DNA of 64,000 bases from positions 192,001-256,000 of the IMG/VR virus record IMGVR_UViG_3300023170_004399. One strand, given 5' to 3'. Under the pieces are notes generated by a model. The model saw only the letters and a list, made by a program, of their open reading frames with translations. It searched no databases and was not told the origin of the DNA. The stretch is from a virus (taxonomy: Duplodnaviria; Caudoviricetes). This document shows, piece after piece, positions 1 through 64,000 of the stretch (position 1 is the first letter of the stretch; each line of letters starts with the position of its first letter). Both the position numbers and the translations under genes were made by a program.

Positions 1-1
1 G

Positions 2-583
2 AATGTTAGTGATAGAAAGAAAATGTACTATCAAAAACGAGATGAGTATCGTTTACAATATGCAAAACTTGGTAGAATAAAAGAAAATGCTACCTTATTA
101 TATTTAATCCAAACGGGCTTTAATGGCATATGGCAAACAATGAAAGAATCAGGCGACAGATATGCAACTCCTTCGGGGCTTCAAAAAAGCAATGGAAACT
201 CTGTGACTTTTAGCGAAAGTAGATTAAGAAAATATATTGACTATTTAAGATCATTTACAATTACTTGTGATGATTTTGAAAAATGTATGTTATCATATGA
301 GAACGCATGGTTGTATTGTGACCCACCTTATAGAGACACTGTGCAGAGATATGGTAGTAGCTTTAACGATGACAAACAAGCATTATTGGTTGATACGTGT
401 AAATTAGTTTCAAAAAGTGGTAACTTGGTTTCTATGAGTAACAAAGAAGTTGATAATTGGTTTTCATCTAGATTTGATCATACTTGGAATTTTAAAATAT
501 TTAACAATGTTAAATACACAGCAGGAAGACACAACAAAGGCTTTGGTGCGAAAGCAACAGAGGTCTTAATCAAAAATTATTAA
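2..583 (+). CDS. dam: Dam/D12-class DNA adenine methyltransferase (5'-truncated by window edge)
   Basis: Frame open from position 2; motifs LxxxGFNG and YCDPPY typical of Dam-family N6-adenine MTases. Confidence 0.85.
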   Translation, partial: NVSDRKKMYYQKRDEYRLQYAKLGRIKENATLLYLIQTGFNGIWQTMKESGDRYATPSGLQKSNGNSVTFSESRLRKYIDYLRSFTITCDDFEKCMLSYENAWLYCDPPYRDTVQRYGSSFNDDKQALLVDTCKLVSKSGNLVSMSNKEVDNWFSSRFDHTWNFKIFNNVKYTAGRHNKGFGAKATEVLIKNY

Positions 584-632
584 AAATTATTATAACCGGT
601 CGAGAGAAGACCACAAACAAAATGGAGAACAT

Positions 633-797
633 ATGATTTTATCAGTATTATTTTTATTTGCATGCGGCGATGATAAAGAAGACACTGCCATTGCACAAGA
701 AACTGGAGAGGTAGAGATTGTTGAAGAAGCAGAAGAAGCAGAAGAAACTGAAGAAACTGAAGAGACGGAAAGCGGTGAGACAGAAGAAGCAGAGTAA
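633..797 (+). CDS. small acidic lipoprotein (54 aa), not in ORF track
   Basis: GGAG RBS then ATG; MILSVLFLFAC|GDDKEDTA... lipobox followed by Glu-rich repeats (EEAEEAEETEETEE). Confidence 0.7.
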   Translation: MILSVLFLFACGDDKEDTAIAQETGEVEIVEEAEEAEETEETEETESGETEEAE

Positions 798-799
798 TA

Positions 800-900
800 G
801 ACTGTAGTTGCAGTCACATATGGTCATGATACGGGCACGACGAGATGCTTGCTTTCAAAAGCCGGTGGAGACCATCAAAAAAAACCCGTATCTCTTTTTT
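800..900 (+). ncRNA. candidate structured RNA / leader upstream of thyX
   Basis: GC-enriched intergenic DNA: hairpin GACTG/CAGTC (800-815), 8-bp stem GATACGGG(828-835)/CCCGTATC(885-892) enclosing GCTT/AAGC and GGT-GGAG-ACC hairpins, followed by a T tract. Confidence 0.4.
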
Positions 901-922
901 ATATAACATTGGTAGAAGTAAA

Positions 923-1645
923 ATGAAAATAGAAATATATAATGACGGAATTGGAAGTGTAGAATATGTACAACACATGGGCGAAGACATCACTGTAGTA
1001 AATAGTGCTCGTGTTTCTTTTGGCAAACAGAAAGATAATGTTGATGACAAAGATAAAAAATTAATTAATTATCTCATAAAACATAAGCACACTAGCACAT
1101 TAGAGCACAATGTTATAACTTTTAGGTTTGTCGTACCTTTATTTATCAGGTCTCAACATCACAGACACAGAACATGGTCTTACAATGAAATAAGCAGGCG
1201 TTATACAGATGTTAACTTAAATTTTTACAAACCTAAAAAATTTAGAACACAGCATACAAGTAATAGACAAGCTTCTAATCCGGATGAATTAATCAATCCC
1301 CGGGTTTACCCAACATTAAGTTTGATAAAAGCATCTGAATTATTAGAGTGCAGAATTAGTGATTGTTTGCAAACGTTTAATGATCTAATAGATGTTGGTG
1401 TTTGTAGAGAACAAGCTAGGATGATTTTACCTCAGTGTTTATATACGGAATACTACGGGACTTGTAATTTAAATAACCTTTTAAAGTTTTGTGCCTTAAG
1501 ACTTCACGATGGTGCTCAGTGGGAAATACAGCAAGTGGCAAAAGCATGCTTAAAAATTGCAAAAAAACATTGGCCAATAACTGTGAATGCATGGATAAAT
1601 AATCTTTCAGATGAGGATCTTAAAGCAGAATTCCTATCTGTGTAA
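923..1645 (+). CDS. thyX: FAD-dependent thymidylate synthase
   Basis: RHRTWSYNEISRRY ThyX signature, HTSTLEH, AREQAR-like motif; start moved to ATG 923 (MKIEIY). Confidence 0.95.
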   Translation: MKIEIYNDGIGSVEYVQHMGEDITVVNSARVSFGKQKDNVDDKDKKLINYLIKHKHTSTLEHNVITFRFVVPLFIRSQHHRHRTWSYNEISRRYTDVNLNFYKPKKFRTQHTSNRQASNPDELINPRVYPTLSLIKASELLECRISDCLQTFNDLIDVGVCREQARMILPQCLYTEYYGTCNLNNLLKFCALRLHDGAQWEIQQVAKACLKIAKKHWPITVNAWINNLSDEDLKAEFLSV

Positions 1646-1672
1646 TTAAAATCGATTTTGATTTTTCTATAA

Positions 1673-1680
1673 TATTTATA
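1673..1680 (+). promoter_or_regulatory. candidate late promoter TATTTATA
   Basis: ATATTTAT motif shortly upstream of a start codon; the same motif precedes probable virion genes at 16381, 27733 and 37812. Confidence 0.4.
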
Positions 1681-1724
1681 TAAAAGGTAGTTCAGTTTTT
1701 GTATTTAATATTCGGAGAATTAAA

Positions 1725-2045
1725 ATGACAAACAATGAAGGCTGGGCTGAGTATTCTAAACTAGTCCTAAAAGAGTTAGAGACACTTAATAAATCAATTG
1801 AATCTTTAAATGAACAGATTAATGACTTAAAAAACGAAATTGCAGTTTTAAAAGAAAGAGAAGATAGGGTAAGTGGTTTATTGCAGTGGAAAGAAAGAGT
1901 AGACGAAATAGCTAGCCCTTCTCAGTTGAAAGAAATGAAGAATGATGTTGATGATCTAAAAAAGTTTGCAACTAAAGCAACTACGATTTTTGCTGCAGTA
2001 CAAGTTTTCATGGGTATGGTTTTTGCGCTATTAAAATATTTATAA
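1725..2045 (+). CDS. coiled-coil protein with C-terminal transmembrane helix
   Basis: GGAG RBS; heptad coiled coil then hydrophobic C-terminus (TIFAAVQVFMGMVFALL). Confidence 0.7.
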   Translation: MTNNEGWAEYSKLVLKELETLNKSIESLNEQINDLKNEIAVLKEREDRVSGLLQWKERVDEIASPSQLKEMKNDVDDLKKFATKATTIFAAVQVFMGMVFALLKYL

Positions 2046-2100
2046 AATATGTTTTAACACGGTATAGTACTATACAAACTAATTAACAAAGGGAGTATGT

Positions 2101-2940
2101 ATGCCGGAAGGTCCAGAATGTAGAACGTTTGCTTTAGGTTTAGCAAAAGCAATATCATATAAGACACTAGTTGATATTAATATCCTTAGTGGCAAGTATT
2201 CAAGAGAAGCACCAAAAGGTTTTCATGACTTGAAACCTAAATTGCCAATACAAATGGTTGGTGCTGGTGTTCATGGAAAATACATTTATGCACTAGGTAG
2301 AGAAGATCAGTTAATCATTAGTTTTACTATGGGCATGACTGGCAATTTTTCAATTGAAAAACAAAAGCATTCTCGTGTTGAGTTTTGTTTTAGTGATAAT
2401 TCACGTGTGTACTATAATGACACTAGAAACTTTGGCACAATTCGTTTTGATTTTGGTAAGGATTATTTAGTTGATAAACTAGAAGGATTAGGGCCAGATA
2501 TGTTAGTGGAAGATATATCAGACCAAAATTTTATTACCCTACTAAGAGCTAAAAATAAATGGAATATTTGCAAAGCTTTGATGGATCAACATGTTATTGC
2601 TGGCGTAGGGAATTATGTAAAAGCTGATAGTCTATGGTTGTCAAAAATAAACCCTAATGCTAAAATATCTGATTTAGAAGATGGTGAATTAGCAGTGTTG
2701 AACAGATCTGTCAAAAAAGTTTTAAGAACCAGTTTTGAAGAAGGTGGTGCAACTTTTAAATCTTATAGTGACATTAATGGCAATTTAGGTAATTACTCCC
2801 GGCGTTTTTTAGTGTATAATCAAAAAAGTGACCCTGAAGGAAACTTAGTAGAAAAAATAAAAACACCTGATGGTAGAACAACGCATTGGTCGCCTAAGGT
2901 ACAAACTAATGGAGATAACAATGAGCCTAAAACTGTCTGA
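2101..2940 (+). CDS. Fpg/Nei-family DNA glycosylase/AP lyase
   Basis: N-terminal MPEGPE, H2TH motif LMDQxxIAGVGNYVK, zincless-finger-type C-terminus ending GRTTHWSP. Confidence 0.93.
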   Translation: MPEGPECRTFALGLAKAISYKTLVDINILSGKYSREAPKGFHDLKPKLPIQMVGAGVHGKYIYALGREDQLIISFTMGMTGNFSIEKQKHSRVEFCFSDNSRVYYNDTRNFGTIRFDFGKDYLVDKLEGLGPDMLVEDISDQNFITLLRAKNKWNICKALMDQHVIAGVGNYVKADSLWLSKINPNAKISDLEDGELAVLNRSVKKVLRTSFEEGGATFKSYSDINGNLGNYSRRFLVYNQKSDPEGNLVEKIKTPDGRTTHWSPKVQTNGDNNEPKTV

Positions 2941-3157
2941 CGAAACAATAGCACATATAGCTAAAATTATTCAAGTAGCAATACTTAGTGGTACTGATAT
3001 AGTCGATCATTTAAGACTTTTGTCTTTGGTAAAAAATGATGAAGATTATTTGGTCCCTTCACCTGAAACTAATGAATTATTTGAAAAAAGTATTCAGGAC
3101 ATGTTAAAAGATATTGAACAAAAGAATTTTGAAAAAGAAATTGTTACGGATGAATAA
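2921..3157 (+). CDS. hypothetical phage protein
   Basis: GGAG RBS before ATG 2921 (MSLKLSDE); coupled to neighbours. Confidence 0.7.
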   Translation: MSLKLSDETIAHIAKIIQVAILSGTDIVDHLRLLSLVKNDEDYLVPSPETNELFEKSIQDMLKDIEQKNFEKEIVTDE

Positions 3158-3159
3158 TA

Positions 3160-3915
3160 TTGGCATTAACTAATAAACATAAAAAAAGAATTAAAGATGC
3201 ATCATTAATGGTAAGCAGTCTTCGTAAAATGACAGAAGATATGCAGTCTATTAATGATGCATACTCTAAAGAGCTTGATGATATACTTAAAGCACTTGTA
3301 TTAGGCAAACGTACAACTAAGGCTCAATCAAATGCATCTACACAAACTAATGCGGAAGTAGAAAATGCAGACAACACTAATTTAATTGCAGAGAAAGACC
3401 CAGAGTCTGCAGAAAGCACATACAGTGAAAAACATGAAAATCAAAGTGAGCAGAAAGAAGAGAAAAACCTCGTTGATTTAGAAACTAACAACAATGCACC
3501 GCCGTCCTGGGCGAAAGATTTATATAAAAAAATACTAAAAATCTGTCATCCTGATAAGCTTAATATTAAAGACACATTAGATTTTGAAAAAAAGCTACAT
3601 GCTGGGAAGTCATGTTTAAGATATTATAATACTGGAAATTATGAGTATATGATCATGGTTGGTGGCACAGTAGATACTTTTACAGATAAACTATCACAAA
3701 ACAAACAGTTAGAAATATTAAACAAAATTTATGCAGAAGATAATCAATCAATTCAATCTATACAGAATTCTGTGTCATGGAAGTGGGGTATTTCATGGGA
3801 TGAGCAAGGCGGAAGAATTAGGTTTTTAGAGAATTTTTGTAGACTTAAAAAAATAAAACCAATTCCTAACAGGAAGCAGCTGCAAAAAATATTAGATGAA
3901 ATAGAAAATCAATAA
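3160..3915 (+). CDS. protein with partial J-domain (HPD motif)
   Basis: KDLYKKILKICHPDKL resembles DnaJ helix II plus HPD loop. Confidence 0.55.
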   Translation: MALTNKHKKRIKDASLMVSSLRKMTEDMQSINDAYSKELDDILKALVLGKRTTKAQSNASTQTNAEVENADNTNLIAEKDPESAESTYSEKHENQSEQKEEKNLVDLETNNNAPPSWAKDLYKKILKICHPDKLNIKDTLDFEKKLHAGKSCLRYYNTGNYEYMIMVGGTVDTFTDKLSQNKQLEILNKIYAEDNQSIQSIQNSVSWKWGISWDEQGGRIRFLENFCRLKKIKPIPNRKQLQKILDEIENQ

Positions 3916-3920
3916 ATTTT

Positions 3921-3958
3921 CTGTAAATTTTGCAAAAAATATATATGTTTGTTATATT
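3921..3958 (+). promoter_or_regulatory. sigma70-type phage promoter (CTGTAAA-extended)
   Basis: CTGTAAATT-TTGCAA-17 bp-TATATT; near-identical copies at 34013, 37034, 44225, 63160. Confidence 0.8.
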
Positions 3959-3990
3959 ACTATTACTAACCAACAAACAAAGGATCAAAC

Positions 3991-4236
3991 ATGTCAGATT
4001 ATCTTAAAAAACAATCTTTATCTTCAGTGTACGTTAACTGGGATGATATTGATTTAATAGTAGAAATAAATAGAATTTTGGCTTTAAGTTTAGCTAGAAG
4101 AACGCCTGTCGTTAATTTAGTATTTAAAGAATTACAATCAGAATGGAAAAAAAGACATTCGTCTAAAAGGGTACCAAAAATCATTTTAGATGATGAATTT
4201 ATTTTTCATGGAGAAAATAATGAAAAAAACAAGTAA
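3991..4236 (+). CDS. hypothetical protein
   Basis: AGGA RBS, first gene after promoter. Confidence 0.65.
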   Translation: MSDYLKKQSLSSVYVNWDDIDLIVEINRILALSLARRTPVVNLVFKELQSEWKKRHSSKRVPKIILDDEFIFHGENNEKNK

Positions 4237-4363
4237 AACACGTAAAATACTTGGCGGTGTCAAGTTATTTTTAATGTGTAATTTTGTAATAACATATAGT
4301 TTGGCTTTCGCTACTACGAAAGTAATGTACAACAAATATTTTAATAATAAGGAGAATAAATGA
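4220..4363 (+). CDS. small membrane protein (47 aa), not in ORF track
   Basis: GGAG RBS; MKKTSKTRKILGGVKLFLMCNFVITYSLAFATTKVMY...; its TGA overlaps the dnaE ATG. Confidence 0.55.
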   Translation: MKKTSKTRKILGGVKLFLMCNFVITYSLAFATTKVMYNKYFNNKENK

Positions 4364-7300
4364 TTAAAAAACCAACCCGTTTTGTAGGACTACATTCACA
4401 TTCAGGCTTTTCTACATTTGATGGATTAGATTACCCAAATGAACACATAGACTTTTGTCGTGAAAATGGTCTTGATGCTTTTGCTTTAACTGACCATGGT
4501 CACATGAATGGATTTGCTCATGCATATCTGCACACTAAAAAACTTAATGATGCTGGTGCAAATTTTAAGTTTATTCCTGGTTGTGAAATGTATGTACATC
4601 CTGATTTAGATGTTTGGTCTTTAGACCATCAAATTCAAAAAGCCGCTAAGCAAGGTGATCAAGCAGCAATAAATAAACTTAATGCGCAGCGTGAAAAAAT
4701 CATTACGCCACTATTTGATCGCACTGATTCTGATGATGAATTAGAAGATATAGAAATTATTAATGATACTAATCAACTCACTATTGAGAATGAAGAAGAA
4801 ACCAAGTCTGGTAAATTTTATGACCCAGTTAAGCGTAGACATCATTTAGTTGTATTACCAAAAACAAATAATGGTATACAAAAAGTTATGCATTTAGTTT
4901 CACGTGGTTACTTAGAAGGTTTCTTCAGGTTCCCACGCATTGATTACAAAATGTTAAGAGAAGCTGGTAAAGATGGTGATTTAATTATTTCAAGTGCTTG
5001 TTTGGGTGGACCATTTGCTTATGAAATATTCAAACATATGCAACAAGTAGAATTTGATCATCTTCATCCGGATTTATTAGATAGACCTGGTATGCAAGAA
5101 AGAGTGCTTAATGATATGGGCAATGTACTTGATCAACTTAGTTGGGCTGTTGGTCTAGAAAATGTATTTTTAGAACTACAATTTAACAAGTTATCTGCAC
5201 AACATTTAGTTAATAAAGCTTTGCTTTTATTCGCTGAAAAACACAACTTACAAAATCAATTAGTCGTTACTTGTGACAGTCATTATAGTAGACCTGACCA
5301 CTGGAAAGAACGCGAGTTATATAAAAAACTTGGCTGGCTTAACTATAAAGACTTTAATCCAGAGAATATGCCATCATCAAAAGAAGATTTGAAATGCGAG
5401 TTATATCCTAAAAACTCGAAGCAAGTCTGGGAATCATATATTGAAACTACACAAGAATATCCTGGTATATACAATGATACGATAGTCTGTGATGCTATAG
5501 AAAGAACATATGATATAGCTCATGATGTCATTGATCATGATATGTCTGTCGATACTAGTATGAAATTGCCTAGCTATGTAATTCCTGAAAATATGTCACC
5601 TGATAAAGCTTTGTTAGAAGCATGCAAAAAAGGTTTGGTTGCTAGAGGCAAACATACTGATCAGGCATATATTGATCGATTGAAAATGGAATTAACAGTT
5701 ATACGTGAAAAAGGTTTTTCCGCTTATTTCTTAACTATGAAAAAGATGTTAGACATTGCCAGACGTGAGATGTTTGTTGGCCCAGGTCGTGGTTCTGGTG
5801 CTGGTTCTTTAGTTGCTTGGACGCTTAATATTACTGATATGGATCCAATAGAATATGGTTTGCTTTTTGAAAGGTTTTTGTCTATTCATAGAAAAGGATA
5901 CCCTGATATTGATACTGATGTTGGTGATAGAGACCGCTTAATTCAAATGTTGCGTGATGAGTTTTCAGCTGAAAATGTTATACCTATTTCTAACTACAAT
6001 ACTTTTAAATTAAAGACACTAGTTAAAGATATCTCTAGGTTCTACGGCATTCCATTCGAAGAGTCCAATAATGCGCTTAAGACTGTCGAAAATGATGTTA
6101 TATCTGCTATACGTGGACCTGGTTTTAATCGCGGTACATTTGTATTAGAATACAAAGATGCACTAGAACATTCTGACAAGTTTAGAGATTTTATAGAAAA
6201 ATACCCCATGATAGCAGAACCTATCAATGTTTTGTTTAAACAAAATAAAGCATTAGGACGTCATGCAGGCGGTGTAATTGTATCTGAAAATATAGCTGAA
6301 AGAATGCCACTTATTCGCGCTAAAGGTGAAGCACAAACACCTTGGACCGAAGGCATGACTAGTCAGTTAGAAAAATTTGGTTGGATTAAGTTTGACTTAC
6401 TAGGGCTGGGTACTTTACGTATTATTCAAGATTGCATTAAAATGATATTACGTGAAAAGACTGGTAAGTTTGAACCATCTTTCAAAGAAATCCAAGATTG
6501 GTACAATAAAAACTTAGCTCCCGACACCATTGATCATGATGATCAAGAAGTGTATAAGAATGTTTATCATGATGGAAACTTTGTTTCGACATTTCAGTGT
6601 GTAAATGCTGGTGCTCAAAGACTATTTATGAAATGTAAACCAACTAGTATAGTTGATTTAGCAACTCTAACCTCTATATATAGACCCGGTCCGCTTCAAG
6701 CACACGTTGATAAACTATATCATAAGCAAAAAAGCAATCCGGATATAATCGATTATAAGCACCCTCTTATAAAAGAGTGTTTAGAGGAAACTGCTGGCTG
6801 TATTATCTTTCAAGAGCAGGTTATGAATTTGTGTCATGTTGTCGCTGGTTTTCCAAAAGAAGACTGTGATATGATTAGACGTAAATTGATGAAAAGAAAG
6901 ATTGGTGAAATGGGTGGACCAGACCCTGAAGTTAAAATTGCTTTTGTTAAAGGTGCCGTTGAAAACGGTGTGCCAGAGAAAGTAGCAGACAAACTATTTG
7001 AAGATATTCTTTATTTTGCTGGTTATGGTTTTAACAAATCACATGCTGTTGCATACGCAATGATTAGTTACCAGTGTGCTTATTTATTAACACACTTTCA
7101 AGAACACTGGGTGAAAGCTGTGCTTAATTCGACAGCTAATGATCCAAAAGCACAAGCAAAAGCTATTACTGAAATTAAGTCATTAGGTTATGGATTAGTA
7201 CCTATTGATATTAACTTAGCTGAAAAGAACTGGACAATTGTTGATGGTAAAAAGTTAATGCCTAGTTTTTACAGCTGTAAAGGTATTGGTGAAACTGCAC

Positions 7301-7959
7301 TCGATGAGATTATTGATATGCGTCCATATAAATCTTTTAAAGATATGTTTTGGGATGAAGATGGAAAGTGGAAACTCAAAAAGTTTAATAAGCGTGCTGT
7401 AGATTCTTTGTTGAAGATAAAAGCTTTTGATTCTTTTGATGAAATAGGTGAAGGTAAACTATTTTGTTCTTACCAGCATGCTTACGATGTTATTATTAAC
7501 AACTGGAATGATTTGCGAAAGTCTCTTAAGAAAGAGCCTGATTATGGTCAAAGAGTATTTCATGAAAAAATAGAAGAGTTACATGGTACGCCTGAATGGA
7601 CAAAGCTTGAGTTTTGCACAAATAAGATGAATTTAATCGGTGCTTTCAATGTAAATGATATTATTTCAGATGAAATACTAAACAAGATACAGACTAGAGG
7701 TATCAAACCTATAAATGAAATGGAGCCCAATTCAAAAGGTTTGTGCTGGTTTGTTATACTAAAAACTACTGTACGTTTAACAAAAAACAAAAAGAAGTAT
7801 TTATCGTTACAAGTCGTTGGCAATGATGGTTCTGAATATAGAATGTTTTTGTGGGGCTGGAATGGCGACCCAATAGAACCATATACTTTTTGTGGTGCTG
7901 AAGTCTCGCATAATAGTTTTGGTTATTCTACTAAACAAAAAGTTTTGAAAACTTTGTAA
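4360..7959 (+). CDS. dnaE: DNA polymerase III alpha subunit (family C)
   Basis: PHP motifs HSHSGFS, TDHG, SACLGG, DSHY; GRGSGAGS; catalytic PDIDTD; RHAGGV; KFDLLGL; YRPGP; YGFNKSHA. Confidence 0.97.
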   Translation: MIKKPTRFVGLHSHSGFSTFDGLDYPNEHIDFCRENGLDAFALTDHGHMNGFAHAYLHTKKLNDAGANFKFIPGCEMYVHPDLDVWSLDHQIQKAAKQGDQAAINKLNAQREKIITPLFDRTDSDDELEDIEIINDTNQLTIENEEETKSGKFYDPVKRRHHLVVLPKTNNGIQKVMHLVSRGYLEGFFRFPRIDYKMLREAGKDGDLIISSACLGGPFAYEIFKHMQQVEFDHLHPDLLDRPGMQERVLNDMGNVLDQLSWAVGLENVFLELQFNKLSAQHLVNKALLLFAEKHNLQNQLVVTCDSHYSRPDHWKERELYKKLGWLNYKDFNPENMPSSKEDLKCELYPKNSKQVWESYIETTQEYPGIYNDTIVCDAIERTYDIAHDVIDHDMSVDTSMKLPSYVIPENMSPDKALLEACKKGLVARGKHTDQAYIDRLKMELTVIREKGFSAYFLTMKKMLDIARREMFVGPGRGSGAGSLVAWTLNITDMDPIEYGLLFERFLSIHRKGYPDIDTDVGDRDRLIQMLRDEFSAENVIPISNYNTFKLKTLVKDISRFYGIPFEESNNALKTVENDVISAIRGPGFNRGTFVLEYKDALEHSDKFRDFIEKYPMIAEPINVLFKQNKALGRHAGGVIVSENIAERMPLIRAKGEAQTPWTEGMTSQLEKFGWIKFDLLGLGTLRIIQDCIKMILREKTGKFEPSFKEIQDWYNKNLAPDTIDHDDQEVYKNVYHDGNFVSTFQCVNAGAQRLFMKCKPTSIVDLATLTSIYRPGPLQAHVDKLYHKQKSNPDIIDYKHPLIKECLEETAGCIIFQEQVMNLCHVVAGFPKEDCDMIRRKLMKRKIGEMGGPDPEVKIAFVKGAVENGVPEKVADKLFEDILYFAGYGFNKSHAVAYAMISYQCAYLLTHFQEHWVKAVLNSTANDPKAQAKAITEIKSLGYGLVPIDINLAEKNWTIVDGKKLMPSFYSCKGIGETALDEIIDMRPYKSFKDMFWDEDGKWKLKKFNKRAVDSLLKIKAFDSFDEIGEGKLFCSYQHAYDVIINNWNDLRKSLKKEPDYGQRVFHEKIEELHGTPEWTKLEFCTNKMNLIGAFNVNDIISDEILNKIQTRGIKPINEMEPNSKGLCWFVILKTTVRLTKNKKKYLSLQVVGNDGSEYRMFLWGWNGDPIEPYTFCGAEVSHNSFGYSTKQKVLKTL

Positions 7960-7973
7960 AGACTTAGTATAAT
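7945..7973 (+). promoter_or_regulatory. sigma70-type promoter for modification operon
   Basis: TTGAAA-17 bp-TATAAT upstream of the kinase gene. Confidence 0.6.
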
Positions 7974-8003
7974 AAAAATATTACACACTAACAAGAGGTA
8001 CTT

Positions 8004-8480
8004 ATGAATTATGGTATTATTCTTGACGGCGCAGAGCAGCAAGGTAAATCAACCCTTGCTGCAAAGCTAAGCAAGTTATTAGGATATCCAATCAGACATT
8101 TCGATAAACCACCCGAAAATTTTGATTTTTGGGAAGATTATTTTATTGAAGCAGAAAGCAATTGTCCATGGTTATTAGATAGATGTTTTACTAGCGAGTT
8201 GGTTTATGGCAAATATTTTAATCGTAGTAGAATAAGCGATGAACATAAAGCTCGTTTAGAAAAAAGATTTACTGACTTAAATTACATGTTTGTTCTTTGT
8301 GAATTGGATAATGATTGGATTGATAGAGAAGAGACTGTAACAAAAGAACAAAATATAGAAATAAAAAAATTATATAGGGACATGTATAATAATCTTAACA
8401 TGCCTAAAATAATCGTTAGACCTGATGAAAACGGTATTAAACAAATATTAAAACTACACAATAAAATTATAGGAGAATAA
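8004..8480 (+). CDS. dNMP (thymidylate-like) kinase
   Basis: P-loop ILDGAEQQGKST and LLDR motif of the TMK family. Confidence 0.8.
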   Translation: MNYGIILDGAEQQGKSTLAAKLSKLLGYPIRHFDKPPENFDFWEDYFIEAESNCPWLLDRCFTSELVYGKYFNRSRISDEHKARLEKRFTDLNYMFVLCELDNDWIDREETVTKEQNIEIKKLYRDMYNNLNMPKIIVRPDENGIKQILKLHNKIIGE

Positions 8481-10289
8481 ATGACTACTAAAACAGCACT
8501 TATGTTAACACTCGGACACAATAGCTCTGCAGTATACTTTGATGGAAAAAAATTAATAGGTTATGAGGAAGAGAGGTTAAATAAAGTAAAATCATCTTCT
8601 GCTTATCCAGCACTTGCAATTGAAGAGATAATGAAACATACTGATATAAAACCCGGTTCTAAAGTTTTTGTATCTCACTGGTTTAATGATTATGACTTTT
8701 ACGAAAAACAATGTAAATATTTTGACACCGATCATTTTAATACTTTGTGTAAAAAGTTTGACCTCACACCAGTACACTTAAGTGATGATTTTACTCATCA
8801 TGATGCGCATGCTTTTTCTGCTATTGGGTTTGCTAGATATCACTATATTAAAAATGCTAGCGAATATAATAAAAGAGCACATGGCAATAAAATGCACACT
8901 ATAGTTGCAGATGGTTTTGGCAATGATCATGAAGTAGTGTCTATATATGAATCTGATATTATTAAAGAGAAAGGTGACGGATGGCAAAGAAATGACATAT
9001 CTCAACCAAAACTAATATTCAGACACAAAGGTTACTGTGAAAGTCTAGGTTTAATGTATCAATATGCAGTTGATTATGTTGGTATGAAAATGAACCAAGA
9101 TGAATATAAATTTTTAGGTTATGAATCATCTATAACTAAAGTTTTAAGTAGTGAAGAATTAAGTGAATTAAAAAAGTATGCTGATCATGTTGCTGAGATG
9201 CAATTTCACAATATGATTATGCATGAAAACTTAATACATCATAAAATAAATGAACCACATATTGTCAATAAAGAAAGTCTGAAATATACGCACACGTATT
9301 GGTTTAATATATATAACACTTTGATGGATCGCTGTGTTGGCGGTGGTAAATCAGCATTGCACACAAATGAACTGAGAGTTGTTATTGGTCATTTCGTTCA
9401 AACAGTTATTGAATCTGTATTGTTAAAAATTTGTAATCACTTCAATATTGAAAATGTTGCTCTTGCTGGTGGAATATTCTATAATGTTAAACTTAACAAT
9501 GTAATCATGAATAAAGTGAAAGGCCTCTTCTCTGTTATGCCTCTTGCTGGTGATCAAGGTTGCGGACTAGGTATGTATGAAGCATTCTGTGGTTCACTTA
9601 ATTACAACACTTTAAAAATTGGTAAAAGACCACCACAAAATTCTTATTACAATTTTATTGATGATGAAATAAAAAACAACGTGTATTATTTCAAAGATGT
9701 TGAAGAAGCAAAAAAACAGCTTACTACATTTCTGTCACATAATAAAATTGTTAATGTTGTAAGAAGCAATATGGAATTTGGTCCTCGTGCCTTGTGTAGT
9801 ACTACTACTTTTGCCTTACCTCTCAAGTCTAATGTTGAATTTATAAACACAATGAATTCTAGAAATACTGTTATGCCTATGGCTCCGGTAATGAGAATGA
9901 AAGATGCTAGCAAATATTTCAAAGCAGATAATTTTAAAAGAGTACTAGGATCAGATGAGTTTATGATATTAACTTACTATTACACTAGTGACAATCTAGA
10001 CTTGGTAAAGATTGGTGGTGTATGTCACAAGCATCCAACTCTAGATACATATTCTGGTCGTCCACAGTTTGTAACTGAGAATAGCGATGAATTTACATTT
10101 GATGTATTAACTTCTCTTTCAGAAGATCATGATCTTGACCCTATTGCAATCAATACTAGTTTTAATTCACATGGCACTCCTATTGTTTTTGATTTAGATA
10201 GTGTTTTTAAAAGTTTTAGATTTGAATATGATAAAGCAAAAACAAATGGTGTAAAACTTCCTTTCCTGTTTATCGTGGAAGGTGAATAA
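8481..10289 (+). CDS. NodU/CmcH/TobZ-family carbamoyltransferase
   Basis: HNSSA, EEERLN, HHDAHA, ADGFG, SLGLMY, AGG-YNVKLN, AGDQG, MEFGPRAL, NTSFNSHGTPI. Confidence 0.93.
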   Translation: MTTKTALMLTLGHNSSAVYFDGKKLIGYEEERLNKVKSSSAYPALAIEEIMKHTDIKPGSKVFVSHWFNDYDFYEKQCKYFDTDHFNTLCKKFDLTPVHLSDDFTHHDAHAFSAIGFARYHYIKNASEYNKRAHGNKMHTIVADGFGNDHEVVSIYESDIIKEKGDGWQRNDISQPKLIFRHKGYCESLGLMYQYAVDYVGMKMNQDEYKFLGYESSITKVLSSEELSELKKYADHVAEMQFHNMIMHENLIHHKINEPHIVNKESLKYTHTYWFNIYNTLMDRCVGGGKSALHTNELRVVIGHFVQTVIESVLLKICNHFNIENVALAGGIFYNVKLNNVIMNKVKGLFSVMPLAGDQGCGLGMYEAFCGSLNYNTLKIGKRPPQNSYYNFIDDEIKNNVYYFKDVEEAKKQLTTFLSHNKIVNVVRSNMEFGPRALCSTTTFALPLKSNVEFINTMNSRNTVMPMAPVMRMKDASKYFKADNFKRVLGSDEFMILTYYYTSDNLDLVKIGGVCHKHPTLDTYSGRPQFVTENSDEFTFDVLTSLSEDHDLDPIAINTSFNSHGTPIVFDLDSVFKSFRFEYDKAKTNGVKLPFLFIVEGE

Positions 10290-10912
10290 TGAAAATTAAA
10301 ACAATTATAAAACCTGAATATGAAAATGACGATTATCTTTTAGAATTGTCAGGAGTGCCTGATTGTCAAGAATTGCAAAATATAGAAGGCGTTGATTTTG
10401 ATTATTTGCATTTTAAATATCAAAAATTTAAAAATATTGATACTGCAGTTGAGGGCTGGGAACAATTTGGTTCCCGGCCGTCTTTGAGAAGTCTAAGCGA
10501 AATGAATGGTCAATTAACTTCTACAGTGTACACGAATGCTGTAAGTAAAAATAATGAAAACTTAAGCTATGATGCCAGTATTAAAATTATTAATTCAATG
10601 TTAAGTAAAAACCCAAATACTAGAAGGGCATTTGTTAGATTTGCATCACCTCTGTCAGAATATTATGTAAGCACTCATTCTCCTATAGATGTAACATGTC
10701 TTAGCGCAATACATTATTTAAAAGACAGCTGTAAATTAATATTCAGGGCTTCAGATATTAAGAATGAACTGTTGTATGACATTATTACTATTAACTCATT
10801 CTTTTTGTCACCAATATATAAAGATAAAAATTACAACATAAAAGTATATGCTAGCACTGCACAAAATATTGAATATTGGGAAGACACAATGAAAATACTT
10901 GGTAGAATATAG
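10289..10912 (+). CDS. degenerate thymidylate-synthase-fold protein
   Basis: LSKNPNTRRA, VTC (catalytic-Cys position), RASD-x7-D; no recognisable HIY motif or N-terminal folate-site region. Confidence 0.6.
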   Translation: MKIKTIIKPEYENDDYLLELSGVPDCQELQNIEGVDFDYLHFKYQKFKNIDTAVEGWEQFGSRPSLRSLSEMNGQLTSTVYTNAVSKNNENLSYDASIKIINSMLSKNPNTRRAFVRFASPLSEYYVSTHSPIDVTCLSAIHYLKDSCKLIFRASDIKNELLYDIITINSFFLSPIYKDKNYNIKVYASTAQNIEYWEDTMKILGRI

Positions 10913-10922
10913 TGGAGGAAAT

Positions 10923-11759
10923 ATGAGTAGTTTTGATAAAATATTTACTGATCTAAATGAAATGGGTGAATCTTTAGAAACAAGAGGTTTGTTAGTTATG
11001 GAAATGGAAAACTATAGCTATACTTTAGCCCCTTATGAAAGATATGTATCGTACCCAGCTAGAAAAATGAAACTTAACTATATTAAAAAAGAGTTTCTTT
11101 GGTATCTTAAAGGCGATAAATATGATACTAGTATTTGTGATCATGCTAAAATGTGGAAAGATTTAATTAACGAAGATGGTTCGATTAATTCAAACTATGG
11201 ACAGTATGTTTTTGGTAGCCAGTTTCAATATGGCAAAGTTATTGATACATTAAGAAAAGATAAGAATTCTAGAAGAGCAAGTATAATGATTTTATCTCAA
11301 GCTCATTTGGCAACTGAGACAAAAGATTATCCGTGTACGTATTCTATCAACTTTAGAATTAGAAACAATAGATTAAACATGACTGTTAGAATGAGAAGTC
11401 AAGATGCTATATTTGGTATGACTAATGATGCGCCATGTTTTTCCTTTATACACGAAATGGTTTACGTGCACCTTAGAGATTTAAAATACCCCGATCTTCT
11501 ATTAGGTGATTATCACCACTCAGCTGACAGTTTTCATATATACGCTAGACACTTTAAAATGTTTAAAAATATACTTGAAAATATTAGGAATAGGGAATAT
11601 AATACAATACAAACACCGAGAATAAGCTCTGGTGCAGAAGTTAGATACCTTAGAGGTTTGCATATCCACAGAGAAAATCATAAAGGTACTGATGAAGATT
11701 TTATAAAATCAATTAAAGAAGAATATAAATTTACAAAATGGTTATTAAGCGAGGATTAA
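10923..11759 (+). CDS. dCMP hydroxymethylase-type thymidylate synthase homolog
   Basis: KKEFLWY, SNYG, SRRA, YPC, RSQDAIFGMTND (Asp at the position that is Asn177 in E. coli ThyA and Asp179 in T4 gp42), SFHIYARH. Confidence 0.85.
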   Translation: MSSFDKIFTDLNEMGESLETRGLLVMEMENYSYTLAPYERYVSYPARKMKLNYIKKEFLWYLKGDKYDTSICDHAKMWKDLINEDGSINSNYGQYVFGSQFQYGKVIDTLRKDKNSRRASIMILSQAHLATETKDYPCTYSINFRIRNNRLNMTVRMRSQDAIFGMTNDAPCFSFIHEMVYVHLRDLKYPDLLLGDYHHSADSFHIYARHFKMFKNILENIRNREYNTIQTPRISSGAEVRYLRGLHIHRENHKGTDEDFIKSIKEEYKFTKWLLSED

Positions 11760-11763
11760 AAAT

Positions 11764-12204
11764 ATGAGTACAATGAAAATATCAAAAATACGTAAAGTAA
11801 AAACACCGACAAGAGGAACTGATCAAAGTGCTGGTTTAGACTTCTATATCCCAGATGACTTTGATCTAAAGAGATTATCTCCTGGTATGAGTGTCTGTAT
11901 ACCATCAGGCATTAAAGCTAATGTTCCAGCTGGTTATGCTCTTATAGCTTTTAATAAATCTGGTGTGGCATTGAAAAAAGGTTTACAGGTTGGGGCTTGT
12001 GTAGTCGATGAAGATTATCAAGGTGAAATTCATTTACACTTAATGGCTACAAAAAGCACAGAGTTAAAACCGGGAGAAAAAATAGTGCAGTTTGTGTTAT
12101 TACCGGTAAATTATTCTACCGTTTCAGTTGTGCCTGAAGAAGATTTGTTTGTTGAACAAACAGAAAGAGGTGCTGGTGGTTTTGGTTCAACGGGAGTAGA
12201 ATAA
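11764..12204 (+). CDS. dut: trimeric dUTPase
   Basis: SAGLDF, NKSG, VVDEDYQGE, QFVL, RGAGGFGSTG. Confidence 0.93.
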   Translation: MSTMKISKIRKVKTPTRGTDQSAGLDFYIPDDFDLKRLSPGMSVCIPSGIKANVPAGYALIAFNKSGVALKKGLQVGACVVDEDYQGEIHLHLMATKSTELKPGEKIVQFVLLPVNYSTVSVVPEEDLFVEQTERGAGGFGSTGVE

Positions 12205-13214
12205 TGAGAAAAATATGTGTAACTGGTGGTTTAGGCTTTATTGGTGGGGAGTTCGTCAAAGAAGTATTAGCTAAGTATGATGACACAATTGTTTTCATTA
12301 TTGATGATGAATCAAATCCAACCTATGAGCCAAGTGATTTTGGAGTAAAGGTAAGATGTCTTTTGTTTGGCATGGTGCCTCATTATGACTTGCAGAAAGA
12401 CATAAAAGAAAATAATATAAAAATTGTATCGATACAAGGTGATTGTTCTAGTGATCTTGCTTTAAATTTTATTGCTAACAATGATATATCACATGTTTTT
12501 CATTTCGCAGCTAAGCCTCGCGTAGAATGGACAGTTGAAAACCCTGTTGAGTCAACAGTTGAAAATTTTGTAAATGTAATAGACATAGCAAAAGTTTGTG
12601 CTGATAACAATATTCGTTTAGTACATTCTTCCACTTCAGCTGTATACGGAAATCAATTTATACCTGCACATGGTTTACCTGAAAATGTTAGTCAATATCA
12701 CCCAGCTAGTCCTTATGCAGCTGCTAAATTATCCGCAGAAGTATATCTCGACATGTATAAAAAATTATATAACTTGGATTATGTTGCATTTAGATATTTT
12801 AATGTATATGGTGAAACGCAATTGGGAGATTCACCTTACGCAACGGCAGTATCCGCTTGGAAACATCGATGTGAAATAGGTATGCCTTTACGATCTGATG
12901 GTGACGGAGAACAAGCTCGAGATATGATACATGTACGTGATGTTGCACGTGCTAATTTAAACCTAGGTTTTTCAAATAAGATCGGCGTATTTAATGTCGG
13001 TACTGGAAAAAAATATACTAACAATTTTATACTTTCAAAATTCCATGATGCTGGTTTTACAAATGTAACAAATGCGCCTGAAAGACCAGGTGATGTTAAA
13101 TACACATTGGCAGATATTACAAAAATAATAAACACGGGTTTATGGAAACCTGAGATTAAGTTTGAAGATGGTTTAGAAAGAGTTATTAGGAGCATTAATG
13201 TTGTGGAAAAATAA
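12204..13214 (+). CDS. NAD-dependent nucleotide-sugar epimerase/dehydratase (extended SDR)
   Basis: VTGGLGFIG, HSSTSAVYG, PYAAAK (YxxxK), FRYFNVYG, RDMIHV, FNVGTG, RPGD. Confidence 0.92.
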   Translation: MRKICVTGGLGFIGGEFVKEVLAKYDDTIVFIIDDESNPTYEPSDFGVKVRCLLFGMVPHYDLQKDIKENNIKIVSIQGDCSSDLALNFIANNDISHVFHFAAKPRVEWTVENPVESTVENFVNVIDIAKVCADNNIRLVHSSTSAVYGNQFIPAHGLPENVSQYHPASPYAAAKLSAEVYLDMYKKLYNLDYVAFRYFNVYGETQLGDSPYATAVSAWKHRCEIGMPLRSDGDGEQARDMIHVRDVARANLNLGFSNKIGVFNVGTGKKYTNNFILSKFHDAGFTNVTNAPERPGDVKYTLADITKIINTGLWKPEIKFEDGLERVIRSINVVEK

Positions 13215-13587
13215 AGTATTTGATTATGACGTTGTACAAAAAAGCTGGGGTAATATTAAAACTTTTTCTAGCCCATGGGGAGCAACAGGAAAAATTTTAA
13301 ACATAAGTGCTGGCAAAAGTACATCATTTAAGTATTACGATATTAAAAATGAACTTATGTTCTGTTTGTCTGGGACTGTACTAGTTTACAGCCCTAACTC
13401 TGATGAATTTACTGAAATTAAGAATAATGAAAATAAGACAATAATTAAACTTTGTGAAGGTGAAAGTATTTGTATTGAAAGGAACACGCCATATAAGATA
13501 GTTGCAATTGAAGATAGTCAGTTAGTTGAAGTAGTTTCTGGTGTTCGCCGGGGATTTGATGAGCCTATAAAATACGATAAAGAATAA
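13198..13587 (+). CDS. cupin-fold protein (mannose-6-P isomerase-like)
   Basis: WG..KILNISAGKSTSFKYY..KNE...LSG and GESICIERNTPYKI; usual metal-binding His residues replaced by Tyr. Confidence 0.6.
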   Translation: MLWKNKVFDYDVVQKSWGNIKTFSSPWGATGKILNISAGKSTSFKYYDIKNELMFCLSGTVLVYSPNSDEFTEIKNNENKTIIKLCEGESICIERNTPYKIVAIEDSQLVEVVSGVRRGFDEPIKYDKE

Positions 13588-13599
13588 GGAATATATAAA

Positions 13600-14448
13600 A
13601 TGTTAGTTGAACCAACATCTGTAAATTGTGTAATCTATCATGCTAATTGCAATGATGGATTTGGAGCTGCATATTCAGCTTGGAAACTTTTAGGTAATCG
13701 TTGTGAATACATACCTTGTGTTCATGGTGAAACACCACCAGATGTAACTGGTAAAAAAGTAGCAATATTAGATTATTCTTTCAGTAACAAAGTTACTAAA
13801 AAATTAATGAAACAAGCGGAGTCACTAATAGTAATAGATCATCACAAATCAAACATGGTTGAATTACATGATTTAACTAACACTATATTCGATTTAAATA
13901 AGTCTGGTGCCATGTTGGCTTGGGAGTTTTTTCATCCCGGGAAAGAACCTCCTAAATTTATACAGTACATAGAAGATAGAGATCTTTGGAAATGGGAGCT
14001 GCCTTATTCTAAAGAATTCTCAGCAGCATTTGACATGGTACCATGGGACTTTGATGAATATGAAAAATTTGAAGATGACAGTGTTTTTGATGATGCTGTT
14101 AAACGTGGTTCGTATATTTTAGCCTATAGTAAGACTGTTATTAAAAAGGTGTGCGACAAAGCTGTTAGAAGATCATATAAAGACATGGATGTAATGGTTG
14201 TCAACAGTTCACACTGGATATCAGAAATAGGCGCTAATTTAGCTAAGGATTGTGACTTTGCTATGATATGGTATTATGATCACGATGAAAAAAATTATAG
14301 ATGTTCGTTACGGGCTTTTCATGATACTGTCGACGTAAGTGAAATAGCAAAACAGTTTAACGGTGGCGGTCACAGGAAGGCAGCTGGTTTTACACTGCCA
14401 TTTACTAAACACCCAGATTGTATATTTAAAGGAAACAATGATAAGTAG
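13600..14448 (+). CDS. DHH/DHHA1-family phosphoesterase
   Basis: YHANCNDGFGAA, IDHH, EDRDLW, GGGHRKAAGF. Confidence 0.9.
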   Translation: MLVEPTSVNCVIYHANCNDGFGAAYSAWKLLGNRCEYIPCVHGETPPDVTGKKVAILDYSFSNKVTKKLMKQAESLIVIDHHKSNMVELHDLTNTIFDLNKSGAMLAWEFFHPGKEPPKFIQYIEDRDLWKWELPYSKEFSAAFDMVPWDFDEYEKFEDDSVFDDAVKRGSYILAYSKTVIKKVCDKAVRRSYKDMDVMVVNSSHWISEIGANLAKDCDFAMIWYYDHDEKNYRCSLRAFHDTVDVSEIAKQFNGGGHRKAAGFTLPFTKHPDCIFKGNNDK

Positions 14449-14866
14449 ATATAAACAAAAATTAAATGTATTCGGTGAAATATGTAAATCAGTTGCGTCA
14501 CTATCGTACGACCCTAAATTTAAAGTAGGGACTGTAATTTTCACTGATGATTTTAGAGAAATATTAGCTATTGGTTATAATGGCAATTACAAAGGCGGGC
14601 CTAATAAACGTGACAGTAATGAGACAGGTAAAAGTGGTTTTTTACATAGCGAAGAAAATGCTTTGCTTCATTTGTCATACCCTTTCGCAAGTAGGGATAA
14701 GTTGATATTAATGGTTACTTATAAACCTTGTCCTATGTGTGCTAAGCGAATAGTAAATGCTGGTATAAAAAAGGTAATTTATATAAATGATTATAATAAA
14801 CTCGGGGATGAAACGGATGACATATTTAGTATAGGGAATGTTGTTTGTGAGAAACTCGGAGAATAA
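14438..14866 (+). CDS. dCMP deaminase-family protein
   Basis: AIGYNG, HSEENA, PCPMC zinc motifs; start moved to ATG 14438. Confidence 0.88.
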   Translation: MISRYKQKLNVFGEICKSVASLSYDPKFKVGTVIFTDDFREILAIGYNGNYKGGPNKRDSNETGKSGFLHSEENALLHLSYPFASRDKLILMVTYKPCPMCAKRIVNAGIKKVIYINDYNKLGDETDDIFSIGNVVCEKLGE

Positions 14867-14867
14867 T

Positions 14868-16358
14868 ATGAGAAATCACATAAATGACTCGTTAGAGTCA
14901 TTAACTTTTTTGTTAGATGAAACCATATTACTTTTGAATGATAGTATTCTGACAGAAGGTTTACTTGACGATGTTTATAAAAACATTGACATGAAAGATA
15001 CACAAAATATCATAGACGCTTTAAAATCATCTATAGAACCAGTTTTAGAAGCAATAGATGAAGCAAAAAAAGATTCACCAGTACCATTACGTGAGTTTCT
15101 ATTTAGCGGCCGTTTGCGTGAAATACTGGGTGTTTTAGAAAATTTAAATAAAGAAGAAGAACAAACAAAAATAAAAATAGCATTATTGTTCTTAGCTGAG
15201 GTCAAAGACGCTCTGCAACTATTAAACATATTCATGGTAGGACTAGGTAGATATTATCAAAATTCAGACTTTTACAAAAACAGAGATTTTGAAACTAGTG
15301 GACCCGGCAATATGAAAGTTGGCGAAGCTAATTTAGTATACATGATAAAGTTAGATGATGCAGCCAAACAAAAGATTATGGCAGACGAAAATGCTAAAAC
15401 TATTCTTACTAAGTTAGTTGAAAATTATAACAAAATGTACCAAGATATTACAGCTGCTATTGGCAATGTTATTAACAATGGTGCATTGTCTAAGTTAGCA
15501 AAATACGAAAAATCTAGTTTTTTTGGCTTTATAAAATCTGATGTGAAGAATGATGATGCTGTTGAGCTGCTAAATGATTTAGAAGAAGAGTGTAAAAAAT
15601 TATTAGGTCCAATTGACAATCTTAAGAAAAAATTTAATGCAGACAAAATGGGGTTTGCGTTCTTGTTATCTCCAATAACTGTTGAGAACATGGCTTTGAA
15701 ATTAAGAGGATCAGCGGAAAGCGTAGATAATGCCACAGCAAAAGCCGAAGATTTACACGATGATATGCAAGCTGCAGAAACTGAAATGAAAGAAAAAGAA
15801 GGGGAATCATTTGCCGATTTAAAATCTGAAGTTGGCGAATCATTTGTTGACAAGTTTTACAATTTTGCAAAAGGCATTGGTTTAGATGACGAAAAAATCA
15901 AAAAAGCTTTTGTTGTATTAGCAGATAAAAAAGATCAGATTAAGTCATACTTAGGATTGAAAAAAGAATCTTTTACAAGGATGAATTTGAGCTTATTATT
16001 TGAAGTTGATGAAAAATCTGAAAGCTTTATTAAATTTATAAATCAACTGTTGAAAGATTTAGGTGCAGAATATAAGGAAGACGACGTTAAAAAGTTTGTC
16101 TCTTCTCTAGATAGCGGTGTAGAAGACACTCAATCAAAACCAGCTATCAAATTAACACGAGGACAACACAGAGAGTTTATAAAAAACTTTATGCAACCAC
16201 CCGCGGGATCTGACAAGAAACATATGTTCCAGTACTTACAAAGTGTCAAATCAAAACCGGCAACAGATAAAAAAGTTGCAACTACTATAGGGAAACATAT
16301 GAATAAAGCAATTAAGGCAACGGGTAAAGATAAATTTGCAATATTCCCTGAGGAATAA
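14868..16358 (+). CDS. hypothetical helical protein, probable virion/head protein
   Basis: GGAG RBS; leader ending ILTE and internal MNLSLLFE motif shared with other probable head proteins. Confidence 0.7.
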   Translation: MRNHINDSLESLTFLLDETILLLNDSILTEGLLDDVYKNIDMKDTQNIIDALKSSIEPVLEAIDEAKKDSPVPLREFLFSGRLREILGVLENLNKEEEQTKIKIALLFLAEVKDALQLLNIFMVGLGRYYQNSDFYKNRDFETSGPGNMKVGEANLVYMIKLDDAAKQKIMADENAKTILTKLVENYNKMYQDITAAIGNVINNGALSKLAKYEKSSFFGFIKSDVKNDDAVELLNDLEEECKKLLGPIDNLKKKFNADKMGFAFLLSPITVENMALKLRGSAESVDNATAKAEDLHDDMQAAETEMKEKEGESFADLKSEVGESFVDKFYNFAKGIGLDDEKIKKAFVVLADKKDQIKSYLGLKKESFTRMNLSLLFEVDEKSESFIKFINQLLKDLGAEYKEDDVKKFVSSLDSGVEDTQSKPAIKLTRGQHREFIKNFMQPPAGSDKKHMFQYLQSVKSKPATDKKVATTIGKHMNKAIKATGKDKFAIFPEE

Positions 16359-16380
16359 CTGTTTTTAATTAAAAATAACA

Positions 16381-16388
16381 TATTTATA
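16381..16388 (+). promoter_or_regulatory. candidate late promoter TATTTATA
   Basis: Motif 31 nt upstream of the large virion-like gene. Confidence 0.45.
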
Positions 16389-16418
16389 TAAAAAATATAT
16401 TTTTTATTGGAGAGCACA

Positions 16419-19400
16419 ATGGCGGTAATGTTAACTGAAAGTTATAAAAAACGATTAGCTAGAAAATATAATGATAAAAATTTTCGAACAAAGAATATTA
16501 GAGTTTTAGTAGAAGCAGTTGATAGGACTAAAACAGAATATAATTATATATATGATGCATATGATTTGACTAAGAAACAAAGAGTTTGTTTAAAGTTAAT
16601 GTCTGAAATGTACAATGTGCCGCCAAATCAGCTGATTTTACAAGAAGATATATATAAAAAATTGTCTAGCTTTTGGCGCAAGTTAACAGGATCAATGCCG
16701 CAAGATGCTGCACTTGATGTTTCAGCTGATAAATCACCTCTTCATAATAAATTAATTGCACAAGCTGCAAAAGAACAACTTGATGGTAGCAATTTTATTA
16801 AACGCGCTAAGCGTGGTTGGGCAGCTGGTAAAAGATCAGATAAACGTGGAGAAGGTTTTTGGGGTGGTTATGGTGTTGGCTCGAAATTTAGATCAGCAGT
16901 TGCTGACATGTCTTCAAATTTTCAGTTTGGTGTACATGGCGGCGTTGACAACGAAAAACTTGATGCAATACGTGGGGAATTTGCTGGATTGGTTGATGAT
17001 TTTGAAGCAACTGGTAAGGCAGCTGCAAAGGATTTAGTTGCTAAAATACACAAAGCAGCTGAGGAGAGCAATTTTCCAAATAATCCAAGCGCAGAAGAGT
17101 TTTGTAAAATTTTATTCGGCCATTCCCATATTGACGATTTGGAAGGTGATAACACTGAGGCTGGTGGAATATTAGGTGCAATATTTGCTTTTAGAGAAGA
17201 TTTACAAGAATTAGTAAATAAACAATCTATGCCCGTTGATGTTGCGAATGCATTGCTAGATCAGCTGAGGAGAATATTAAAGAATTATGCCGGGCAAGTA
17301 AAAGACAGTTATGCCAGTAGACTTATAAAAACATCAGAAGGCGTGTTTGGTCGAGATGATTTGCTTTATAACGACAAGTACAATTTAAAGCAAAGGCTTC
17401 TTGAAGCAAATGAAGATAATGAAGATCAAGAAGGTGGCGAAGAAATCGATGAAGAACAAGCAAAATTAATTAAAGATTCTGAACGTTTCTTCAAGACTAA
17501 ACAAAAGCAGAGTCGGCAAAAAAGTAAACAACTTGCTAACAAAATAGATATAACTTTAAATGGTGGAAAATATGCTGAAAAAGAAGAGAATTTTCCGGAT
17601 AAGTTAATTGTTAAATATAAAGACAAAGATGGTAAAGAAGTAGAAAAAGTTTATCAAACTAGTGAGGTCCTTTCCGGGACAAAGACAAACACCAAAGCTG
17701 ACTTAAATAAACCTAATGCATCCATGGGTCAGAAATTCACGGCTTTGTTTAAAAAGTTTATGAAAAATAAGAAAGCGCAAAAGATTATCAAGCCGGCAGT
17801 TATTGACCAAGCTATTAAGACAAATCCGGAATATAAAAAATTGTTACAAAGAAAAGATTTGCAAGGTAAATCTTTAACAGATGAAGCTTATGAGAAAATC
17901 ATGGCTGATATCAAAAAAAATGAAAGTGTTTTAGGACCTTTGATTTTTGCATTAGTAGGTACAATTGGCATGGCTATGGGTGCATATGCTGGTGGAAGTG
18001 TTTTAGGTAATTTCGCTGCAGACACAAATGTTCAAAACTGGATAGCATCTTTACCTGGTACCAATGTAATGCAAACAGCTTCTTTTTTAGCAGATGCAAG
18101 TTTGCCTATTTCTACAACAGGACACTGTTTTACCGGTGTTCTTTATGACATTGGTCCCACATACGGCACGACTTTCGATGTAGCAAATCATACATCAACT
18201 CTGAAAGATGCAAAAGCTGTATTGATACAGGCTTTTGGAGATGGAACCACTCTAACACACGCTCAACTACAAGCAGGTATGCCAAGTCTAAACGTTTCCC
18301 AGGCTTCTTTCGACGCTATGATGGATCCTGCTAATTCAACTCAAGCAATAGGCGATTTTTTCCACAGAAGTGGTACATTTAATGGTATTCTTCCAGGTTC
18401 GGAGTTTTATTTAGGTGCTTCGAAGGTTTTTGTAAAGCAATTGGTAATGATGGGTGGAAGATACTATGTTGCCAACACATTTTATGCTATGGGTGCCAGT
18501 GCTATGGGGGGAACATCATTAGCTGGCGCAGTTTCGGGTGTTGGTGGCATGACTGTAATTGCAACTGGTGGTACTGCAATAGCTGCAGCTGCATTAGCTA
18601 TCGTAGCGTTTAGAAAATTAGGCACTAAAAGAAATAGAAGAAATATGATTATGTCATTAGTCGACTTGATCAAACCTATAGAGGGTGCTAGTAAACCAAT
18701 CGACCCGGATATAGAAAGAATTTCCCCTGTTGACACGCCACCGGTGGTAAATCCAACAAAAGACCCTAACTTAAAAGCATCATTTGATTTAGTAGTAAGA
18801 TTTTTAAAGAAGAAAGGATATAATCCAAAAGACGCTTTAAAATTAATGCAAGCATTGTACAACCCAAAAACAAAATTAGGCAGAAAGAGTTTCAAAGATT
18901 TTTATGATGAATCAGAGTCACAACAAAATCTTCGAGCGCATTATTCACGCACTGGAAAATACTCGCTTTTGGCTGTGTTATCAGAAGATATATCATATAA
19001 AAGATATGCGAAAAGAATGAAGCGTGCTGCGAAAAAAGCAAAAGTACCTTTTTTAAATGATGAGCAGTTAAGAGCAGCTGCTATTGCTATTAACAATGCA
19101 TATATTATTGGTGATATTGACGAGACAACATTTCCTAAAGATATAATGGAAAAAGTAATTGAAGTTGAATCTGAAGAGCTAAAGAAAAAATATGAAGATG
19201 CTTTGAAAGAAAACGAAGAATTAGATAGAATAATGAAAAATGCTGTTGAAAGTGCTGCTGCAGAAATAGGTGTGCAAGCAGAAACAATCCAACAGTTGAA
19301 AGCTAAATTAGATGCTGCAATTAAAAAAGGTAATTTGAGTGAGAGTCAACTTCAAATGGCGATAAGAACAATTCAGGGTTTAGAACAACAAGTAGCAGCT

Positions 19401-20279
19401 TTACAAAAAAATGTTGATGAAGACATTGCTTATCTTTATGGTGAAATGTATGTAATGCATGAAATTTTAAAGAAAATAATGAATAATCCAGAGCTTAAAA
19501 TTGATGACAATGAAGAAAAGAAAATGTCTGATATGTATGAAAAGTTAATTGCAAGATTAGATTTAGAAGGCAGCGCTGAATATACTAAATTTTTAGAAAA
19601 CGGCACCAGTATTGGGCAGTTAAATAGCATATTCGCGAAAATAGATGAAACACCAAATGATTTTCTAGAAGATGTAATGAATTTGACATCATACCTTAAT
19701 GAGCTACATGCAAAATATATGGCTGCAAAATCATCTGAAAAGAAATACGAAGGTGATTTAGGTAATCTTCATACTTTATATTTAGCGCTATCGGGTGTTA
19801 GTAAAATTTTAGACAATGAGGGTAACGTAACTGCAGATGTAGAACAGGCTCGATCGACAGGTAACATAGCAGGTGCTCTTGATGCGGCTACAAACACAAA
19901 AGCTTTAGATAAATACAATAGAATAAGAAAGACTTTTAAAAGAAAAGGTTTTGATGTACCAGCTGATGAAAGGGCTGATATGATAAAAGATTTTAGTGAT
20001 GAAATGTCAAAAGGTTTTGATGCTGTTGGGGCAGCTGTAGAAAAAGGTGGTAATGTACGGGATGACGGTGCTGAAGCAGCATATTTTAAAAACAAGAAGA
20101 GAAAATATCCGCATGCACCATTCCCTGCAGATAGTGCTTTAGAAAAGAAGTTTGCTAAACAAGCTGAACGTCGAAGAAAAGATAGAGAAAGAAAAAGGAA
20201 AAAGCGACTACAAGCATGGAAAACAAATGATGGTAACTTGCTTATAGAAAGATGGCAAAAATTAGCTGGTTTAAAATAG
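16419..20279 (+). CDS. large (about 1286 aa) probable internal virion protein with hydrophobic Gly/Ala segments
   Basis: GGAG RBS before ATG 16419; two membrane-like segments, coiled coils, LxE motifs, C-terminal ERWQKLAGLK. Confidence 0.7.
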   Translation: MAVMLTESYKKRLARKYNDKNFRTKNIRVLVEAVDRTKTEYNYIYDAYDLTKKQRVCLKLMSEMYNVPPNQLILQEDIYKKLSSFWRKLTGSMPQDAALDVSADKSPLHNKLIAQAAKEQLDGSNFIKRAKRGWAAGKRSDKRGEGFWGGYGVGSKFRSAVADMSSNFQFGVHGGVDNEKLDAIRGEFAGLVDDFEATGKAAAKDLVAKIHKAAEESNFPNNPSAEEFCKILFGHSHIDDLEGDNTEAGGILGAIFAFREDLQELVNKQSMPVDVANALLDQLRRILKNYAGQVKDSYASRLIKTSEGVFGRDDLLYNDKYNLKQRLLEANEDNEDQEGGEEIDEEQAKLIKDSERFFKTKQKQSRQKSKQLANKIDITLNGGKYAEKEENFPDKLIVKYKDKDGKEVEKVYQTSEVLSGTKTNTKADLNKPNASMGQKFTALFKKFMKNKKAQKIIKPAVIDQAIKTNPEYKKLLQRKDLQGKSLTDEAYEKIMADIKKNESVLGPLIFALVGTIGMAMGAYAGGSVLGNFAADTNVQNWIASLPGTNVMQTASFLADASLPISTTGHCFTGVLYDIGPTYGTTFDVANHTSTLKDAKAVLIQAFGDGTTLTHAQLQAGMPSLNVSQASFDAMMDPANSTQAIGDFFHRSGTFNGILPGSEFYLGASKVFVKQLVMMGGRYYVANTFYAMGASAMGGTSLAGAVSGVGGMTVIATGGTAIAAAALAIVAFRKLGTKRNRRNMIMSLVDLIKPIEGASKPIDPDIERISPVDTPPVVNPTKDPNLKASFDLVVRFLKKKGYNPKDALKLMQALYNPKTKLGRKSFKDFYDESESQQNLRAHYSRTGKYSLLAVLSEDISYKRYAKRMKRAAKKAKVPFLNDEQLRAAAIAINNAYIIGDIDETTFPKDIMEKVIEVESEELKKKYEDALKENEELDRIMKNAVESAAAEIGVQAETIQQLKAKLDAAIKKGNLSESQLQMAIRTIQGLEQQVAALQKNVDEDIAYLYGEMYVMHEILKKIMNNPELKIDDNEEKKMSDMYEKLIARLDLEGSAEYTKFLENGTSIGQLNSIFAKIDETPNDFLEDVMNLTSYLNELHAKYMAAKSSEKKYEGDLGNLHTLYLALSGVSKILDNEGNVTADVEQARSTGNIAGALDAATNTKALDKYNRIRKTFKRKGFDVPADERADMIKDFSDEMSKGFDAVGAAVEKGGNVRDDGAEAAYFKNKKRKYPHAPFPADSALEKKFAKQAERRRKDRERKRKKRLQAWKTNDGNLLIERWQKLAGLK
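20249..20270 (+). repeat. 22-nt exact repeat copy 1 (encodes RWQKLAG)
   Basis: AAGATGGCAAAAATTAGCTGGT identical at 26863-26884. Confidence 0.9.
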
Positions 20280-20286
20280 GTGATAT

Positions 20287-20733
20287 ATGAAAAGATTAAA
20301 CGAAAGAAAGCTTTTACGTATAATAAAGCAAAAGTATAAGCAAAGATTAGCGGATCGTTTAATTGAAGCTAATCTTTCAGAAATGGATATTGCAGATAAG
20401 CGTGGAAATGTGTTGTTATCGCGTGGTTTAAAAGTCAGACATAAAAAAAGCGGGTATGTGTATACAGTAGACAGTGTTGAAGGCACCGGCGAAAATACCA
20501 AAGTAGTTTTAAGGCACCCAGATGAACCAAGAGTTGACCCTGGGGATTCTGTTGATAGTTTACACGAGGATGATGGTTTAGGTTTTGATATTAATGATTT
20601 GAACATGGACAGAATAGCAAATAGACCAGTTGATCCTACAAAGGCCGGATTTGCAAAAAGTAAAATGCAAAAGTCACATGACACAATAACAGTAAGTAAG
20701 AAAACTTTTGAAGAAGAATACGAATTAGCATAG
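20287..20733 (+). CDS. hypothetical phage protein, probable virion protein
   Basis: Leader MKRLNE; SH3-like segment GLKVRHKKSGYVYTVDSV. Confidence 0.7.
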   Translation: MKRLNERKLLRIIKQKYKQRLADRLIEANLSEMDIADKRGNVLLSRGLKVRHKKSGYVYTVDSVEGTGENTKVVLRHPDEPRVDPGDSVDSLHEDDGLGFDINDLNMDRIANRPVDPTKAGFAKSKMQKSHDTITVSKKTFEEEYELA

Positions 20734-20740
20734 GTGTAAA

Positions 20741-21448
20741 ATGGATGATTTAATTAAAAAAGCTGTAGAACAAAGTTTAAAAAGAAGTAAATACATTAAG
20801 AAGCATGCTGATATTAAATCTAGCGTTACTTTAAATGAAGCTTATGTTGTGCAAGCAAAAAAATATGATTTAGCTACAGATTTACTTTCTGGTAAAAACA
20901 AACAAGCCCACAACCAGTTGTTAGCTAAGTACGTTGAAGATTTAAATGCTGTTTCAGCTAAGTTAGATGCTGCTGATAGAGATGATGCGAATTTAAACCA
21001 CAGTGAATTTAGATCATTAAAAATAGATGAAGTATACAATTTAAATGCTGCATTTTTGCATGGCATGTTTTTTGAAAATATATCAGATATGCAATCTGTA
21101 ATCACTATGGATAGTTTGGCATATATGCGATTGTCTCGTGATTTTGGTACGTTTGATGATTGGCAAAAAGATTTTGTAGCATGTGCTATGTCTGCTCGTA
21201 ATGGTTGGGCAGTAACAGTTTACAACACATTCCTTAAAAGATATATTAATGTTGTTGTAGATTTGCATTCTTTGAATATACCATTTGGTTCAATACCAGT
21301 TATTGTTATGGATTGTTGGGAACATAGTTACTATAGAGATTATTTAAAAGATAGAAAAACATATGTTTTTGCAATGATGAAAGAATTAAATTGGAATACT
21401 ATTGAAGACCGGTTTAAAAAAGCTGACAAAATATCAAAGGTTGGGTAA
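20741..21448 (+). CDS. sod: Fe/Mn superoxide dismutase with N-terminal leader
   Basis: AHNQL..KYV..LN, NAAFLHGMFFEN, ARNGWA, MDCWEHSYYRDY: all four metal ligands appear present. Confidence 0.88.
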   Translation: MDDLIKKAVEQSLKRSKYIKKHADIKSSVTLNEAYVVQAKKYDLATDLLSGKNKQAHNQLLAKYVEDLNAVSAKLDAADRDDANLNHSEFRSLKIDEVYNLNAAFLHGMFFENISDMQSVITMDSLAYMRLSRDFGTFDDWQKDFVACAMSARNGWAVTVYNTFLKRYINVVVDLHSLNIPFGSIPVIVMDCWEHSYYRDYLKDRKTYVFAMMKELNWNTIEDRFKKADKISKVG

Positions 21449-21449
21449 G

Positions 21450-22253
21450 ATGAAAAGAAGACTTATGGAATTAGCAGGGATTATACATAGATCTGAACCA
21501 ATAAAGGGTAGACGTCTCCTAAGGGAAGAACCTGAAGATGATGCCGGCGACGCTGGTGGAGATGACGCAGGAGGTGGAGGTGCTGAAGGTGGCGATAGTG
21601 ATAGTGGTGCTGATAGTCTTTTTGGTGATGAACCAGATGATGGAGGATTAGGTGATGATTCTGGTGCTGAGGGTGGAGAATCTGGAGATGCAGCATCGGG
21701 TGGAGAAGAAAAACCAGATGAACCGGAAGAGAAAGAGCCTGAGTTATCACCTGGTGATAAACAAAGATTTGGTGAAACAGTTGTCGGTGATGTAATATAC
21801 ACCAATATACAAGGTTCATTTCATAAAGCTGTAAAATCTCGGGAGGTAGGTGAAAGATATCACAGGGGTAAACCCGGGGAAACTTATGTAAAAACAGAAT
21901 CATTACATAGGTATAGTTTAAGTGAATTATTGTTCGAAAAGAAAGACAAAGAAGAAGAAAAGCCAACGCGTGTTGATTTAGCAAATTTTGATATGCAGAC
22001 TTATGCAAATGAGATAGCTCATAAAATAAAATATTACACAACACAGTTTGATTGGCAGGGTATGATTTTAAACATATCTAAGCAGTTTTTATTAAACAAT
22101 ATTCATGAAAAAGAAGCACAGCAGGCTGTACAAGAGTTTGAAGAATTGTTAGCTAGAGTTGAAGGTCTCGATGATTTAATTGATGATTACGATGATCCAG
22201 AACCGATACACACTGCAGTTGGCGCCGTTGGTGGCGGAGGTGGGGGTGTTTAG
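21450..22253 (+). CDS. probable head/core protein with Gly/Asp-rich linker
   Basis: N-terminal RRLMELAGII, LLRE site, long G/D/E low-complexity tract, YSLSELLFE motif. Confidence 0.7.
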   Translation: MKRRLMELAGIIHRSEPIKGRRLLREEPEDDAGDAGGDDAGGGGAEGGDSDSGADSLFGDEPDDGGLGDDSGAEGGESGDAASGGEEKPDEPEEKEPELSPGDKQRFGETVVGDVIYTNIQGSFHKAVKSREVGERYHRGKPGETYVKTESLHRYSLSELLFEKKDKEEEKPTRVDLANFDMQTYANEIAHKIKYYTTQFDWQGMILNISKQFLLNNIHEKEAQQAVQEFEELLARVEGLDDLIDDYDDPEPIHTAVGAVGGGGGGV

Positions 22254-22522
22254 TGTCCAAAAGTAAAAGATATGATTTTACTAACAGGAAATCAATTCAT
22301 TTTCACATGACCAAAGATATACACAAAGAATTTAAAAAGAGGTTGTTTGATGATGAAATTACTATGCAAGAGTTTTTTGAAGAGTGCGCTATTAGGATTG
22401 TTGAAGACGATGCCTACATGGTTAAACTTATTGAGCGACTTAAGCAAAAAAGGATTGAAAAAGAAAAAAGAATATATTCCGTCGAAGCTGATTCAATATA
22501 CGATGCAATCGAAAAAGAGTGA
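22253..22522 (+). CDS. ribbon-helix-helix-type DNA-binding protein
   Basis: KSIHFHMTKDIHKEFKKRL...ITMQEFFEE beta-alpha-alpha pattern. Confidence 0.55.
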   Translation: MSKSKRYDFTNRKSIHFHMTKDIHKEFKKRLFDDEITMQEFFEECAIRIVEDDAYMVKLIERLKQKRIEKEKRIYSVEADSIYDAIEKE

Positions 22523-22745
22523 TTTAGAAGAAGTACTCTCGAAAAAAACTCTTACTGACATGTCAAAAATAAAAATGACTCAGTCTAGCTTGTTGGTGTC
22601 AACAAAAGAAATTGCTAAAACACAAAATATGTTATTAACATATATACAAGATTTAGGCTATGAATTAGACGATTTAAAAATAGCTACTGGAATTTCCCGA
22701 AAAAAGAATATTTATTTCTATAAAACATCTGATAAAGGACACTAA
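22503..22745 (+). CDS. hypothetical protein
   Basis: ORF from ATG 22503, coupled to neighbours. Confidence 0.55.
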   Translation: MQSKKSDLEEVLSKKTLTDMSKIKMTQSSLLVSTKEIAKTQNMLLTYIQDLGYELDDLKIATGISRKKNIYFYKTSDKGH

Positions 22746-22758
22746 TGGGAGAAATCAT

Positions 22759-23034
22759 GTGGCTACTAAAGAAGAAGTAAAAGATGCTATCAAATCAGCA
22801 TTAAACGTTGAGCTTTCTGCGGAACAAAAAAAGGCCTTATACTTAAATAATAAGAAAAAAGGTATGTTAGACACTGTTCAAGAGAAAATTATATCAAGAA
22901 AATTATTAGTTTTTACTGTTGCAACAGCTTTAATGTGGTATGGTTTAGATTCAGACACGTGGGGTATGATTGCAATGACATATATTGGTGGTCAAACTGC
23001 TATCGATTTTGCTAAAGTTTGGCGTGGTGCTTAA
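22759..23034 (+). CDS. holin-like two-TM membrane protein
   Basis: ISRKLLVFTVATALMWYG...WGMIAMTYIGGQTAID; GGGAG RBS. Confidence 0.55.
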   Translation: MATKEEVKDAIKSALNVELSAEQKKALYLNNKKKGMLDTVQEKIISRKLLVFTVATALMWYGLDSDTWGMIAMTYIGGQTAIDFAKVWRGA

Positions 23035-23351
23035 TGTTGTTAAAAATTAAAGAATATTGGCAGTGGCTTGTTGGTGCTATACTAGTTTTAGCTGCTTACA
23101 CGTTAGGTAAAAAACAAACTGGCATAAATTCTGATGATTTAGAAGACATGTTAGAAAACAGCGAAAATGAAAAGCAGAAGTTGATGAAAATTCAGAAAGA
23201 TCACTTAAAAAATAAAAAAATTATTGAAGCTGATAATAAAAGACAGGTTATTGAGTTAGAAGAATGGAAAAAATCTGAGGAAGCACGTATTGAAGAAAAG
23301 AAAAAAGATTCAGATGATGTTTTCGCAGAGTTGGGTATTAAAAAGAAATGA
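23034..23351 (+). CDS. N-terminal TM plus coiled-coil protein (i-spanin-like)
   Basis: EYWQWLVGAILVLAAYTLG followed by coiled coil; follows the holin-like gene. Confidence 0.5.
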   Translation: MLLKIKEYWQWLVGAILVLAAYTLGKKQTGINSDDLEDMLENSENEKQKLMKIQKDHLKNKKIIEADNKRQVIELEEWKKSEEARIEEKKKDSDDVFAELGIKKK

Positions 23352-23746
23352 TTATATTGTTAACTAAGTTAGTTTTTGCGCAAACACCAGAATACACATA
23401 CATTGAGACTGGTGAACCAGCACCATTTTCTGGTCGTTTATTCAATGATGCTGCTAGCGAGCTGCTAAGTGAAACTATTGACGTTGGCTTGGAAAAATGT
23501 AAATTAAATACTGAGTATGAGATTAAAAAACTGCAAATAGAGCATAATAAAGAGTTACAGAATTTAAAAAATGATTATAATATGGTCATTAAACAAAAAG
23601 ATGCCAAAATACAAAAACTTAATAAGGATATAGAGATTCTTAATGATGTAAAAACACCACCTAAGCCTAAATTTTGGTTTTCATTAGGTGCTGGCACAAC
23701 TGCCGTTGTTTTTGGTACGTTAGCCTATCTCATTGGAGCTAATTGA
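23348..23746 (+). CDS. signal-peptide coiled-coil protein with C-terminal TM (spanin-associated-like)
   Basis: MIILLTKLVFAQ signal, GEPAPFSGRL motif, coiled coil, C-terminal hydrophobic helix. Confidence 0.5.
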   Translation: MIILLTKLVFAQTPEYTYIETGEPAPFSGRLFNDAASELLSETIDVGLEKCKLNTEYEIKKLQIEHNKELQNLKNDYNMVIKQKDAKIQKLNKDIEILNDVKTPPKPKFWFSLGAGTTAVVFGTLAYLIGAN

Positions 23747-24879
23747 TGAAAATAAAAAAAAGCAAACTAGATAAAGCCATTGAAAATTGGTTGTTCGAAG
23801 ATAGTGTACCTAATAGAAGAAATAATGTTACTGACGATAAAGTTGCAGGAACATTAGGTGATGAAAGAGATTTGGTACAAATGCCAATTGACCCGACTCC
23901 GCATGTTCCTTTGATATCAAGAAAAAAATTGCCAATAGACGACAGTAAATGGGAACCAGTCAACCCAGAAGAGTTAGCATATGCTGTAAAAGAATTAGCT
24001 GATGCAATACCTGATGAAAAGGTAGTGGCTGCTTATCAAATTATTAAAAAAACTATTGAACAAATTATTGAAAGGGAAAACCTTAAGGTTTCTGACATTG
24101 CTTTTGATAAAGATTATAAAGAAAGTAATAAACCAATTAAGAGTATCAAAAAAGAGAGTTTAATAAGAGAAGCTGGCGGAGATGATGACGATGAAGAATT
24201 TTTGCCGGACATTGATGACATTATAGAGTTTGCATCATTTAACCCGAATACAGATTTATCACTAGTGCCAGGTTTTGATGAAGCAATTGAAAAAGCTAAA
24301 AAAGAATATACTCTCGAAGACTTAGTTAATTTAGGTGTATATACTGGCGTTAAAACTAGTGGCCATATGAGAAATAAAATTGAAACAGAAATTTTTCCAG
24401 TTTTAGCTGCTAGTCGTAATGCTGTAGTGTTAATCAATAAACTGATAAGCTTTGTTAAATATTCCAAGTGGGCGCATGACATGTTTTTAGAAACCGGGCT
24501 TTTATCTGGCGCCTTAACTCATGACAATATTAATGATTTAAGGACAACTATTCTCATGTCTTCTTTAGACACTAGGGATAAATTTGGTTTTAAAAAATCA
24601 CACAAAGATATTCCAACAAGCTCACCACTTATGAGCGCATGGGGCTTCGTCATATATGAGGTTATAACAAAGCCAGCCATGAAATATTTAAAAAAATTAG
24701 ATTATGACCCTGCTAATATTAATAATCAAGTAACGGTTGAAAATGCAGAAGCTATTATTGAAAAAATACAAGACCGTTGGAATACAATGCCAGCTAAAGG
24801 TGCTGGCACAACAAAGTTATCTATCTCTAAAAAAGCTTGGCTCGAATGGGCAGATTTTCAAATGAAATTTGGTAAATAG
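23743..24879 (+). CDS. hypothetical, probable head protein
   Basis: Leader KKSKLDKAIENWLFE; internal LIRE site followed by acidic tract. Confidence 0.7.
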   Translation: MMKIKKSKLDKAIENWLFEDSVPNRRNNVTDDKVAGTLGDERDLVQMPIDPTPHVPLISRKKLPIDDSKWEPVNPEELAYAVKELADAIPDEKVVAAYQIIKKTIEQIIERENLKVSDIAFDKDYKESNKPIKSIKKESLIREAGGDDDDEEFLPDIDDIIEFASFNPNTDLSLVPGFDEAIEKAKKEYTLEDLVNLGVYTGVKTSGHMRNKIETEIFPVLAASRNAVVLINKLISFVKYSKWAHDMFLETGLLSGALTHDNINDLRTTILMSSLDTRDKFGFKKSHKDIPTSSPLMSAWGFVIYEVITKPAMKYLKKLDYDPANINNQVTVENAEAIIEKIQDRWNTMPAKGAGTTKLSISKKAWLEWADFQMKFGK

Positions 24880-24881
24880 TT

Positions 24882-25214
24882 ATGAAGTTAATGAGTGTAA
24901 TGGAAAAATATTTTGATAACGTGATTGCTGAAAGTGCAACACCGATAAAACCAAAACCAAGTACAAAAAAATGGATGCGTAAAGAAGATCCAAATCGATT
25001 AGTACGCACATTCAATATAGAAGACAATAAAAAATATAATAAATTTCTTTACGCTGTTTTAGAACATCAGAGAAGTGTCAATCACCACGCAAAGATATTA
25101 GCAGAATACCCTAATATTACAGTGGAGATATGGTCACACACAATAGAAGATATTACTGAGATGGATTTAGATTGGGCTCGAGATGTTTCGGCCTTATACA
25201 AGAGAGAAAAATGA
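24882..25214 (+). CDS. pterin-4a-carbinolamine dehydratase-like protein with leader
   Basis: LVRTF..., NHHAKI, VEIWSHT..DITEMD..WA matches the PCD HHP...TH...D pattern. Confidence 0.75.
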   Translation: MKLMSVMEKYFDNVIAESATPIKPKPSTKKWMRKEDPNRLVRTFNIEDNKKYNKFLYAVLEHQRSVNHHAKILAEYPNITVEIWSHTIEDITEMDLDWARDVSALYKREK

Positions 25215-25555
25215 GTATCTATTATAGTGATGAGTTAGAAGGTAAAATTGATAAGTCACAGTTTGAGCGTGAGTTTAGACAAAATACATTGTATATGGTA
25301 AAGCCATTTAAACTGCAAGTCACTGAATTTAGTAAAAAACAGAGCGGCACGTATGTAAAAGTGTACATGAAAGACATTTATGACGAAGTTGTTGAATATA
25401 TATTGTTAGGTGGATTTGCAAATGATGAAACTGTTTTAGAGTTTGAGTATAATGGAAAACCAATAAGCTTTATTAATAAAGTAAATTTTTATGAATACAG
25501 TTTTGCACATAAAGACTGGATGGTAATTGGTGAAGAAGTTAGGAGAAAAAAATGA
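25211..25555 (+). CDS. hypothetical protein
   Basis: ATG overlapping upstream stop region. Confidence 0.65.
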   Translation: MSIYYSDELEGKIDKSQFEREFRQNTLYMVKPFKLQVTEFSKKQSGTYVKVYMKDIYDEVVEYILLGGFANDETVLEFEYNGKPISFINKVNFYEYSFAHKDWMVIGEEVRRKK

Positions 25556-26217
25556 ATCTAGACGATATTATAAAAAAAGCTACTATTAATAGCCTTAAAG
25601 AAAGTGGTCTTATAACAGAAGACCGTGAACAAGAAGAGAAAAGAGAGTTGCTACGTCAGCAAGCAGCCGCGGATGCATTTGAAAAAGGCGGATACAAAGC
25701 ACCGACAAAAAAGGATAAAGAAAAAGATAAAACTTTACAAGATAAAAAAGGTGATGACGCTGATGAGGCAGAAGACGATGCTGGCTTAAAACCAAAAGAG
25801 CCAAAAAGTGAAAAACTGCCTTCAATAACTGTTAGAAAGGTAATAGATAAAATCGATGATATAAGAGCCGGTTATAGTTTACATACAAAAAAAGGCGTTA
25901 AAGACCTTACATTGTATTTCAATCGATTGAGCAAAAATGAACAAATAGCACTGTATGCCTTTCTTACGGGAATAGAACAAGTGATGGATTCAGAAACAGA
26001 AATTGATGGCCCGACAGCTGACATACCAACAAAAGATCCTTATGCTATTCAGATGAAAAGAAACAAGGTTATAAAAGCAAAAAAGAAAAAAGCTGCTAGT
26101 AAAAAATCAAAGCCGGGAAGTGCGGAAAGTCCTATCGTTGTAGGAGAAGCTGCAGATAAATCAACTATTAAACGTAGATTATTACAGATTAATCGGAAAA
26201 ACAAAAAACGAGTATAA
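25552..26217 (+). CDS. hypothetical charged protein, probable head protein
   Basis: GGAG RBS; leader MNLDDIIKKATINSLKESGLITE. Confidence 0.7.
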   Translation: MNLDDIIKKATINSLKESGLITEDREQEEKRELLRQQAAADAFEKGGYKAPTKKDKEKDKTLQDKKGDDADEAEDDAGLKPKEPKSEKLPSITVRKVIDKIDDIRAGYSLHTKKGVKDLTLYFNRLSKNEQIALYAFLTGIEQVMDSETEIDGPTADIPTKDPYAIQMKRNKVIKAKKKKAASKKSKPGSAESPIVVGEAADKSTIKRRLLQINRKNKKRV

Positions 26218-26245
26218 TTAATATTATATATTTTAGGAGACAATA

Positions 26246-26899
26246 ATGCGTTGGTCAGCAAAGAAACTTAAGAATTTCATACTTAAAGAGGTAAGATTAC
26301 TTGAAAAACATGCACACGGTCACGATCCAATGAAAAGCATGGGAATGAGTGGTGTATCAGATTATGATGATTACTACGATGATGAAGATTTAGGAATGAT
26401 GGATGTACATATCCATAGACATCATGATGATGAAGAAGAAATGCATCCTTATGATATAGCTGATCAAATGCACGATGAAGATCACAGTCATGACATGCCT
26501 CATGGTGCAATGCCAGATTATCACAATCCAATGGACGATATGCATGATGAGCACATGGGGGCTGAGCATGATGATTATGATGATTATCACGATCACGGAT
26601 TAGAAATGGACGATGAAGATATGGATTTGGGCCCAGCATCCGGATTTAGCCCTAACTCATATGAAGATGATTATCCTGGTGTGAAAGATTTGCATTTATA
26701 TGAAGCAGATGAAGATGTAGATGAAGATGAGCTTAATGAATATGATGAGTTAGAAGAAGACGACGAAATTGATGAAGGTGGGTGTGGATCTTCTCGAGGC
26801 GGAATGTACGGAGAAGGTGACGAAGACGAAGACGAAGGTGAAAAACTGGAAGAAGGTCTTCGAAGATGGCAAAAATTAGCTGGTCTTTTAAGAGGGTAA
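26246..26899 (+). CDS. His/Asp-rich acidic low-complexity protein, probable head core protein
   Basis: AGGAG RBS; leader ending VRLLE; HDD/HDE repeats; C-terminal RRWQKLAGLLRG. Confidence 0.75.
   Translation: MRWSAKKLKNFILKEVRLLEKHAHGHDPMKSMGMSGVSDYDDYYDDEDLGMMDVHIHRHHDDEEEMHPYDIADQMHDEDHSHDMPHGAMPDYHNPMDDMHDEHMGAEHDDYDDYHDHGLEMDDEDMDLGPASGFSPNSYEDDYPGVKDLHLYEADEDVDEDELNEYDELEEDDEIDEGGCGSSRGGMYGEGDEDEDEGEKLEEGLRRWQKLAGLLRG
26863..26884 (+). repeat. 22-nt exact repeat copy 2 (encodes RWQKLAG)
   Basis: Identical to 20249-20270. Confidence 0.9.
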
Positions 26900-26902
26900 C
26901 AC

Positions 26903-27730
26903 GTGGATCATGAAGTTGAACTAGCTGTTCGAACATTACAGCAAAACAGTACTGATGTGCAAGCTGCAGCTAATTTTAAAAGAAGTCTAGATGATTATAT
27001 TGACGATATTATAGAAGGCTTGGCACCTAAACTGGTTGATCATGTTAGAGAACAAGAAGTCGATGAAGATGTTGATGAGTTTTTTGATGGTGTAAAGCAA
27101 GCAGGTCTAGATAACTTTCGTGCTTATCAACAAAGTCAAGATATCGGTACATTTGAGTCATTGCTACAACAATATAAACGTACTGAGACAGACGATTTTA
27201 TAGAAGGCTATGAGTATGGATGGAAAAATGGTGTCGATATACGTACATATAATAGCATCGATGAATTACCTATAGAATTGAAAGACGAATTAGTTTCAGT
27301 AGCTATCGATACTTTTGATGATAGACTTACAGAAGAATCTATAATCGCTGCAATGCAAGAAGCATGGCATCACTTAAACCCAATGAATATCTTACGAGCT
27401 CTAGGCACAGCTTTTAAAGAAGGTGACTGGAAATTGTTTCTTAAGTTAGCACTCTTTGAATTGTTTGAACATTATGTTTTGCCTACTGTTTTAGTGTCTC
27501 TGACTGGCAACCCTGCTTTTATGGCATTAGCAGCAATACCAATTGGTGAAGTTTTAATACCAATTTATTTAGCCATAGTTGGTGGAAAAGACAAAGGGCC
27601 CGACATCCCAGGTCATTATGATCAATATAAAGAACGAAAAGCTGCAGCTGCTAAAATACCGGAAGGCCGAGTCTATAAATTAAATGAAGCGCAAACTAGA
27701 CTTTTTGTACAATCAGTTCTAAACGGATAA
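26903..27730 (+). CDS. hypothetical protein with hydrophobic C-terminal segment
   Basis: GTG start; acidic N-half, hydrophobic helices (LFLKLALFELF...LIPIYLAIVGG), VYKLNE motif. Confidence 0.7.
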   Translation: MDHEVELAVRTLQQNSTDVQAAANFKRSLDDYIDDIIEGLAPKLVDHVREQEVDEDVDEFFDGVKQAGLDNFRAYQQSQDIGTFESLLQQYKRTETDDFIEGYEYGWKNGVDIRTYNSIDELPIELKDELVSVAIDTFDDRLTEESIIAAMQEAWHHLNPMNILRALGTAFKEGDWKLFLKLALFELFEHYVLPTVLVSLTGNPAFMALAAIPIGEVLIPIYLAIVGGKDKGPDIPGHYDQYKERKAAAAKIPEGRVYKLNEAQTRLFVQSVLNG

Positions 27731-27732
27731 TA

Positions 27733-27740
27733 TATTTATT
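27733..27740 (+). promoter_or_regulatory. candidate late promoter TATTTATT
   Basis: ATATTTAT motif directly upstream of the GAGG RBS. Confidence 0.4.
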
Positions 27741-27757
27741 ACTAAAGAGGTAATAAT

Positions 27758-29095
27758 ATGCGTAATAAGAAGTTATTGTTAGAAGGGTCGATGGATAATT
27801 TAATTTCTGGTAATTTTGGTGCCAGTTCACCGGCCGGTCAAGCATTAAGAAATTTTAACACAGTTTTCATTGGTGTAACTCGTAAATTGTTAAGAGCAAC
27901 AATCATGTCGATCGATGTTGCTTTATTTACATGGTTTCCAACATCATACAAAGATGTTTTAAGAGATTATAAAAACGATATTAATGGTATTGAGAATAGT
28001 TACTCAGCTGCTTTGTCACAACTAACAGAAAACTTGCCAGTAGCGCAAAAAAGTATGTTGTTGTTAAACCCTGCAGCTTATTTTTTATATCATGGTACTG
28101 AAATTTCCCAAACAGTGTTCGATAGTAATTCAAGCTTATATAATTTAATGCAACAAACTGGGTTTGACAAACTACCTGGGATTGGTTGGGCTTTTAGAGA
28201 TCAATCGACACACGTAGTTGACCCTGAAAGATTATCCGAATATATTGATAATGGTCAAAATGGACTGGCATTAGCATATTTGTTTGGTAATCAAAACGTT
28301 TTAGATGCATTGCAGGGTCAAAAACAGGGTGGCGGTTCCGATGGTTCCTTTATGTCAAAACTTTTTGGCAAAATAAATGATATATTTACTGGTAAGGCTG
28401 TCGTCGATTTATTTAGAGAAAGTAAAACAATTAATAGAAAAGTTATTTTAGAAAACAAAAAAGACAAAGATCTTGTAAAACTATATGCAATATTGCTTAA
28501 GAGGCTTTCTAAAATAGCAATCAAAAATAAGATAAGTTTGATCGATGAAAAGCAGCAAGAAAAAGTTTTAAAAATACACGCAGCTGCATGTAAAAACGCA
28601 ACGAAGCAATTGACAGAAAGAATGAAAGCATTAAATATATTGTTGGCTCTTGAAGATAAATCAAAAGAACCCAAAGAATATTATGCTGCGTTAGCAGAGT
28701 ATAAAAGAATTGTAAATGACAAGAAATTAAGTCTCAGCAAAATTAAATCTGACATTAAAAGTGAAATGCCTAACATGTTACGTGACAAGAAAATATTGCA
28801 AGATTACAAAAAGACTAGTAAACGTGGTTCAATTGATAAAAAAGCTTTCCAGCAATATTGTGAATTAAGAATATTAAATAGTATAATTAATCAGATAAAG
28901 GTAACAGCTTATTCTGCCGGCGAAGAATTTTATCAAAAAGTTGAAAAAGATCTTTTGTTTGGGATGACAGCAAAGCAGCTGGTTTCGGGTCCGCAATCAA
29001 ATGAATACACTAAAAAAGTATATAAGCAGTATGAAGACACCATTAAAAACGTGGCACGTGCCACGCGTGGCACAATTGGTAAAAAAAATAAATAA
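27758..29095 (+). CDS. hypothetical, probable virion protein
   Basis: Leader MRNKKLLLE; internal VILE site. Confidence 0.7.
   Translation: MRNKKLLLEGSMDNLISGNFGASSPAGQALRNFNTVFIGVTRKLLRATIMSIDVALFTWFPTSYKDVLRDYKNDINGIENSYSAALSQLTENLPVAQKSMLLLNPAAYFLYHGTEISQTVFDSNSSLYNLMQQTGFDKLPGIGWAFRDQSTHVVDPERLSEYIDNGQNGLALAYLFGNQNVLDALQGQKQGGGSDGSFMSKLFGKINDIFTGKAVVDLFRESKTINRKVILENKKDKDLVKLYAILLKRLSKIAIKNKISLIDEKQQEKVLKIHAAACKNATKQLTERMKALNILLALEDKSKEPKEYYAALAEYKRIVNDKKLSLSKIKSDIKSEMPNMLRDKKILQDYKKTSKRGSIDKKAFQQYCELRILNSIINQIKVTAYSAGEEFYQKVEKDLLFGMTAKQLVSGPQSNEYTKKVYKQYEDTIKNVARATRGTIGKKNK
29050..29073. repeat. alternating inverted 8-mer triple (two overlapping 16-bp palindromes)
   Basis: CGTGGCAC-GTGCCACG-CGTGGCAC. 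Confidence 0.9.
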
Positions 29096-29143
29096 ACAAC
29101 TGCAGCTAGTTTAGTATTATTATTTTTTATTTGGAGAAATAAT

Positions 29144-29506
29144 ATGTCAAATCAAAATCCTAGAAAGTGGCTGCCAGAAATTGTTTATGAAGAGTATGAA
29201 GGTGGATTAGCTGGACAAGCAATGCCGTTTATTCAGATCCCGGAAGGGAAAGAAATGCCTGATATGCTTTTTATTTTTGGTACCAAGCCAACAGGCGAAT
29301 TTGAACCTGATGCTGAAGGTAATGAACAGCCTATTATGGAGATGGAGCCATACAGCTTTGCAAACATGAAATATCTTGAAGATGAGTTAGACGAACAAAC
29401 TTTTGATAAGATCAGAGTTGTAATGGGATTGTTACCTCTCAGGGAAGCTAGGGAAAAAGGTAGACAATTGTCAAAAGACATGGTTGAAAAAAACTTAAAA
29501 AAATAA
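29144..29506 (+). CDS. hypothetical phage protein
   Basis: GGAG RBS, acidic/Pro-rich ORF. Confidence 0.7.
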   Translation: MSNQNPRKWLPEIVYEEYEGGLAGQAMPFIQIPEGKEMPDMLFIFGTKPTGEFEPDAEGNEQPIMEMEPYSFANMKYLEDELDEQTFDKIRVVMGLLPLREAREKGRQLSKDMVEKNLKK

Positions 29507-29557
29507 TTAGAAACCTTTGACTACACACGTATAATATTATACTTTTCGGAGGTTATT

Positions 29558-30349
29558 ATGAACGAACAAAACTACTTAATTGAAAGAACTGATGTGGAAA
29601 ACGCGCTAAAACATATGACGGAATTTTACAAAGATCTGTCTATTCTTCACGCAAAGTATGATATTGATTTAGAAGCTAATAGAGGTAGAAGAAATATTCT
29701 AATGTCCTCTGTTATGGAAAAGTTTCTATCAACTGAGCTTAACGAAAGACATGTATCTGCTGAAGCTGATGGCGCAACCGGGAAAGCAGACATTATTGTT
29801 GAAATTTCTGATGGCAAATTTGAAGAACTAGAATGTAAGTTAACTAGTCCGCACAAAAATGGTACAACAATTGCATTTCAAACAGATCATGACACTTTGC
29901 TTCAAAAAGGTTCTTTAGATTATATATACATAATCGCTAATGAAACGTTTGATGGATTTGTTGGCATACATTTTGTTGGCCTTACAGTTGACGATTTTAG
30001 ACCGGTGTCTCCGGGTGCTCGTGGCAAAGCTCAAATGTACAAGCATCGAGGTATGAAAAAGGCTCGTGTTTTATTTGGGAATGCTGTTAAATTAAATGAA
30101 AAACATATAATGAAAATTAGGAAAGAAATAGTTGTATCAAAACTAAAATCAGAATACAATATATGTATGTGGAAAAAAGATTTAAAATCTGCTGACCCTT
30201 CTACAAGAAAATACCAACTTTTAATAGAAAAGATTGATAGAAGTAGAAGCAATCATGAATCATATGAAAACAGAAGACTTAACAAAATAGAAGAAATATC
30301 ATCACGAAATGAAAGATATTCATTCGAATATGAAAAATTAGAGGATTAA
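29558..30349 (+). CDS. PD-(D/E)xK restriction-endonuclease-like protein
   Basis: MEKF..E...GKADIIV-x8-ELECK catalytic pattern; GGAGG RBS. Confidence 0.55.
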   Translation: MNEQNYLIERTDVENALKHMTEFYKDLSILHAKYDIDLEANRGRRNILMSSVMEKFLSTELNERHVSAEADGATGKADIIVEISDGKFEELECKLTSPHKNGTTIAFQTDHDTLLQKGSLDYIYIIANETFDGFVGIHFVGLTVDDFRPVSPGARGKAQMYKHRGMKKARVLFGNAVKLNEKHIMKIRKEIVVSKLKSEYNICMWKKDLKSADPSTRKYQLLIEKIDRSRSNHESYENRRLNKIEEISSRNERYSFEYEKLED

Positions 30350-30352
30350 AAA

Positions 30353-30553
30353 ATGAAATTACATCACACTACTATCGAAAAACTTATTAAACTATTTGAA
30401 ATCAACGGCGGCTGGAAAGAACAGTGGAAGCTTAAAAAAGCATTGTCTGAATTAGATCTATCAGTTTATAAACAACAGTCTGGTCAAGAAATTATTGTTA
30501 CTACTGAAGATTTGCAAAGAGAAGCGCGTGGGTCACAAACTGAGGCAGGGTAA
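30353..30553 (+). CDS. hypothetical protein
   Basis: GAGG RBS, 66 aa. Confidence 0.6.
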   Translation: MKLHHTTIEKLIKLFEINGGWKEQWKLKKALSELDLSVYKQQSGQEIIVTTEDLQREARGSQTEAG

Positions 30554-30555
30554 TA

Positions 30556-30975
30556 ATGGAATATAATGTTGGTGACATACTTTGGATTGTTACTAATGAG
30601 AGACCGGGTTTAATCGTTGGCCAAATTTCCGAAGAGATTGTTAAAAAAACACTTAAAGGTGAAAACAAAATCTATACAATTGATTTGGCCAGGGGTTCTA
30701 AAACTGTTAAAGTCAATCTTAGTAAAATTGCTGGTGACATATTTGCATCGGAAGATGAAGCTAAGTCAGCAATGCTAAAAGATGCAGAGGAAGCAATCAA
30801 CGAATTGATTAATTATAATAATGAAAGTATCAAAAAACATTTTAATATCAATGAAGTTGCAGCAGCTGTTAAAATAGACAATAATCCAGATTATGAATAT
30901 ATTGAATTAGAAAATGGACAAAAAGCTAAGGTGAAAATACCAAAGGAGTTGAAAAATGCCCGAAAGAATAATTGA
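30556..30975 (+). CDS. KOW/SH3-like hypothetical protein
   Basis: YNVGDILWIV start shared with the small paralog family. Confidence 0.6.
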   Translation: MEYNVGDILWIVTNERPGLIVGQISEEIVKKTLKGENKIYTIDLARGSKTVKVNLSKIAGDIFASEDEAKSAMLKDAEEAINELINYNNESIKKHFNINEVAAAVKIDNNPDYEYIELENGQKAKVKIPKELKNARKNN

Positions 30976-31150
30976 AGGTGCACAACTAGAAAAACTAAGA
31001 ACTGATGGCATTATTTCAGATAATGAAATTGCAATTCAGGAAGGTGATATTGTACTAGCAAAAAATGTGGTTAATCAGTCACGTCGTATTATTGGCAAAG
31101 TGTCTGAAATATTAACTGAAAGTAATAAGAAAAGAATTTTGAGGGACTAA
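30956..31150 (+). CDS. hypothetical protein
   Basis: AGGAG RBS; stop overlaps groEL start. Confidence 0.65.
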
Positions 31151-32784
31151 TGTTTGAATCAACAACAAAAGATTTAGTATTTAACGATGAAGCAAGAACT
31201 AAGTTGCTTGGTGGTGTTACTAAATTAGCTGACGCTGTAAGGGTTACTATGGGACCTGGTGGTCTTAATGTAGTAATAGAACAAGGTGAAAACTTATTGC
31301 CTGTTTTGACTAAAGATGGCGTCACAGTCGCTAAAGCTGTCAACCTTAAAGACAAAATAGAAAATATTGGTGTGCAACTAGTTAAAGAAGCTGCGTCTGG
31401 TGCTGCTGAAATAGCTGGTGATGGAACAACTACTGCTACTGTGTTAGCTCATTCTATATTTGATTTAGGGCTACGTAGCGTTAACTCTGGTTACAATCCA
31501 GTGAAGTTACGTAAAGGTATCAAGGCAGCTGCGCAAGATGTTGTTGAGATTATAAAAAAACAGAGTTTCCCAGTGTCGTCGAATGAGGACATAATTTCAG
31601 TTGGTACAATATCAGCTAATGGGGAAAGAGAAATCGGTGAATTACTGTGTCAGGCAATGGATGCTGTTGGTTTAGATGGCGTCATAACTGTTGAAGAGGC
31701 TAAAGGTTTTAAAACTAGTCTTACACAAGTTGAAGGTACAAGAATTGATCGAGGGTATCTTTCCCCATATTTTATTAATGATGAAGCAAGAAATGTTTGC
31801 AAACTTGACAAACCTTTAGTTTTGCTTACAAATAAAAAAATATCATCATTGAAAGAAATATTAGGATTATTAGAAAAAATTCACGCATCTCAAAGATCTT
31901 TATTGATAATTGCAGATGACGTAGATGGAGATGCCTTAAATGGTTTAGTTTTAAACAGTGCTAAAGGTATACTAAAAAACTGTTGCATCAGGGCACCAGA
32001 ATTTGGTGTTGCTCGCATTAATGCCATGGAAGATTTAGCTTTTCTGTTAGGTACAGAAGTTATATCAGCTGCAGATGAGACTAGTTTAAATACAATAGAT
32101 ACTAGTTTTTTAGGTACATGTGAAAAAATAGTTATTTCACGTAACGAAACTTTAATAGTTGGTACCAAAGTTAGTAAAAAAGATATTAAAAAACGTTGCG
32201 ACAATATTAGAGAATCATTAATCGTACCCGGGTTAAGTGAAAATGATACAGCGACAATAAGAAGAAGATTAGCTAGATTATCTTCGGGTGTTGCCATACT
32301 TAGAGTAGGTGGTGCAACTGAAGCCGAGCTTAGAGAACGTAAGGATCGAGTGGAAGATGCATTGCATGCGACACGTGTTGCAGCTATGTCTGGTATATCG
32401 CTAGGTGGAGGAACATCATTGTTAAGAGCCGCAAATGAATTACAAACTGACAGTCAAGATTTAAGTTTTATGGCTGGTTATAATTTGTGTCTTAAAGCAT
32501 GCCAGGCTCCATTACGACAAATTGTTACTAATTCAGGCGGTGTACCGGAATTAATAATAGGTAAATTACTCGAAATGGATAATAAGTTAGGTTATGATGC
32601 AAGAAATCAAAAGTTTGTTGACTTGTTAGAGAGTGGTATAATCGATCCTACATTAGTAATCGTTTCTAGTCTTGAGCATGCTGTGTCTGCTGCTGATAAT
32701 CTTTTATCAGTCTCTTGCGCAATGTACAATGTTAGTGATGATGAAGAGCCGGAGTTGCAACATTATGAACGTCAAAAAATATAA
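31150..32784 (+). CDS. groEL: group I chaperonin GroEL (no GGM tail)
   Basis: [57 protein letters not shown]. Confidence 0.96.
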
Positions 32785-32968
32785 AGACATTGATTATTCA
32801 GTTATGTCTTCAAAAGCAATTAAAACATTAAAAAGCCACATTAAAAGAATGATAAAAGTATATAACATAACTGGAGATGATCTCCGTATGTTAGAAGAGG
32901 AAGTCGCTTGGATGTCATTTGAGATACAGTCTCGAGATATTTTTCCAGAAGACGAAATTAAATTTTAA
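32765..32968 (+). CDS. hypothetical protein
   Basis: ATG 32765 (MNVKKYKD) after a GGAG-containing stretch. Confidence 0.55.
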   Translation: MNVKKYKDIDYSVMSSKAIKTLKSHIKRMIKVYNITGDDLRMLEEEVAWMSFEIQSRDIFPEDEIKF

Positions 32969-33056
32969 AAAGGACAATAATTGTCCACATAGAAAAATAA
33001 AACTTCTCATAACCGGTTATAATAGATCTATAACTACTAACTTACTCGGAGGTTAT

Positions 33057-33353
33057 ATGTCTAGAAGTAATTCTTGTGCACATATTCTTAAAATTAACGA
33101 TCTTCCTCAGACCGTGTTTAACACTAAGACATTTGTTAATGGTTCTTGTTGGCTTAATAATTGTCCTATTAGTTTTGATGTTAATCAAACTGTTGAGTTA
33201 TATATACATACTGCAGTTGATAACACTGTTTACAAAGTCGATGCTGTTGTAACTCGAGCAAAGCCACGTGGCATCATCGAAAACTATAAGCTTAGATTAG
33301 TTGACACCAAAAAAATTGGTGATTTTGCTGACTTTGAATGGATTTGGAAATAA
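33057..33353 (+). CDS. hypothetical beta-rich protein (weakly PilZ-like)
   Basis: GGAGG RBS; VELYIH...YKVDAVVTR...YKLRL pattern. Confidence 0.55.
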   Translation: MSRSNSCAHILKINDLPQTVFNTKTFVNGSCWLNNCPISFDVNQTVELYIHTAVDNTVYKVDAVVTRAKPRGIIENYKLRLVDTKKIGDFADFEWIWK

Positions 33354-33451
33354 TGATTTTATTATTATACATCGCGCTATGTTTATACATGGCTTATGAT
33401 ATCGCAACTTTAATTGAAAAAAATAAAAAAAATAACAACAAAAGGAGATAA
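33353..33451 (+). CDS. 32-aa membrane peptide, not in ORF track
   Basis: MILLLYIALCLYMAYDIATLIEKNKKNNNKRR; start overlaps upstream stop. Confidence 0.4.
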   Translation: MILLLYIALCLYMAYDIATLIEKNKKNNNKRR

Positions 33452-33452
33452 C

Positions 33453-34010
33453 GTGAAACTAGTTAGAGATCAAATACCCTCAATTATAAAAAGCCAAAAC
33501 AAAACATTAGATTATTATGTTGCTAGTAATGATGAACACAAAAGAAGGCTGTTCGAAAAAATGATTGAAGAATTGAATGAGTTCAGAGACGAACCTAACG
33601 TTGAAGAGTTGGCAGACATGTATGAAGTGTTGTTGGCAATGTGTGAAGCATGGAACATTAGTCTTGGCCACGTAAAAGATATTGCTAATTTAAAAAGAAT
33701 TAATCATGGATCCTTTGATGGCAGAGTTGTCTTAGTAGCTGTTGATGGAGAAACTATATCTCCAGAAATTGTACGCGTCAAAAAAAATGTTGAAGAAGTT
33801 TTGTATACCAACGAAGTAGAAGAACATGTTGAAAAGTTATTACACCAGTATTCGATGAGCCCTACTTTTTTTATTAGTACAAAGAATGAATTAATGCTTA
33901 TGGCACAAGGTGAAGATGCTGGTGGAATTAGAGATGAGTATTATGAAGGCAAAGATGACAAATATTTTCAGGATGTTTTAGATTTATTTGATAAAAAAAT
34001 AAAAAAATAA
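33453..34010 (+). CDS. MazG/phosphoribosyl-ATP pyrophosphohydrolase-like NTP pyrophosphatase
   Basis: GGAG RBS then GTG; KLVRDQIP, KMIEELNEF, EELADMYEV, KR..HGSF. Confidence 0.75.
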   Translation: MKLVRDQIPSIIKSQNKTLDYYVASNDEHKRRLFEKMIEELNEFRDEPNVEELADMYEVLLAMCEAWNISLGHVKDIANLKRINHGSFDGRVVLVAVDGETISPEIVRVKKNVEEVLYTNEVEEHVEKLLHQYSMSPTFFISTKNELMLMAQGEDAGGIRDEYYEGKDDKYFQDVLDLFDKKIKK

Positions 34011-34012
34011 TT

Positions 34013-34050
34013 CTGTAAAATTTGCAAATATATTCATAACGCATTATATT
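34013..34050 (+). promoter_or_regulatory. sigma70-type phage promoter
   Basis: CTGTAAAAT-TTGCAA-17 bp-TATATT. Confidence 0.8.
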
Positions 34051-34082
34051 ATACTTGTAATCAAAAGAACATAGGGGGTTAT

Positions 34083-34442
34083 ATGATTATAAAATTTGAA
34101 ACTTATCAAACAGCAACTACTATTTATACCGGTGAATTCATGATGACAATTGACGGTGTTCCGGCTTATGAATTTTTTGGTCCTGCAAATGGTGGTCCTG
34201 AAACTATTTTACGCAAGCGTCACGCTCCATATTCTGGGCGTTTAGTCTGGTTTCCGTCTTCTAATCCTTCTTTCTTAATTGCTAAATTTATCTGTCTTAA
34301 GAAATTCCTTAATCCACTTGGCGGAAGTTTACAAGCTCTTCAAGATAAATTTGGTCGTGTTTGGATGGATGATTCTGCGGAAGATAATCAGCGCATTGAA
34401 AATATTCTTAATCACGTAGCAACAGTCGGTATTTCAAAATAG
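34083..34442 (+). CDS. hypothetical (probably early) protein
   Basis: GGGG RBS, first gene after promoter, T-ending codon bias. Confidence 0.7.
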   Translation: MIIKFETYQTATTIYTGEFMMTIDGVPAYEFFGPANGGPETILRKRHAPYSGRLVWFPSSNPSFLIAKFICLKKFLNPLGGSLQALQDKFGRVWMDDSAEDNQRIENILNHVATVGISK

Positions 34443-34450
34443 GAGAAAAT

Positions 34451-34666
34451 ATGAAAAACCCATTTATTACACTTACACTCATCGGCAACAACAAAGTCAA
34501 ATGTCGTATCAACATTACTCACATCATGTCATATCGACAAAAGCAGTACTCCGACTCAAAAGGGAAATACACTTATATTTTACTCGCAGGTGGCAATGCA
34601 CTTTCCAGAGAAGTAAATGAAACACCAGAAGAGATTGATGACATGATATCACAATTTTACAACTAA
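34451..34666 (+). CDS. FlbD/SwrD-like small protein
   Basis: ITLTL...INITHI...T.I.L....V.ETPEEI pattern; AGGAG RBS. Confidence 0.45.
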   Translation: MKNPFITLTLIGNNKVKCRINITHIMSYRQKQYSDSKGKYTYILLAGGNALSREVNETPEEIDDMISQFYN

Positions 34667-34712
34667 TATATTTTTTTAAACAACAACTATACAATATTAC
34701 AAAGGAGTTCAT

Positions 34713-35435
34713 ATGAACACAGCTTATCAAAAAACTATCAGTGATCACAAACTATTAAACCACACTCAGGAAATTGAGTTAGCAAAGCGTATTGAAGGTG
34801 GTGACCAACGTGCTCGAGAAATATTAATTAACAGTAATCTAAGACTTGCTATATCAATGGTTAAAAAATATGCAAAGTCAAAATATTCTATGGAAGATTT
34901 AATCCAAGAAGCGAATATTGGTCTTATGATTGCAGTTGACAAATATGATTGGCGTCAAGGCACTAGATTTTCTACTTATGCTGTTTGGTGGATTAGACAA
35001 ACAGTTAATAAATATATTGACAGTCAAACACATGTTAAACTTCCTTCTGGTAACCGTATTTACATTGCTAAAATTAACAAATGCCGTACTGACTTCTTCG
35101 AAGAGTTTGGTTATTATCCAACTGATGAAGAGATTAGTGTAGCGACAGGCATCCCTGAGAAGTCAGTTAAAAATATTTACAATGCTATGCAATGGCCTGT
35201 TAATTTGGACGCACCAATCAAATCTGAGGATGGCGGAACACGTACTTTCGGTAGTGTTATACCTGACAATAATCACCAGTCTCCAGAAGACAAAATAGAC
35301 GGTGAATTACTAGTTTCTTTAATACAAAGTGCATTGTCAAAGCTATCTCCACAAGAAGAAAGAATTATAAGACTTCGATTTGGTATTACTGAAGATGACA
35401 ATGATATCGAAAACTTCCCACAGCAAGGAGAATAA
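34713..35435 (+). CDS. sigma70-family RNA polymerase sigma factor lacking region 4.2
   Basis: LLNHTQEIELA (1.2), SNLRLA, DLIQEANIGL..AVDKYD...RFSTYAVWWIRQ (2), PTDEEIS (3), LSPQEERIIRLRFGI (4.1), then stop. Confidence 0.92.
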   Translation: MNTAYQKTISDHKLLNHTQEIELAKRIEGGDQRAREILINSNLRLAISMVKKYAKSKYSMEDLIQEANIGLMIAVDKYDWRQGTRFSTYAVWWIRQTVNKYIDSQTHVKLPSGNRIYIAKINKCRTDFFEEFGYYPTDEEISVATGIPEKSVKNIYNAMQWPVNLDAPIKSEDGGTRTFGSVIPDNNHQSPEDKIDGELLVSLIQSALSKLSPQEERIIRLRFGITEDDNDIENFPQQGE

Positions 35436-35438
35436 TAT

Positions 35439-35657
35439 ATGTCTTTAGGTTTATTATATATTTTGCAAGCAATCTTTTTTACCGTTATAGTTTCACTCAT
35501 GTTAGAGAATCAACGTATTACTCGAGAACACTATGACAAAACAGAAAGATTAGTTGATGACTTAATATTAACACTCAAACTTAATAATAAAAATACAGAA
35601 AACAACTTTACACAAACTATAGTTCCTGAAACTACTTACTTACAAAAGGAGAAATAA
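35439..35657 (+). CDS. small membrane protein
   Basis: N-terminal hydrophobic helix. Confidence 0.6.
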   Translation: MSLGLLYILQAIFFTVIVSLMLENQRITREHYDKTERLVDDLILTLKLNNKNTENNFTQTIVPETTYLQKEK

Positions 35658-36085
35658 TGTCTAGAAATTATTTTCAAACAGAACGCTGCGTCATAACTTT
35701 AGGTAGACTTTGTGGTTGGTCACACAGTACTGTCAAAGATATCTTTAAAGCACGTGACCAAAAACAAATCAACAAACTTAAAAAAATACTAAAAGATAAC
35801 AATGTTGATACTGATGTTACTAAAAGTATTTTGAATGATTATGAGGAATACTTGGATAGAGATGGTAAATCTTGTAACATTGAAAGTTATGATGGTCATG
35901 GCAAAAATTATTTAGTGCATATCTTAGGGAAAACAGCAATAACTTGGACACCATCAAATGGTATACTTGAATATGTTAAAAACGTACCTACTTTAACAAC
36001 ACTTAAATTATGGCGTGACACAAAGTCTACAAACTTACGTCATGGTGCAAATGTTTTAAACAATATTAAAAATATATTATCATAA
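35657..36085 (+). CDS. hypothetical protein
   Basis: AGGAG RBS. Confidence 0.65.
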   Translation: MSRNYFQTERCVITLGRLCGWSHSTVKDIFKARDQKQINKLKKILKDNNVDTDVTKSILNDYEEYLDRDGKSCNIESYDGHGKNYLVHILGKTAITWTPSNGILEYVKNVPTLTTLKLWRDTKSTNLRHGANVLNNIKNILS

Positions 36086-36140
36086 TCTTAACACAAAATA
36101 AACAATTAACAATTAAACAATATAATTTAAGGAGTCAAAT

Positions 36141-36407
36141 ATGGCTATGCCTAAAGGTAAAAAACACGAAAATGGATACGCAACAGTTACAAACATGGGA
36201 TTGGGTTACCGTGAAATTGCAGAGAAACTCACAGCAGAAGGTAGTAAGATGAATCATGCTACTGCACGTAACAAGTTTATTTCTGCTATTACAAAATTAG
36301 CTGTGCCTTTATCAAAAGTATCCGGCACCCCTGCAGATGAAATAGCAACTAATCCATTGTTTCAATCTGCTATAATCGATATGTTGAAATCAAATGAAAG
36401 AAAATAA
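36141..36407 (+). CDS. sigma-region-4-like helix-turn-helix protein
   Basis: GLGYREIAEKL...MNHATARNKFISAITKL; AGGAG RBS. Confidence 0.65.
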   Translation: MAMPKGKKHENGYATVTNMGLGYREIAEKLTAEGSKMNHATARNKFISAITKLAVPLSKVSGTPADEIATNPLFQSAIIDMLKSNERK

Positions 36408-36645
36408 AATTAAATTACACTTAAACAATATGCATCTTCACACCCAGTTGTTAGAAGCCAATGACTGGGATGAAGAAGCTACTAACAAGGTTATGGAAAT
36501 AGCCGCTAGATATTTTGCTGAATCTCATCAACAAGATTTAATGCATGTTTATGCAAATCTAGTTAATTTGGTTGGTGAGACAAATGCTGAAATATTTTAC
36601 AACTATCTCAAAGGATTTTTAAATGGAGAATTTAGCAATGATTGA
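36394..36645 (+). CDS. hypothetical protein
   Basis: Overlapping operon gene. Confidence 0.6.
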   Translation: MKENKIKLHLNNMHLHTQLLEANDWDEEATNKVMEIAARYFAESHQQDLMHVYANLVNLVGETNAEIFYNYLKGFLNGEFSND

Positions 36646-37039
36646 TATTAACTTATACGCAAAAAGAAGACGTACTTCTATATTTGACATTATCAAATAT
36701 AAAAAATTAAGCACGTATCTAGAATTTCGTAACTTTTGTGTTGCGCATAAAATTACGCCTCCTTCAGAGGAAACTTATAACCAAGTTTTTAAAAAAATAG
36801 TAGAGGAAGCAGAGCATAAACACGATGATCCCATAATAACAAAAGTAAATGTTACTACAACAGTTGGCGAAGAAGAGACTGATTTGTTTGAAAACGATGT
36901 CAGTGACGAAGCACAAGTTGTAAATTTTGATGATTTGACTAAAAAAGATTTAATTCAGAAGTTAGATGATCTTGAAATAAAACATTCAAAATATTCATCT
37001 AAAAAACAGTTAGTAGAATTATTAAAAAATAACCAGTAA
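36638..37039 (+). CDS. protein with C-terminal HeH/Rho-N-like domain
   Basis: FDDLTKKDLIQKLDDLEIKHSKYSSKKQLVELL. Confidence 0.6.
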   Translation: MIDINLYAKRRRTSIFDIIKYKKLSTYLEFRNFCVAHKITPPSEETYNQVFKKIVEEAEHKHDDPIITKVNVTTTVGEEETDLFENDVSDEAQVVNFDDLTKKDLIQKLDDLEIKHSKYSSKKQLVELLKNNQ

Positions 37040-37071
37040 ATTTTGCAAATATTCTTTTAATGAATTATATT
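37034..37071 (+). promoter_or_regulatory. sigma70-type phage promoter
   Basis: CAGTAAATT-TTGCAA-17 bp-TATATT. Confidence 0.8.
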
Positions 37072-37101
37072 ACTTATGTACTTACCAACAAAGGAGAAAC
37101 C

Positions 37102-37266
37102 ATGACACGAATTACTATAATTAAACTTTTTATGATTTGGTGTTGTATTACAAATGTATCTAACTGTGCTAAATTCATTGAAGCTGGGAATAGTTTCGGT
37201 GCTGCAGTCACATTAACACTTTTTTTAGTATGTCTTACCGTAGTTTTTTACAATCCTAGGAGATAA
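37102..37266 (+). CDS. small two-TM membrane protein
   Basis: AGGAG RBS before ATG 37102. Confidence 0.6.
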   Translation: MTRITIIKLFMIWCCITNVSNCAKFIEAGNSFGAAVTLTLFLVCLTVVFYNPRR

Positions 37267-37269
37267 TCT

Positions 37270-37806
37270 ATGTTTAGAAAAATATTGCACTACCCAGCTG
37301 AGCCACTTAAAAAATGGTGTGATGAATATAATGAAGCTGATTTTGAAAATACTGATGATTTGATATCATTGGCTACTGATCTTATTGATACTTGTAACAT
37401 TTCTAATGGAGCAGGGTTAGCAGCTAACCAAATTGGTGTCTGCAAGCAAATGGTGGTTATTAAACCATCTGCATTCGGTTTAGAAAACCCTGAAGCTAAT
37501 GGAATTAATGATGATTATTTGGTAATCATTAATCCAAAAATAATAGTACAAGGTGAAGATAAACAGAAATGGTCTGAACAATGTCTAAGTGTTCCAAACT
37601 TAGATGTTAATATTGTTAGGCATGAAAACATTGTATTACAATATAAAAATCTTAAAGGTGAAATGCAGTACGTTAAAGCAGGTTGGCCATTTTCAGGTGG
37701 CATCCAGCACGAATGTGACCATGTATTAGGGCATACAGTGTTAGACAAAGTTGATAAAAAACTTAAGTCGTTTTATATTAAAAGATATTATAAAAGAAAT
37801 AAGTAA
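37270..37806 (+). CDS. def: peptide deformylase
   Basis: GAGLAANQIG, EQCLSVP, QHECDHVLG. Confidence 0.93.
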   Translation: MFRKILHYPAEPLKKWCDEYNEADFENTDDLISLATDLIDTCNISNGAGLAANQIGVCKQMVVIKPSAFGLENPEANGINDDYLVIINPKIIVQGEDKQKWSEQCLSVPNLDVNIVRHENIVLQYKNLKGEMQYVKAGWPFSGGIQHECDHVLGHTVLDKVDKKLKSFYIKRYYKRNK

Positions 37807-37811
37807 CAGTA

Positions 37812-37819
37812 TATTTATT
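37812..37819 (+). promoter_or_regulatory. candidate late promoter TATTTATT
   Basis: ATATTTAT immediately before the AGGAG RBS. Confidence 0.4.
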
Positions 37820-37833
37820 AGTAGGAGTTATGA

Positions 37834-38127
37834 ATGTTTAATTTAGGTAATAAACCAATTGGTCCTCTTGGACACGCACAGCAAAATGCTAAACAGTTTG
37901 TTTTAAATATGGAACGTACATATTATTTTAATAAGTTAGTTGATGAGTTAGAAAAGTTAAAACCCTTATTAGAGTCGGAAAATGTTGCAGAAAAAACATT
38001 AGCAATTGCGCTTTATGCTGAGCTGGAAGCACAGTTGGAAGAGATTATGCTCGGGGAGAACATCGATGACAAAAACAGCAGACGAAAGAAGTCGCTTAGT
38101 GAACTATTTAAAGGAAGTGTATTCTGA
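37834..38127 (+). CDS. hypothetical protein
   Basis: AGGAG RBS. Confidence 0.6.
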   Translation: MFNLGNKPIGPLGHAQQNAKQFVLNMERTYYFNKLVDELEKLKPLLESENVAEKTLAIALYAELEAQLEEIMLGENIDDKNSRRKKSLSELFKGSVF

Positions 38128-38308
38128 TTTATCAGACCTTCAACAAGAGAAAAAGTTGCATAGTATACTAGTACGCTTAAGTAATGTGCCAGATTTTCTA
38201 ACTTTAGAAATATTGTTAGATATGGCACAGGTACTTAAGGATGATGGATGGAATATGATAGATATCTTAGCTCATTTTGATATGCTAGATTACGATGAAA
38301 GGACATAA
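38117..38308 (+). CDS. hypothetical protein
   Basis: Probable GTG start overlapping the upstream gene. Confidence 0.45.
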   Translation: MYSDLSDLQQEKKLHSILVRLSNVPDFLTLEILLDMAQVLKDDGWNMIDILAHFDMLDYDERT

Positions 38309-38310
38309 AA

Positions 38311-38586
38311 ATGTTAGCCATAGATTTTCAACATTACAAAGATAATAAACAAATTAAAAAAATACCAGTTGAAGAACCAGCGGAAATAGCTGAACCATCT
38401 TCAGATGAATTATTGTATGCGCTTGAATTGTCTATGCCAGAAATTATAATAGAGTTACAAGCTCGAGCAGAAGGTGGTGAAACCTTACACAGTGAAATAA
38501 GCACTGATGTTTTATTAGCAGAAGCCATTGCTCGCTTGATAGGATATGAAAACTTTTTATTGGATTATGTAAATGAACAAACTTGA
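38311..38586 (+). CDS. hypothetical acidic protein
   Basis: AGGA RBS. Confidence 0.6.
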   Translation: MLAIDFQHYKDNKQIKKIPVEEPAEIAEPSSDELLYALELSMPEIIIELQARAEGGETLHSEISTDVLLAEAIARLIGYENFLLDYVNEQT

Positions 38587-38899
38587 CCACATTGCTATCA
38601 ATGTTTCATCAATAAAAAACTCAATTGATTTTTACAGTCAGTTGGGTTTTTCCATTTTGTATGCGGATGAAACTTGGGCTCTTTTGCGTTTAAACGATAT
38701 AAAGCTAGCTTTAACTTTAGCAGAACAGCATAAGCCTCATTTTGCTATTTCAGTAGCTGATGAACGCGATTTAATGTATTTTTATGACAACTATAATAAA
38801 GATATCGCAGAACATAGAGATGGAAGTAAATATATATATATAGATGATCCGGATGGAAACACTATAGAATACATTTATTGGCCGAAGAAAGATGAATAA
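38573..38899 (+). CDS. VOC/glyoxalase-family protein
   Basis: LDHIAINV...SIDFYSQLG, HFAISV, YIDDPDGNTIE. Confidence 0.88.
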   Translation: MNKLDHIAINVSSIKNSIDFYSQLGFSILYADETWALLRLNDIKLALTLAEQHKPHFAISVADERDLMYFYDNYNKDIAEHRDGSKYIYIDDPDGNTIEYIYWPKKDE

Positions 38900-39632
38900 A
38901 TTACGATATTTTATTAGAAAGATAATATTAGAAAATAAACAATCTTTTTTAAAAGACTTACTTAATCACCCTGACTGGTTTGAAGGTAGTAGTGCAGTTA
39001 AGACAAACAAAAATTTCATGTATAAAGAAGGAAGAAGAGCGGGAAGAGTAGTTAAGAAAATATGGGCGAAACATGTTGATCGAGCTTTTGTCGACTCACT
39101 AATATATGTACACTACACTGATCCAACTGATTTTAAATATGGTGACACAGCAAAGTATTTTATTCCGGGTGGTAGTAAAGATGAGATATCATGTGAAGCA
39201 TTCGATGATGAAAGGTTTGTAAGATATAAAAGTTTTCATGGTAGTATGGGTTTAATTATTCAAGGTCACGTAACGCTGCTAGCAAATGACGAAAACAAGG
39301 TACACACGTCTTCTAGTAAATATTATGACATGGAGTTACCAAATCTAAAAAATACATCGGGCATAAACAAAGGTGTCACAGAATATGTTGCTGACACATA
39401 CGTGCTTGACAAAGAATCTTTTGTAAGACCACGATCAGAAGCTTCTCGGAACGAAGCGCTTCTTGATAATTGGAACGTTGTTGCAGTTTTGTGTGATGAC
39501 AGAAGGCAAAGATCTAGTTTAAAGAAATTTTTGCAAGAAGAAGGATACGATGTTCCTGTTTTAGATCCATCTGTTGATGATTTATCTTCTTATACAAACA
39601 AGGTGCACTATGAACAATCTTTATATATTTGA
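38892..39632 (+). CDS. leader-bearing protein, possible ADP-ribosyltransferase-like fold (paralog of 48182)
   Basis: Leader MNKLRYFIRKIILE; YVH...DEISC...GLIIQG...NEALLDNW shared with 48182. Confidence 0.6.
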   Translation: MNKLRYFIRKIILENKQSFLKDLLNHPDWFEGSSAVKTNKNFMYKEGRRAGRVVKKIWAKHVDRAFVDSLIYVHYTDPTDFKYGDTAKYFIPGGSKDEISCEAFDDERFVRYKSFHGSMGLIIQGHVTLLANDENKVHTSSSKYYDMELPNLKNTSGINKGVTEYVADTYVLDKESFVRPRSEASRNEALLDNWNVVAVLCDDRRQRSSLKKFLQEEGYDVPVLDPSVDDLSSYTNKVHYEQSLYI

Positions 39633-40275
39633 TTTTGATGATACGCTTGTCCACACAACTTCCAAAATATATGTACATCGTGGGAATGAAACATTTGGTT
39701 TTAACACCAAAGAATATCGCGATTTTAAAATACAAAAAGGCGACATGTTAGATTTTCATGAGTTTGATGATGTAAAAGATGGCACGCCTATTGCTTCTAC
39801 AATGGCTGCGCTAGAATTTGCTATTTCAACAGAAGGCGTAGAAAACGTGCATATTGTCACTGCTCGAGCTTATGCAGAACCAGTTAGAAGATTTTTACAA
39901 GCAAAAATGCCTGCTGTACCAGAAGTGCATGCAACTGCGGGTGCTGAGAATAAAGCAGCTTGGTTAGTTAATAAGCTATCGCATGATGATTATAATAAAG
40001 TTATAGTGTATGAAGATTCTCGAGAAAATCTAGATATGTTTAAAGCTATTATAGACGTATACAATGTACAACATAATACTAGCATAGATTTTGAGGAACA
40101 CCATATTCATGAAGCAGCTGCAAATAGAAAAAACTTAATGTTAGATAGACCAACAATGCATGGAGGTTGGCCTAATGGTGAATATAAAAAACCAGTGAAA
40201 GATCAAATAATGGATTGGTTTGAAAGCATGGGTTTTGCGGAAACTGATTTTGAAGACAAGGTGTATGGGGATTAA
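39610..40275 (+). CDS. HAD-superfamily phosphatase
   Basis: LYIFDFDDTL (DxD), IVTAR, K, YEDS..NL. Confidence 0.8.
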   Translation: MNNLYIFDFDDTLVHTTSKIYVHRGNETFGFNTKEYRDFKIQKGDMLDFHEFDDVKDGTPIASTMAALEFAISTEGVENVHIVTARAYAEPVRRFLQAKMPAVPEVHATAGAENKAAWLVNKLSHDDYNKVIVYEDSRENLDMFKAIIDVYNVQHNTSIDFEEHHIHEAAANRKNLMLDRPTMHGGWPNGEYKKPVKDQIMDWFESMGFAETDFEDKVYGD

Positions 40276-40279
40276 AAAA

Positions 40280-40867
40280 ATGATTTACAGAAATATAATA
40301 AAAGGATGGAAGCGATTTTTACAAGAAGGCTCAGAAGCTATATCTTGCCCAAAAGCAACTCAAGATGTAAAGCTCAACACAATTAATAGAAACAAGTGTA
40401 GAGATGATCACGTGTATGGACCTATGAATCCACTTGATGAAAGCAATTCTTTTTGGCAAAAAATAGCTAATAAATGGAATAGCGCTAGCGCTCATGAAGC
40501 AAAGGGAATGCGGTGTGGTAACTGTATTGCTTTTGATGTTTCACCAAGAATGCGTGAATGTATTCCTATCGTACAGAGTCAATACAAAGATGAGCCAGTT
40601 TTGAATGGTAAAAACAATATTACGTTTAACATAAAAATAGAAAACGTAGAAGGCAACTCTTTTGATGACGTCGATAAAAAAATTGCAAAGAAAAAAGCAG
40701 CTGACTTCCCAGACATGCCAGAAAATGCTGATGCTGGTTTCGGCTACTGTTGGATGCATCATTTTAAATGTCACGGTGCAAGAACATGCGATACTTGGGC
40801 AGGCGGTGGACCAATAGTTGATGATGACCAGTCATACGATGAACAAGAGAAAATTAACCAGGAATAG
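40280..40867 (+). CDS. Cys-rich phage protein with leader
   Basis: Leader MIYRNIIKGWKRFLQE; CPKATQD, CGNC, YCWMHHFKCHGARTC. Confidence 0.7.
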   Translation: MIYRNIIKGWKRFLQEGSEAISCPKATQDVKLNTINRNKCRDDHVYGPMNPLDESNSFWQKIANKWNSASAHEAKGMRCGNCIAFDVSPRMRECIPIVQSQYKDEPVLNGKNNITFNIKIENVEGNSFDDVDKKIAKKKAADFPDMPENADAGFGYCWMHHFKCHGARTCDTWAGGGPIVDDDQSYDEQEKINQE

Positions 40868-41396
40868 ATCTGTATAACATGTCCCACTTGTTACGCAGGT
40901 CTTTGTCATTCTTGCCATAATTTGTTACGTGCATACAGTCATCTTTGTAATGTATGTCAAGCATATCACCACAAATTGATTTAATTGTTTTAAACACATC
41001 GTATGGCAATAGAATACCAATATAACCAACGAATTCATTTTCTAAACCATTTAAAAGAAAATCTTGTTTTGAGTTTAACTTTATGTTGTTAACACTGAAT
41101 GATTTTCCCGTTGTACAACACTTTGCTTTGTCAACGTTTTTGATTTTATCGTAAGTATCATTGATTGTATCGTAAGAAAATGCATGGCCTTGACAAGATG
41201 GTGTTGTACGATATTTTTTATTCCAACATTTCTTAACTATAGGCTTAAGGTATTCGTCTGTAGTTTTATATATCTGCTTGTTATTAATACAAGAATTAAC
41301 TTTAGCAGTAGGCTTATGCAAATACCAACCGCAATCGGTTTCGTACCAACGGCAATACGCTTGTTCTTTGCCATGTTTAATATTGCCATTCCACAT
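40854..41396 (-). CDS. hypothetical protein
   Basis: 180 aa ORF, GGAG-like RBS, last gene of the minus-strand block. Confidence 0.65.
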   Translation of the reverse strand: MWNGNIKHGKEQAYCRWYETDCGWYLHKPTAKVNSCINNKQIYKTTDEYLKPIVKKCWNKKYRTTPSCQGHAFSYDTINDTYDKIKNVDKAKCCTTGKSFSVNNIKLNSKQDFLLNGLENEFVGYIGILLPYDVFKTIKSICGDMLDIHYKDDCMHVTNYGKNDKDLRNKWDMLYRSIPG

Positions 41397-41398
41397 AT

Positions 41399-42406
41399 CT
41401 ATTTCTTTTTGGCTTTCGATTTTTTAACTGTTGCCCATGATTTACTTGGATTTGCAGAGTTTACACGAGCCATTGCCCATTGATGTTGTGACATTCCTTT
41501 ACGAGAACCAGAGGTAGCCCATGCAGCAAGACCTTTTCTATATTCGGAATAAACAGAACCTGGTGTCAAGCCACGTGAATTTGCTTTCTTTCTAAGAGTT
41601 TCTTTTGTTTTTGCTGACAAACCACCTGACGAACTGGATTTTCTCTTTGTGCTTTTTCTTGTAGATTTTTTCCTTCTGCTTCCAGGTTTAGGCCCTGGTT
41701 TTTTACCTTTTCTGCGTCTCTTCCTTTTTTCTGTTAACTCAATAACTTCAAGTAGCAAGTCTAAATCGCTATATACACTTTCATTAGCAGATTTTGAATC
41801 TGATCTAGGCACATTTTTGAAACTGTCCTTTTTCCTTTCCTCATCTTCTACCCTCGCACGGTCTGCATATATTTTTGCCTTTTTCTCTTTTGCCTGTGCA
41901 GCTGTGATTTTACCAGCCTCTAAATCTTTATCTATATTCTTTAATCCATCTGATGCATCAGTTAAATGTTTTCCGCGAGTTTGGCCTTTATGTGTCTTAG
42001 ATTGTGGGCTATATTGTGGAGGGTGTTTCTTTGCTTCATCAGTTTCATTTAATTCTTTGCCAGTTGATGTACTATATTTTTTACCATCGAAGGTGAATGA
42101 TTTTTTACCAGCTTTTTTGGCCTTCTTTTTTTCTTCACTGAATGCCCACGTGTAACTGTTTTCATCTGTTTCATCTATTTCTGCTAAAATTTTGTCTAAA
42201 CTTCTCACATGCATTTCTCTCGGCCCTCCTTCAATGGCAGATCTTTGTGCGTTTGCTTTCTTTTTACTAGTGTGGCAACCAGCTCTGACGTAACCAGCTT
42301 TTGTTTTCTTCTTCTTGGTCTTTTTTTTAGGCTTGTATTCTAAAACATATTTACCTTTTTTGCCATCAGACCTACGGCACTTAACTTTTCTAACTCTATA
42401 AGGCAT
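41399..42406 (-). CDS. basic modular phage protein (C-terminal domain resembles DUF5824, from memory)
   Basis: Lys-rich; TLRKKA...VYSEYRKGLAAWATSGSRKGMSQHQWAMARVNS. Confidence 0.75.
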   Translation of the reverse strand: MPYRVRKVKCRRSDGKKGKYVLEYKPKKKTKKKKTKAGYVRAGCHTSKKKANAQRSAIEGGPREMHVRSLDKILAEIDETDENSYTWAFSEEKKKAKKAGKKSFTFDGKKYSTSTGKELNETDEAKKHPPQYSPQSKTHKGQTRGKHLTDASDGLKNIDKDLEAGKITAAQAKEKKAKIYADRARVEDEERKKDSFKNVPRSDSKSANESVYSDLDLLLEVIELTEKRKRRRKGKKPGPKPGSRRKKSTRKSTKRKSSSSGGLSAKTKETLRKKANSRGLTPGSVYSEYRKGLAAWATSGSRKGMSQHQWAMARVNSANPSKSWATVKKSKAKKK

Positions 42407-42408
42407 TC

Positions 42409-42690
42409 TTACATTCCTTGCATACGGTTACTTTCTGTAATTTCTAAAACGAGATCACCATCACCTTTAATTATTCTATGATATTCGTTTTTTGGTATAA
42501 AAAAGTGTAGCCCTTCATATATTTCAAAAGGGACTTCATTATCAAATTGAAATTGCCATTTACCGGAGACAACACGGATATGCCTATCATTAGCATCTCT
42601 GTGCCACACTAATTCTTTTTCTGGAGTTTCTTTTTTAAAAACTCTTTTAAATGTATGTTGATCAACTTTTATATCTTCGTAAGGTTTCAT
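42409..42690 (-). CDS. small cupin-like protein
   Basis: WHRD..DRHIRVVSG.W.FQFD...FIPKNEYHRIIKG. Confidence 0.7.
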   Translation of the reverse strand: MKPYEDIKVDQHTFKRVFKKETPEKELVWHRDANDRHIRVVSGKWQFQFDNEVPFEIYEGLHFFIPKNEYHRIIKGDGDLVLEITESNRMQGM

Positions 42691-42691
42691 G

Positions 42692-43348
42692 TTACCACCA
42701 TGTGAATTTACTTTTTCCGCCAGTTAGATTAGGGTATCTGCCAATACGACAAGCCCAATAACCGGCCGTAGTTTTATCTTTTTTCTCTGGGCATCGATGT
42801 CTTGCTGAAAAGCTTTTTCTTCTTTTAGGGTCTTTCAATCCAACACTCATGCCTTTTGCGCCAAAAGAAACTTTTTTAATATTCTTTGTTTTAGGGTCGC
42901 GAACATAAACATAAAACTTCTTAGATCCACCACGAGCTGGTTTGTTCAGTGTAACTTTTCTGCCTTGATAATAAGAACCAGATTTTTTCTTAGTTTTACT
43001 TTTAGACTTTCTTTTCTTTCGTCTTTTTTTGCGAGCTTCATCTAATACATAATCATATTCTATTGGCCAATCAAGTGGTACTAACTCACCGTTATAATAA
43101 TCAAATTTGCCTATATCAGTTTCTAATAGATAGTATTGCTCATCAGCATCTGCATTATACAGACCTTCTTTAAGATATATACGAGCTTCAAAAAATAAAT
43201 CAAAAAACTGTTTTGAATCTGGTCTAAATATATTTTTTGAAAGTGGTATTCCTTTCTCAATGTGGTATTTAAAACCTGATGAAATATTTTCACTGAGAAG
43301 GTTTTTATTTTTATTGCATCGATTGATGTATTCTAATAGTAAATTCAT
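42692..43348 (-). CDS. phage protein with basic C-terminal domain (resembles DUF6321, from memory)
   Basis: LNKPARGGSKKFYVYV...KKVSFGA...RRKSFSARHRC...AGYWAC; leader with LLLE/LLSE. Confidence 0.75.
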   Translation of the reverse strand: MNLLLEYINRCNKNKNLLSENISSGFKYHIEKGIPLSKNIFRPDSKQFFDLFFEARIYLKEGLYNADADEQYYLLETDIGKFDYYNGELVPLDWPIEYDYVLDEARKKRRKKRKSKSKTKKKSGSYYQGRKVTLNKPARGGSKKFYVYVRDPKTKNIKKVSFGAKGMSVGLKDPKRRKSFSARHRCPEKKDKTTAGYWACRIGRYPNLTGGKSKFTWW

Positions 43349-44217
43349 TTTTTACTCTTTCCGATTATTGTTTCTATTGATTTAATAATGCCACTAGTGA
43401 TAATGTTAACAATTTTATAAAAATTATTTAGATTAAAATTTTGTTTATCTTCATATTGGTGCCCATGGCGATAGTGAGGATGCTCTCGGTCAATTCCGTT
43501 TAAAACAATTTTTTTTCTAAAGTACTTTCCGTGATATCTATCCATGTAATGATCACCAACTATATTAACAGTTGCATTAATATTGTTTCTAGCCAATTCA
43601 TTAATGATGTAGTTTTTATATTCTTCATTCAAACCTGTTTCATATGTTCTATCACGACGGTCTTGCCTCTCACCGGTGACGGGATGTAAATAATATGTTT
43701 TTATAGTTGGTATGCCAAATGCTAGGCCGGCTAACACTCGGCGGTGCGGATCTCTTTTATCAACTTCAGATAGTGTATATATATTAGTGTTTTTTATGTC
43801 AATTTTATATACGAGATATGGCTGGGCGTTTTTTGAATCTCCCGGCCAATATTGATTGTGAGTAATAGAAAACCTACCTATTTTTTCATCATTCTCTAAG
43901 ATAGTATCACCTAACTCAGCGCAGTAATTATTTAATACGCCTATGATTTTGCTTCTTGCACCTTCCGACATACCCTTCATCGCGTTCGCATTGCCATCTG
44001 CACCAGTAAAAATTGGTCTTAGATTTACTAAATAATCAGGATCATCTTCTAATGTTGTTAATAAATTTTCGAACTGATGATATACCTCTACAGATGGGTC
44101 TTTTAAATGACGTTGTATCTTTAAGACATTAAGAAAAGCCTGGTCTTTTTCCTCCTGAGTTTTTTCAGATTCTAAAATTAATTTCTGTATATATTTTGTT
44201 AACAAATTGTTATTCAT
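43345..44217 (-). CDS. hypothetical, probable virion protein
   Basis: Leader MNNNLLTKYIQKLILE. Confidence 0.7.
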   Translation of the reverse strand: MNNNLLTKYIQKLILESEKTQEEKDQAFLNVLKIQRHLKDPSVEVYHQFENLLTTLEDDPDYLVNLRPIFTGADGNANAMKGMSEGARSKIIGVLNNYCAELGDTILENDEKIGRFSITHNQYWPGDSKNAQPYLVYKIDIKNTNIYTLSEVDKRDPHRRVLAGLAFGIPTIKTYYLHPVTGERQDRRDRTYETGLNEEYKNYIINELARNNINATVNIVGDHYMDRYHGKYFRKKIVLNGIDREHPHYRHGHQYEDKQNFNLNNFYKIVNIITSGIIKSIETIIGKSKK

Positions 44218-44224
44218 TTTTTAC

Positions 44225-44262
44225 CTGTAAAATTTGCAAAAGTTTTATATAATAATTATATT
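44225..44262 (+). promoter_or_regulatory. sigma70-type phage promoter in a divergent intergenic region
   Basis: CTGTAAAAT-TTGCAA-17 bp-TATATT. Confidence 0.8.
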
Positions 44263-44288
44263 ATATATACTAAACTCAAGGAGAAAAT

Positions 44289-45200
44289 ATGTCTATTCGT
44301 TTCGGTTACGCTTGCATTAACCTACATTTATCTGAAACAAAGAAACTTACACCTGGTGGAACGTGTCGTAAAGCGACATGGCAATCAAAAGGTTTGCCAC
44401 ACGTGGGTGAAATATTTGAACGCAATATTAACGCAATGTATGAAATACTGCAGTGGAATGCTAATAATGGGTTTAATGTATATCGTATGACTTCAAATAT
44501 GGCACCATGGTCATCAGAATATAATCTTTCTGATTTACCTAATGCAGAACGTTGCTTCGCTTTATTAAAGCAATGTGGCGATTTTGCAAAACAAACAAAC
44601 CAAAGATTATCATTTCATCCTGGTCAGTTTGTGGTCTTAGCATCAAAGAATGAAAAGGTTATAAAAAACTCTATCAAAGAATTAGAAACACATGGTGAAA
44701 TCATGGATTTATTGGGCGTACCAAGAAACCATTATGGTAAAATCAATATTCATGTGGGTGGTGCTTATGGTGACAAAAAAGCAACAGCTGACAGGTTCTT
44801 ACAAAATTTTGCAAAGCTAAGTGATGCTGTTAAACCAAGATTAACTGTTGAGAATGATGACAGAGTAAGTTTGTTCAGCACAAAAGAATTACATGAAATG
44901 ATATATGAAAAATCTGGTATACCTATAGTGTTTGATTATCATCATCACGTCTGTCACCCTGATGGTTTGACAGAACAACAAGCGCTTGAATTAGGGCTTA
45001 GTACATGGGATAATGTAAGACCAACAACCCACTATTCTGAAAGTGCACAAGTAGAAGGTAAAAAAGCTCCTTTCCGTGCACATTCAGAATACGTGTATTC
45101 ATTTATTAACGATTATGGTAATGACTTCGATTGTGTCATTGAAGCAAAAGCTAAAGAGCAAGCAGTCATCAAATATTTAAAGGAGCATGGTAATGCGTAG
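44289..45200 (+). CDS. uvsE: UV damage endonuclease (UVDE)
   Basis: RFGYACIN, YRMTS, RLSFHPGQF, NIHVGG, LTVENDD, VFDYHHH, HYSES, IEAKAKE. Confidence 0.95.
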   Translation: MSIRFGYACINLHLSETKKLTPGGTCRKATWQSKGLPHVGEIFERNINAMYEILQWNANNGFNVYRMTSNMAPWSSEYNLSDLPNAERCFALLKQCGDFAKQTNQRLSFHPGQFVVLASKNEKVIKNSIKELETHGEIMDLLGVPRNHYGKINIHVGGAYGDKKATADRFLQNFAKLSDAVKPRLTVENDDRVSLFSTKELHEMIYEKSGIPIVFDYHHHVCHPDGLTEQQALELGLSTWDNVRPTTHYSESAQVEGKKAPFRAHSEYVYSFINDYGNDFDCVIEAKAKEQAVIKYLKEHGNA

Positions 45201-46206
45201 TGTGCATGAAAGTTATGGAGCACTTAAATACACATGTGAAAAAGATATAAAAGTTTTGAAAGAAAAATGTGTAAAATCAAATCTACCACATGCAGCAAAG
45301 TTTGTTGATATGTGTTTGAAAAATACTTACAAACTTATTCCTAAACGTGTGAGAAGACAGAACAGTCTTTCAAACAGTGGAAAGAAAAAACATAGGCCTT
45401 TGCGTAATAGAGCACATGGTATATATAAGGAAATGGCAGCTTGTCTAAATGTGCTTCATATAGTTCTGAACAAAAATGATAACGATATTTTTTTTGGTTT
45501 TAAAAATAATATAGATCCTCATTTTAAAATTTTAAACTCATTGTTTAAAAGTCTTAAATATTGTTTTACAAACCGGTTAAGATCTGAAATGGGCATTATC
45601 CAGTTTTATATTCGGAATAAATTTTTTGACAGTTATGTAAATGATAATCAACAGTTTCTAGAAATATTTAATCTAAGAGTAAAAAAGTTTCAGAGACAAG
45701 GCAAAAAATACTCAATGGACGAACATGTTTTTAAGAAGTTAGTAGCTAGTCATGATGCTTACTTAAGTTACATACACACACATCATTTAGAGTTTGAAAT
45801 GGAAGCGTATGTAAAATTAAAAGATTACAAGCTAATGTCAAAAGAATATTTTAAACTTTACCATGTTGCTAGTATAATACATAACTACATAACTGGTCTA
45901 AGAAATCACGTGTTGCCTGAAGAGATAGACACTTTTATAAAACTTATGAACAGAAGAAGATTAGAATTAATTAGTATTAATCAAAAAACTCCGATCGGCA
46001 CATTAGTAAAGTTAAAAGAAGGTTATATAGGCTGCTATTATGATGAAGATGAAGATCCTACTACTGTGGGAATTACACTGAGCAAAATATTTGGTGATAG
46101 CAATTATCTTAATAGTGGAATGGTAGTAGAAGTATTGTGTAATAAAAAAGTAGAAATATTTAGAATAAAACATTTGGAAGTCATTAATGAGACCAATAAA
46201 CAATAA
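45187..46206 (+). CDS. hypothetical protein with C-terminal KOW/SH3-like module
   Basis: 339 aa ORF ending PIGTLVKLK...GITL...VEVLC. Confidence 0.65.
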   Translation: MVMRSVHESYGALKYTCEKDIKVLKEKCVKSNLPHAAKFVDMCLKNTYKLIPKRVRRQNSLSNSGKKKHRPLRNRAHGIYKEMAACLNVLHIVLNKNDNDIFFGFKNNIDPHFKILNSLFKSLKYCFTNRLRSEMGIIQFYIRNKFFDSYVNDNQQFLEIFNLRVKKFQRQGKKYSMDEHVFKKLVASHDAYLSYIHTHHLEFEMEAYVKLKDYKLMSKEYFKLYHVASIIHNYITGLRNHVLPEEIDTFIKLMNRRRLELISINQKTPIGTLVKLKEGYIGCYYDEDEDPTTVGITLSKIFGDSNYLNSGMVVEVLCNKKVEIFRIKHLEVINETNKQ

Positions 46207-46444
46207 CAACACAGAAAATTTTGATAAGTCAACTAATGTCGGTAAACTAGCTAGATATTATATTTATAATAAAGATGGTTTTATTGAAGGCGTAAGTCAT
46301 GGAATTATCACTGAATTTAAATACTTAATGTACGGAGATAAATATTTATATTATTACACGATTATATCAGGAGGTTCTGCACCAATAACACTTGATGTTG
46401 ATGATGTTGAAATTATCGAAGATGAAAATAGGGACTTTGGTTAA
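46187..46444 (+). CDS. small SH3-like protein
   Basis: VGKLARY...HGIITE...YYTII beta pattern. Confidence 0.55.
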   Translation: MRPINNNNTENFDKSTNVGKLARYYIYNKDGFIEGVSHGIITEFKYLMYGDKYLYYYTIISGGSAPITLDVDDVEIIEDENRDFG

Positions 46445-46616
46445 ATTTATTGAAGAAGAAACTAGACAAGAAATGGTTGGGATTATTGTCTCAAAACCTT
46501 ATGAAAAATCATTTTCGTTTGACCCTAAACATGTAAGTATATACATTGCTGTTGATGTACAGTGTCATGACAAGTGTTATCAGGTACCCATATCAGATCT
46601 AAAGAAGGTTACTTGA
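46422..46616 (+). CDS. small KOW/SH3-like protein
   Basis: MKIGTLVKF...VGIIV...V.ISDLKKV. Confidence 0.6.
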   Translation: MKIGTLVKFIEEETRQEMVGIIVSKPYEKSFSFDPKHVSIYIAVDVQCHDKCYQVPISDLKKVT

Positions 46617-46921
46617 CGTATAATAAATATCTCTACGTTATCCAGTCCGATGTGACTGGTGCTGTAAAAATAGGAATATCAACAGACCCACAAAAAAGAC
46701 TAAAACAATTACAAACCGGTTCACCTTATAAGCTCAAACTTCTGTGTAGCATTGCTAACATGTCACACAGAGAAAAAATAATTCACAATAAACTAAAGGA
46801 TTATAAGATGAGCTGTAAAGGTGAATGGTTTGATTTTTCTTGCACCGCAAGCTTACCGACATGGATTACTGAAGCGATCGATTGGAATGTAGCTAATACT
46901 TGGTGGGAAAAAAATAAATAA
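46613..46921 (+). CDS. GIY-YIG (T5orf172/MUG113-like) protein
   Basis: YLYVIQ...VKIGIS.DP.KRLKQLQTGSP...E..H...GEWF; probable TTG start. Confidence 0.85.
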   Translation: MTYNKYLYVIQSDVTGAVKIGISTDPQKRLKQLQTGSPYKLKLLCSIANMSHREKIIHNKLKDYKMSCKGEWFDFSCTASLPTWITEAIDWNVANTWWEKNK

Positions 46922-46984
46922 ATTTTTTATACAAATTAAATTAGCGTATAGAATTTAATTACTAATTAACTAACCGGAGTACTT

Positions 46985-47446
46985 ATGAAAGAAAAATTGT
47001 GGGATCCACCTAATTTGTATAATTGGGAAGCACCATTAATTCAAGAACGTTATTTTCCTGATAGATGGAAAATGTTAGTCTGCTGTATATTGTTAAATTT
47101 AACTAACATAAAACAAGTAAGACCAATGATAGATGATTTATTTAAATTAGCTCCTGATCCTTTATCAATGATAGAAGCTGATGAAGATACATTGATCAAA
47201 TTGTTAAAGCCTTTAGGATTAGCTGAAAAAAGATGTAAAACTCTAAAAAAGTTTTCAGCTCAGTTTCTTAATTCTAATTGGTCTAAAGCAAAAGATTTGT
47301 ATGGCATAGGGAAATATGGAGATGATTCTGATCAGATATTTTATTTAGGTAATTGGAGGTCTGTTGTACCCAAAGATGGCGCATTAATTAGATATCTAGA
47401 ATATTTAGTGAAACATTATGATCAAGAACAATATAATATGAAATGA
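46985..47446 (+). CDS. MBD4-like HhH-GPD mismatch DNA glycosylase
   Basis: WKMLVCCILLNLT, LKPLGL..KR, LYGIGKYGDDS..IF, D..L..Y as in the MBD4 glycosylase domain. Confidence 0.82.
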   Translation: MKEKLWDPPNLYNWEAPLIQERYFPDRWKMLVCCILLNLTNIKQVRPMIDDLFKLAPDPLSMIEADEDTLIKLLKPLGLAEKRCKTLKKFSAQFLNSNWSKAKDLYGIGKYGDDSDQIFYLGNWRSVVPKDGALIRYLEYLVKHYDQEQYNMK

Positions 47447-47502
47447 TCAGAGGCTTTTGTGCTAGCGTCGAGGGGGTGATTTTTTACGCTGGTGCCTCTG
47501 AT
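47446..47502 (+). other. extended intergenic hairpin (possible terminator or small RNA)
   Basis: ATCAGAGGC(47446-54)/GCCTCTGAT(47494-502) outer stem, inner CTAGCGT/ACGCTGG, G.U-rich apex. Confidence 0.55.
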
Positions 47503-47541
47503 TTTATTAAAACAAGATATAATTAAAATAAGGAGAAAATT

Positions 47542-48180
47542 ATGACAAGTTATGCATTAGTTGCTGGTGCTTTTAAGCCACCACATTTGGGCCATGTAGC
47601 AATGGTTAACCATTATTTAAAATACGCGGATGAGGTAAAGGTTATTATTTCTGACCCTAAATCTGAAAAAACTCAAAGATATATTGGGTCTAAAGCAATT
47701 ACAGCTCAAGATTCTAAAGCATGCTGGGACCTAATGTTAGACAGTAAATACGTTACGGTGGTTGTTTCTAATTTGCCATCGCCAGTGTCTGTTGTATATG
47801 ATTCTGTGATGCCTGATACTACTCCATTTGTTGCGGGTGACGAGGTATATGTTGGTGTATCATCGAAAGGTAACGATGCGAAAAGATATGCTAGAATACA
47901 AGGAAAAGCCGCTAGTGGTGTTATTGTAAAAGACCCAGTAAAATATGCTTCTCCAGCTGTTAGACTTCCGGAAGCATTTGCAAAGCTAGTAAAAAAATGT
48001 CCATATTATGCAAATATACCTTCAATAAAGAAAGGCATTGACATTATGGAATATAGTGCAAGTGACTTGAGATTTTTTATAGAAATATCAGACAAGTGTG
48101 CTATAGCTAAAAAATGCATTGGCTTTTATGTTGGGAAAAGTAATGTAGAAAAATATATTCAAATATTAAAAGGAGCATAA
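47542..48180 (+). CDS. HIGH-motif nucleotidyltransferase (cytidylyltransferase/NMNAT-like)
   Basis: LVAGAFKPPHLGH; C-terminal YSASDLR. Confidence 0.75.
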   Translation: MTSYALVAGAFKPPHLGHVAMVNHYLKYADEVKVIISDPKSEKTQRYIGSKAITAQDSKACWDLMLDSKYVTVVVSNLPSPVSVVYDSVMPDTTPFVAGDEVYVGVSSKGNDAKRYARIQGKAASGVIVKDPVKYASPAVRLPEAFAKLVKKCPYYANIPSIKKGIDIMEYSASDLRFFIEISDKCAIAKKCIGFYVGKSNVEKYIQILKGA

Positions 48181-48181
48181 G

Positions 48182-49126
48182 ATGAGTAATATGAAATTAA
48201 TAATGGAAAGCTGGAGAAAATTTCTTCTTAGAGAACAACAAGACTTTAAAGTCTTGTCTGTTGAAGAATATGACAATTTGTCAAAAGAACAACAGTTAGA
48301 ATATTTAAAATCTATAAAATTTGGTAATATGAAAAACGCATCGGGCAATAAATTTGCTAAAGTTTTCTCCGGAGGCTATATAACTCTTAAACCTGATGGA
48401 CTATCTAATCTTGCAAGAACTAAACATAAATTTACAAGGCAGGAATACGAAGAAGTTAGAAGACCACGTTTAAAAGGCCCTAAAGGAGAAGTCCAAGTAG
48501 CTCTTGGATTTCGGAAGCCTTTACCAGGTCAATCAAAGATACCATCTTGGTTGCCATGGCTCAAAAAAATATTAGCAGGATCGGATCCAAAAAACATCGA
48601 TGCAACAGGAACGTTAATAAAAAAAGAATGGAAAAAGCATGCTGACATGTCTTTTTTTAACCAGTGGGTCTGGGTACATGGGTTTCAAAAACCAGAATAT
48701 CTTCGTGCTTTTATAGAAGGAAATGTTGTTGAACCAGAAGATGAAGTATCTGTTATTGGGTACCCAAAATCCGGTGTAGTTGATCGTACGTGGGGTGATG
48801 TTGGAATTATTGTAGAAGGTGATTTGGTCTATGCTTTCGGTGGCGACGGGCAAACTGATAATTTCGCAGGGAAAAAAAGAGGAGAAGGGGTAAAAGACGT
48901 AAAATTTACAGGGAAACCTGAATTATTGATAACAAATCAAGAGAATTTTTCTCATTACGGTCGAGAGTCAATGCATGAAGCTATTATAGATAACTGGTCT
49001 ATTAAAGGTTTTGTCATGACTGAATATAGTTGGAATTCTTTGCCAGATGTGTACAAACAATTAATAATAAAATTTTCGGATAGATACCCGGTTTATGATA
49101 AAGACTTTAAAGAGATAAAGGTATAA
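48182..49126 (+). CDS. leader-bearing protein, possible ADP-ribosyltransferase-like fold (paralog of 38892)
   Basis: Leader MKLIMESWRKFLLRE; WVH...DEVSV...GIIVEG...HEAIIDNW. Confidence 0.6.
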   Translation: MSNMKLIMESWRKFLLREQQDFKVLSVEEYDNLSKEQQLEYLKSIKFGNMKNASGNKFAKVFSGGYITLKPDGLSNLARTKHKFTRQEYEEVRRPRLKGPKGEVQVALGFRKPLPGQSKIPSWLPWLKKILAGSDPKNIDATGTLIKKEWKKHADMSFFNQWVWVHGFQKPEYLRAFIEGNVVEPEDEVSVIGYPKSGVVDRTWGDVGIIVEGDLVYAFGGDGQTDNFAGKKRGEGVKDVKFTGKPELLITNQENFSHYGRESMHEAIIDNWSIKGFVMTEYSWNSLPDVYKQLIIKFSDRYPVYDKDFKEIKV

Positions 49127-49150
49127 GTAAAAATAAAATGGAGAAGTTAA

Positions 49151-50047
49151 ATGTTTGTTTGTTTGTTAAGTTGTACACAAGATGTAAGTATAATAAAAAG
49201 ATATGATGATACGCCCTATGATAGTGCTGTAGTTACAGATACACTAGATCCATGGGTTGAACCATCTGAACCTGGAAATACGGCATCACCCACATCAGAA
49301 CCTAGTTCGGGTGATTTAAGTAAAACTGTAGGATTTGCAGAATTACATTTTGCTCAAATAGCTTGTCCTGCATGCGTTGGTGTTTCTAGTGAGTTTGATA
49401 TATCAGCTAATCTCAAATTACATCAACCAACCAGTGGTGATTATACAGAATGGCTAACACCAGTAGGCACATGTAGTGGTCAATTAATTGAAAGTTATGT
49501 ATCATCTACGCCATTAGCCGCTACACAAAGCGCTACTTTTAATGATATAGTTTTAGATCCGGCTGGACCCGGCGAATGGCTGGAAGAAAACATATATGAG
49601 TTTCAAGTACCAAGAAGAACGATGCTTTCTATCACAACACAGCATGGATCAGCGCCAAATGCTTTTAAAACTCTAGAAGGGTTTGATAGTATAGAACCTT
49701 ATACGTTGTTATGGGTAGATCCATCTTATGCATTCGAAGCTCTTATATCAAAAAATTATCCAACACAATTTAGTTGGTACCCATCTGTATCTGGTGAAAT
49801 GTTTGAAATAATGGTAGCTGTATATTCCCCAGATGGTTCTCAACTTTTAGGTGTGGTCTCATGTATGGAATATGACACTGGCTCTATGTCGATACCTAAT
49901 TCTTATTTTCAGTCATACCCATATTGGTCATTAGCGGCTGTGTATTTAAGTAGACACAGTGTGCAGAAAGCTGAAGCACCTGAATTAGGTGGTATTATTG
50001 AATCACATCAAACATGGACTGTAATTGGTACAGGGCACGTAGAATGA
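49151..50047 (+). CDS. lipoprotein with Pro/Ser/Glu linker and beta-rich domain
   Basis: MFVCLLSC lipobox; EPSEPGNTASPTSEPSS linker. Confidence 0.65.
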   Translation: MFVCLLSCTQDVSIIKRYDDTPYDSAVVTDTLDPWVEPSEPGNTASPTSEPSSGDLSKTVGFAELHFAQIACPACVGVSSEFDISANLKLHQPTSGDYTEWLTPVGTCSGQLIESYVSSTPLAATQSATFNDIVLDPAGPGEWLEENIYEFQVPRRTMLSITTQHGSAPNAFKTLEGFDSIEPYTLLWVDPSYAFEALISKNYPTQFSWYPSVSGEMFEIMVAVYSPDGSQLLGVVSCMEYDTGSMSIPNSYFQSYPYWSLAAVYLSRHSVQKAEAPELGGIIESHQTWTVIGTGHVE

Positions 50048-50232
50048 AATTTAATCATTTAAAAGAAAAGCAAACAAATTATAAAAAACATTTTATACAA
50101 GCAATGTACTATTGTTATAATATTTTATTAGCTGCAATATATGTCTTTATTCATGCATTCTACCCGGACATATATACGGATGCAGCAAGTTCCAAACTTA
50201 AAAAAATACTCACTGAAATGGAGAAAAAATGA
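50044..50232 (+). CDS. small membrane protein (resembles DUF6356, from memory)
   Basis: HLKE...Y.KHF..AM...HAFYP. Confidence 0.6.
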   Translation: MKFNHLKEKQTNYKKHFIQAMYYCYNILLAAIYVFIHAFYPDIYTDAASSKLKKILTEMEKK

Positions 50233-50432
50233 ATGTTGGTGATTTAGTTAAATTAAATTTAGGTAGCCCATCCGGTCTAGGCCCTGCCATGCAGGATGAA
50301 TGGGGTTTTGGACTAGTAATTGGATTTGTTGAATCTAATATGCCAAACCATCTTCCATGGGTTAAGGTATACTGGGGCGCTTTAAATCATACTTCAAAAG
50401 GACCCACATCGTATTACAAGGTAATAAAATAA
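50229..50432 (+). CDS. small KOW/SH3-like protein
   Basis: MNVGDLVKL...GLVIG...VKVYW. Confidence 0.65.
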   Translation: MNVGDLVKLNLGSPSGLGPAMQDEWGFGLVIGFVESNMPNHLPWVKVYWGALNHTSKGPTSYYKVIK

Positions 50433-50489
50433 AAACTTTTTTAGCTGGTGTTAGCACCGTACTATATTTGCAATAATTGGAGGAAGTAA

Positions 50490-51068
50490 ATGAAAAAATA
50501 TGACATAATACTTGCGGATCCGCCGTGGCCGTATAATTCTAGAAGAATGGCACAAAACAATGGAACACATATTGCTGGTATTGAAGATGAATATGCGACA
50601 ATGTCGATGGAAGAAATGTGTTCTCTTCCAATCGGAAATGTAATGGCGAAAAATTGTGTTTTGTATCTTTGGGCGACAGGGCCTAAAATGCCTGAAGCGT
50701 TTCAATTAATGAAAGCTTGGGGCTTTAAGTATTCGACTATGGCATTTGTATGGGATAAACGAATCCCAAATCCCGGGTGGTATTCCTGTTCCCAAGTGGA
50801 GTATGTGTTGGTCGGGAAGAAAGGAAAGTGTCCTAAGAGAGCAAAGACAAATACTATGCAGTTTTTATCAGAAGCTAGGACAAAACACTCAAAAAAACCT
50901 GAGGCTATTCAAGATCGTATCGATGAACATTGGGTTGACTGTGAGAAGCTTGAGTTATTTGCAAGAAGATATCGTCCGGGGTGGGACTGCCTCGGTCTAG
51001 AATTGAATGGTACTATCCAAGATTTTCTTGCAGGAGTTCCTATGCCCTTAAGGAAGGTTATAAAATGA
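50490..51068 (+). CDS. MT-A70-family N6-adenine methyltransferase
   Basis: IILADPPW, YATMS, LYLWAT, AWGFKY, HSKKP, KLELFAR. Confidence 0.92.
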   Translation: MKKYDIILADPPWPYNSRRMAQNNGTHIAGIEDEYATMSMEEMCSLPIGNVMAKNCVLYLWATGPKMPEAFQLMKAWGFKYSTMAFVWDKRIPNPGWYSCSQVEYVLVGKKGKCPKRAKTNTMQFLSEARTKHSKKPEAIQDRIDEHWVDCEKLELFARRYRPGWDCLGLELNGTIQDFLAGVPMPLRKVIK

Positions 51069-51406
51069 AAACTTTTTTAGCGGGTGCTATTTTTGCAATT
51101 GCTCAAACCTTGGCATGGTTCCAGTCAAATTCTGGCATTATTGGCGGATGGATGGCACAAAATTATATATATGTTGCTTTATTATTTGGCCCAATTGTCT
51201 CAGTTATGTTTGCTGTTGCAACTAAGATGATGTATGAACAAGGTGTCACTCTGTGGTCTATACGTTTTTTAACTTTCGGATTAGGTTATTTAGTGTTTAT
51301 ACCTTTGACTTGGCATTTTTTAGGTGAAGAAATTATAACAGTTAAAAATGTGCTTTCATTTTTTCTTTGTTTATCTTTGATATCAGTACAATTTTTTTTA
51401 AAATAG
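51065..51406 (+). CDS. four-TM membrane protein (SMR/DMT-like)
   Basis: Four hydrophobic helices, FLGEEI motif. Confidence 0.6.
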   Translation: MKTFLAGAIFAIAQTLAWFQSNSGIIGGWMAQNYIYVALLFGPIVSVMFAVATKMMYEQGVTLWSIRFLTFGLGYLVFIPLTWHFLGEEIITVKNVLSFFLCLSLISVQFFLK

Positions 51407-51413
51407 GTTTAAA

Positions 51414-52016
51414 ATGAGCAAATCAATGAGAATAATCGGATCAACTGCACATGGCGCTGAAGAAAGACAAGTTAGAGATTATTACGCAACAGATCCTCAA
51501 GCACTGTTTGATTTATTTTCAGCAGTAAAAAAAGATGAGGGAAACTCTTTTTGGAAAGGCAACAATATTTGGGAGCCTGCATGCGGAGATGGAAATTTAT
51601 CAAACGCGATGAGAGAATTAGGATATACAGTACATGAAACAGATATTCATGATTATGGTACCGGTCACAAAGTATTGGACTTTCTAGAATATGACAAGCC
51701 TGACGAGTGGAAAGGAAACATAGTTACTAATCCACCATATAATATTGGTAAAAAATTTATTGAAAAGGCATTAGAGAGTATTGGTGAAGGGTATAAGGCG
51801 GCATTTTTAATGCGTATTCAATTCCTAGAAAGCAAAGGTCGCCACGAGTTTTTCAAGAAATTTCCACCAAAATTTGTTTACGTGTTTTCTTCCCGTATCC
51901 GTATCTTTAAAAATAATGATCAGGTTAAATATAGTGGTGGTCAGCCGCTGTGTTATGCATGGTTAATTTGGGAAAAAGGATTTGAAGGTGACACAACACT
52001 CAGATGGATTAAGTAA
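51414..52016 (+). CDS. amino (N6A/N4C) DNA methyltransferase
   Basis: DYYATDP, IWEPACGDG (motif I), IVTNPPY (motif IV). Confidence 0.88.
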   Translation: MSKSMRIIGSTAHGAEERQVRDYYATDPQALFDLFSAVKKDEGNSFWKGNNIWEPACGDGNLSNAMRELGYTVHETDIHDYGTGHKVLDFLEYDKPDEWKGNIVTNPPYNIGKKFIEKALESIGEGYKAAFLMRIQFLESKGRHEFFKKFPPKFVYVFSSRIRIFKNNDQVKYSGGQPLCYAWLIWEKGFEGDTTLRWIK

Positions 52017-52024
52017 GGTGAATA

Positions 52025-52183
52025 ATGAAAGTAGGTGATTTAGTACAAATGTGGGATGAGCAAAGTTATGGAATTATAATAAGTCCTGCATATTGCAACA
52101 CCCGGTGGCATGTCCTTCTACAGTCCGGAAATATAGTTGAAAAACCTGAAATTTTAATGGAGTTAGTCAGTGAAGGCAGGTGA
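52025..52183 (+). CDS. small KOW/SH3-like protein (52 aa), not in ORF track
   Basis: MKVGDLVQMWDEQSYGIIISPAYCNTRWHVLLQSG... Confidence 0.6.
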   Translation: MKVGDLVQMWDEQSYGIIISPAYCNTRWHVLLQSGNIVEKPEILMELVSEGR

Positions 52184-52403
52184 CCTAGTATACATACAAC
52201 ATTATCCAGACCACGCAAACACGTGTAAATTTTCTGGCTGTCCTACTTGGAGACCAGCAGTTGGGTTATTAATAGAAAAGTTATACGAGCATGATGGAAG
52301 TCAGACAAGAGTTATCGTTTTGGTTGAAGGAAAAGAAAAGTGTTTTATGAATTATCATTTAAAACTTATGGAGACGCAAAATGAAGGTAGGCGATCTTGT
52401 TAA
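52170..52403 (+). CDS. small KOW/SH3-like protein
   Basis: MKAGDLVYI...VGLLIE...VIVLV. Confidence 0.65.
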   Translation: MKAGDLVYIQHYPDHANTCKFSGCPTWRPAVGLLIEKLYEHDGSQTRVIVLVEGKEKCFMNYHLKLMETQNEGRRSC

Positions 52404-52611
52404 AAGAAAAGTATCTGAAGGTTGTATAAATAGGATGTTAATAAAAACGTCTGGCAAGTATGGCTTAATTGTTAGTGTCAATAAATATGATCCTACATGT
52501 GTGATAGTTTATTGGGCATATTCAGGAAATTCATATTCTATAAGTAAATCATTTTTGGAGGTTGTAAATGAGTTGGGAACAAAGGATGAAAGATTGGAAT
52601 CACGTTGTTAA
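52381..52611 (+). CDS. small KOW/SH3-like protein
   Basis: MKVGDLVKR...YGLIV...VIVYW...FLEVV. Confidence 0.65.
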   Translation: MKVGDLVKRKVSEGCINRMLIKTSGKYGLIVSVNKYDPTCVIVYWAYSGNSYSISKSFLEVVNELGTKDERLESRC

Positions 52612-52816
52612 TGTTGGTGATTTAGTTAGGTGGACTGGTGAACAAGGTTGGAAACCGGTAAAAACTGGGTCTGTTGGCATAGTTTTAAAAATGGATCCGT
52701 GGAGAGTTGTAGATTTTGACGTACTTTTTGAAGATGGCAGTATAATGACATGTCACAAAAAAGATTTAGTAATTTTACAAAAAGGAGGTAACAATGACAC
52801 AAAAAAAGAAAAGTAA
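52586..52816 (+). CDS. small KOW/SH3-like protein
   Basis: VNVGDLVRW...VGIVL...FDVLF...DLVIL. Confidence 0.6.
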   Translation: MKDWNHVVNVGDLVRWTGEQGWKPVKTGSVGIVLKMDPWRVVDFDVLFEDGSIMTCHKKDLVILQKGGNNDTKKEK

Positions 52817-53129
52817 AAGTACAGGCGGAGGAGGGGTTGATTTAAAAGACAGGAATGAGGAGAAGTCTAAATTAACACCGCCAAAAAAATACAATGTAGT
52901 TTTTTATAATGATGACTATACCCCAATGGAATTTGTATGGTTAGTACTGATGATGGTGTTCGGACATAATGAGGCGACTGCATGGAAAATCATGATGGAC
53001 GTACATGAGAACGGTAAAGGAATAGCCGGTACATATAACAAAGAAATAGCAGCTATGAAAGTTAAAAAGTCAATGAGTTTAGCCAAAGAAAGTCAGCATC
53101 CACTTTTAGTACAAGCAGAGGAGGTATAA
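52794..53129 (+). CDS. clpS: ATP-dependent Clp protease adaptor
   Basis: PPKKYNVVFYNDDYTPMEFV, MMDVHENGKG. Confidence 0.93.
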   Translation: MTQKKKSKSTGGGGVDLKDRNEEKSKLTPPKKYNVVFYNDDYTPMEFVWLVLMMVFGHNEATAWKIMMDVHENGKGIAGTYNKEIAAMKVKKSMSLAKESQHPLLVQAEEV

Positions 53130-54010
53130 TGTATGAGTTACACGTGCATTTAGATGGTTCTATTAGACGCGAAACATTTTTAGAATTAGCTAAATATTAC
53201 AATATTGATGTCACATCAGATTTTGGTTTTAAAAAAGGCATGAGTTTGATTGATGCTTTAGGTATGTTCCATAAAACTGTGGCTGTCATGAAAGATATGA
53301 ATAATATCACTAGAATTACATCCGAGCTTTGTGACGATTTAAAAAATGACGGTGTTGAATATGCAGAGATAAGGTTTGCACCTCAGTTACACTCTAAAGA
53401 TATTACTAGTGTAATTAAAGCAGCACATGATGGTTTAAAATATGGCTACAATCTAATATTGTGTGGACTATATGGGGAACACCCATCTATTTTAGAAAAC
53501 TTGATTGACAAAGGAAAAGAATTCCAATCAGTTGTAGGTATTGATCTAGCAGGTGCACCTCAACCTAATCATAAATATGGACTGTTTGATTATAAAGATG
53601 CTTACAAAGAAGCTAAAAACCTGGGTTTCGGTAGGACAGCACATGTAGCTGAAGGCAGAAATTCTGTTGAAATATATCAAGCAGTTACTTATTTAGAAGT
53701 GCAGCGTATAGGACATGCTACAAGTGTGTTAGAAATACCATGGTTGATAGAGTTTCTTAGAGACAAAAAAATAACTATTGAGGCATGTGTAACCAGTAAT
53801 GTGCATACTGGAATATTCTTAAGTGAAGAAGACCATCCAATTAAGAAATGGATTGAGCTTGATATGCCAGTTGCTATATGTGCTGATAATACTTTGATGT
53901 CAAAAATAACTACTAGTCAGGAAATTCAGAAACTTAGAACTAAGTGTGGTTTAACTGACAAACATATTAAACATTGCATGAAGTCAGCTAGGGCAGCTAG
54001 ATTTTTTTAG
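53129..54010 (+). CDS. add: adenosine deaminase-family amidohydrolase
   Basis: ELHVHLDGS, YAEIRFAP, GIDLAG, AHVAEG, RIGHA, EACVTSN, ADNTLMS. Confidence 0.9.
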   Translation: MYELHVHLDGSIRRETFLELAKYYNIDVTSDFGFKKGMSLIDALGMFHKTVAVMKDMNNITRITSELCDDLKNDGVEYAEIRFAPQLHSKDITSVIKAAHDGLKYGYNLILCGLYGEHPSILENLIDKGKEFQSVVGIDLAGAPQPNHKYGLFDYKDAYKEAKNLGFGRTAHVAEGRNSVEIYQAVTYLEVQRIGHATSVLEIPWLIEFLRDKKITIEACVTSNVHTGIFLSEEDHPIKKWIELDMPVAICADNTLMSKITTSQEIQKLRTKCGLTDKHIKHCMKSARAARFF

Positions 54011-54018
54011 GAGTATAT

Positions 54019-54459
54019 ATGAAAAAAGAATTACAAGATGATTTATTTAAAAAGTATCCAAAGCTTTACAGACAAAAAGATGAGCCTTACACAAGATCAC
54101 TGATGTGTTTTGGCTTTGCGTGTGGTGACGGTTGGTATAATATATTAGATACCTTAAGTGCTGAAATTCAGGATCGTGTGGATTACATCAATGGTGAAGG
54201 TAAACATGCATATAGAAAGCAGTGGTTGCCTGAAGATCATGTTAACACAATAGTTGAAGCATGCCAGGTAAAAGAGAAATATGGGACACTAAGATTTTAC
54301 TATGATGGCAATGATGACTTTATAGAAGGATTGGTTTCATTTGCAGAATCATTATCAGCTAAGACTTGTGAAATATGTGGTCAACCTGGTGTTCTAGAAA
54401 CTAAAGGTTGGCATAAAGTTAGATGTAAAAAACATGAAGGCTTACCGTTAAAATATTAA
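54019..54459 (+). CDS. conserved phage hypothetical protein
   Basis: GFACGDGW, QVKEKYGTLRFY, CEICG motifs. Confidence 0.75.
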   Translation: MKKELQDDLFKKYPKLYRQKDEPYTRSLMCFGFACGDGWYNILDTLSAEIQDRVDYINGEGKHAYRKQWLPEDHVNTIVEACQVKEKYGTLRFYYDGNDDFIEGLVSFAESLSAKTCEICGQPGVLETKGWHKVRCKKHEGLPLKY

Positions 54460-54552
54460 AAAAGGAAAGGCTGTTTTGGTGTTTTATACAACAAAAGAAA
54501 AGGCTGTATAGTATATCATATTAGTTGTGATACTTCTTTATTGTTAGTTGTT

Positions 54553-54580
54553 AAGAGAGGGCATGTCCCTCTCTTTTTTT
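54553..54580 (+). terminator. rho-independent terminator
   Basis: AAGAGAGGG-CATGT-CCCTCTCTT followed by a T run. Confidence 0.8.
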
Positions 54581-54602
54581 AATTTGCGGCATAGTTATTA
54601 AT

Positions 54603-55034
54603 ATGTTTAGTAAAAATGATATTGTAGTAATATTAGGATCTACGAAAAAAGATGATTGTTATTCTAACTTTACTTTTAATCTGGCTACTGTAGTTGCTGT
54701 TGGAAAATATGATTTAGTTGTAAAAAACTTTAGTGGATTGTATAAATCTGATTTTGTTGTGTCGAAATCTGCTTGTCAGAAAATAGAGTTTAGTAAACTA
54801 AAAACACATTGTACAAAAAAAGAGCCAAAAATTAATGATTTAGTTTTATACACAAAGAGAAAATATAAATCATATAAAGAAGACGATTTACTTTTTATTG
54901 GTAACGGGATATTAATTGAAATAGAGGACAAGCCCGGTGAAAGTTTAATGTGTAAGATATTGAATGATAAAGAAACTATTACGGTTCCTATAAAAGATGT
55001 TGTTGTGTTGGAAGACGTACGTGGTAAAAGGTAA
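54603..55034 (+). CDS. tandem KOW/SH3-like protein
   Basis: FSKNDIVVI... and KINDLVLY... two similar modules. Confidence 0.6.
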   Translation: MFSKNDIVVILGSTKKDDCYSNFTFNLATVVAVGKYDLVVKNFSGLYKSDFVVSKSACQKIEFSKLKTHCTKKEPKINDLVLYTKRKYKSYKEDDLLFIGNGILIEIEDKPGESLMCKILNDKETITVPIKDVVVLEDVRGKR

Positions 55035-55221
55035 TACATATATTGTAATAGAAGATTATGGCATTTTAAAAAAAGGCATGAAGTTGTATTGTGTCTGTGA
55101 AAACAATGATCATTATCACATGCTTGCTGACAGACCATTGTTTGATAACAATGATGCGTATAACAACTATTTCGAAATAAAACTTTCTAAAAAATTAATG
55201 CACATATTGTCGTTAACATAA
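55021..55221 (+). CDS. hypothetical protein
   Basis: Probable GTG start after GGAAG. Confidence 0.45.
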   Translation: MVKGNTYIVIEDYGILKKGMKLYCVCENNDHYHMLADRPLFDNNDAYNNYFEIKLSKKLMHILSLT

Positions 55222-55280
55222 TCTATACAATTGCAAATAATTCAATATAATAATCTACTTACTTATTTATTGGAGATAAT

Positions 55281-55670
55281 ATGAGCGATTTAAGAGATTA
55301 TTTAATTAGAGTGCTGACGGAAGGTTTGATAGTTGATACTAAGTCACAAAATTTAGCTGCTGATTTATGTACGTATTTTGATAATCATAATACTGCAGAT
55401 CTAAAAACGTTTTATGGTAAAGGCAGTTCCACTATATATTTTGAGAATTCAAAAGGTGTAACTTATCTTGAATTAGCTTGTATTGATAATAGTATATTAG
55501 TATTTAAAACCCCTGCTTACGATGGTATATTAAGTCCACTAATGTCTGGAAAAATATTAATGGTTGTTATGTCATTCTTGGAAAACAATGATGATATAAA
55601 TTCTTATGATTTAGTAGGTGGTTTGGCAAATAAAAAAGAAAAAAATGAAGTAGATTTTGGTATTGTATAA
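55281..55670 (+). CDS. hypothetical protein
   Basis: GGAG RBS; a partial TTGCAA promoter-like element lies at 55231. Confidence 0.65.
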   Translation: MSDLRDYLIRVLTEGLIVDTKSQNLAADLCTYFDNHNTADLKTFYGKGSSTIYFENSKGVTYLELACIDNSILVFKTPAYDGILSPLMSGKILMVVMSFLENNDDINSYDLVGGLANKKEKNEVDFGIV

Positions 55671-55679
55671 GGAGAAAAC

Positions 55680-56777
55680 GTGGAAACTAGATTATATATT
55701 AAATACAAAGATGGAAATCAAAAAAACATGTATGTTGATTACCCTGTTAAAAGCAATGGGTATTCTGGCACTACAATAGGAGAATTGGTTTTTAATACTA
55801 GTATGACTGGGTATCAGGAAATTTTAACTGATCCATCATATAAAGGTCAAATAGTATTGATGACTGCTAATCATATTGGAAACACGGGAGTAAACACTGC
55901 AGATGTAGAATCTGAAAGGGTTTGGCCTCGAGGTTTATTGGCTAGGAATATTGACTTAATTAAAAAACCTAGCAACTGGAGATCAGAGAAAAATATAGTT
56001 GAATACTCTAAGGAAAATAAGTTTTCACTGGTTAGTGGTATTGACACTAGATATATCACTAAATTAATTAGAAATAATACGAATGTTGTTGCATGTATAT
56101 CTAGTGAGGATAGAAACTCTGTTAAGAAATTGTTAGATCAATTTAGTTATGAAGATGAATCTAAAGCTTCTGATGCTTCTAGATCATTTACTGTAAATAA
56201 AACAAAAACTGGCAATGGTTTTAAAGTTAACTTAATAGATTGCGGTTACAAAAGTAATATCTCGAGATTATTAACTAAGTATGGTTGTGATGTCACAGTC
56301 GTTAATGTAAATGACAGTTTATTTAATTGGACAAATGACTGTGATGCTTTATTTTTTAGTAATGGACCAGGCGATCCCACTGTTATGACAGAGGCTATCG
56401 ACAAGATTAAATCTATAATGGGAACAAAGCCAATGTTAGGTATATGCATGGGTCATCAGCTGATATCACTTGCTATAGGCGGGAAAGTTTACAAAATGCC
56501 GTTTGGCCACCGCGGTGCAAATCATCCAGTTATAGATTTAAAAACTAAAAAAATAGCTATAACTAGTCAAAATCACGGTTATTGTGTTGATAGAAGTATT
56601 GGTGAAATAGCGACAATAACACATATAAATTTAAATGATCAAACGGTGGCTGGAATTGAGTGTTATAAAAACAAGGTTTCTAGTGTACAATATCATCCTG
56701 AAGCCAAACCTGGCCCAGAAGAAAGTAACAAACTAATAGAACAATTTATTGAATTTGCAAGGAGTTTTAATGCCTAA
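55680..56777 (+). CDS. carA: carbamoyl-phosphate synthetase small subunit
   Basis: [55 protein letters not shown] (Cys-His-Glu triad intact). Confidence 0.97.
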
Positions 56778-59469
56778 AAGAAATGATATCAAAAAAATTA
56801 TGGTTATAGGTTCAGGACCTATAGTAATTGGACAAGCATGTGAGTTTGATTATTCAGGTACACAAGCTTGTAAGGTACTTAAGAATTTAGGGTACGAGGT
56901 TGTATTACATAACTCAAATCCGGCAACTATTATGACTGACCCAGAATTTGCTGATGCTACATACATTGAACCTTTGACAGCAGAATACGCTAAAAAGATT
57001 ATTGAGAAAGAAAAACCATGTGCAATATTACCAACAGTCGGTGGTCAAACTGGTTTAAATCTAGCAATGGAGTTATATAAGTTAGGTGTTTTAGATGAGC
57101 ACAACGTTGAATTAATTGGGGCAAAGCCTGATGCAATAGAAATTGCTGAAGATAGAGAAATGTTTAAAAATAAGATGATTGAAAAAGGTATACCAGTTGC
57201 TCCTTCTGGTATAGCTCATAACTTAGATGATGCGAAACAAATATTGAATGATATTGGTTTACCATTAATTATCAGACCTTCATACACATTAGGCGGAGAA
57301 GGCGGTGGTGTTGCCATGACAGAACAAGAATTTTATTCAATAGTTTCATTAGGTTTAGATTTAAGTCCTATCAGTCAAGTGCTTATTGAAAAAAGTGCAT
57401 TAGGTTGGAAAGAATTTGAAATGGAATTAATCAGAGACAAAGATGATAATGCTATTGTAGTTTGTTCTATAGAAAACTTTGATCCTATGGGTGTACATAC
57501 TGGTGACAGTATTACTGTTGCTCCAGCACAAACGTTAACTGATGTAGAGTATCAAAAAATGCGTACAATGTCTTTTGATGTTATTCGTGCAGTCGGTGTA
57601 GAAACTGGTGGTTCAAATATTCAGTTTGCTGTCGATCCTGAAACTGGTTATATGTTTGTTATAGAAATGAATCCTCGTGTGTCGAGAAGTTCTGCTTTGG
57701 CTTCAAAGGCTACTGGCTTCCCTATAGCAAAAATAGCAGCGCAGTTAGCAGTTGGTTTAACATTAGGTGAAATAAACAATGATATAACTAAAAAGACACC
57801 AGCTTGTTTTGAACCAGCTTTAGACTACACTGTTGTAAAAATACCCAGATGGAATACAGAAAAATTCAAAGGTGCAACCAGTACCTTAACTACACAAATG
57901 AAGGCTGTCGGGGAAGTAATGTCCATTGGCACCAGTTTTAGTGAAGCAATGCAAAAAGCACTTTTATCATTAGAGCTTAAGTTGCCTAGTTACAACTTAG
58001 TAGCAACTGAAGATTTGTTAGAAGATATTAAAGTGCCACAACCTGATAGAATATTTAAAATACTTGAGTTGATGTCACGTAATACTCCTATATCTGATAT
58101 ACATAATTTAACAAAGATAGACACATGGTTTTTAGAAAACATGTTTGCTGAGACCAAGCTAGATAACACTGTCTTTAAAATGGTTGACACTTGCGCAGCT
58201 GAATTTAAATCAGAAACGCCATATTTGTATAGCACTACTGGCTATGAGTGTGAATTACCAATAGATAAATCAAACATTGTAACGATATTAGGCAATGGTC
58301 CAAATAGAATAGGGCAAGGTCTTGAATTTGATTACTGTTGTGTACATGCGAGCATGGCTTTGAAAGAGTTAGGTTACACTAGTGCAATGGTTAACTGCAA
58401 TCCGGAAACTGTTTCAACTGATTATGACACTAGTGATATATTGTTCTTCGAACCTATTACAAAAACATATGTTGATAATATTGTAAAGACATTAGACACA
58501 AATCTAATAGGTTCCATTGTTCAGTTTGGTGGTCAGACACCTCTTAAGTTGGCTAATCAAATAGGTAATATTTGTGGTACTGATCCTGAATCTATTGACA
58601 TATGTGAAGATAGAGAATTGTTTAATAACATGATTAAAGATTTAGGCTTCAAACAACCACCAGGTTTTATTGCTGCTAGTATATCAGATGCGCATAAAGC
58701 AAAAGATGAATTAGGTTACCCAGTATTGGTTAGACCTTCTTATGTTTTAGGTGGTAAGTGTATGCACGTTTGTTATAATGATGTAGAATTTAATAGTGCA
58801 GTTACAAAGGCTTATGATGCTAGTAATGGGAAGCCGCTTTTGGTAGATAAGTTTTTATCAAATGCAATAGAATATGATGTTGATGTTGTTTGCGATAAGT
58901 TTGGTAACTATGAAATAGCTGCTGTAATGGAACACATAGAAGAAGCTGGTATACATTCTGGTGATTCTTCTTGTATTATACCATCACTATCATTAACGAA
59001 AAAACAGCGTAGTAAAATAGAAACAATATGTGATAAGCTATGTGATGTCTTGAATGTAGTAGGACTAATGAATATTCAGTTTGCTATTAAAGAAGATGAG
59101 GTTTATATTATAGAAGTCAATCCTCGAGCAAGCCGGACTGTACCTTTTGCTAGTAAGGCAACTGGTGTACCATGGGCAAAGATAGCAACCTACATGTGTA
59201 TGGGTGAAAACCTAAATGAGACAATGAAGAAGTTTAAAAGAAATAGAAAGAATTTGTTTTATGTTAAATCACCAGTCTTCCCATGGAGAAAATTCTCTGT
59301 TGATGATACATTGTTAGGACCAGAAATGAAAAGTACTGGTGAAGTAATGGGTGTTGGAAGTACGTGGCATGAGGCTTATCTAAAAGCTTTGTTAGCAAGT
59401 GGCATTAATGTTAAGAAAAGATCTAATATACTGATCTCTATTGCTGACAAAGATAAAAGTAATTTATAA
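56770..59469 (+). CDS. carB: carbamoyl-phosphate synthetase large subunit (two ATP-grasp domains; stops at the start of the MGS domain)
   Basis: [73 protein letters not shown]. Confidence 0.96.
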
Positions 59470-59837
59470 AGTCACGTGATTATTTAAAACATTTGATAAA
59501 TGATTTTGGTTGTGAAATATATGCTACTAAAGGCACGTATGAAATATTGACATCGATGGGATTAGAAGTTAACTTGTCTGAGAAATTCCTTGCAGGACAG
59601 AATAGCTCAATAAGTTTGATAGCAAATAAAAAAATCGATTTAGTATTAAACACAACCAGTGGTGAAGAACATATTAATGAAGAAGCAAAATTGAGGTTAG
59701 CGTGTTTAAGGCAGGATATACCTTGTATAACAAGTTTATTTGCAATGACAAAGTTAATAAAAGCTATAGCCTCAAAAGCTGATAAAGAAAAAATAATTGT
59801 TAGAAGTTTACAACAAATAGGGGATAATAATGATTAA
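59463..59837 (+). other. carB: CarB C-terminal MGS (allosteric) domain in the -1 frame
   Basis: After ...ADKDKSNL* the -1 frame continues [21 protein letters not shown]...IDLVLNT...LRLACL..IPCITS. Confidence 0.85.
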
Positions 59838-60024
59838 ACCAGGAAACAGAGTGTCTTTATTTTATGATATAACAAAAGAAGGTGAAGTAATAGACGTAGT
59901 GTATGTTCCAACTAATACATGGCTAACTGAAGGTACAAGCTCTAAAGTAGCAAAGTACAAAGTAAGATGGTCAGATGGAACTGAGAGTATACACCCTTTT
60001 GGAGAATTAATGAGAATTGATTAA
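59830..60024 (+). CDS. small SH3-like protein
   Basis: MIKPGNRV...GEVIDV...YKVRWSDG. Confidence 0.6.
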   Translation: MIKPGNRVSLFYDITKEGEVIDVVYVPTNTWLTEGTSSKVAKYKVRWSDGTESIHPFGELMRID

Positions 60025-60042
60025 AGGCGTATACTTATTTAT

Positions 60043-60261
60043 ATGGGATCTTCTGAATATTCATGTGGCGAACTAATTATAATAGATAGATTTATGAAAG
60101 GTCAAAATAAAGGTTACAACGTTGGTATATATTTAGGTGACTATTATTTTGTTACAGGAAATCGATATGCAAAGGTTTTATTCAATAATGAAATAATAGA
60201 AGTCCCATATAAACATCTAAAGAAACTGCCGGAGAAAATGTGTGGAAGCCGTTTCAAGTAA
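60043..60261 (+). CDS. small KOW/SH3-like protein
   Basis: YSCGELI...VGIYLG...AKVLF...HLKKL. Confidence 0.55.
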   Translation: MGSSEYSCGELIIIDRFMKGQNKGYNVGIYLGDYYFVTGNRYAKVLFNNEIIEVPYKHLKKLPEKMCGSRFK

Positions 60262-60457
60262 TGATTTTTTTGAAATAGGTGATCTAGTAATGTTTGTCCA
60301 ATCTCATTTAGGATTGGCAATGAAATATAAAAATGCTCAAACTATTTGGCACATTGGAATAATAATAAGCAAAGATTCACAAACAAATTTTTGCATAGTA
60401 CATTATGATGATAAAATAATTCCAGTTACTTATGATAAATTAAAAAAAATAATATAA
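60242..60457 (+). CDS. small KOW/SH3-like protein
   Basis: FEIGDLVMF...IGIII...CIVHY...LKKI. Confidence 0.6.
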   Translation: MEAVSSNDFFEIGDLVMFVQSHLGLAMKYKNAQTIWHIGIIISKDSQTNFCIVHYDDKIIPVTYDKLKKII

Positions 60458-60471
60458 TTAATAAGTAAAAA

Positions 60472-60924
60472 ATGGAGATTAGTATGCGTTATAAAATGAA
60501 GGCTAGCGATTTAGCTATTGTAATAGAAACCGTAAAATATTTAGCTAAAGCAACTCCTAAAAAAAGAAATCTCGTTGAGTGTGCATGTGAAGACATGGAA
60601 GAGATGGCGGAAATGGATGGCACTGATGTTATTTCTTTAGTTATGGGTGTCGGCAAAGATGACAACTATCCCGATGAACATCATGGTGATGGTGGTAGAA
60701 TGATGGATTATGGTCATACTAAATCAGATTCACATGAAGGTCGTATGACTAAGGCAAAGCTTTTCAGAATGGCACAGATGGCACAACGTTTACACGATAA
60801 ATTAGTTGACGCTGATGATTTACCTGAATGGGTGCAGGATAAGGTCACTACTGCAGAAGATAGATTAGCTTCAGCTCACGATTACATACTTTACAAAGTG
60901 TGGAGAATGAATAATGAAAAATAA
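60472..60924 (+). CDS. conserved phage protein, probable head protein
   Basis: EGRMTKAKL...L...DDLPEWVQDKVT.AED.L...DYI motif. Confidence 0.75.
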   Translation: MEISMRYKMKASDLAIVIETVKYLAKATPKKRNLVECACEDMEEMAEMDGTDVISLVMGVGKDDNYPDEHHGDGGRMMDYGHTKSDSHEGRMTKAKLFRMAQMAQRLHDKLVDADDLPEWVQDKVTTAEDRLASAHDYILYKVWRMNNEK

Positions 60925-63148
60925 ATATAGCCTTAAGCGATATTTTTTAAATGAATTTAATAGTCGAACATCCGGTAGGCAAAGAAAGTTTGATTTTCCC
61001 CTTGTTTTTGATGATGTACATCCTAAAATCATTACTAAAGATGGAAACTACGATAATATTATTTTTTATGTAACCCCTAATAAAAGAAAAAACGACCAAG
61101 GGAAAGACGAGCGATACATATATTATTTTGACTCAGATGATCTATCTAAATATTTTAGCTTTAAAGCAGAATCAGGGAATTATCGCAACGTTTATGAGGA
61201 AATGACACCAACCGCTTTTCAAGGATTTATTGATACTTTACGTTTGCAAAAATCACTTTTTGATAATCAAAAATATAATGAATGGAAGACAAATATTGAA
61301 AATCAATTAATTAAAGAACATCAATATGAATTTCCTGATCCAGAAGAACTAGAAGATGACCGTGATATGTATGATTTTTATGGTGATGAAATTCCTACAC
61401 AAGATCAATATCTGGAACAAAATGAAGCTAAATATAACAAACAAGCTTATCATAGTCATATTTACGACTGGTATGTAAGAGAAGTGACTAGTATAACAAA
61501 GAACTCCTTTGATATTCATGCTAATGGAAGATTGTTAAAAAAGGGTACTACGAATGATTATCATTTTTCATTTCAAAATGAAAGAGCAATGAAAACCCGA
61601 GGCTATTATGATATAGATAAATTAATCCAAGCTCGCGAAAATTATAAAAACAAACAAAAAGTAAATTTTCCGGTGACTAGTTTGCGAAATATTATTGGTT
61701 TTGAACCATCAACCAGTTTCAATAACAAATCCCCTAAAAGAAATGTGATAAGAAGGGGTGTTCATGGTCATTCGTCTTCCAAAAGCAAACCAGTCGTGTT
61801 TTTTTATGGTAAAATATATAAACAAGTGATAACCGGATACGATAAAACCACCGGATTACCTCTTGTCTCTGGGGGAAGAGAATACATTACAGAAGAGCCT
61901 ATATGGATTAGCGCTGAAAATATTAGAACAGCAACAGAAAAAAGATCTGAGAAGAATTCACACATTAGTCAGGAAGAGTACAATATAGCTCACGCCTTTT
62001 TTGAAGGTCCAAACGCGTTTACTCCTTTACAGAAATCGGACATAGAAGAATTACTTAAACCAGACACAAAAGCGTATGCTTACGAAGAAGCAATAAATAA
62101 GATTTATGGCACAAGTGTACCTAAAATGATGTTAGATGGGGAAGAATTAGAGTTAGAGGCTATAAACATCAAGAAAGCATGGGATTATAACCCGGGACAA
62201 ACAGGCCGAGGAGAATACTTAATGTCGGCCATTTTTCCTCACTTAGTTGTTGTCGGCGGTTCAGCTGCGGAAGCCGGTGTTGATTTAATTCATTATGCTA
62301 ACCCAGATATCAAATACGAAGTAAAAGAACCGGATTTTCGTGTTGGTGTAAAAAGTGTAAAACCAGCGATAGAATTTAGTAATTTCATCGTGCCTCATAT
62401 TAATTATTTAATTAAGCAGCTTGAATCTGTAAAAACTAAATCCTATAAAAATTTAATGGCTATGGCGAATTCTCGCGTACAAATTTTCTTAGATGGCGAA
62501 AGTGTTTCAGAAAATATTGGAAAAGAAGAATTAATGGAAGCTTCACTGTTAAAATCTGATTGGATGGTCAAAGAACATGAAATTGTTAGTGAAGATTTAG
62601 ATATAATGCTTCGAATAATAAATTCAAAACAAATATCAATGGATCAGTGGGAAAAAGCTGTTGCCGAATATTTTAAATACACGATTGACTGGTGTCTTGA
62701 TCAATGTGCAGAAATACTTCAGAGATCTCAAAGTTTAGAAGTAGCTCCATCTGTCATAACAGATTTAGTAGGTGCATACAATTATTATGATATTAGTTTT
62801 CCCCGCGGTATACAAAACACTGATCAGTATTTAGATCTTCTTAGGCGTAACTATGTAAAAGCATTAAACCCTGAAATAGTTTTATCTGGTACGACTTTAA
62901 TGATAGTTGGCGAAACCCATTTTCGTATTTTAACACCAGGTAAACTAAAAGAGTTAGTAATGAAGAGCGTAAATGGTCAATTAGAAAAGAAAATTGCTTC
63001 GATAACTTCTGGTGGTGCTGGTTTTGATCTTAAAAAAATATATATGGAACAATTAGACGCTGATGTGACTGGCTTGTTAGATACTAATACAGAGGAAAGC
63101 TTAGGTGAATCAATTAACCGTTGGGTTAAGTGGGCCACGAGAAAATAA
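60914..63148 (+). CDS. large leader-bearing protein with PD-(D/E)xK-like nuclease motif
   Basis: Leader MKNKYSLKRYFLNE; GRGE...GVD-x10-EVK; C-terminal LGESINRWVKWA. Confidence 0.65.
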   Translation: MKNKYSLKRYFLNEFNSRTSGRQRKFDFPLVFDDVHPKIITKDGNYDNIIFYVTPNKRKNDQGKDERYIYYFDSDDLSKYFSFKAESGNYRNVYEEMTPTAFQGFIDTLRLQKSLFDNQKYNEWKTNIENQLIKEHQYEFPDPEELEDDRDMYDFYGDEIPTQDQYLEQNEAKYNKQAYHSHIYDWYVREVTSITKNSFDIHANGRLLKKGTTNDYHFSFQNERAMKTRGYYDIDKLIQARENYKNKQKVNFPVTSLRNIIGFEPSTSFNNKSPKRNVIRRGVHGHSSSKSKPVVFFYGKIYKQVITGYDKTTGLPLVSGGREYITEEPIWISAENIRTATEKRSEKNSHISQEEYNIAHAFFEGPNAFTPLQKSDIEELLKPDTKAYAYEEAINKIYGTSVPKMMLDGEELELEAINIKKAWDYNPGQTGRGEYLMSAIFPHLVVVGGSAAEAGVDLIHYANPDIKYEVKEPDFRVGVKSVKPAIEFSNFIVPHINYLIKQLESVKTKSYKNLMAMANSRVQIFLDGESVSENIGKEELMEASLLKSDWMVKEHEIVSEDLDIMLRIINSKQISMDQWEKAVAEYFKYTIDWCLDQCAEILQRSQSLEVAPSVITDLVGAYNYYDISFPRGIQNTDQYLDLLRRNYVKALNPEIVLSGTTLMIVGETHFRILTPGKLKELVMKSVNGQLEKKIASITSGGAGFDLKKIYMEQLDADVTGLLDTNTEESLGESINRWVKWATRK

Positions 63149-63159
63149 TTAAAAAATCT

Positions 63160-63197
63160 CTGTAAAATCTGCAAAAGCCTCGTATAGTTGTTATACT
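63160..63197 (+). promoter_or_regulatory. sigma70-type phage promoter
   Basis: CTGTAAAAT-CTGCAA-17 bp-TATACT. Confidence 0.75.
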
Positions 63198-63232
63198 ATT
63201 AGTATAACTTAACTGCTAACCTCGAGGTCGCA

Positions 63233-63643
63233 ATGCCTAAAACCAACATTTTCGATTACAACCCTGAGCTTCCATCGCACAGGCACAAACTAGCTAATAA
63301 TATTTTAAACACGCTTCAAAAGTGGGGTTTTACTGTTGACGCTGAAAAAACAAGTGAGTCATGGGAATTTGTTTGTTCACGTGTTGATAAATACAATCCC
63401 TATAAAACCATATACGTATGGACCAGCATTGATAAAGTCAGTGGTTCAATACGTAAAAAATGGCAAGATAGAATTAGAGTAGCTGTAAAAAAAGAACACA
63501 AGCCTACAACCAGTGACCTTCATAAGATAGGTCATTTCGAAGACCACTATTGGCGTCGTGCAGGTTGGGTTAATCGTTGCGGCACAATTTACAGTATCAC
63601 TTCGCGAATGTGTGATACAATAAAAAAAGCACAAAAATTATAA
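63233..63643 (+). CDS. hypothetical (probably early) protein
   Basis: GAGG RBS, first gene after promoter. Confidence 0.7.
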   Translation: MPKTNIFDYNPELPSHRHKLANNILNTLQKWGFTVDAEKTSESWEFVCSRVDKYNPYKTIYVWTSIDKVSGSIRKKWQDRIRVAVKKEHKPTTSDLHKIGHFEDHYWRRAGWVNRCGTIYSITSRMCDTIKKAQKL

Positions 63644-63674
63644 ATCATTTCTAACATCAAACATAGGAGACAAT

Positions 63675-64000
63675 ATGTCACTAATATATTTACCAAAATT
63701 CCGCCCTTTACAAATGGCTAACTATTTTCATTACAACTCAACTATAGAGTTATTTTCCGATAAAAATTTAGTTGTTTTAAATCCAGATAACGTACAATTT
63801 GTTCACGTTGGCAGTAAACCTACAACAGCAAGTGGTTTTACTTTTTATCCAACCATTATTAGATTTGTTAATGGTGCGGAAATAAAAGTAGCAATTTCTT
63901 TAAAAGGTTACTTTGAAGCCAATCGTCACATTAATTTAGACAGTACTGAGCTGCGAACAGAGTATTTAAAGCATATTATTAAACCGGAAGAATATAAACA
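63675..64000 (+). CDS. hypothetical protein, 3'-truncated by window edge
   Basis: AGGAG RBS, MSLIYLPKFRP..., open to window end. Confidence 0.6.
   Translation, partial: MSLIYLPKFRPLQMANYFHYNSTIELFSDKNLVVLNPDNVQFVHVGSKPTTASGFTFYPTIIRFVNGAEIKVAISLKGYFEANRHINLDSTELRTEYLKHIIKPEEYK

What the first reader, a model, noticed from the sequence alone, without database searches (positions are those of the whole stretch)
8004..14866. Cytosine hypermodification operon: hydroxymethylase plus carbamoyltransferase plus kinase
Seen: nine tightly coupled genes behind a TTGAAA-17-TATAAT promoter. The TS homolog at 10923 reads RSQDAIFGMTND. Established: the twelfth residue of this motif is Asn in dUMP-using ThyA (E. 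coli N177) and Asp in T4 dCMP hydroxymethylase (D179), so this is a dCMP-type enzyme; dTMP is supplied separately by ThyX. NodU/CmcH carbamoyltransferases next to such genes have been reported to make 5-carbamoyloxymethylcytosine. Inference: this phage makes hmC and carbamoylates it. The extra genes (second TS fold, epimerase, cupin, DHH) suggest a more complex or additional modification than the known one.
Basis: partly seen in the sequence, partly recalled or inferred. Interest (0 to 1): 0.8.

Follow-up and report, generated by a model that had tools for sequence, protein, structure and literature searches.

The report
Jumbo-phage carbamoyl-hydroxymethylcytosine DNA modification operon
An uncultured marine jumbo phage carries a real nine-gene operon that most likely replaces cytosine in its DNA with 5-hydroxymethylcytosine and carbamoylates it, a pathway known since 2021. 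New here are a second, shortened thymidylate-synthase-like enzyme of unknown role and the phage's own carbamoyl-phosphate synthetase.

Summary
Nine translationally coupled + strand genes lie between a TTGAAA-17-TATAAT promoter (7945-7973) and a terminator-like hairpin (14883-14902). In order they are: a P-loop kinase, a NodU/TobZ-type carbamoyltransferase (CT), a short TS-fold protein (sTS), a TS homolog, dUTPase, a 4-epimerase-like SDR, a cupin, a DHH phosphoesterase and dCMP deaminase.

The TS homolog aligns best with T4 dCMP hydroxymethylase. Its Cys matches C148 and its Asp matches D179.

The CT belongs to the phage clade that sits beside Asp-type TS genes (72 of 83 loci). It shares signature motifs with the 5hmC carbamoyltransferase proven by Yang et al. 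2021, so the core pathway is already known. This scan has also reported it on other DNA.

Three things are new here:
- sTS is a small, conserved TS-fold family. It keeps the catalytic Cys and the cytosine-type Asp, and I found it only in CT-bearing contigs.
- The window encodes CarA/CarB, the carbamoyl-phosphate donor pathway. In another viral contig carB lies directly upstream of the CT.
- The SDR and cupin recur as an accessory pair in some relatives, but no glycosyltransferase was found.

dUTPase, DHH and the deaminase look like ordinary nucleotide supply. Nothing here tests the chemistry itself.

The parts
7945..7973 (+). Sigma-70-like promoter TTGAAA-17-TATAAT. It overlaps the end of the DnaE gene.
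   Evidence: It scores 11 of 12. The exact pattern occurs twice in 64 kb against 0.12 expected.
8004..8480 (+). P-loop nucleoside/nucleotide kinase (AAA_28, 158 aa). Inferred to be the hm-dCMP kinase, analogous to T4 gp1.
   Evidence: PF13521 2e-08. phrog_761 'thymidylate kinase'. Best PDB matches are SPbeta YorR and the dNK family. A kinase of this fold accompanies the CT in about 63 of 83 loci.
8481..10289 (+). O-carbamoyltransferase of the phage 5hmC-CT clade (602 aa).
   Evidence: Carbam_trans_N and Carbam_trans_C. phrog_1601 6e-56. PDB matches are NovN, GdmN and TobZ. Invariant THHDAH and MEFGPRAL-C-x-TTT motifs are shared with the Yang 2021 enzyme.
10289..10912 (+). sTS: a short (207 aa), diverged thymidylate-synthase-fold protein. 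Its function is unknown and it is probably catalytic on a cytosine nucleotide.
   Evidence: No Pfam, PHROG or NCBIfam hit. hhalign against the neighbouring TS homologs gives 92% probability, E 8e-7. The AF2 model has pLDDT 97. Foldseek top hits are MilA and T4 dCH; VIA gives Z 13-14. Cys137, Arg153 and Asp164 are each 97% conserved in 74 members.
10923..11759 (+). TS homolog (278 aa), inferred to be a dCMP hydroxymethylase.
   Evidence: PF00303 1.2e-21. Best PDB matches are T4 dCH 1b49 (4e-16) and MilA. Asp aligns with D179 and Cys with C148. GGAGG lies 6 nt upstream of the ATG.
11575..11603 (+). Second exact TTGAAA-17-TATAAT match, inside the TS gene and 160 nt upstream of dut. A possible internal promoter.
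11764..12204 (+). Trimeric dUTPase (146 aa).
   Evidence: PF00692 1e-21. TIGR00576 7e-27. Relatives carry thymidine kinase or dUTPase at this position.
12204..13214 (+). Extended SDR that resembles a UDP-hexose/HexNAc 4-epimerase (336 aa).
   Evidence: PF01370 6.6e-38. Best PDB matches are 6dnt 4e-43, 6wjb and 4zrm. It has the GxxGxxG and YAAAK motifs. Present in 12 of 83 CT loci.
13198..13587 (+). Small viral cupin (129 aa).
   Evidence: phrog_7851 1.4e-11. Atlas neighbours are viral Cupin_2/MannoseP_isomer clusters, score 0.97-0.98. It recurs after the SDR in L006, L017 and L019.
13600..14448 (+). DHH/DHHA1 phosphoesterase (282 aa, NrnA-like).
   Evidence: phrog_4771 3.5e-80. DHHA1 1e-06. 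Weak NrnA matches in PDB.
14438..14866 (+). dCMP deaminase. The likely start is the ATG at 14438. The HSEE and PCPMC zinc motifs are intact.
   Evidence: PF00383 1.9e-15. phrog_174 1e-33. Sequence read.
14883..14902 (+). Terminator-like hairpin followed by a T run, 17 nt after the deaminase stop.
845..1645 (+). ThyX, a flavin-dependent thymidylate synthase. It supplies dTMP.
   Evidence: PF02511 4.8e-48.
55680..56777 (+). CarA, the small (glutaminase) subunit of carbamoyl-phosphate synthetase.
   Evidence: GATase 3.1e-47 and CPSase_sm_chain 1.2e-38.
56749..59469 (+). CarB, the large subunit of carbamoyl-phosphate synthetase (906 aa, both ATP-grasp halves). Inferred to supply the carbamoyl donor for the CT.
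   Evidence: CPSase_L_D2 1.8e-110 and CPSase_L_D1 4.4e-84. In contig L033 carB lies 31 nt upstream of the CT.
59493..59837 (+). Separate 114-aa ORF holding the MGS-like (allosteric) domain that normally ends CarB.
   Evidence: PF02142 5.8e-15.

Best explanation
The operon is the nucleotide-supply and cytosine-hypermodification module of a large marine T4-like phage that replicates with a DnaE-type polymerase.

Proposed pathway:
1. The TS homolog (10923-11759) converts dCMP and methylene-THF into 5-hydroxymethyl-dCMP.
2. The P-loop kinase (8004-8480) phosphorylates it, host NDP kinase completes the triphosphate, and the phage polymerase incorporates it.
3. The TobZ-type carbamoyltransferase (8481-10289) uses ATP and carbamoyl phosphate to carbamoylate the 5-CH2OH. 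This happens on the nucleotide or on nascent single-stranded DNA and gives 5-carbamoyloxymethylcytosine.
4. The phage's own CarA/CarB make at least part of the carbamoyl phosphate.
5. dCMP deaminase, dUTPase and ThyX channel part of the dC pool to dTMP.
6. The DHH enzyme probably recycles short oligonucleotides into mononucleotides.

Shown here: gene identities, folds, catalytic and specificity residues, synteny, co-occurrence and purifying selection.

Inferred: every chemical step, the kinase's substrate, the link between CarAB and the CT, and the timing of carbamoylation.

Unexplained: the short TS-fold protein and the SDR-cupin pair.
For: TS homolog:
- Its best solved relatives are T4 dCMP hydroxymethylase (4e-16) and MilA.
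- Asp aligns with D179 and Cys with C148. The PDB entry 6l18 title names the D179N mutant binding dTMP.
- Yang et al. show that Asp at E. coli position 177 marks modified-cytosine contigs.

Carbamoyltransferase:
- Both TobZ domains are present and the THHDAH metal motif is invariant.
- It shares LTLGHNxSA, SLGLMYQYA...DEYK(L/F)LGY, NMEFGPRALC(N/S)TTT and NTSFNxHGxPI with the enzyme shown to make 5cmdC. NovN has GPRALGNRS at that site.

Context:
- In 83 CT loci, 72 have a TS homolog within 8 kb and nearly all of these read RSxDxxxGxxxD.
- The order DnaE-kinase-CT-sTS-TS...deaminase is kept in contigs whose CT is only 41-50% identical.

Carbamoyl donor:
- CarA and CarB are encoded in the window.
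- carB is directly upstream of the CT in an unrelated 168-kb viral contig.

Other:
- ThyX is present.
- dN/dS is 0.02-0.07 for the seven genes that could be compared.
Against: - No chemistry was measured, and the phage is uncultured.
- No dCTPase was found in the window: there is no MazG/gp56 homolog by tblastn or Pfam inventory. How unmodified dCTP would be excluded is therefore open; the rest of the roughly 270-kb genome could not be searched.
- CarAB is absent from three near-complete relatives. It could instead serve pyrimidine or arginine synthesis.
- Sequence cannot separate hydroxymethylase from methylase activity in the TS homolog.
- The conserved sTS has no role in this scheme, so the end product may differ from plain 5cmC.
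Confidence: 0.7

Rival explanations
1. 5-carbamoyloxymethyl-C is an intermediate, or only one of several products. The short TS-fold enzyme, and in some phages the SDR plus cupin or an ATP-grasp enzyme, carry the chemistry further.

One possible route: Cys attacks C6, the carbamate leaves, and a new nucleophile adds to the exocyclic methylene. The final base would then be something not yet described.
For: - sTS keeps the catalytic Cys (97%), the phosphate-binding Arg residues, R-A-S-D, the cytosine-type Asp (97%) and a Tyr aligned with the window TS homolog's Tyr in SNYGQ (by position the counterpart of E. coli TS Tyr94, my inference).
- Its structural neighbours are cytosine-nucleotide enzymes, including a TS-fold protein deposited as a flavin monooxygenase with dCMP and FAD.
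- All 9 sTS loci found independently in IMG/VR also carry the CT.
- 44 of 74 CT loci have two TS-fold genes.
- The SDR is embedded between sTS and TS in L007 and L014.
- An ATP-grasp gene sits between the kinase and the CT in 7 loci.
Against: - No precedent exists for such a reaction.
- sTS lacks a recognisable equivalent of TS Glu58, and its co-substrate is unknown.
- Many CT phages lack sTS, the SDR and the cupin.
- The validated CT alone gives a stable product in vitro.
Confidence: 0.2
2. The phage makes hmC DNA, but the carbamoyltransferase acts on another acceptor. That acceptor could be a sugar on a glycan or glycosylated base made with the SDR-cupin products, as TobZ, NodU and the cyanophage 'LPS-cluster' carbamoyltransferases act on sugars.
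For: - The solved relatives of the CT carbamoylate sugars or polyketide hydroxyls.
- A 4-epimerase-like SDR lies in the same operon.
Against: - The CT is 37-52% identical to the TS-linked phage clade, but only 22-28% identical, over half its length, to the cyanophage sugar-type enzymes.
- It shares clade-specific motifs with the enzyme proven on 5hmC.
- No glycosyltransferase family was detected among the window's ORFs of 100 aa or more.
- The SDR is missing from most CT loci.
Confidence: 0.07
3. This is ordinary nucleotide metabolism. The TS homolog would be a dCMP methylase or a dUMP enzyme, the gene clustering would carry no pathway meaning, and the DNA would carry no hmC-based modification.
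For: - dUTPase, dCMP deaminase, DHH and the kinase are common phage nucleotide genes.
- All TS-family NCBIfam scores for the TS homolog fall below the trusted cut-offs.
Against: - ThyX already supplies dTMP.
- The Asp at the specificity position argues against dUMP.
- The tight, widely conserved linkage to a carbamoyltransferase needs a hydroxyl acceptor.
Confidence: 0.03

Closest known systems
5-hydroxymethylcytosine carbamoyltransferase / 5cmdC pathway of uncultured phages (Yang et al. 2021, eLife 10:e70021, PMC8670742)
   Same: - A TobZ-type two-domain CT sits next to an Asp-type TS homolog and a dCMP deaminase.
- The CT shares signature motifs with the validated enzyme.
- The predicted product is 5-carbamoyloxymethylcytosine.
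   Different: - This one sits in a jumbo-phage replisome operon behind DnaE.
- It carries a trimeric dUTPase where that study reports MazG/PRA-PH as the co-occurring pyrophosphohydrolase domain; no MazG was found in the window.
- It adds a second, short TS-fold protein, an SDR, a cupin and a DHH enzyme.
- The phage encodes CarA/CarB.
- I did not compute identity to the validated enzyme, because that would have required typing in its sequence.
T4 pre-replicative hmC pathway (gp42 dCMP hydroxymethylase, gp1 dNMP kinase, gp56 dCTPase, Cd dCMP deaminase, alpha/beta-glucosyltransferases)
   Same: - A TS-fold hydroxymethylase with Cys148 and Asp179 equivalents.
- A dedicated kinase and a dCMP deaminase.
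- The hydroxymethyl group is decorated afterwards.
   Different: - The decoration is carbamoyl, not glucose, and no glycosyltransferase was found.
- dTMP comes from ThyX, not a ThyA-type Td.
- No gp56/MazG dCTPase is visible in the window.
MilA CMP hydroxymethylase, T4 dCH, and PDB 9iqc (a TS-fold 'monooxygenase dependent on riboflavin with dCMP and FAD'), as the nearest folds to sTS
   Same: - The same TS fold: Z 13.8, 13.2 and 13.7 over 179-190 residues.
- The Cys, Arg-Arg, R-x-S-D and Asp positions are kept.
   Different: - sTS is 30-110 residues shorter.
- It is not detected by PF00303.
- The deep family profile has no significant sequence match in the PDB.
- Gly173 of the RSxDxxxG motif is replaced by Glu.
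- Its substrate and co-substrate are unknown.
Bacterial CarAB carbamoyl-phosphate synthetase
   Same: The full domain set is present: a glutaminase subunit, two ATP-grasp halves, an oligomerisation domain and an MGS domain.
   Different: - It is phage-encoded.
- The MGS domain is a separate ORF.
- No aspartate or ornithine carbamoyltransferase was seen in the window, whereas a DNA-base carbamoyltransferase is present.

Membership tests
Phage 5hmC carbamoyltransferase (TobZ/NodU-type O-carbamoyltransferase) | Two-domain architecture: a Kae1-like N domain plus a YrdC-like C domain | tested here: met
   PF02543 3.3e-10 and PF16861 5.4e-24. phrog_1601 6e-56 over residues 6-579.
Phage 5hmC carbamoyltransferase (TobZ/NodU-type O-carbamoyltransferase) | Metal-binding His motif of the N domain and the carbamoyl-phosphate/ATP site motif of the C domain | tested here: met
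   THHDAH (residues 105-110), MEFGPRAL and NTSFNxHG are invariant in 27 homologs. Assigning these motifs to the metal site and the ATP site is from my knowledge of TobZ.
Phage 5hmC carbamoyltransferase (TobZ/NodU-type O-carbamoyltransferase) | Sequence signature shared with the experimentally validated enzyme rather than with sugar/polyketide carbamoyltransferases | tested here: met
   I compared motifs by reading. PRALC(N/S)TTT occurs in the window CT and in the Yang enzyme, whereas NovN reads PRALGNRS. Whole-length identity was not computed.
Phage 5hmC carbamoyltransferase (TobZ/NodU-type O-carbamoyltransferase) | Genomic linkage to an Asp-type TS homolog | tested here: met
   It is adjacent in the window. 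72 of 83 loci of this clade have a TS homolog within 8 kb, and nearly all of these carry Asp.
Phage 5hmC carbamoyltransferase (TobZ/NodU-type O-carbamoyltransferase) | Carbamoylation of 5hmC in DNA or in 5hmdCTP | not testable with these tools
   This needs an enzyme assay or LC-MS.
dCMP hydroxymethylase (T4 gp42 type) | TS fold with the catalytic Cys | tested here: met
   PF00303 1.2e-21. The Cys in YPCTYS aligns with T4 C148.
dCMP hydroxymethylase (T4 gp42 type) | Asp in place of TS Asn177 (T4 D179), giving cytosine specificity | tested here: met
   RSQDAIFGMTND aligns column for column with T4 RSNDVVFGFRND, residues 168-179. The Asp is invariant in 6 orthologs.
dCMP hydroxymethylase (T4 gp42 type) | Water addition (hydroxymethyl) rather than hydride transfer (methyl) | not testable with these tools
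   It is inferred only from the linked carbamoyltransferase, which needs a hydroxyl.
Thymidylate synthase superfamily (for the 207-aa sTS) | TS fold | tested here: met
   AF2 model with pLDDT 97 and pTM 0.93. 372 Foldseek matches at E<=0.001, and all 50 listed are TS-family entries, led by MilA at 1.5e-7. VIA gives Z 13.8, 13.7 and 13.2; the first match that is not a TS fold scores Z 4.6.
Thymidylate synthase superfamily (for the 207-aa sTS) | Recognition by the curated family model PF00303 | tested here: not met
   No Pfam, PHROG or NCBIfam hit. Homology shows only by profile-profile comparison (92%, E 8e-7) and by structure.
Thymidylate synthase superfamily (for the 207-aa sTS) | Nucleotide-site residues: Cys, Arg-Arg, Arg-x-Ser-Asp, and Asn/Asp177 | tested here: met
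   Conservation in 74 members: C137 97%, R112/R113 86-89%, R153 97%, D156 89%, D164 97%. The positions were aligned.
Thymidylate synthase superfamily (for the 207-aa sTS) | Folate co-substrate site (Glu58, Trp80/83, Gly173 and the C-terminal residues of E. coli TS) | tested here: inconclusive
   The Gly173 position holds Glu160 (96% conserved), and no Glu58 equivalent is evident in the alignment.
T4-type dCTP exclusion (gp56/MazG dCTPase) | A MazG-like or all-alpha dNTP pyrophosphatase in the module | tested here: not met
   tblastn of two relatives' MazG proteins against the window found nothing. There is no PRA-PH/MazG family in the Pfam inventory of the window's ORFs. Relatives L004, L008, L009 and L017 have one. 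The rest of the genome is not held.
hmC glycosylation systems (T-even glucosyl/arabinosyl type) | A glycosyltransferase linked to the hydroxymethylase | tested here: not met
   No glycosyltransferase Pfam family at E<=1e-3 among the window's ORFs of 100 aa or more. Only the 4-epimerase-like SDR and the cupin point towards sugars.
Carbamoyl-phosphate synthetase CarAB | Small glutaminase subunit plus a large subunit with two ATP-grasp halves | tested here: met
   (GATase, CPSase_sm_chain; CPSase_L_D1 and D2 with two stretches each). The MGS domain is on the next ORF.

The most novel reading that the evidence does not exclude
The short TS-fold protein that travels with the carbamoyltransferase is a second, active cytosine-nucleotide enzyme. 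It would convert the carbamoylated or hydroxymethylated nucleotide into a further C5 derivative not yet described, with the phage's own CarAB feeding the pathway. These marine jumbo phages would then carry a DNA base other than 5cmC.
Probability: 0.2. Interest if true: 0.8.

Novelty: new variant of a known kind. Interest (0 to 1): 0.5.

Why it matters
Hypermodified cytosines let phages escape restriction and CRISPR nucleases, and they provide enzymes for epigenomic sequencing chemistry. The 5hmC carbamoyltransferase is known from one in-vitro study of a metagenomic enzyme. Its natural pathway, the source of its carbamoyl donor and its partner proteins have not been described.

This locus offers three things:
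- It places the pathway in abundant marine and freshwater jumbo phages.
- It links the pathway to a virus-encoded carbamoyl-phosphate synthetase. That would be a new kind of auxiliary metabolic gene use; I found no paper that mentions it.
- It defines a compact new TS-fold family of about 100 sequence clusters. The active-site residues are intact and the reaction is unknown, and the protein is small and easy to express and test.

Tried and rejected
- Near-identical DNA in deposited phages: none.
- Single-protein scans of IMG/VR with the CT and with CarB: no hits. An alignment query was needed.
- The window's own genome is not held. A dCTPase or glycosyltransferase elsewhere in the phage could not be sought.
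- The proteins that follow the CT in the Bacteroides phage and in Acinetobacter phage Effie are not sTS homologs. They are an AAA_28 kinase and a MazG.
- The Bacteroides phage's second TS-like gene shows no significant profile match to sTS.
- CarB hits in the 'phages' collection look like bacterial contamination of those records (about 50% identity, fragment records, unannotated). I did not count them as phage CPSases.
- The neighbourhood of the 59%-identical TS homolog of Ralstonia phage RsoM2USA is entirely 'hypothetical' and told me nothing.
- Complex prediction of CT with sTS returned no verdict (score 0.00). It is neither support nor evidence against binding.
- The deep sTS profile against PDB sequences gave no significant hit, although the 5-sequence profile had reached T4 dCH at E 0.002. 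Homology therefore rests on the profile-profile comparison and on structure.
- I found no publication for PDB 9iqc.
- The apparent shortening of sTS in the Tara contig L006 is a scaffold gap of Ns, not a deletion.
- I did not compute whole-length identity to the Yang 2021 enzyme, because that needed typing in a long sequence. It was not among the 120 listed homologs.

Full report
**What is there.** The window is phage DNA of about 33% GC, and almost all genes are on the + strand. No whole genome is held for it. Earlier notes of this scan describe it as part of an uncultured marine T4-like jumbo phage of about 270 kb (I did not check this).

Upstream of the finding lie three genes:
- ThyX at 845-1645
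- an Fpg/Nei glycosylase at 2101-2940
- a DnaE-type polymerase at 4360-7959

Overlapping the DnaE stop is TTGAAA-17-TATAAT at 7945-7973. The exact pattern occurs only twice in 64 kb, against 0.12 expected. The second copy is at 11575, inside the TS gene.

Nine genes follow, with gaps of 12 nt or less, or overlaps:

| Coordinates | Product |
|---|---|
| 8004-8480 | AAA_28 P-loop kinase |
| 8481-10289 | Two-domain carbamoyltransferase (CT) |
| 10289-10912 | 207-aa protein with no family hit (sTS) |
| 10923-11759 | TS homolog |
| 11764-12204 | Trimeric dUTPase |
| 12204-13214 | Extended SDR |
| 13198-13587 | 129-aa cupin |
| 13600-14448 | DHH/DHHA1 phosphoesterase |
| to 14866 | dCMP deaminase |

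These assignments rest. The deaminase probably starts at the ATG at 14438 rather than the GTG at 14363. A terminator-like hairpin with a T run lies at 14883-14902.

Against a 92%-identical Tara Oceans contig (L006), the six complete genes compared and the N-terminal 74 codons of DHH show dN/dS of 0.02-0.07. sTS and the deaminase could not be compared.

**The TS homolog is a dCMP-type enzyme.** Its best solved relatives are T4 dCMP hydroxymethylase (1b49, 4e-16) and the CMP hydroxymethylase MilA; canonical TSs score far lower. In the printed alignment MRSQDAIFGMTND lies over T4 MRSNDVVFGFRND, so its Asp falls on T4 D179. YPCTYS lies over FMCTNT, so its Cys falls on C148.

The role of that position is documented in Yang et al. 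2021. It is also reflected in the PDB entry for the T4 D179N mutant, which binds dTMP. The Asp is invariant in orthologs from five related contigs. It is present in nearly all TS homologs that flank this CT clade.

**The CT belongs to the 5hmC-carbamoyltransferase clade.** It has both TobZ domains and matches NovN, GdmN and TobZ structures. Its homologs form a large family: 1322 proteins at E<=1e-20.

Cultured phages with 33-39% identical CTs next to TS homologs include:
- the Bacteroides BF486P2 group
- Acinetobacter phages Effie and HHU4
- Xanthomonas phage Xp15

The cyanophage 'Nol-like' enzymes are only 22-28% identical, over half the length.

The enzyme that Yang et al. showed to convert 5hmdC in DNA and 5hmdCTP to 5cmdC is printed in the paper. 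It shares these motifs with the window protein:
- LTLGHNxSA
- SLGLMYQYA...DEYK(L/F)LGY
- NMEFGPRALC(N/S)TTT
- NTSFNxHGxPI

NovN reads GPRALGNRS at the third site. I did not compute whole-length identity.

**Conserved context.** Six relatives reached through the CT keep the order DnaE, kinase, CT, a 207-230-aa protein, TS homolog ... dCMP deaminase ... superoxide dismutase. Their CTs are 39-92% identical to the window's.

In 83 CT-centred loci, the following lie within 8 kb of the CT:

| Gene | Loci |
|---|---|
| TS homolog | 72 |
| Kinase of one of two AAA_28 types | about 63 |
| dCMP deaminase | 34 |
| sTS | 28 |
| dUTPase | 28 |
| SDR | 12 |
| Thymidine kinase | 11 |
| MazG | about 20 |
| ATP-grasp gene between kinase and CT | 7 |
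| DHH | 5 |
| Cupin | 3 |

Locus L017, whose CT is 41% identical, repeats the window's SDR-cupin-DHH run. The core is therefore kinase, CT, TS homolog and deaminase. The SDR, cupin and DHH are accessories of one jumbo-phage lineage.

**The 207-aa protein is a new, short TS-fold family (sTS).** No curated library recognises it.

Evidence for homology with the TS fold:
- A profile of five orthologs reaches T4 dCH at E 0.002.
- Profile-profile comparison with the neighbouring TS homologs gives 89-92% probability, E about 1e-6.
- With a 65-sequence alignment, AlphaFold2 gives pLDDT 97 and pTM 0.93.
- Foldseek then ranks MilA (1.5e-7, TM 0.65) and T4 dCH first, followed by TSs.
- An independent all-against-representatives alignment gives MilA Z 13.8, PDB 9iqc Z 13.7 and T4 dCH Z 13.2. 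9iqc is deposited as a riboflavin-dependent monooxygenase with dCMP and FAD. The first match that is not a TS fold scores Z 4.6.

An exhaustive search of 1.84 billion representatives finds only 100 family members, all about 200 aa long.

Conservation in 74 members:
- Cys aligned with the TS nucleophile: 97%
- Arg-Arg pair: 86-89%
- R-A-S-D: 89-97%
- Asp at the Asn177 position: 97%
- Tyr81, aligned with the Tyr of the TS homolog's SNYGQ motif and by position the counterpart of E. coli TS Tyr94 (my inference): invariant

Gly173 of RSxDxxxG is replaced by a conserved Glu.

All nine sTS loci found independently in IMG/VR are contigs that also carry the CT. Two short contigs show sTS directly upstream of a TS homolog. 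More generally, 44 of 74 CT loci hold two TS-fold genes.

I infer an active enzyme, or at least a specific binder, for a cytosine nucleotide that works with the CT module. I cannot say what it does.

**Carbamoyl donor.** A Pfam inventory of the rest of the window turned up CarA (55680-56777) and CarB (56749-59469). The MGS domain lies on the next ORF. TobZ-type enzymes consume carbamoyl phosphate and ATP.

In IMG/VR contig L033 (168 kb), a 1080-aa carB ends 31 nt before the CT. After the CT come a kinase, two TS-fold genes and a deaminase.

Three near-complete relatives lack carB. It is therefore an occasional booster and not a core part.

I found no paper that links a phage CPSase to DNA modification. 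The carB hits among deposited 'phage' records look like host contamination.

**What the extras probably are.**
- The SDR is closest to UDP-GlcNAc and UDP-Glc 4-epimerases (6dnt, 4e-43) and keeps the GxxGxxG and YxxxK motifs.
- The cupin belongs to small viral Cupin_2/mannose-phosphate-isomerase-like clusters.
- No glycosyltransferase family was detected among the window's ORFs of 100 aa or more. A sugar decoration is therefore unsupported here but not excluded for the whole genome.
- DHH is weakly NrnA-like. With dUTPase and the deaminase, it fits nucleotide salvage.
- No MazG/gp56-type dCTPase is in the window, although several relatives have one.

**Comparison with the known.** The core equals the MetaGPA pathway of Yang et al. 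2021. This scan has already reported several examples on other DNA, each judged a new member of a known system. The differences that make this a variant are the sTS family, the phage CarAB and the SDR-cupin accessory.

**Verdict.**
- Observation: confirmed.
- Novelty: a new variant of a known kind.
- Confidence that the DNA carries carbamoylated hmC: about 0.7.
- Probability that sTS or the accessories take the chemistry further: about 0.2.

Noticed in passing
window 55680-59837: Phage-encoded carbamoyl-phosphate synthetase. CarA is followed by a 906-aa CarB, and the C-terminal MGS/allosteric domain sits on a separate 114-aa ORF 23 nt downstream. This could be a natural split or a frameshift. 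No aspartate or ornithine carbamoyltransferase was seen in the window.
   Followed up: partly
L033:4709-11936 (IMGVR_UViG_3300031992_000018): A 168-kb viral contig has the order carB, CT, AAA_28 kinase, divergent TS-like gene, canonical Asp-type TS, dCMP deaminase. It is the only locus of 83 with carB next to the CT.
   Followed up: partly
L008:6680-7948, L017:6692-8002, also L013-L015, L019, L080: A roughly 430-aa ATP-grasp protein (ATPgrasp_Ter family) is inserted between the kinase and the CT in seven relatives. It is absent from the window and its role is unknown.
   Followed up: no
protein P0090 (733 aa, ENA metagenomes): A natural fusion of the carbamoyltransferase with a dCMP-deaminase domain. 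It is a further sign that the two activities work on the same nucleotide pool.
   Followed up: no
L003:8510-9271 and 11343-12023; many loci: The Bacteroides-phage type of CT cluster also carries two TS-fold genes. One reads the canonical RSNDLVYGFCND. The other is divergent (RSNDIVRNMVYD, or no motif). Two TS folds per CT cluster is common: 44 of 74 loci.
   Followed up: partly
PDB 9iqc / 9iqu / 9ir2: A TS-fold protein deposited in 2025 as a 'monooxygenase dependent on riboflavin with dCMP and FAD' ties for the closest fold to sTS. I found no paper for it in the library.
   Followed up: partly
window 2101-2940; L008:455-1258; L009:38-844; L017:894-1322: An Fpg/Nei-type DNA glycosylase is conserved just upstream of DnaE in this phage lineage. 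The window also has UvdE (44289-45200) and an HhH-GPD glycosylase. That is a large set of repair genes for a phage with modified bases.
   Followed up: no
L007:941-7494 and L009:1819-7362: In relatives the DnaE polymerase gene is broken into several ORFs with Hint/intein domains. In the window it is a single 1199-aa ORF.
   Followed up: no
window 23-583 and elsewhere: D12-class (Dam-like) and MT-A70 adenine methyltransferases are encoded in the window. The DNA is therefore probably also N6-adenine methylated. L009 has MT-A70 and N6_N4 methyltransferases inside the same nucleotide operon.
   Followed up: no
window 52794-54010, 31150-32784, 20741-21448: Other auxiliary genes: ClpS adaptor, adenosine deaminase, Cpn60 chaperonin, peptide deformylase, a sigma-70-family factor, pterin-4a-carbinolamine dehydratase and Fe/Mn superoxide dismutase. 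The last is conserved downstream of the operon in relatives.
   Followed up: no
window 10923-11759 vs MG752970.1 7607-8443: The window's TS homolog is 59% identical to a gene of Ralstonia jumbo phage RsoM2USA, but only about 30% identical to the TS homologs of its own syntenic relatives. This suggests the hydroxymethylase gene was exchanged within a conserved operon frame.
   Followed up: partly

Follow-up and report, generated by a model that had tools for sequence, protein, structure and literature searches.

A T4-like jumbo phage of marine or salt-marsh origin (genome ~260-262 kb) appears to encode a complete glutamine-dependent carbamoyl-phosphate synthetase (CPS, EC 6.3.5.5), and this phage CPS probably, at odds that we put at roughly 60 %, chiefly feeds the phage's own carbamoyltransferase for the carbamoylation of cytosine. 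We favour this donor-supply role because unrelated phages predicted to carbamoylate their cytosines captured CPS independently of one another, sometimes inside the modification operon itself. For the phage studied here the link is drawn by analogy and from the presence of both systems in one genome, since carAB lie 47 kb from the modification cassette within the 64-kb stretch of DNA that was analysed (the window).

carA and carB encode both subunits of a carbamoyl-phosphate synthetase

The carA gene (55680..56777, + strand) encodes a glutamine amidotransferase small subunit of 365 amino acids (Pfam CPSase_sm_chain, 1.2e-38; GATase, 3.1e-47) and starts with a GTG 6 nt past an AAGGAG. Its class-I GATase domain contains the Cys-His-Glu triad (GICMGHQL, HPE) in alignment with E. 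coli C269, H353 and E355. The large subunit gene carB (56770..59837, + strand), which encodes 1022 amino acids as read in other assemblies, has two matches each to Pfam CPSase_L_D1 and D2, making up two ATP-grasp halves, together with a partial D3. It starts at ATG 56770 downstream of an AAGGAG, in an 8-nt overlap with the carA stop codon; a start at TTG 56749 was rejected. CarB aligns over its full length with E. coli CarB (1BXR; phmmer E = 0) and shares ~52 % identity with enterobacterial carB (tblastn). Comparison with a 95 %-identical relative gave dN/dS values of 0.007 for carA and 0.03 for carB. Both genes are intact, their translation is coupled and the purifying selection on them is strong; synthesis of carbamoyl phosphate is predicted. 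The Pfam domains, the CarA triad and both ATP-grasp halves bear out the original observation that both genes retain intact catalytic motifs.

The oligomerisation region of CarB had also been suspected of being shortened, and alignment confirmed this, with ~49 residues, the equivalents of E. coli ~478-523, missing at the junction KLD/NTVFK (58156..58179, + strand). Only positions 2-43 of the 80 in Pfam D3 are matched, so a complete oligomerisation domain is absent. The deletion is genuine and clade-specific, being common to all three members of the window's CarB clade (P0001-P0003) and found in neither the 40 sampled cellular CarBs nor any other phage CarB compared. It is no argument against catalysis, since this domain forms the tetramer interface of the E. 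coli enzyme, whose regulation is unaffected by oligomerisation (PMC6245113).

In this record carB ends at 59469 and the MGS-like domain resumes in another frame (59493-59837), owing to a record-specific frameshift (59458..59469, + strand) in which an A replaces T at 59461 and one T is missing after 59462, making a TAA at 59467-59469. CarB is intact, with the MGS domain fused, in six further assemblies of this phage. At this site GTTATTTTATAA is read in L120, L121 and L122, which are 99.9-99.98 % identical elsewhere, and the Logan contigs from three runs (X1, X5 and X8) all have A>T at 59461 and an extra T after 59462. Over 13 kb, three assemblies (JGI, ENA and Logan) differ from the window essentially at the frameshift site only and give a CarB of 1022 amino acids; the intact 1022-aa ORF is present in P0001, L120 and L121, and the frameshift was also seen by blastn against L004. 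The frameshift is a defect of this record, and both a programmed frameshift and a naturally split allosteric subunit were rejected because carB is intact in the other assemblies.

The MGS-like allosteric domain (59428..59837, + strand; Pfam MGS, 5.8e-15) aligns to E. coli residues 937-1062. Equivalents of S948, K954, T974, T977, K993, N1015 and T1042, covering the UMP/IMP and ornithine sites, are all kept in the window's CarB clade. Escape from feedback is therefore not claimed for this CarB, and the retained residues fit an enzyme still under pyrimidine and arginine control.

A cytosine-modification cassette in the same genome

The cassette 47 kb upstream of carAB consists of a kinase, an O-carbamoyltransferase and two thymidylate-synthase (TS)-fold proteins with the cytosine-type Asp. 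Its first gene (8004..8480, + strand; Pfam AAA_28) encodes a dNMP-kinase-like protein, homologues of which, with weak thymidylate-kinase or dNK matches, flank the carbamoyltransferase in L020, L053, L118 and L123. The O-carbamoyltransferase, of the NodU/CmcH/TobZ type (8481..10289, + strand; Carbam_trans_N, Carbam_trans_C; phrog_1601, 6e-56), is the presumed consumer of carbamoyl phosphate and has NovN, GdmN and TobZ as its closest solved relatives. It is followed by a short TS-fold protein (10289..10912, + strand) that has no Pfam match, aligns with hydroxymethylase-like proteins with an invariant Cys and Asp, and in 28 of 80 metagenome loci is a neighbour of the carbamoyltransferase. The longer TS homologue (10899..11759, + strand) is dCMP hydroxymethylase-like, with T4 deoxycytidylate hydroxymethylase (1B49) and the CMP hydroxymethylase MilA as best solved matches, and has the Cys nucleophile and an Asp at the T4 D179 position, both invariant across all lineages. 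A dCMP deaminase (14363..14866, + strand; Pfam dCMP_cyt_deam_1) is a usual companion, lying near the cassette in 16 of the 80 loci.

A characterised 5hmC carbamoyltransferase strictly requires carbamoyl phosphate and ATP (Yang et al. 2021, eLife, PMC8670742). The same study listed dCMP deaminase as co-occurring with the carbamoyltransferase. Short motifs of the enzyme of Yang et al. gave partial matches only among the loci that we fetched. An NAD-dependent sugar epimerase/dehydratase is present in the window's cassette and in those of its freshwater relatives, large examples of which are L046 (298 kb) and L040 (176 kb).

Independent captures of carB by cassette-bearing phages

Phage CarB proteins differ in their nearest cellular relatives, which are Myxococcota and Alphaproteobacteria MAGs for the window (58-60 %), Clostridia for L053 (61-63 %) and Bacteroidales for rumen and gut megaphages (64-65 %). 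Each phage group is sister to a different cellular clade in the tree (SH-aLRT 100, 95 and 100), and a single phage CarB clade was rejected (AU test, p = 3.5e-43). The carB genes of phages go back to at least three captures, from different bacterial phyla, each made by phages bearing the cassette, which is the same in all three lineages. In two of these lineages carB or carAB immediately precedes the carbamoyltransferase gene. L053 has the gene order carA-carB-carbamoyltransferase; in L020, L064, L075, L118, L119 and L123, 35-62 nt separate carB from the carbamoyltransferase gene downstream of it, and in L123 carB is the first gene of the modification block.

Inhibition by and binding of UMP need T977 and K993 (PMC6245113). 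Substitutions in the L053 CarB are T977D and K993Q, and in that of the Bacteroidales phages K993N and T974I; all 14 cellular sisters of these two groups keep the UMP-site residues. The 168-kb Bacteroidales megaphage record contained no GATase or CPSase_sm domain; a 288-aa ORF upstream of carB was considered as a hidden CarA and set aside, as it resembles viral nucleotidyltransferases. We tentatively propose that carbamoylating phages repeatedly captured CPS from their hosts (Proteobacteria- or Myxococcota-like, Clostridia, Bacteroidales) and rebuilt it as a dedicated donor generator through placement at the operon head, removal of UMP feedback (T977D/K993Q, K993N/T974I) or trimming of the oligomerisation domain, the glutaminase subunit apparently having been dropped in one lineage. 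Were this so, the supply of donor, and not the transferase, would limit genome-wide modification of this kind in large phages, and a carB adjoining a carbamoyltransferase would predict 5cmC genomes.

Homologues of the carbamoyltransferase were found in 15 of 50,697 phage records. The same records contained no credible carB, the tblastn matches being rejected as host-derived or mislabelled records, and megablast of the carAB region against them gave zero matches. Among 2.9 million IMG/VR contigs there were 18 carB loci, the majority of them at the ends of contigs from putative proviruses. Two credible other phages have carAB without the cassette: G003, a 103-kb record rated complete in which carAB are beside pyrF and a canonical thyA without a carbamoyltransferase, and G001, a 204-kb fragment with carAB, a PRPP-synthase-like gene (phosphoribosyltransferase domain) and a second GATase. 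No carbamoyltransferase was found on the 204 kb of G001, where a 606-aa ORF beside carB proved to be a baseplate gp6/J-like protein. Most cassette-bearing phages are without carAB: none of seven other cassette-bearing IMG/VR records contained the pair, one of them a complete 46.6-kb genome, nor did the cultured ~50-kb cassette phages, and carAB were absent within 10 kb of the cassette in 76 of 80 metagenome loci. The expected co-occurrence of carAB with carbamoyltransferase and hydroxymethylase was strongly upheld by the three or more independent captures, with the caveat that two phages have carAB and no carbamoyltransferase and that most cassette phages lack carAB.

Proposed role of the phage CPS and alternative explanations

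In the infected cell CarAB would make carbamoyl phosphate from glutamine, bicarbonate and two ATP, with the carbamoyltransferase at 8481-10289 as its probable main customer. If it acts like its homologue characterised by Yang et al. 2021, this transferase would use carbamoyl phosphate and ATP to convert 5-hydroxymethylcytosine, presumably supplied by the dCMP-hydroxymethylase-like enzyme at 10899-11759, to 5-carbamoyloxymethylcytosine. Each modified cytosine would cost one carbamoyl phosphate, and encoding the synthetase may free the supply from host repression of carAB. Part of the carbamoyl phosphate may perhaps also be drawn into host pyrimidine synthesis. Use of the phage CPS to feed cytosine carbamoylation, as originally proposed, is supported by the independent captures and by operon adjacency in two lineages, and extends to the window phage by analogy.

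carAB could instead be general auxiliary genes of nucleotide and amino acid metabolism, providing carbamoyl phosphate for host aspartate and ornithine carbamoyltransferases and so raising the de novo pyrimidine (and arginine) synthesis that a large genome calls for, with the DNA carbamoyltransferase sharing the pool. This is the published view of viral carB in ocean viromes, as put forward in the relevant text of Tian et al. 2024 (PMC11360552), and it would account for G003, with OMP decarboxylase beside carA-carB, and for G001, as well as for the UMP/IMP and ornithine sites kept in the window's CarB, the 47 kb between carAB and the cassette, and the presence of ThyX, a dUTPase-family protein and dCMP deaminase in the window. 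We nevertheless regard it as unlikely. The window had been described as containing no other pyr or arg genes, and a Pfam and PHROGs scan of its ORFs agreed, finding neither ATCase/OTCase nor any other pyr or arg family; pyrB, pyrC, pyrD, pyrE, pyrF and argF were not found in the 64-kb window and 9 kb beyond it, of a genome of ~262 kb, and the IMG/VR records G001-G005 contained no ATCase/OTCase. General auxiliary metabolism also leaves unexplained why all three captures occurred in phages with a rare cassette and why carB was built into the operon twice, and it sits poorly with the near absence of carB from the 50,697 sequenced phages despite their common need for nucleotides.

Supply of a different carbamoylation, of a sugar, glycan or small molecule, for example a sugar on the modified base and not 5hmC, whether by the carbamoyltransferase or by a further consumer encoded elsewhere in the genome, is improbable. 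The solved relatives NovN, GdmN and TobZ do act on sugars and antibiotics, and the sugar epimerase/dehydratase of the cassette here and in freshwater relatives would suit such a substrate, but that gene is missing from both lineages with an adjacent carB, while cytosine-type TS-fold enzymes and the dNMP-kinase-like protein flank the carbamoyltransferase in all lineages, a grouping that Yang et al. 2021 met with on modified contigs only. That carAB are functionless for the phage, being host DNA carried along or in decay or the product of a chimeric assembly, is hardly credible: the frameshift in this record and the clearly cellular origin of carB might suggest it, but the frameshift is absent from the six other assemblies and both dN/dS values are low. 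Moreover the synteny of carA-carB with their phage neighbours extends to relatives at 84 % identity and the pair itself persists at 65 %, a neighbouring phage gene was found on 22 contigs, and the three compared assemblies stay collinear with the window across carAB. Donor supply for cytosine carbamoylation remains our preferred reading, and the convergent captures make it directly testable.

Relation to known systems

Among the main defences of phages against restriction and CRISPR is genome-wide DNA hypermodification, which is usually described by its transferases alone; the present case suggests that in large genomes selection also acts on how the donor metabolite is supplied. In phages with 7-deazaguanine DNA, genes for preQ0 synthesis accompany DpdA. 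The system proposed here would be similar in that the DNA-attached group is made by enzymes of the phage itself, so that modification does not depend on the host, but it differs in chemistry and enzymes, and its donor is a central metabolite that is host-made but tightly regulated.

The window's synthetase resembles E. coli CarAB (PDB 1JDB, 1BXR, 1CE8) in its subunits, the four-domain order of CarB, the CarA triad and the kept UMP/IMP and ornithine sites, and differs in being phage-encoded, in the deletion of ~49 oligomerisation-domain residues and in having no neighbouring pyr or arg genes. With the 5cmdC pathway of Yang et al. 2021 (PMC8670742) the window shares genes for a NodU/TobZ-type carbamoyltransferase, a cytosine-type TS homologue and dCMP deaminase. 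Unlike in that system, the synthetase is phage-encoded in the window and two other lineages, sometimes inside the operon. The main text of Yang et al. names no source of carbamoyl phosphate, as the compound appears there as enzyme substrate only, and the terms 'synthetase', 'carA' and 'carbamoyl-phosphate' do not occur.

Tian et al. 2024 (Microbiome, PMC11360552) list viral carB among the new auxiliary metabolic genes of Tara Oceans viromes. Like the window's CarB it is marine and virus-encoded; however, the relevant text files it under UMP synthesis, as an arginine/pyrimidine precursor step, and in the passages covered makes no link to a carbamoyltransferase or DNA modification. Within the literature covered, in part as excerpts, viral carB figures solely as an auxiliary gene for pyrimidines, and no connection with a carbamoyltransferase was found, in keeping with the expectation that a linkage of carAB to carbamoylation had not been described. 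If our reading is correct, a catalogued "pyrimidine" auxiliary gene would have to be read differently, and carB together with a carbamoyltransferase would be a simple genomic marker of carbamoylated phage genomes. Feedback-insensitive CPS variants of natural origin would become available, and three enzymes would suffice to take dCMP to 5cmC, a pathway open to reconstruction in vitro or in E. coli.

Genome setting and transcription of carAB

A PHROGs search found no phage hallmark genes within the 64-kb window, the phage identity of which is based on phage-only PHROG families and IMG/VR relatives. An IMG/VR search with a single protein found no relative; relatives of the window's CarB came from Tara assemblies. 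carAB are surrounded by an adenosine-deaminase-like gene and small ORFs of no assigned family, and further nucleotide-metabolism genes in the window are those for ThyX, the dUTPase-family protein and dCMP deaminase. No tRNAs or Rfam families were found in the window, sigma-70-like promoter sites occurred at chance level and the T4 late-promoter motif was not enriched. The sole strong hairpin upstream of carAB, identified by pattern match, is terminator-like (54553..54575, + strand), with 5 GC pairs in its 9-bp stem and a run of T after it, and the carAB transcription unit may start just after it.

The carA and carB genes

We identified both chains of a carbamoyl-phosphate synthetase (CPS) on the plus strand of the window. 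The small-chain gene carA (55680-56777) encodes 365 amino acids with Pfam CPSase_sm and class-I GATase domains and begins at a GTG codon with AAGGAG six bases upstream. The large chain comprises two preATP-grasp/ATP-grasp halves (Pfam) and can be aligned to E. coli CarB from residue 1, placing the true carB start at ATG 56770, which has AAGGAG ahead of it and creates an 8-nt overlap with the carA stop. Short ORFs on the opposite strand within carA and carB found no support. Relative to L004, a Tara contig 95.4% identical, dN/dS was 0.007 for carA, 0.03 for the carB core and, from 10 substitutions only, 0.24 for the small allosteric part. Relatives with an 84% identical CarB show the same gene order around the pair, with an adenosine-deaminase-like gene upstream and several small ORFs to either side, and a relative with 65% identity retains the pair. 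On this comparative evidence carA and carB are predicted to be functional phage genes. The region upstream of carA (52794-54010) holds a ClpS-like ORF, called through a Pfam match to the identical gene in locus L120, and a 293-aa adenosine-deaminase-family gene conserved at this place in L001 and L002 (CarB 84% identical).

The record shows the MGS-like domain as a separate 114-aa ORF (59493-59837, plus strand; Pfam). L004 encodes a single 1022-aa CarB; relative to it, the window has one substitution and lacks one T at 59461-59462. Over 13 kb, one gap and one or two mismatches each are all that separate the window from three assemblies of 99.9-99.98% identity: JGI Ga0255770_10000305, a Logan contig and an ENA contig of 262 kb. 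The gap falls at 59458-59469, where all three read GTTATTTTATAA, and both of those that cover the entire gene encode the 1022-aa protein. The intact form also occurs in Logan contigs from three sequencing runs, and the intact contig of run X1 shows no other difference from the window over the entire compared stretch. The frameshift is confined to this record. Six other assemblies of the phage are intact, so the window sequence has at least one consensus error, and the divided CarB is an artefact of the record. CarB is accordingly taken to be whole, its allosteric domain fused; on the same grounds both a programmed frameshift and a natural split of the allosteric domain were rejected.

Both structural features named in the original prediction, intact catalytic motifs and a shortened CarB oligomerisation region, are real. 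The Cys269, His353, Glu355 triad of E. coli is matched in alignment by the CarA motifs GICMGHQL and HPE, and both ATP-grasp halves are present in CarB. A counterpart of E. coli CarB residues ~478-523 is missing from window CarB, with the deletion junction KLD/NTVFK at 58156-58179 (plus strand) in the alignment with E. coli CarB, which retains the segment. The gap of 47-49 residues is common to all three members of the window clade (99%, 84% and 65% identical) and specific to it, being found in none of 40 cellular CarBs nor in any other phage CarB examined. The oligomerisation domain forms the tetramer interface of E. coli CarB, whose regulation is unaffected by oligomerisation as such (PMC6245113). 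As a consequence of the deletion the window CPS is likely a non-tetrameric yet active enzyme.

A cytosine-modification cassette upstream of carAB

The presumed consumer of carbamoyl phosphate lies 47 kb upstream of carAB. The plus-strand cassette encodes an AAA_28/dNMP-kinase-like protein (8004-8480), a 602-aa carbamoyltransferase with Carbam_trans_N and Carbam_trans_C domains (8481-10289), a short second thymidylate-synthase (TS)-fold protein (10289-10912) and a TS homologue (10899-11759), with an NAD-dependent sugar epimerase/dehydratase (12204-13214), a dUTPase-family protein, a DHH phosphoesterase and a dCMP deaminase. Solved relatives of the carbamoyltransferase are NovN, GdmN and TobZ. 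Among solved structures the TS homologue matches T4 deoxycytidylate hydroxymethylase and the CMP hydroxymethylase MilA best. Its Cys nucleophile is present, as is the Asp at the position of T4 D179 that marks cytosine-specific enzymes. The same pairing was described by Yang et al. (PMC8670742), whose phage carbamoyltransferase and TS homologue produce 5-carbamoyloxymethylcytosine with a strict requirement for carbamoyl phosphate and ATP. Their main text treats carbamoyl phosphate as enzyme substrate only and does not name its source; the window phage additionally encodes a CPS.

The epimerase/dehydratase also occurs in freshwater relatives (L038-L050) and is missing where carB adjoins the carbamoyltransferase, a distribution that hints at extra chemistry in the window/freshwater group.

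Joint occurrence of carB and carbamoyltransferase

A CarB profile search of IMG/VR returned 18 loci, most of which sit at the termini of short gut contigs or of proviruses and resemble host flanks; three, those of G001, G002 and G003, are credibly phage-borne. G002 (168 kb, with terminase) carries, in order, an HD nucleotidase, CarB, the carbamoyltransferase, AAA_28, the second TS-fold protein and the TS homologue. G001 (IMGVR_UViG_3300042887_005053, 204 kb), whose genes include a terminase and a gp6-like baseplate protein, encodes carA and a 914-aa CarB (8934-12745 of locus L016). We found no carbamoyltransferase or TS homologue on its 204 kb, at a CheckV completeness of only 35%; the complete genome could thus be very large. 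Its carAB adjoins a guanylate-kinase-like gene and the baseplate gene. G003 (IMGVR_UViG_3300032177_000002, 103 kb) is bounded by direct terminal repeats and encodes a primase-helicase. Its carA-carB adjoins OMP decarboxylase, and it also has a canonical thyA (2961-9819 of locus L006 and record 101408-102268) and no carbamoyltransferase on its 103 kb; this CPS is apparently tied to pyrimidine synthesis.

Searching from the carbamoyltransferase yielded 80 metagenome loci, 60 with a TS homologue nearby. carA-carB lies directly upstream of the carbamoyltransferase in L053, which is phage-like in its homing endonuclease, phage sigma factor, RNase H and phage TS family, as does carB in L064, L065 and L075. 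Relatives, some with contigs as long as 397 kb, repeat this arrangement of carB, the carbamoyltransferase, AAA_28 and a pair of TS-fold genes; in L123 the genes upstream are on the opposite strand, which makes carB the first gene of the block there. Both genes are uncommon: of 50,697 phage records, 15 contain a carbamoyltransferase homologue and none a credible carB. The co-occurrence of carB with carbamoyltransferase and hydroxymethylase that the original prediction implied was recovered in three independent lineages, two with carB in the same operon, which is very unlikely to arise by chance; no exact p-value is given, as the search that led to two of these lineages itself started from the carbamoyltransferase. 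Most phages with the cassette are without carAB, and the synthetase is therefore an accessory, mostly of large-genome phages, not part of the core pathway.

In all three lineages the gene for the second TS-fold protein separates the carbamoyltransferase gene from the hydroxymethylase-like one (L053:12943-13563; L064:12460-13248; L118:15649-16416). The TS-fold proteins align with an invariant Cys and a cytosine-type Asp, which identifies the cassettes as one system. In L053 the cassette kinase (AAA_28/deoxynucleoside-kinase-like) and a uracil-DNA-glycosylase-superfamily domain form a single fusion protein of 449 aa (L053:11597-12946).

Origins and regulation of phage CarB

The nearest cellular CarBs of the window clade are from Myxococcota and Alphaproteobacteria MAGs (58-60% identity), those of L053 from Clostridia (Acetivibrio, Pseudobacteroides, Ruminiclostridium; 61-63%) and those of the rumen/gut megaphages from Bacteroidales (Alistipes, Rikenellaceae; 64-65%), with CarBs of the other phage lineages only 44-47% identical to that of the window. 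Every phage group is sister to a different cellular clade in a maximum-likelihood tree (SH-aLRT 100, 95, 100). Constraining phage CarBs to one clade cost 770 log-likelihood units, and a single phage clade is rejected (AU p = 3.5e-43), in line with separate acquisitions of carB by the three groups.

In E. coli CarB, UMP inhibition and binding depend critically on Thr977 and Lys993; Thr1042 has this role for ornithine (PMC6245113). The UMP/IMP site carries K954M, T974Y, T977D and K993Q in L053, T974I and K993N in the Bacteroidales-phage group (with K954R in 3/4), and is lost with the entire allosteric domain in G001; all of its residues are retained in cellular sister groups (14/14; 12/12 in the window's group) and in the window clade. 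Judged by these residues, the lineages with carB in the operon appear desensitised to feedback by pyrimidines and window CarB probably is not, its distinguishing trait being the oligomerisation-domain deletion in place of feedback-site loss.

Bacteroidales megaphage carB is without a carA partner on the contigs examined, and neither carA nor any GATase was found on 168 kb of this lineage; speculatively, its CarB may use ammonia or host CarA. In the megaphage contig L118 the carB operon is closely preceded by a gene for a RimK/glutathione-synthetase-like ATP-grasp protein and followed by one for an NAD synthase (6855-8477, 19876-20847).

Role of the synthetase

We favour, at a probability of about 60%, a CPS that supplies carbamoyl phosphate for cytosine carbamoylation in the window phage, a reading to which the joint occurrences in three lineages point. 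The main rival is the published reading (PMC11360552) of a general pyrimidine and arginine precursor gene. It draws on G003, where carAB stands with OMP decarboxylase and thyA and without a carbamoyltransferase, on the 35%-complete G001, where none was found beside carAB, on the retained allosteric sites of window CarB and on the distance between carAB and cassette; we regard it as rather improbable as the main role, and the two supplies do not exclude each other. Viral carB is already catalogued (PMC11360552), and the phage carbamoyltransferase pathway already described (PMC8670742). The literature searched contained no text joining the two, in keeping with the original prediction, which knew of no description of the linkage. 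Phage-encoded precursor supply for the phage's own DNA modification is a concept known from other chemistries.

The phage and its environment

The window is low-GC with nearly all genes on one strand, and its DNA was found in salt-marsh and marine metagenomes. Many ORFs match phage-only PHROGs; Pfam and PHROGs searches of window ORFs identified no structural genes. Encoded functions include a DnaE polymerase, ThyX, Fpg, GroEL, a sigma factor and methyltransferases. The phage probably combines several DNA modifications, judging from its predicted genes. An MT-A70 family protein and a weak Dam-like match fall within 50490-52016, and a phrog_56 methyltransferase fragment lies at the window start (23-583).
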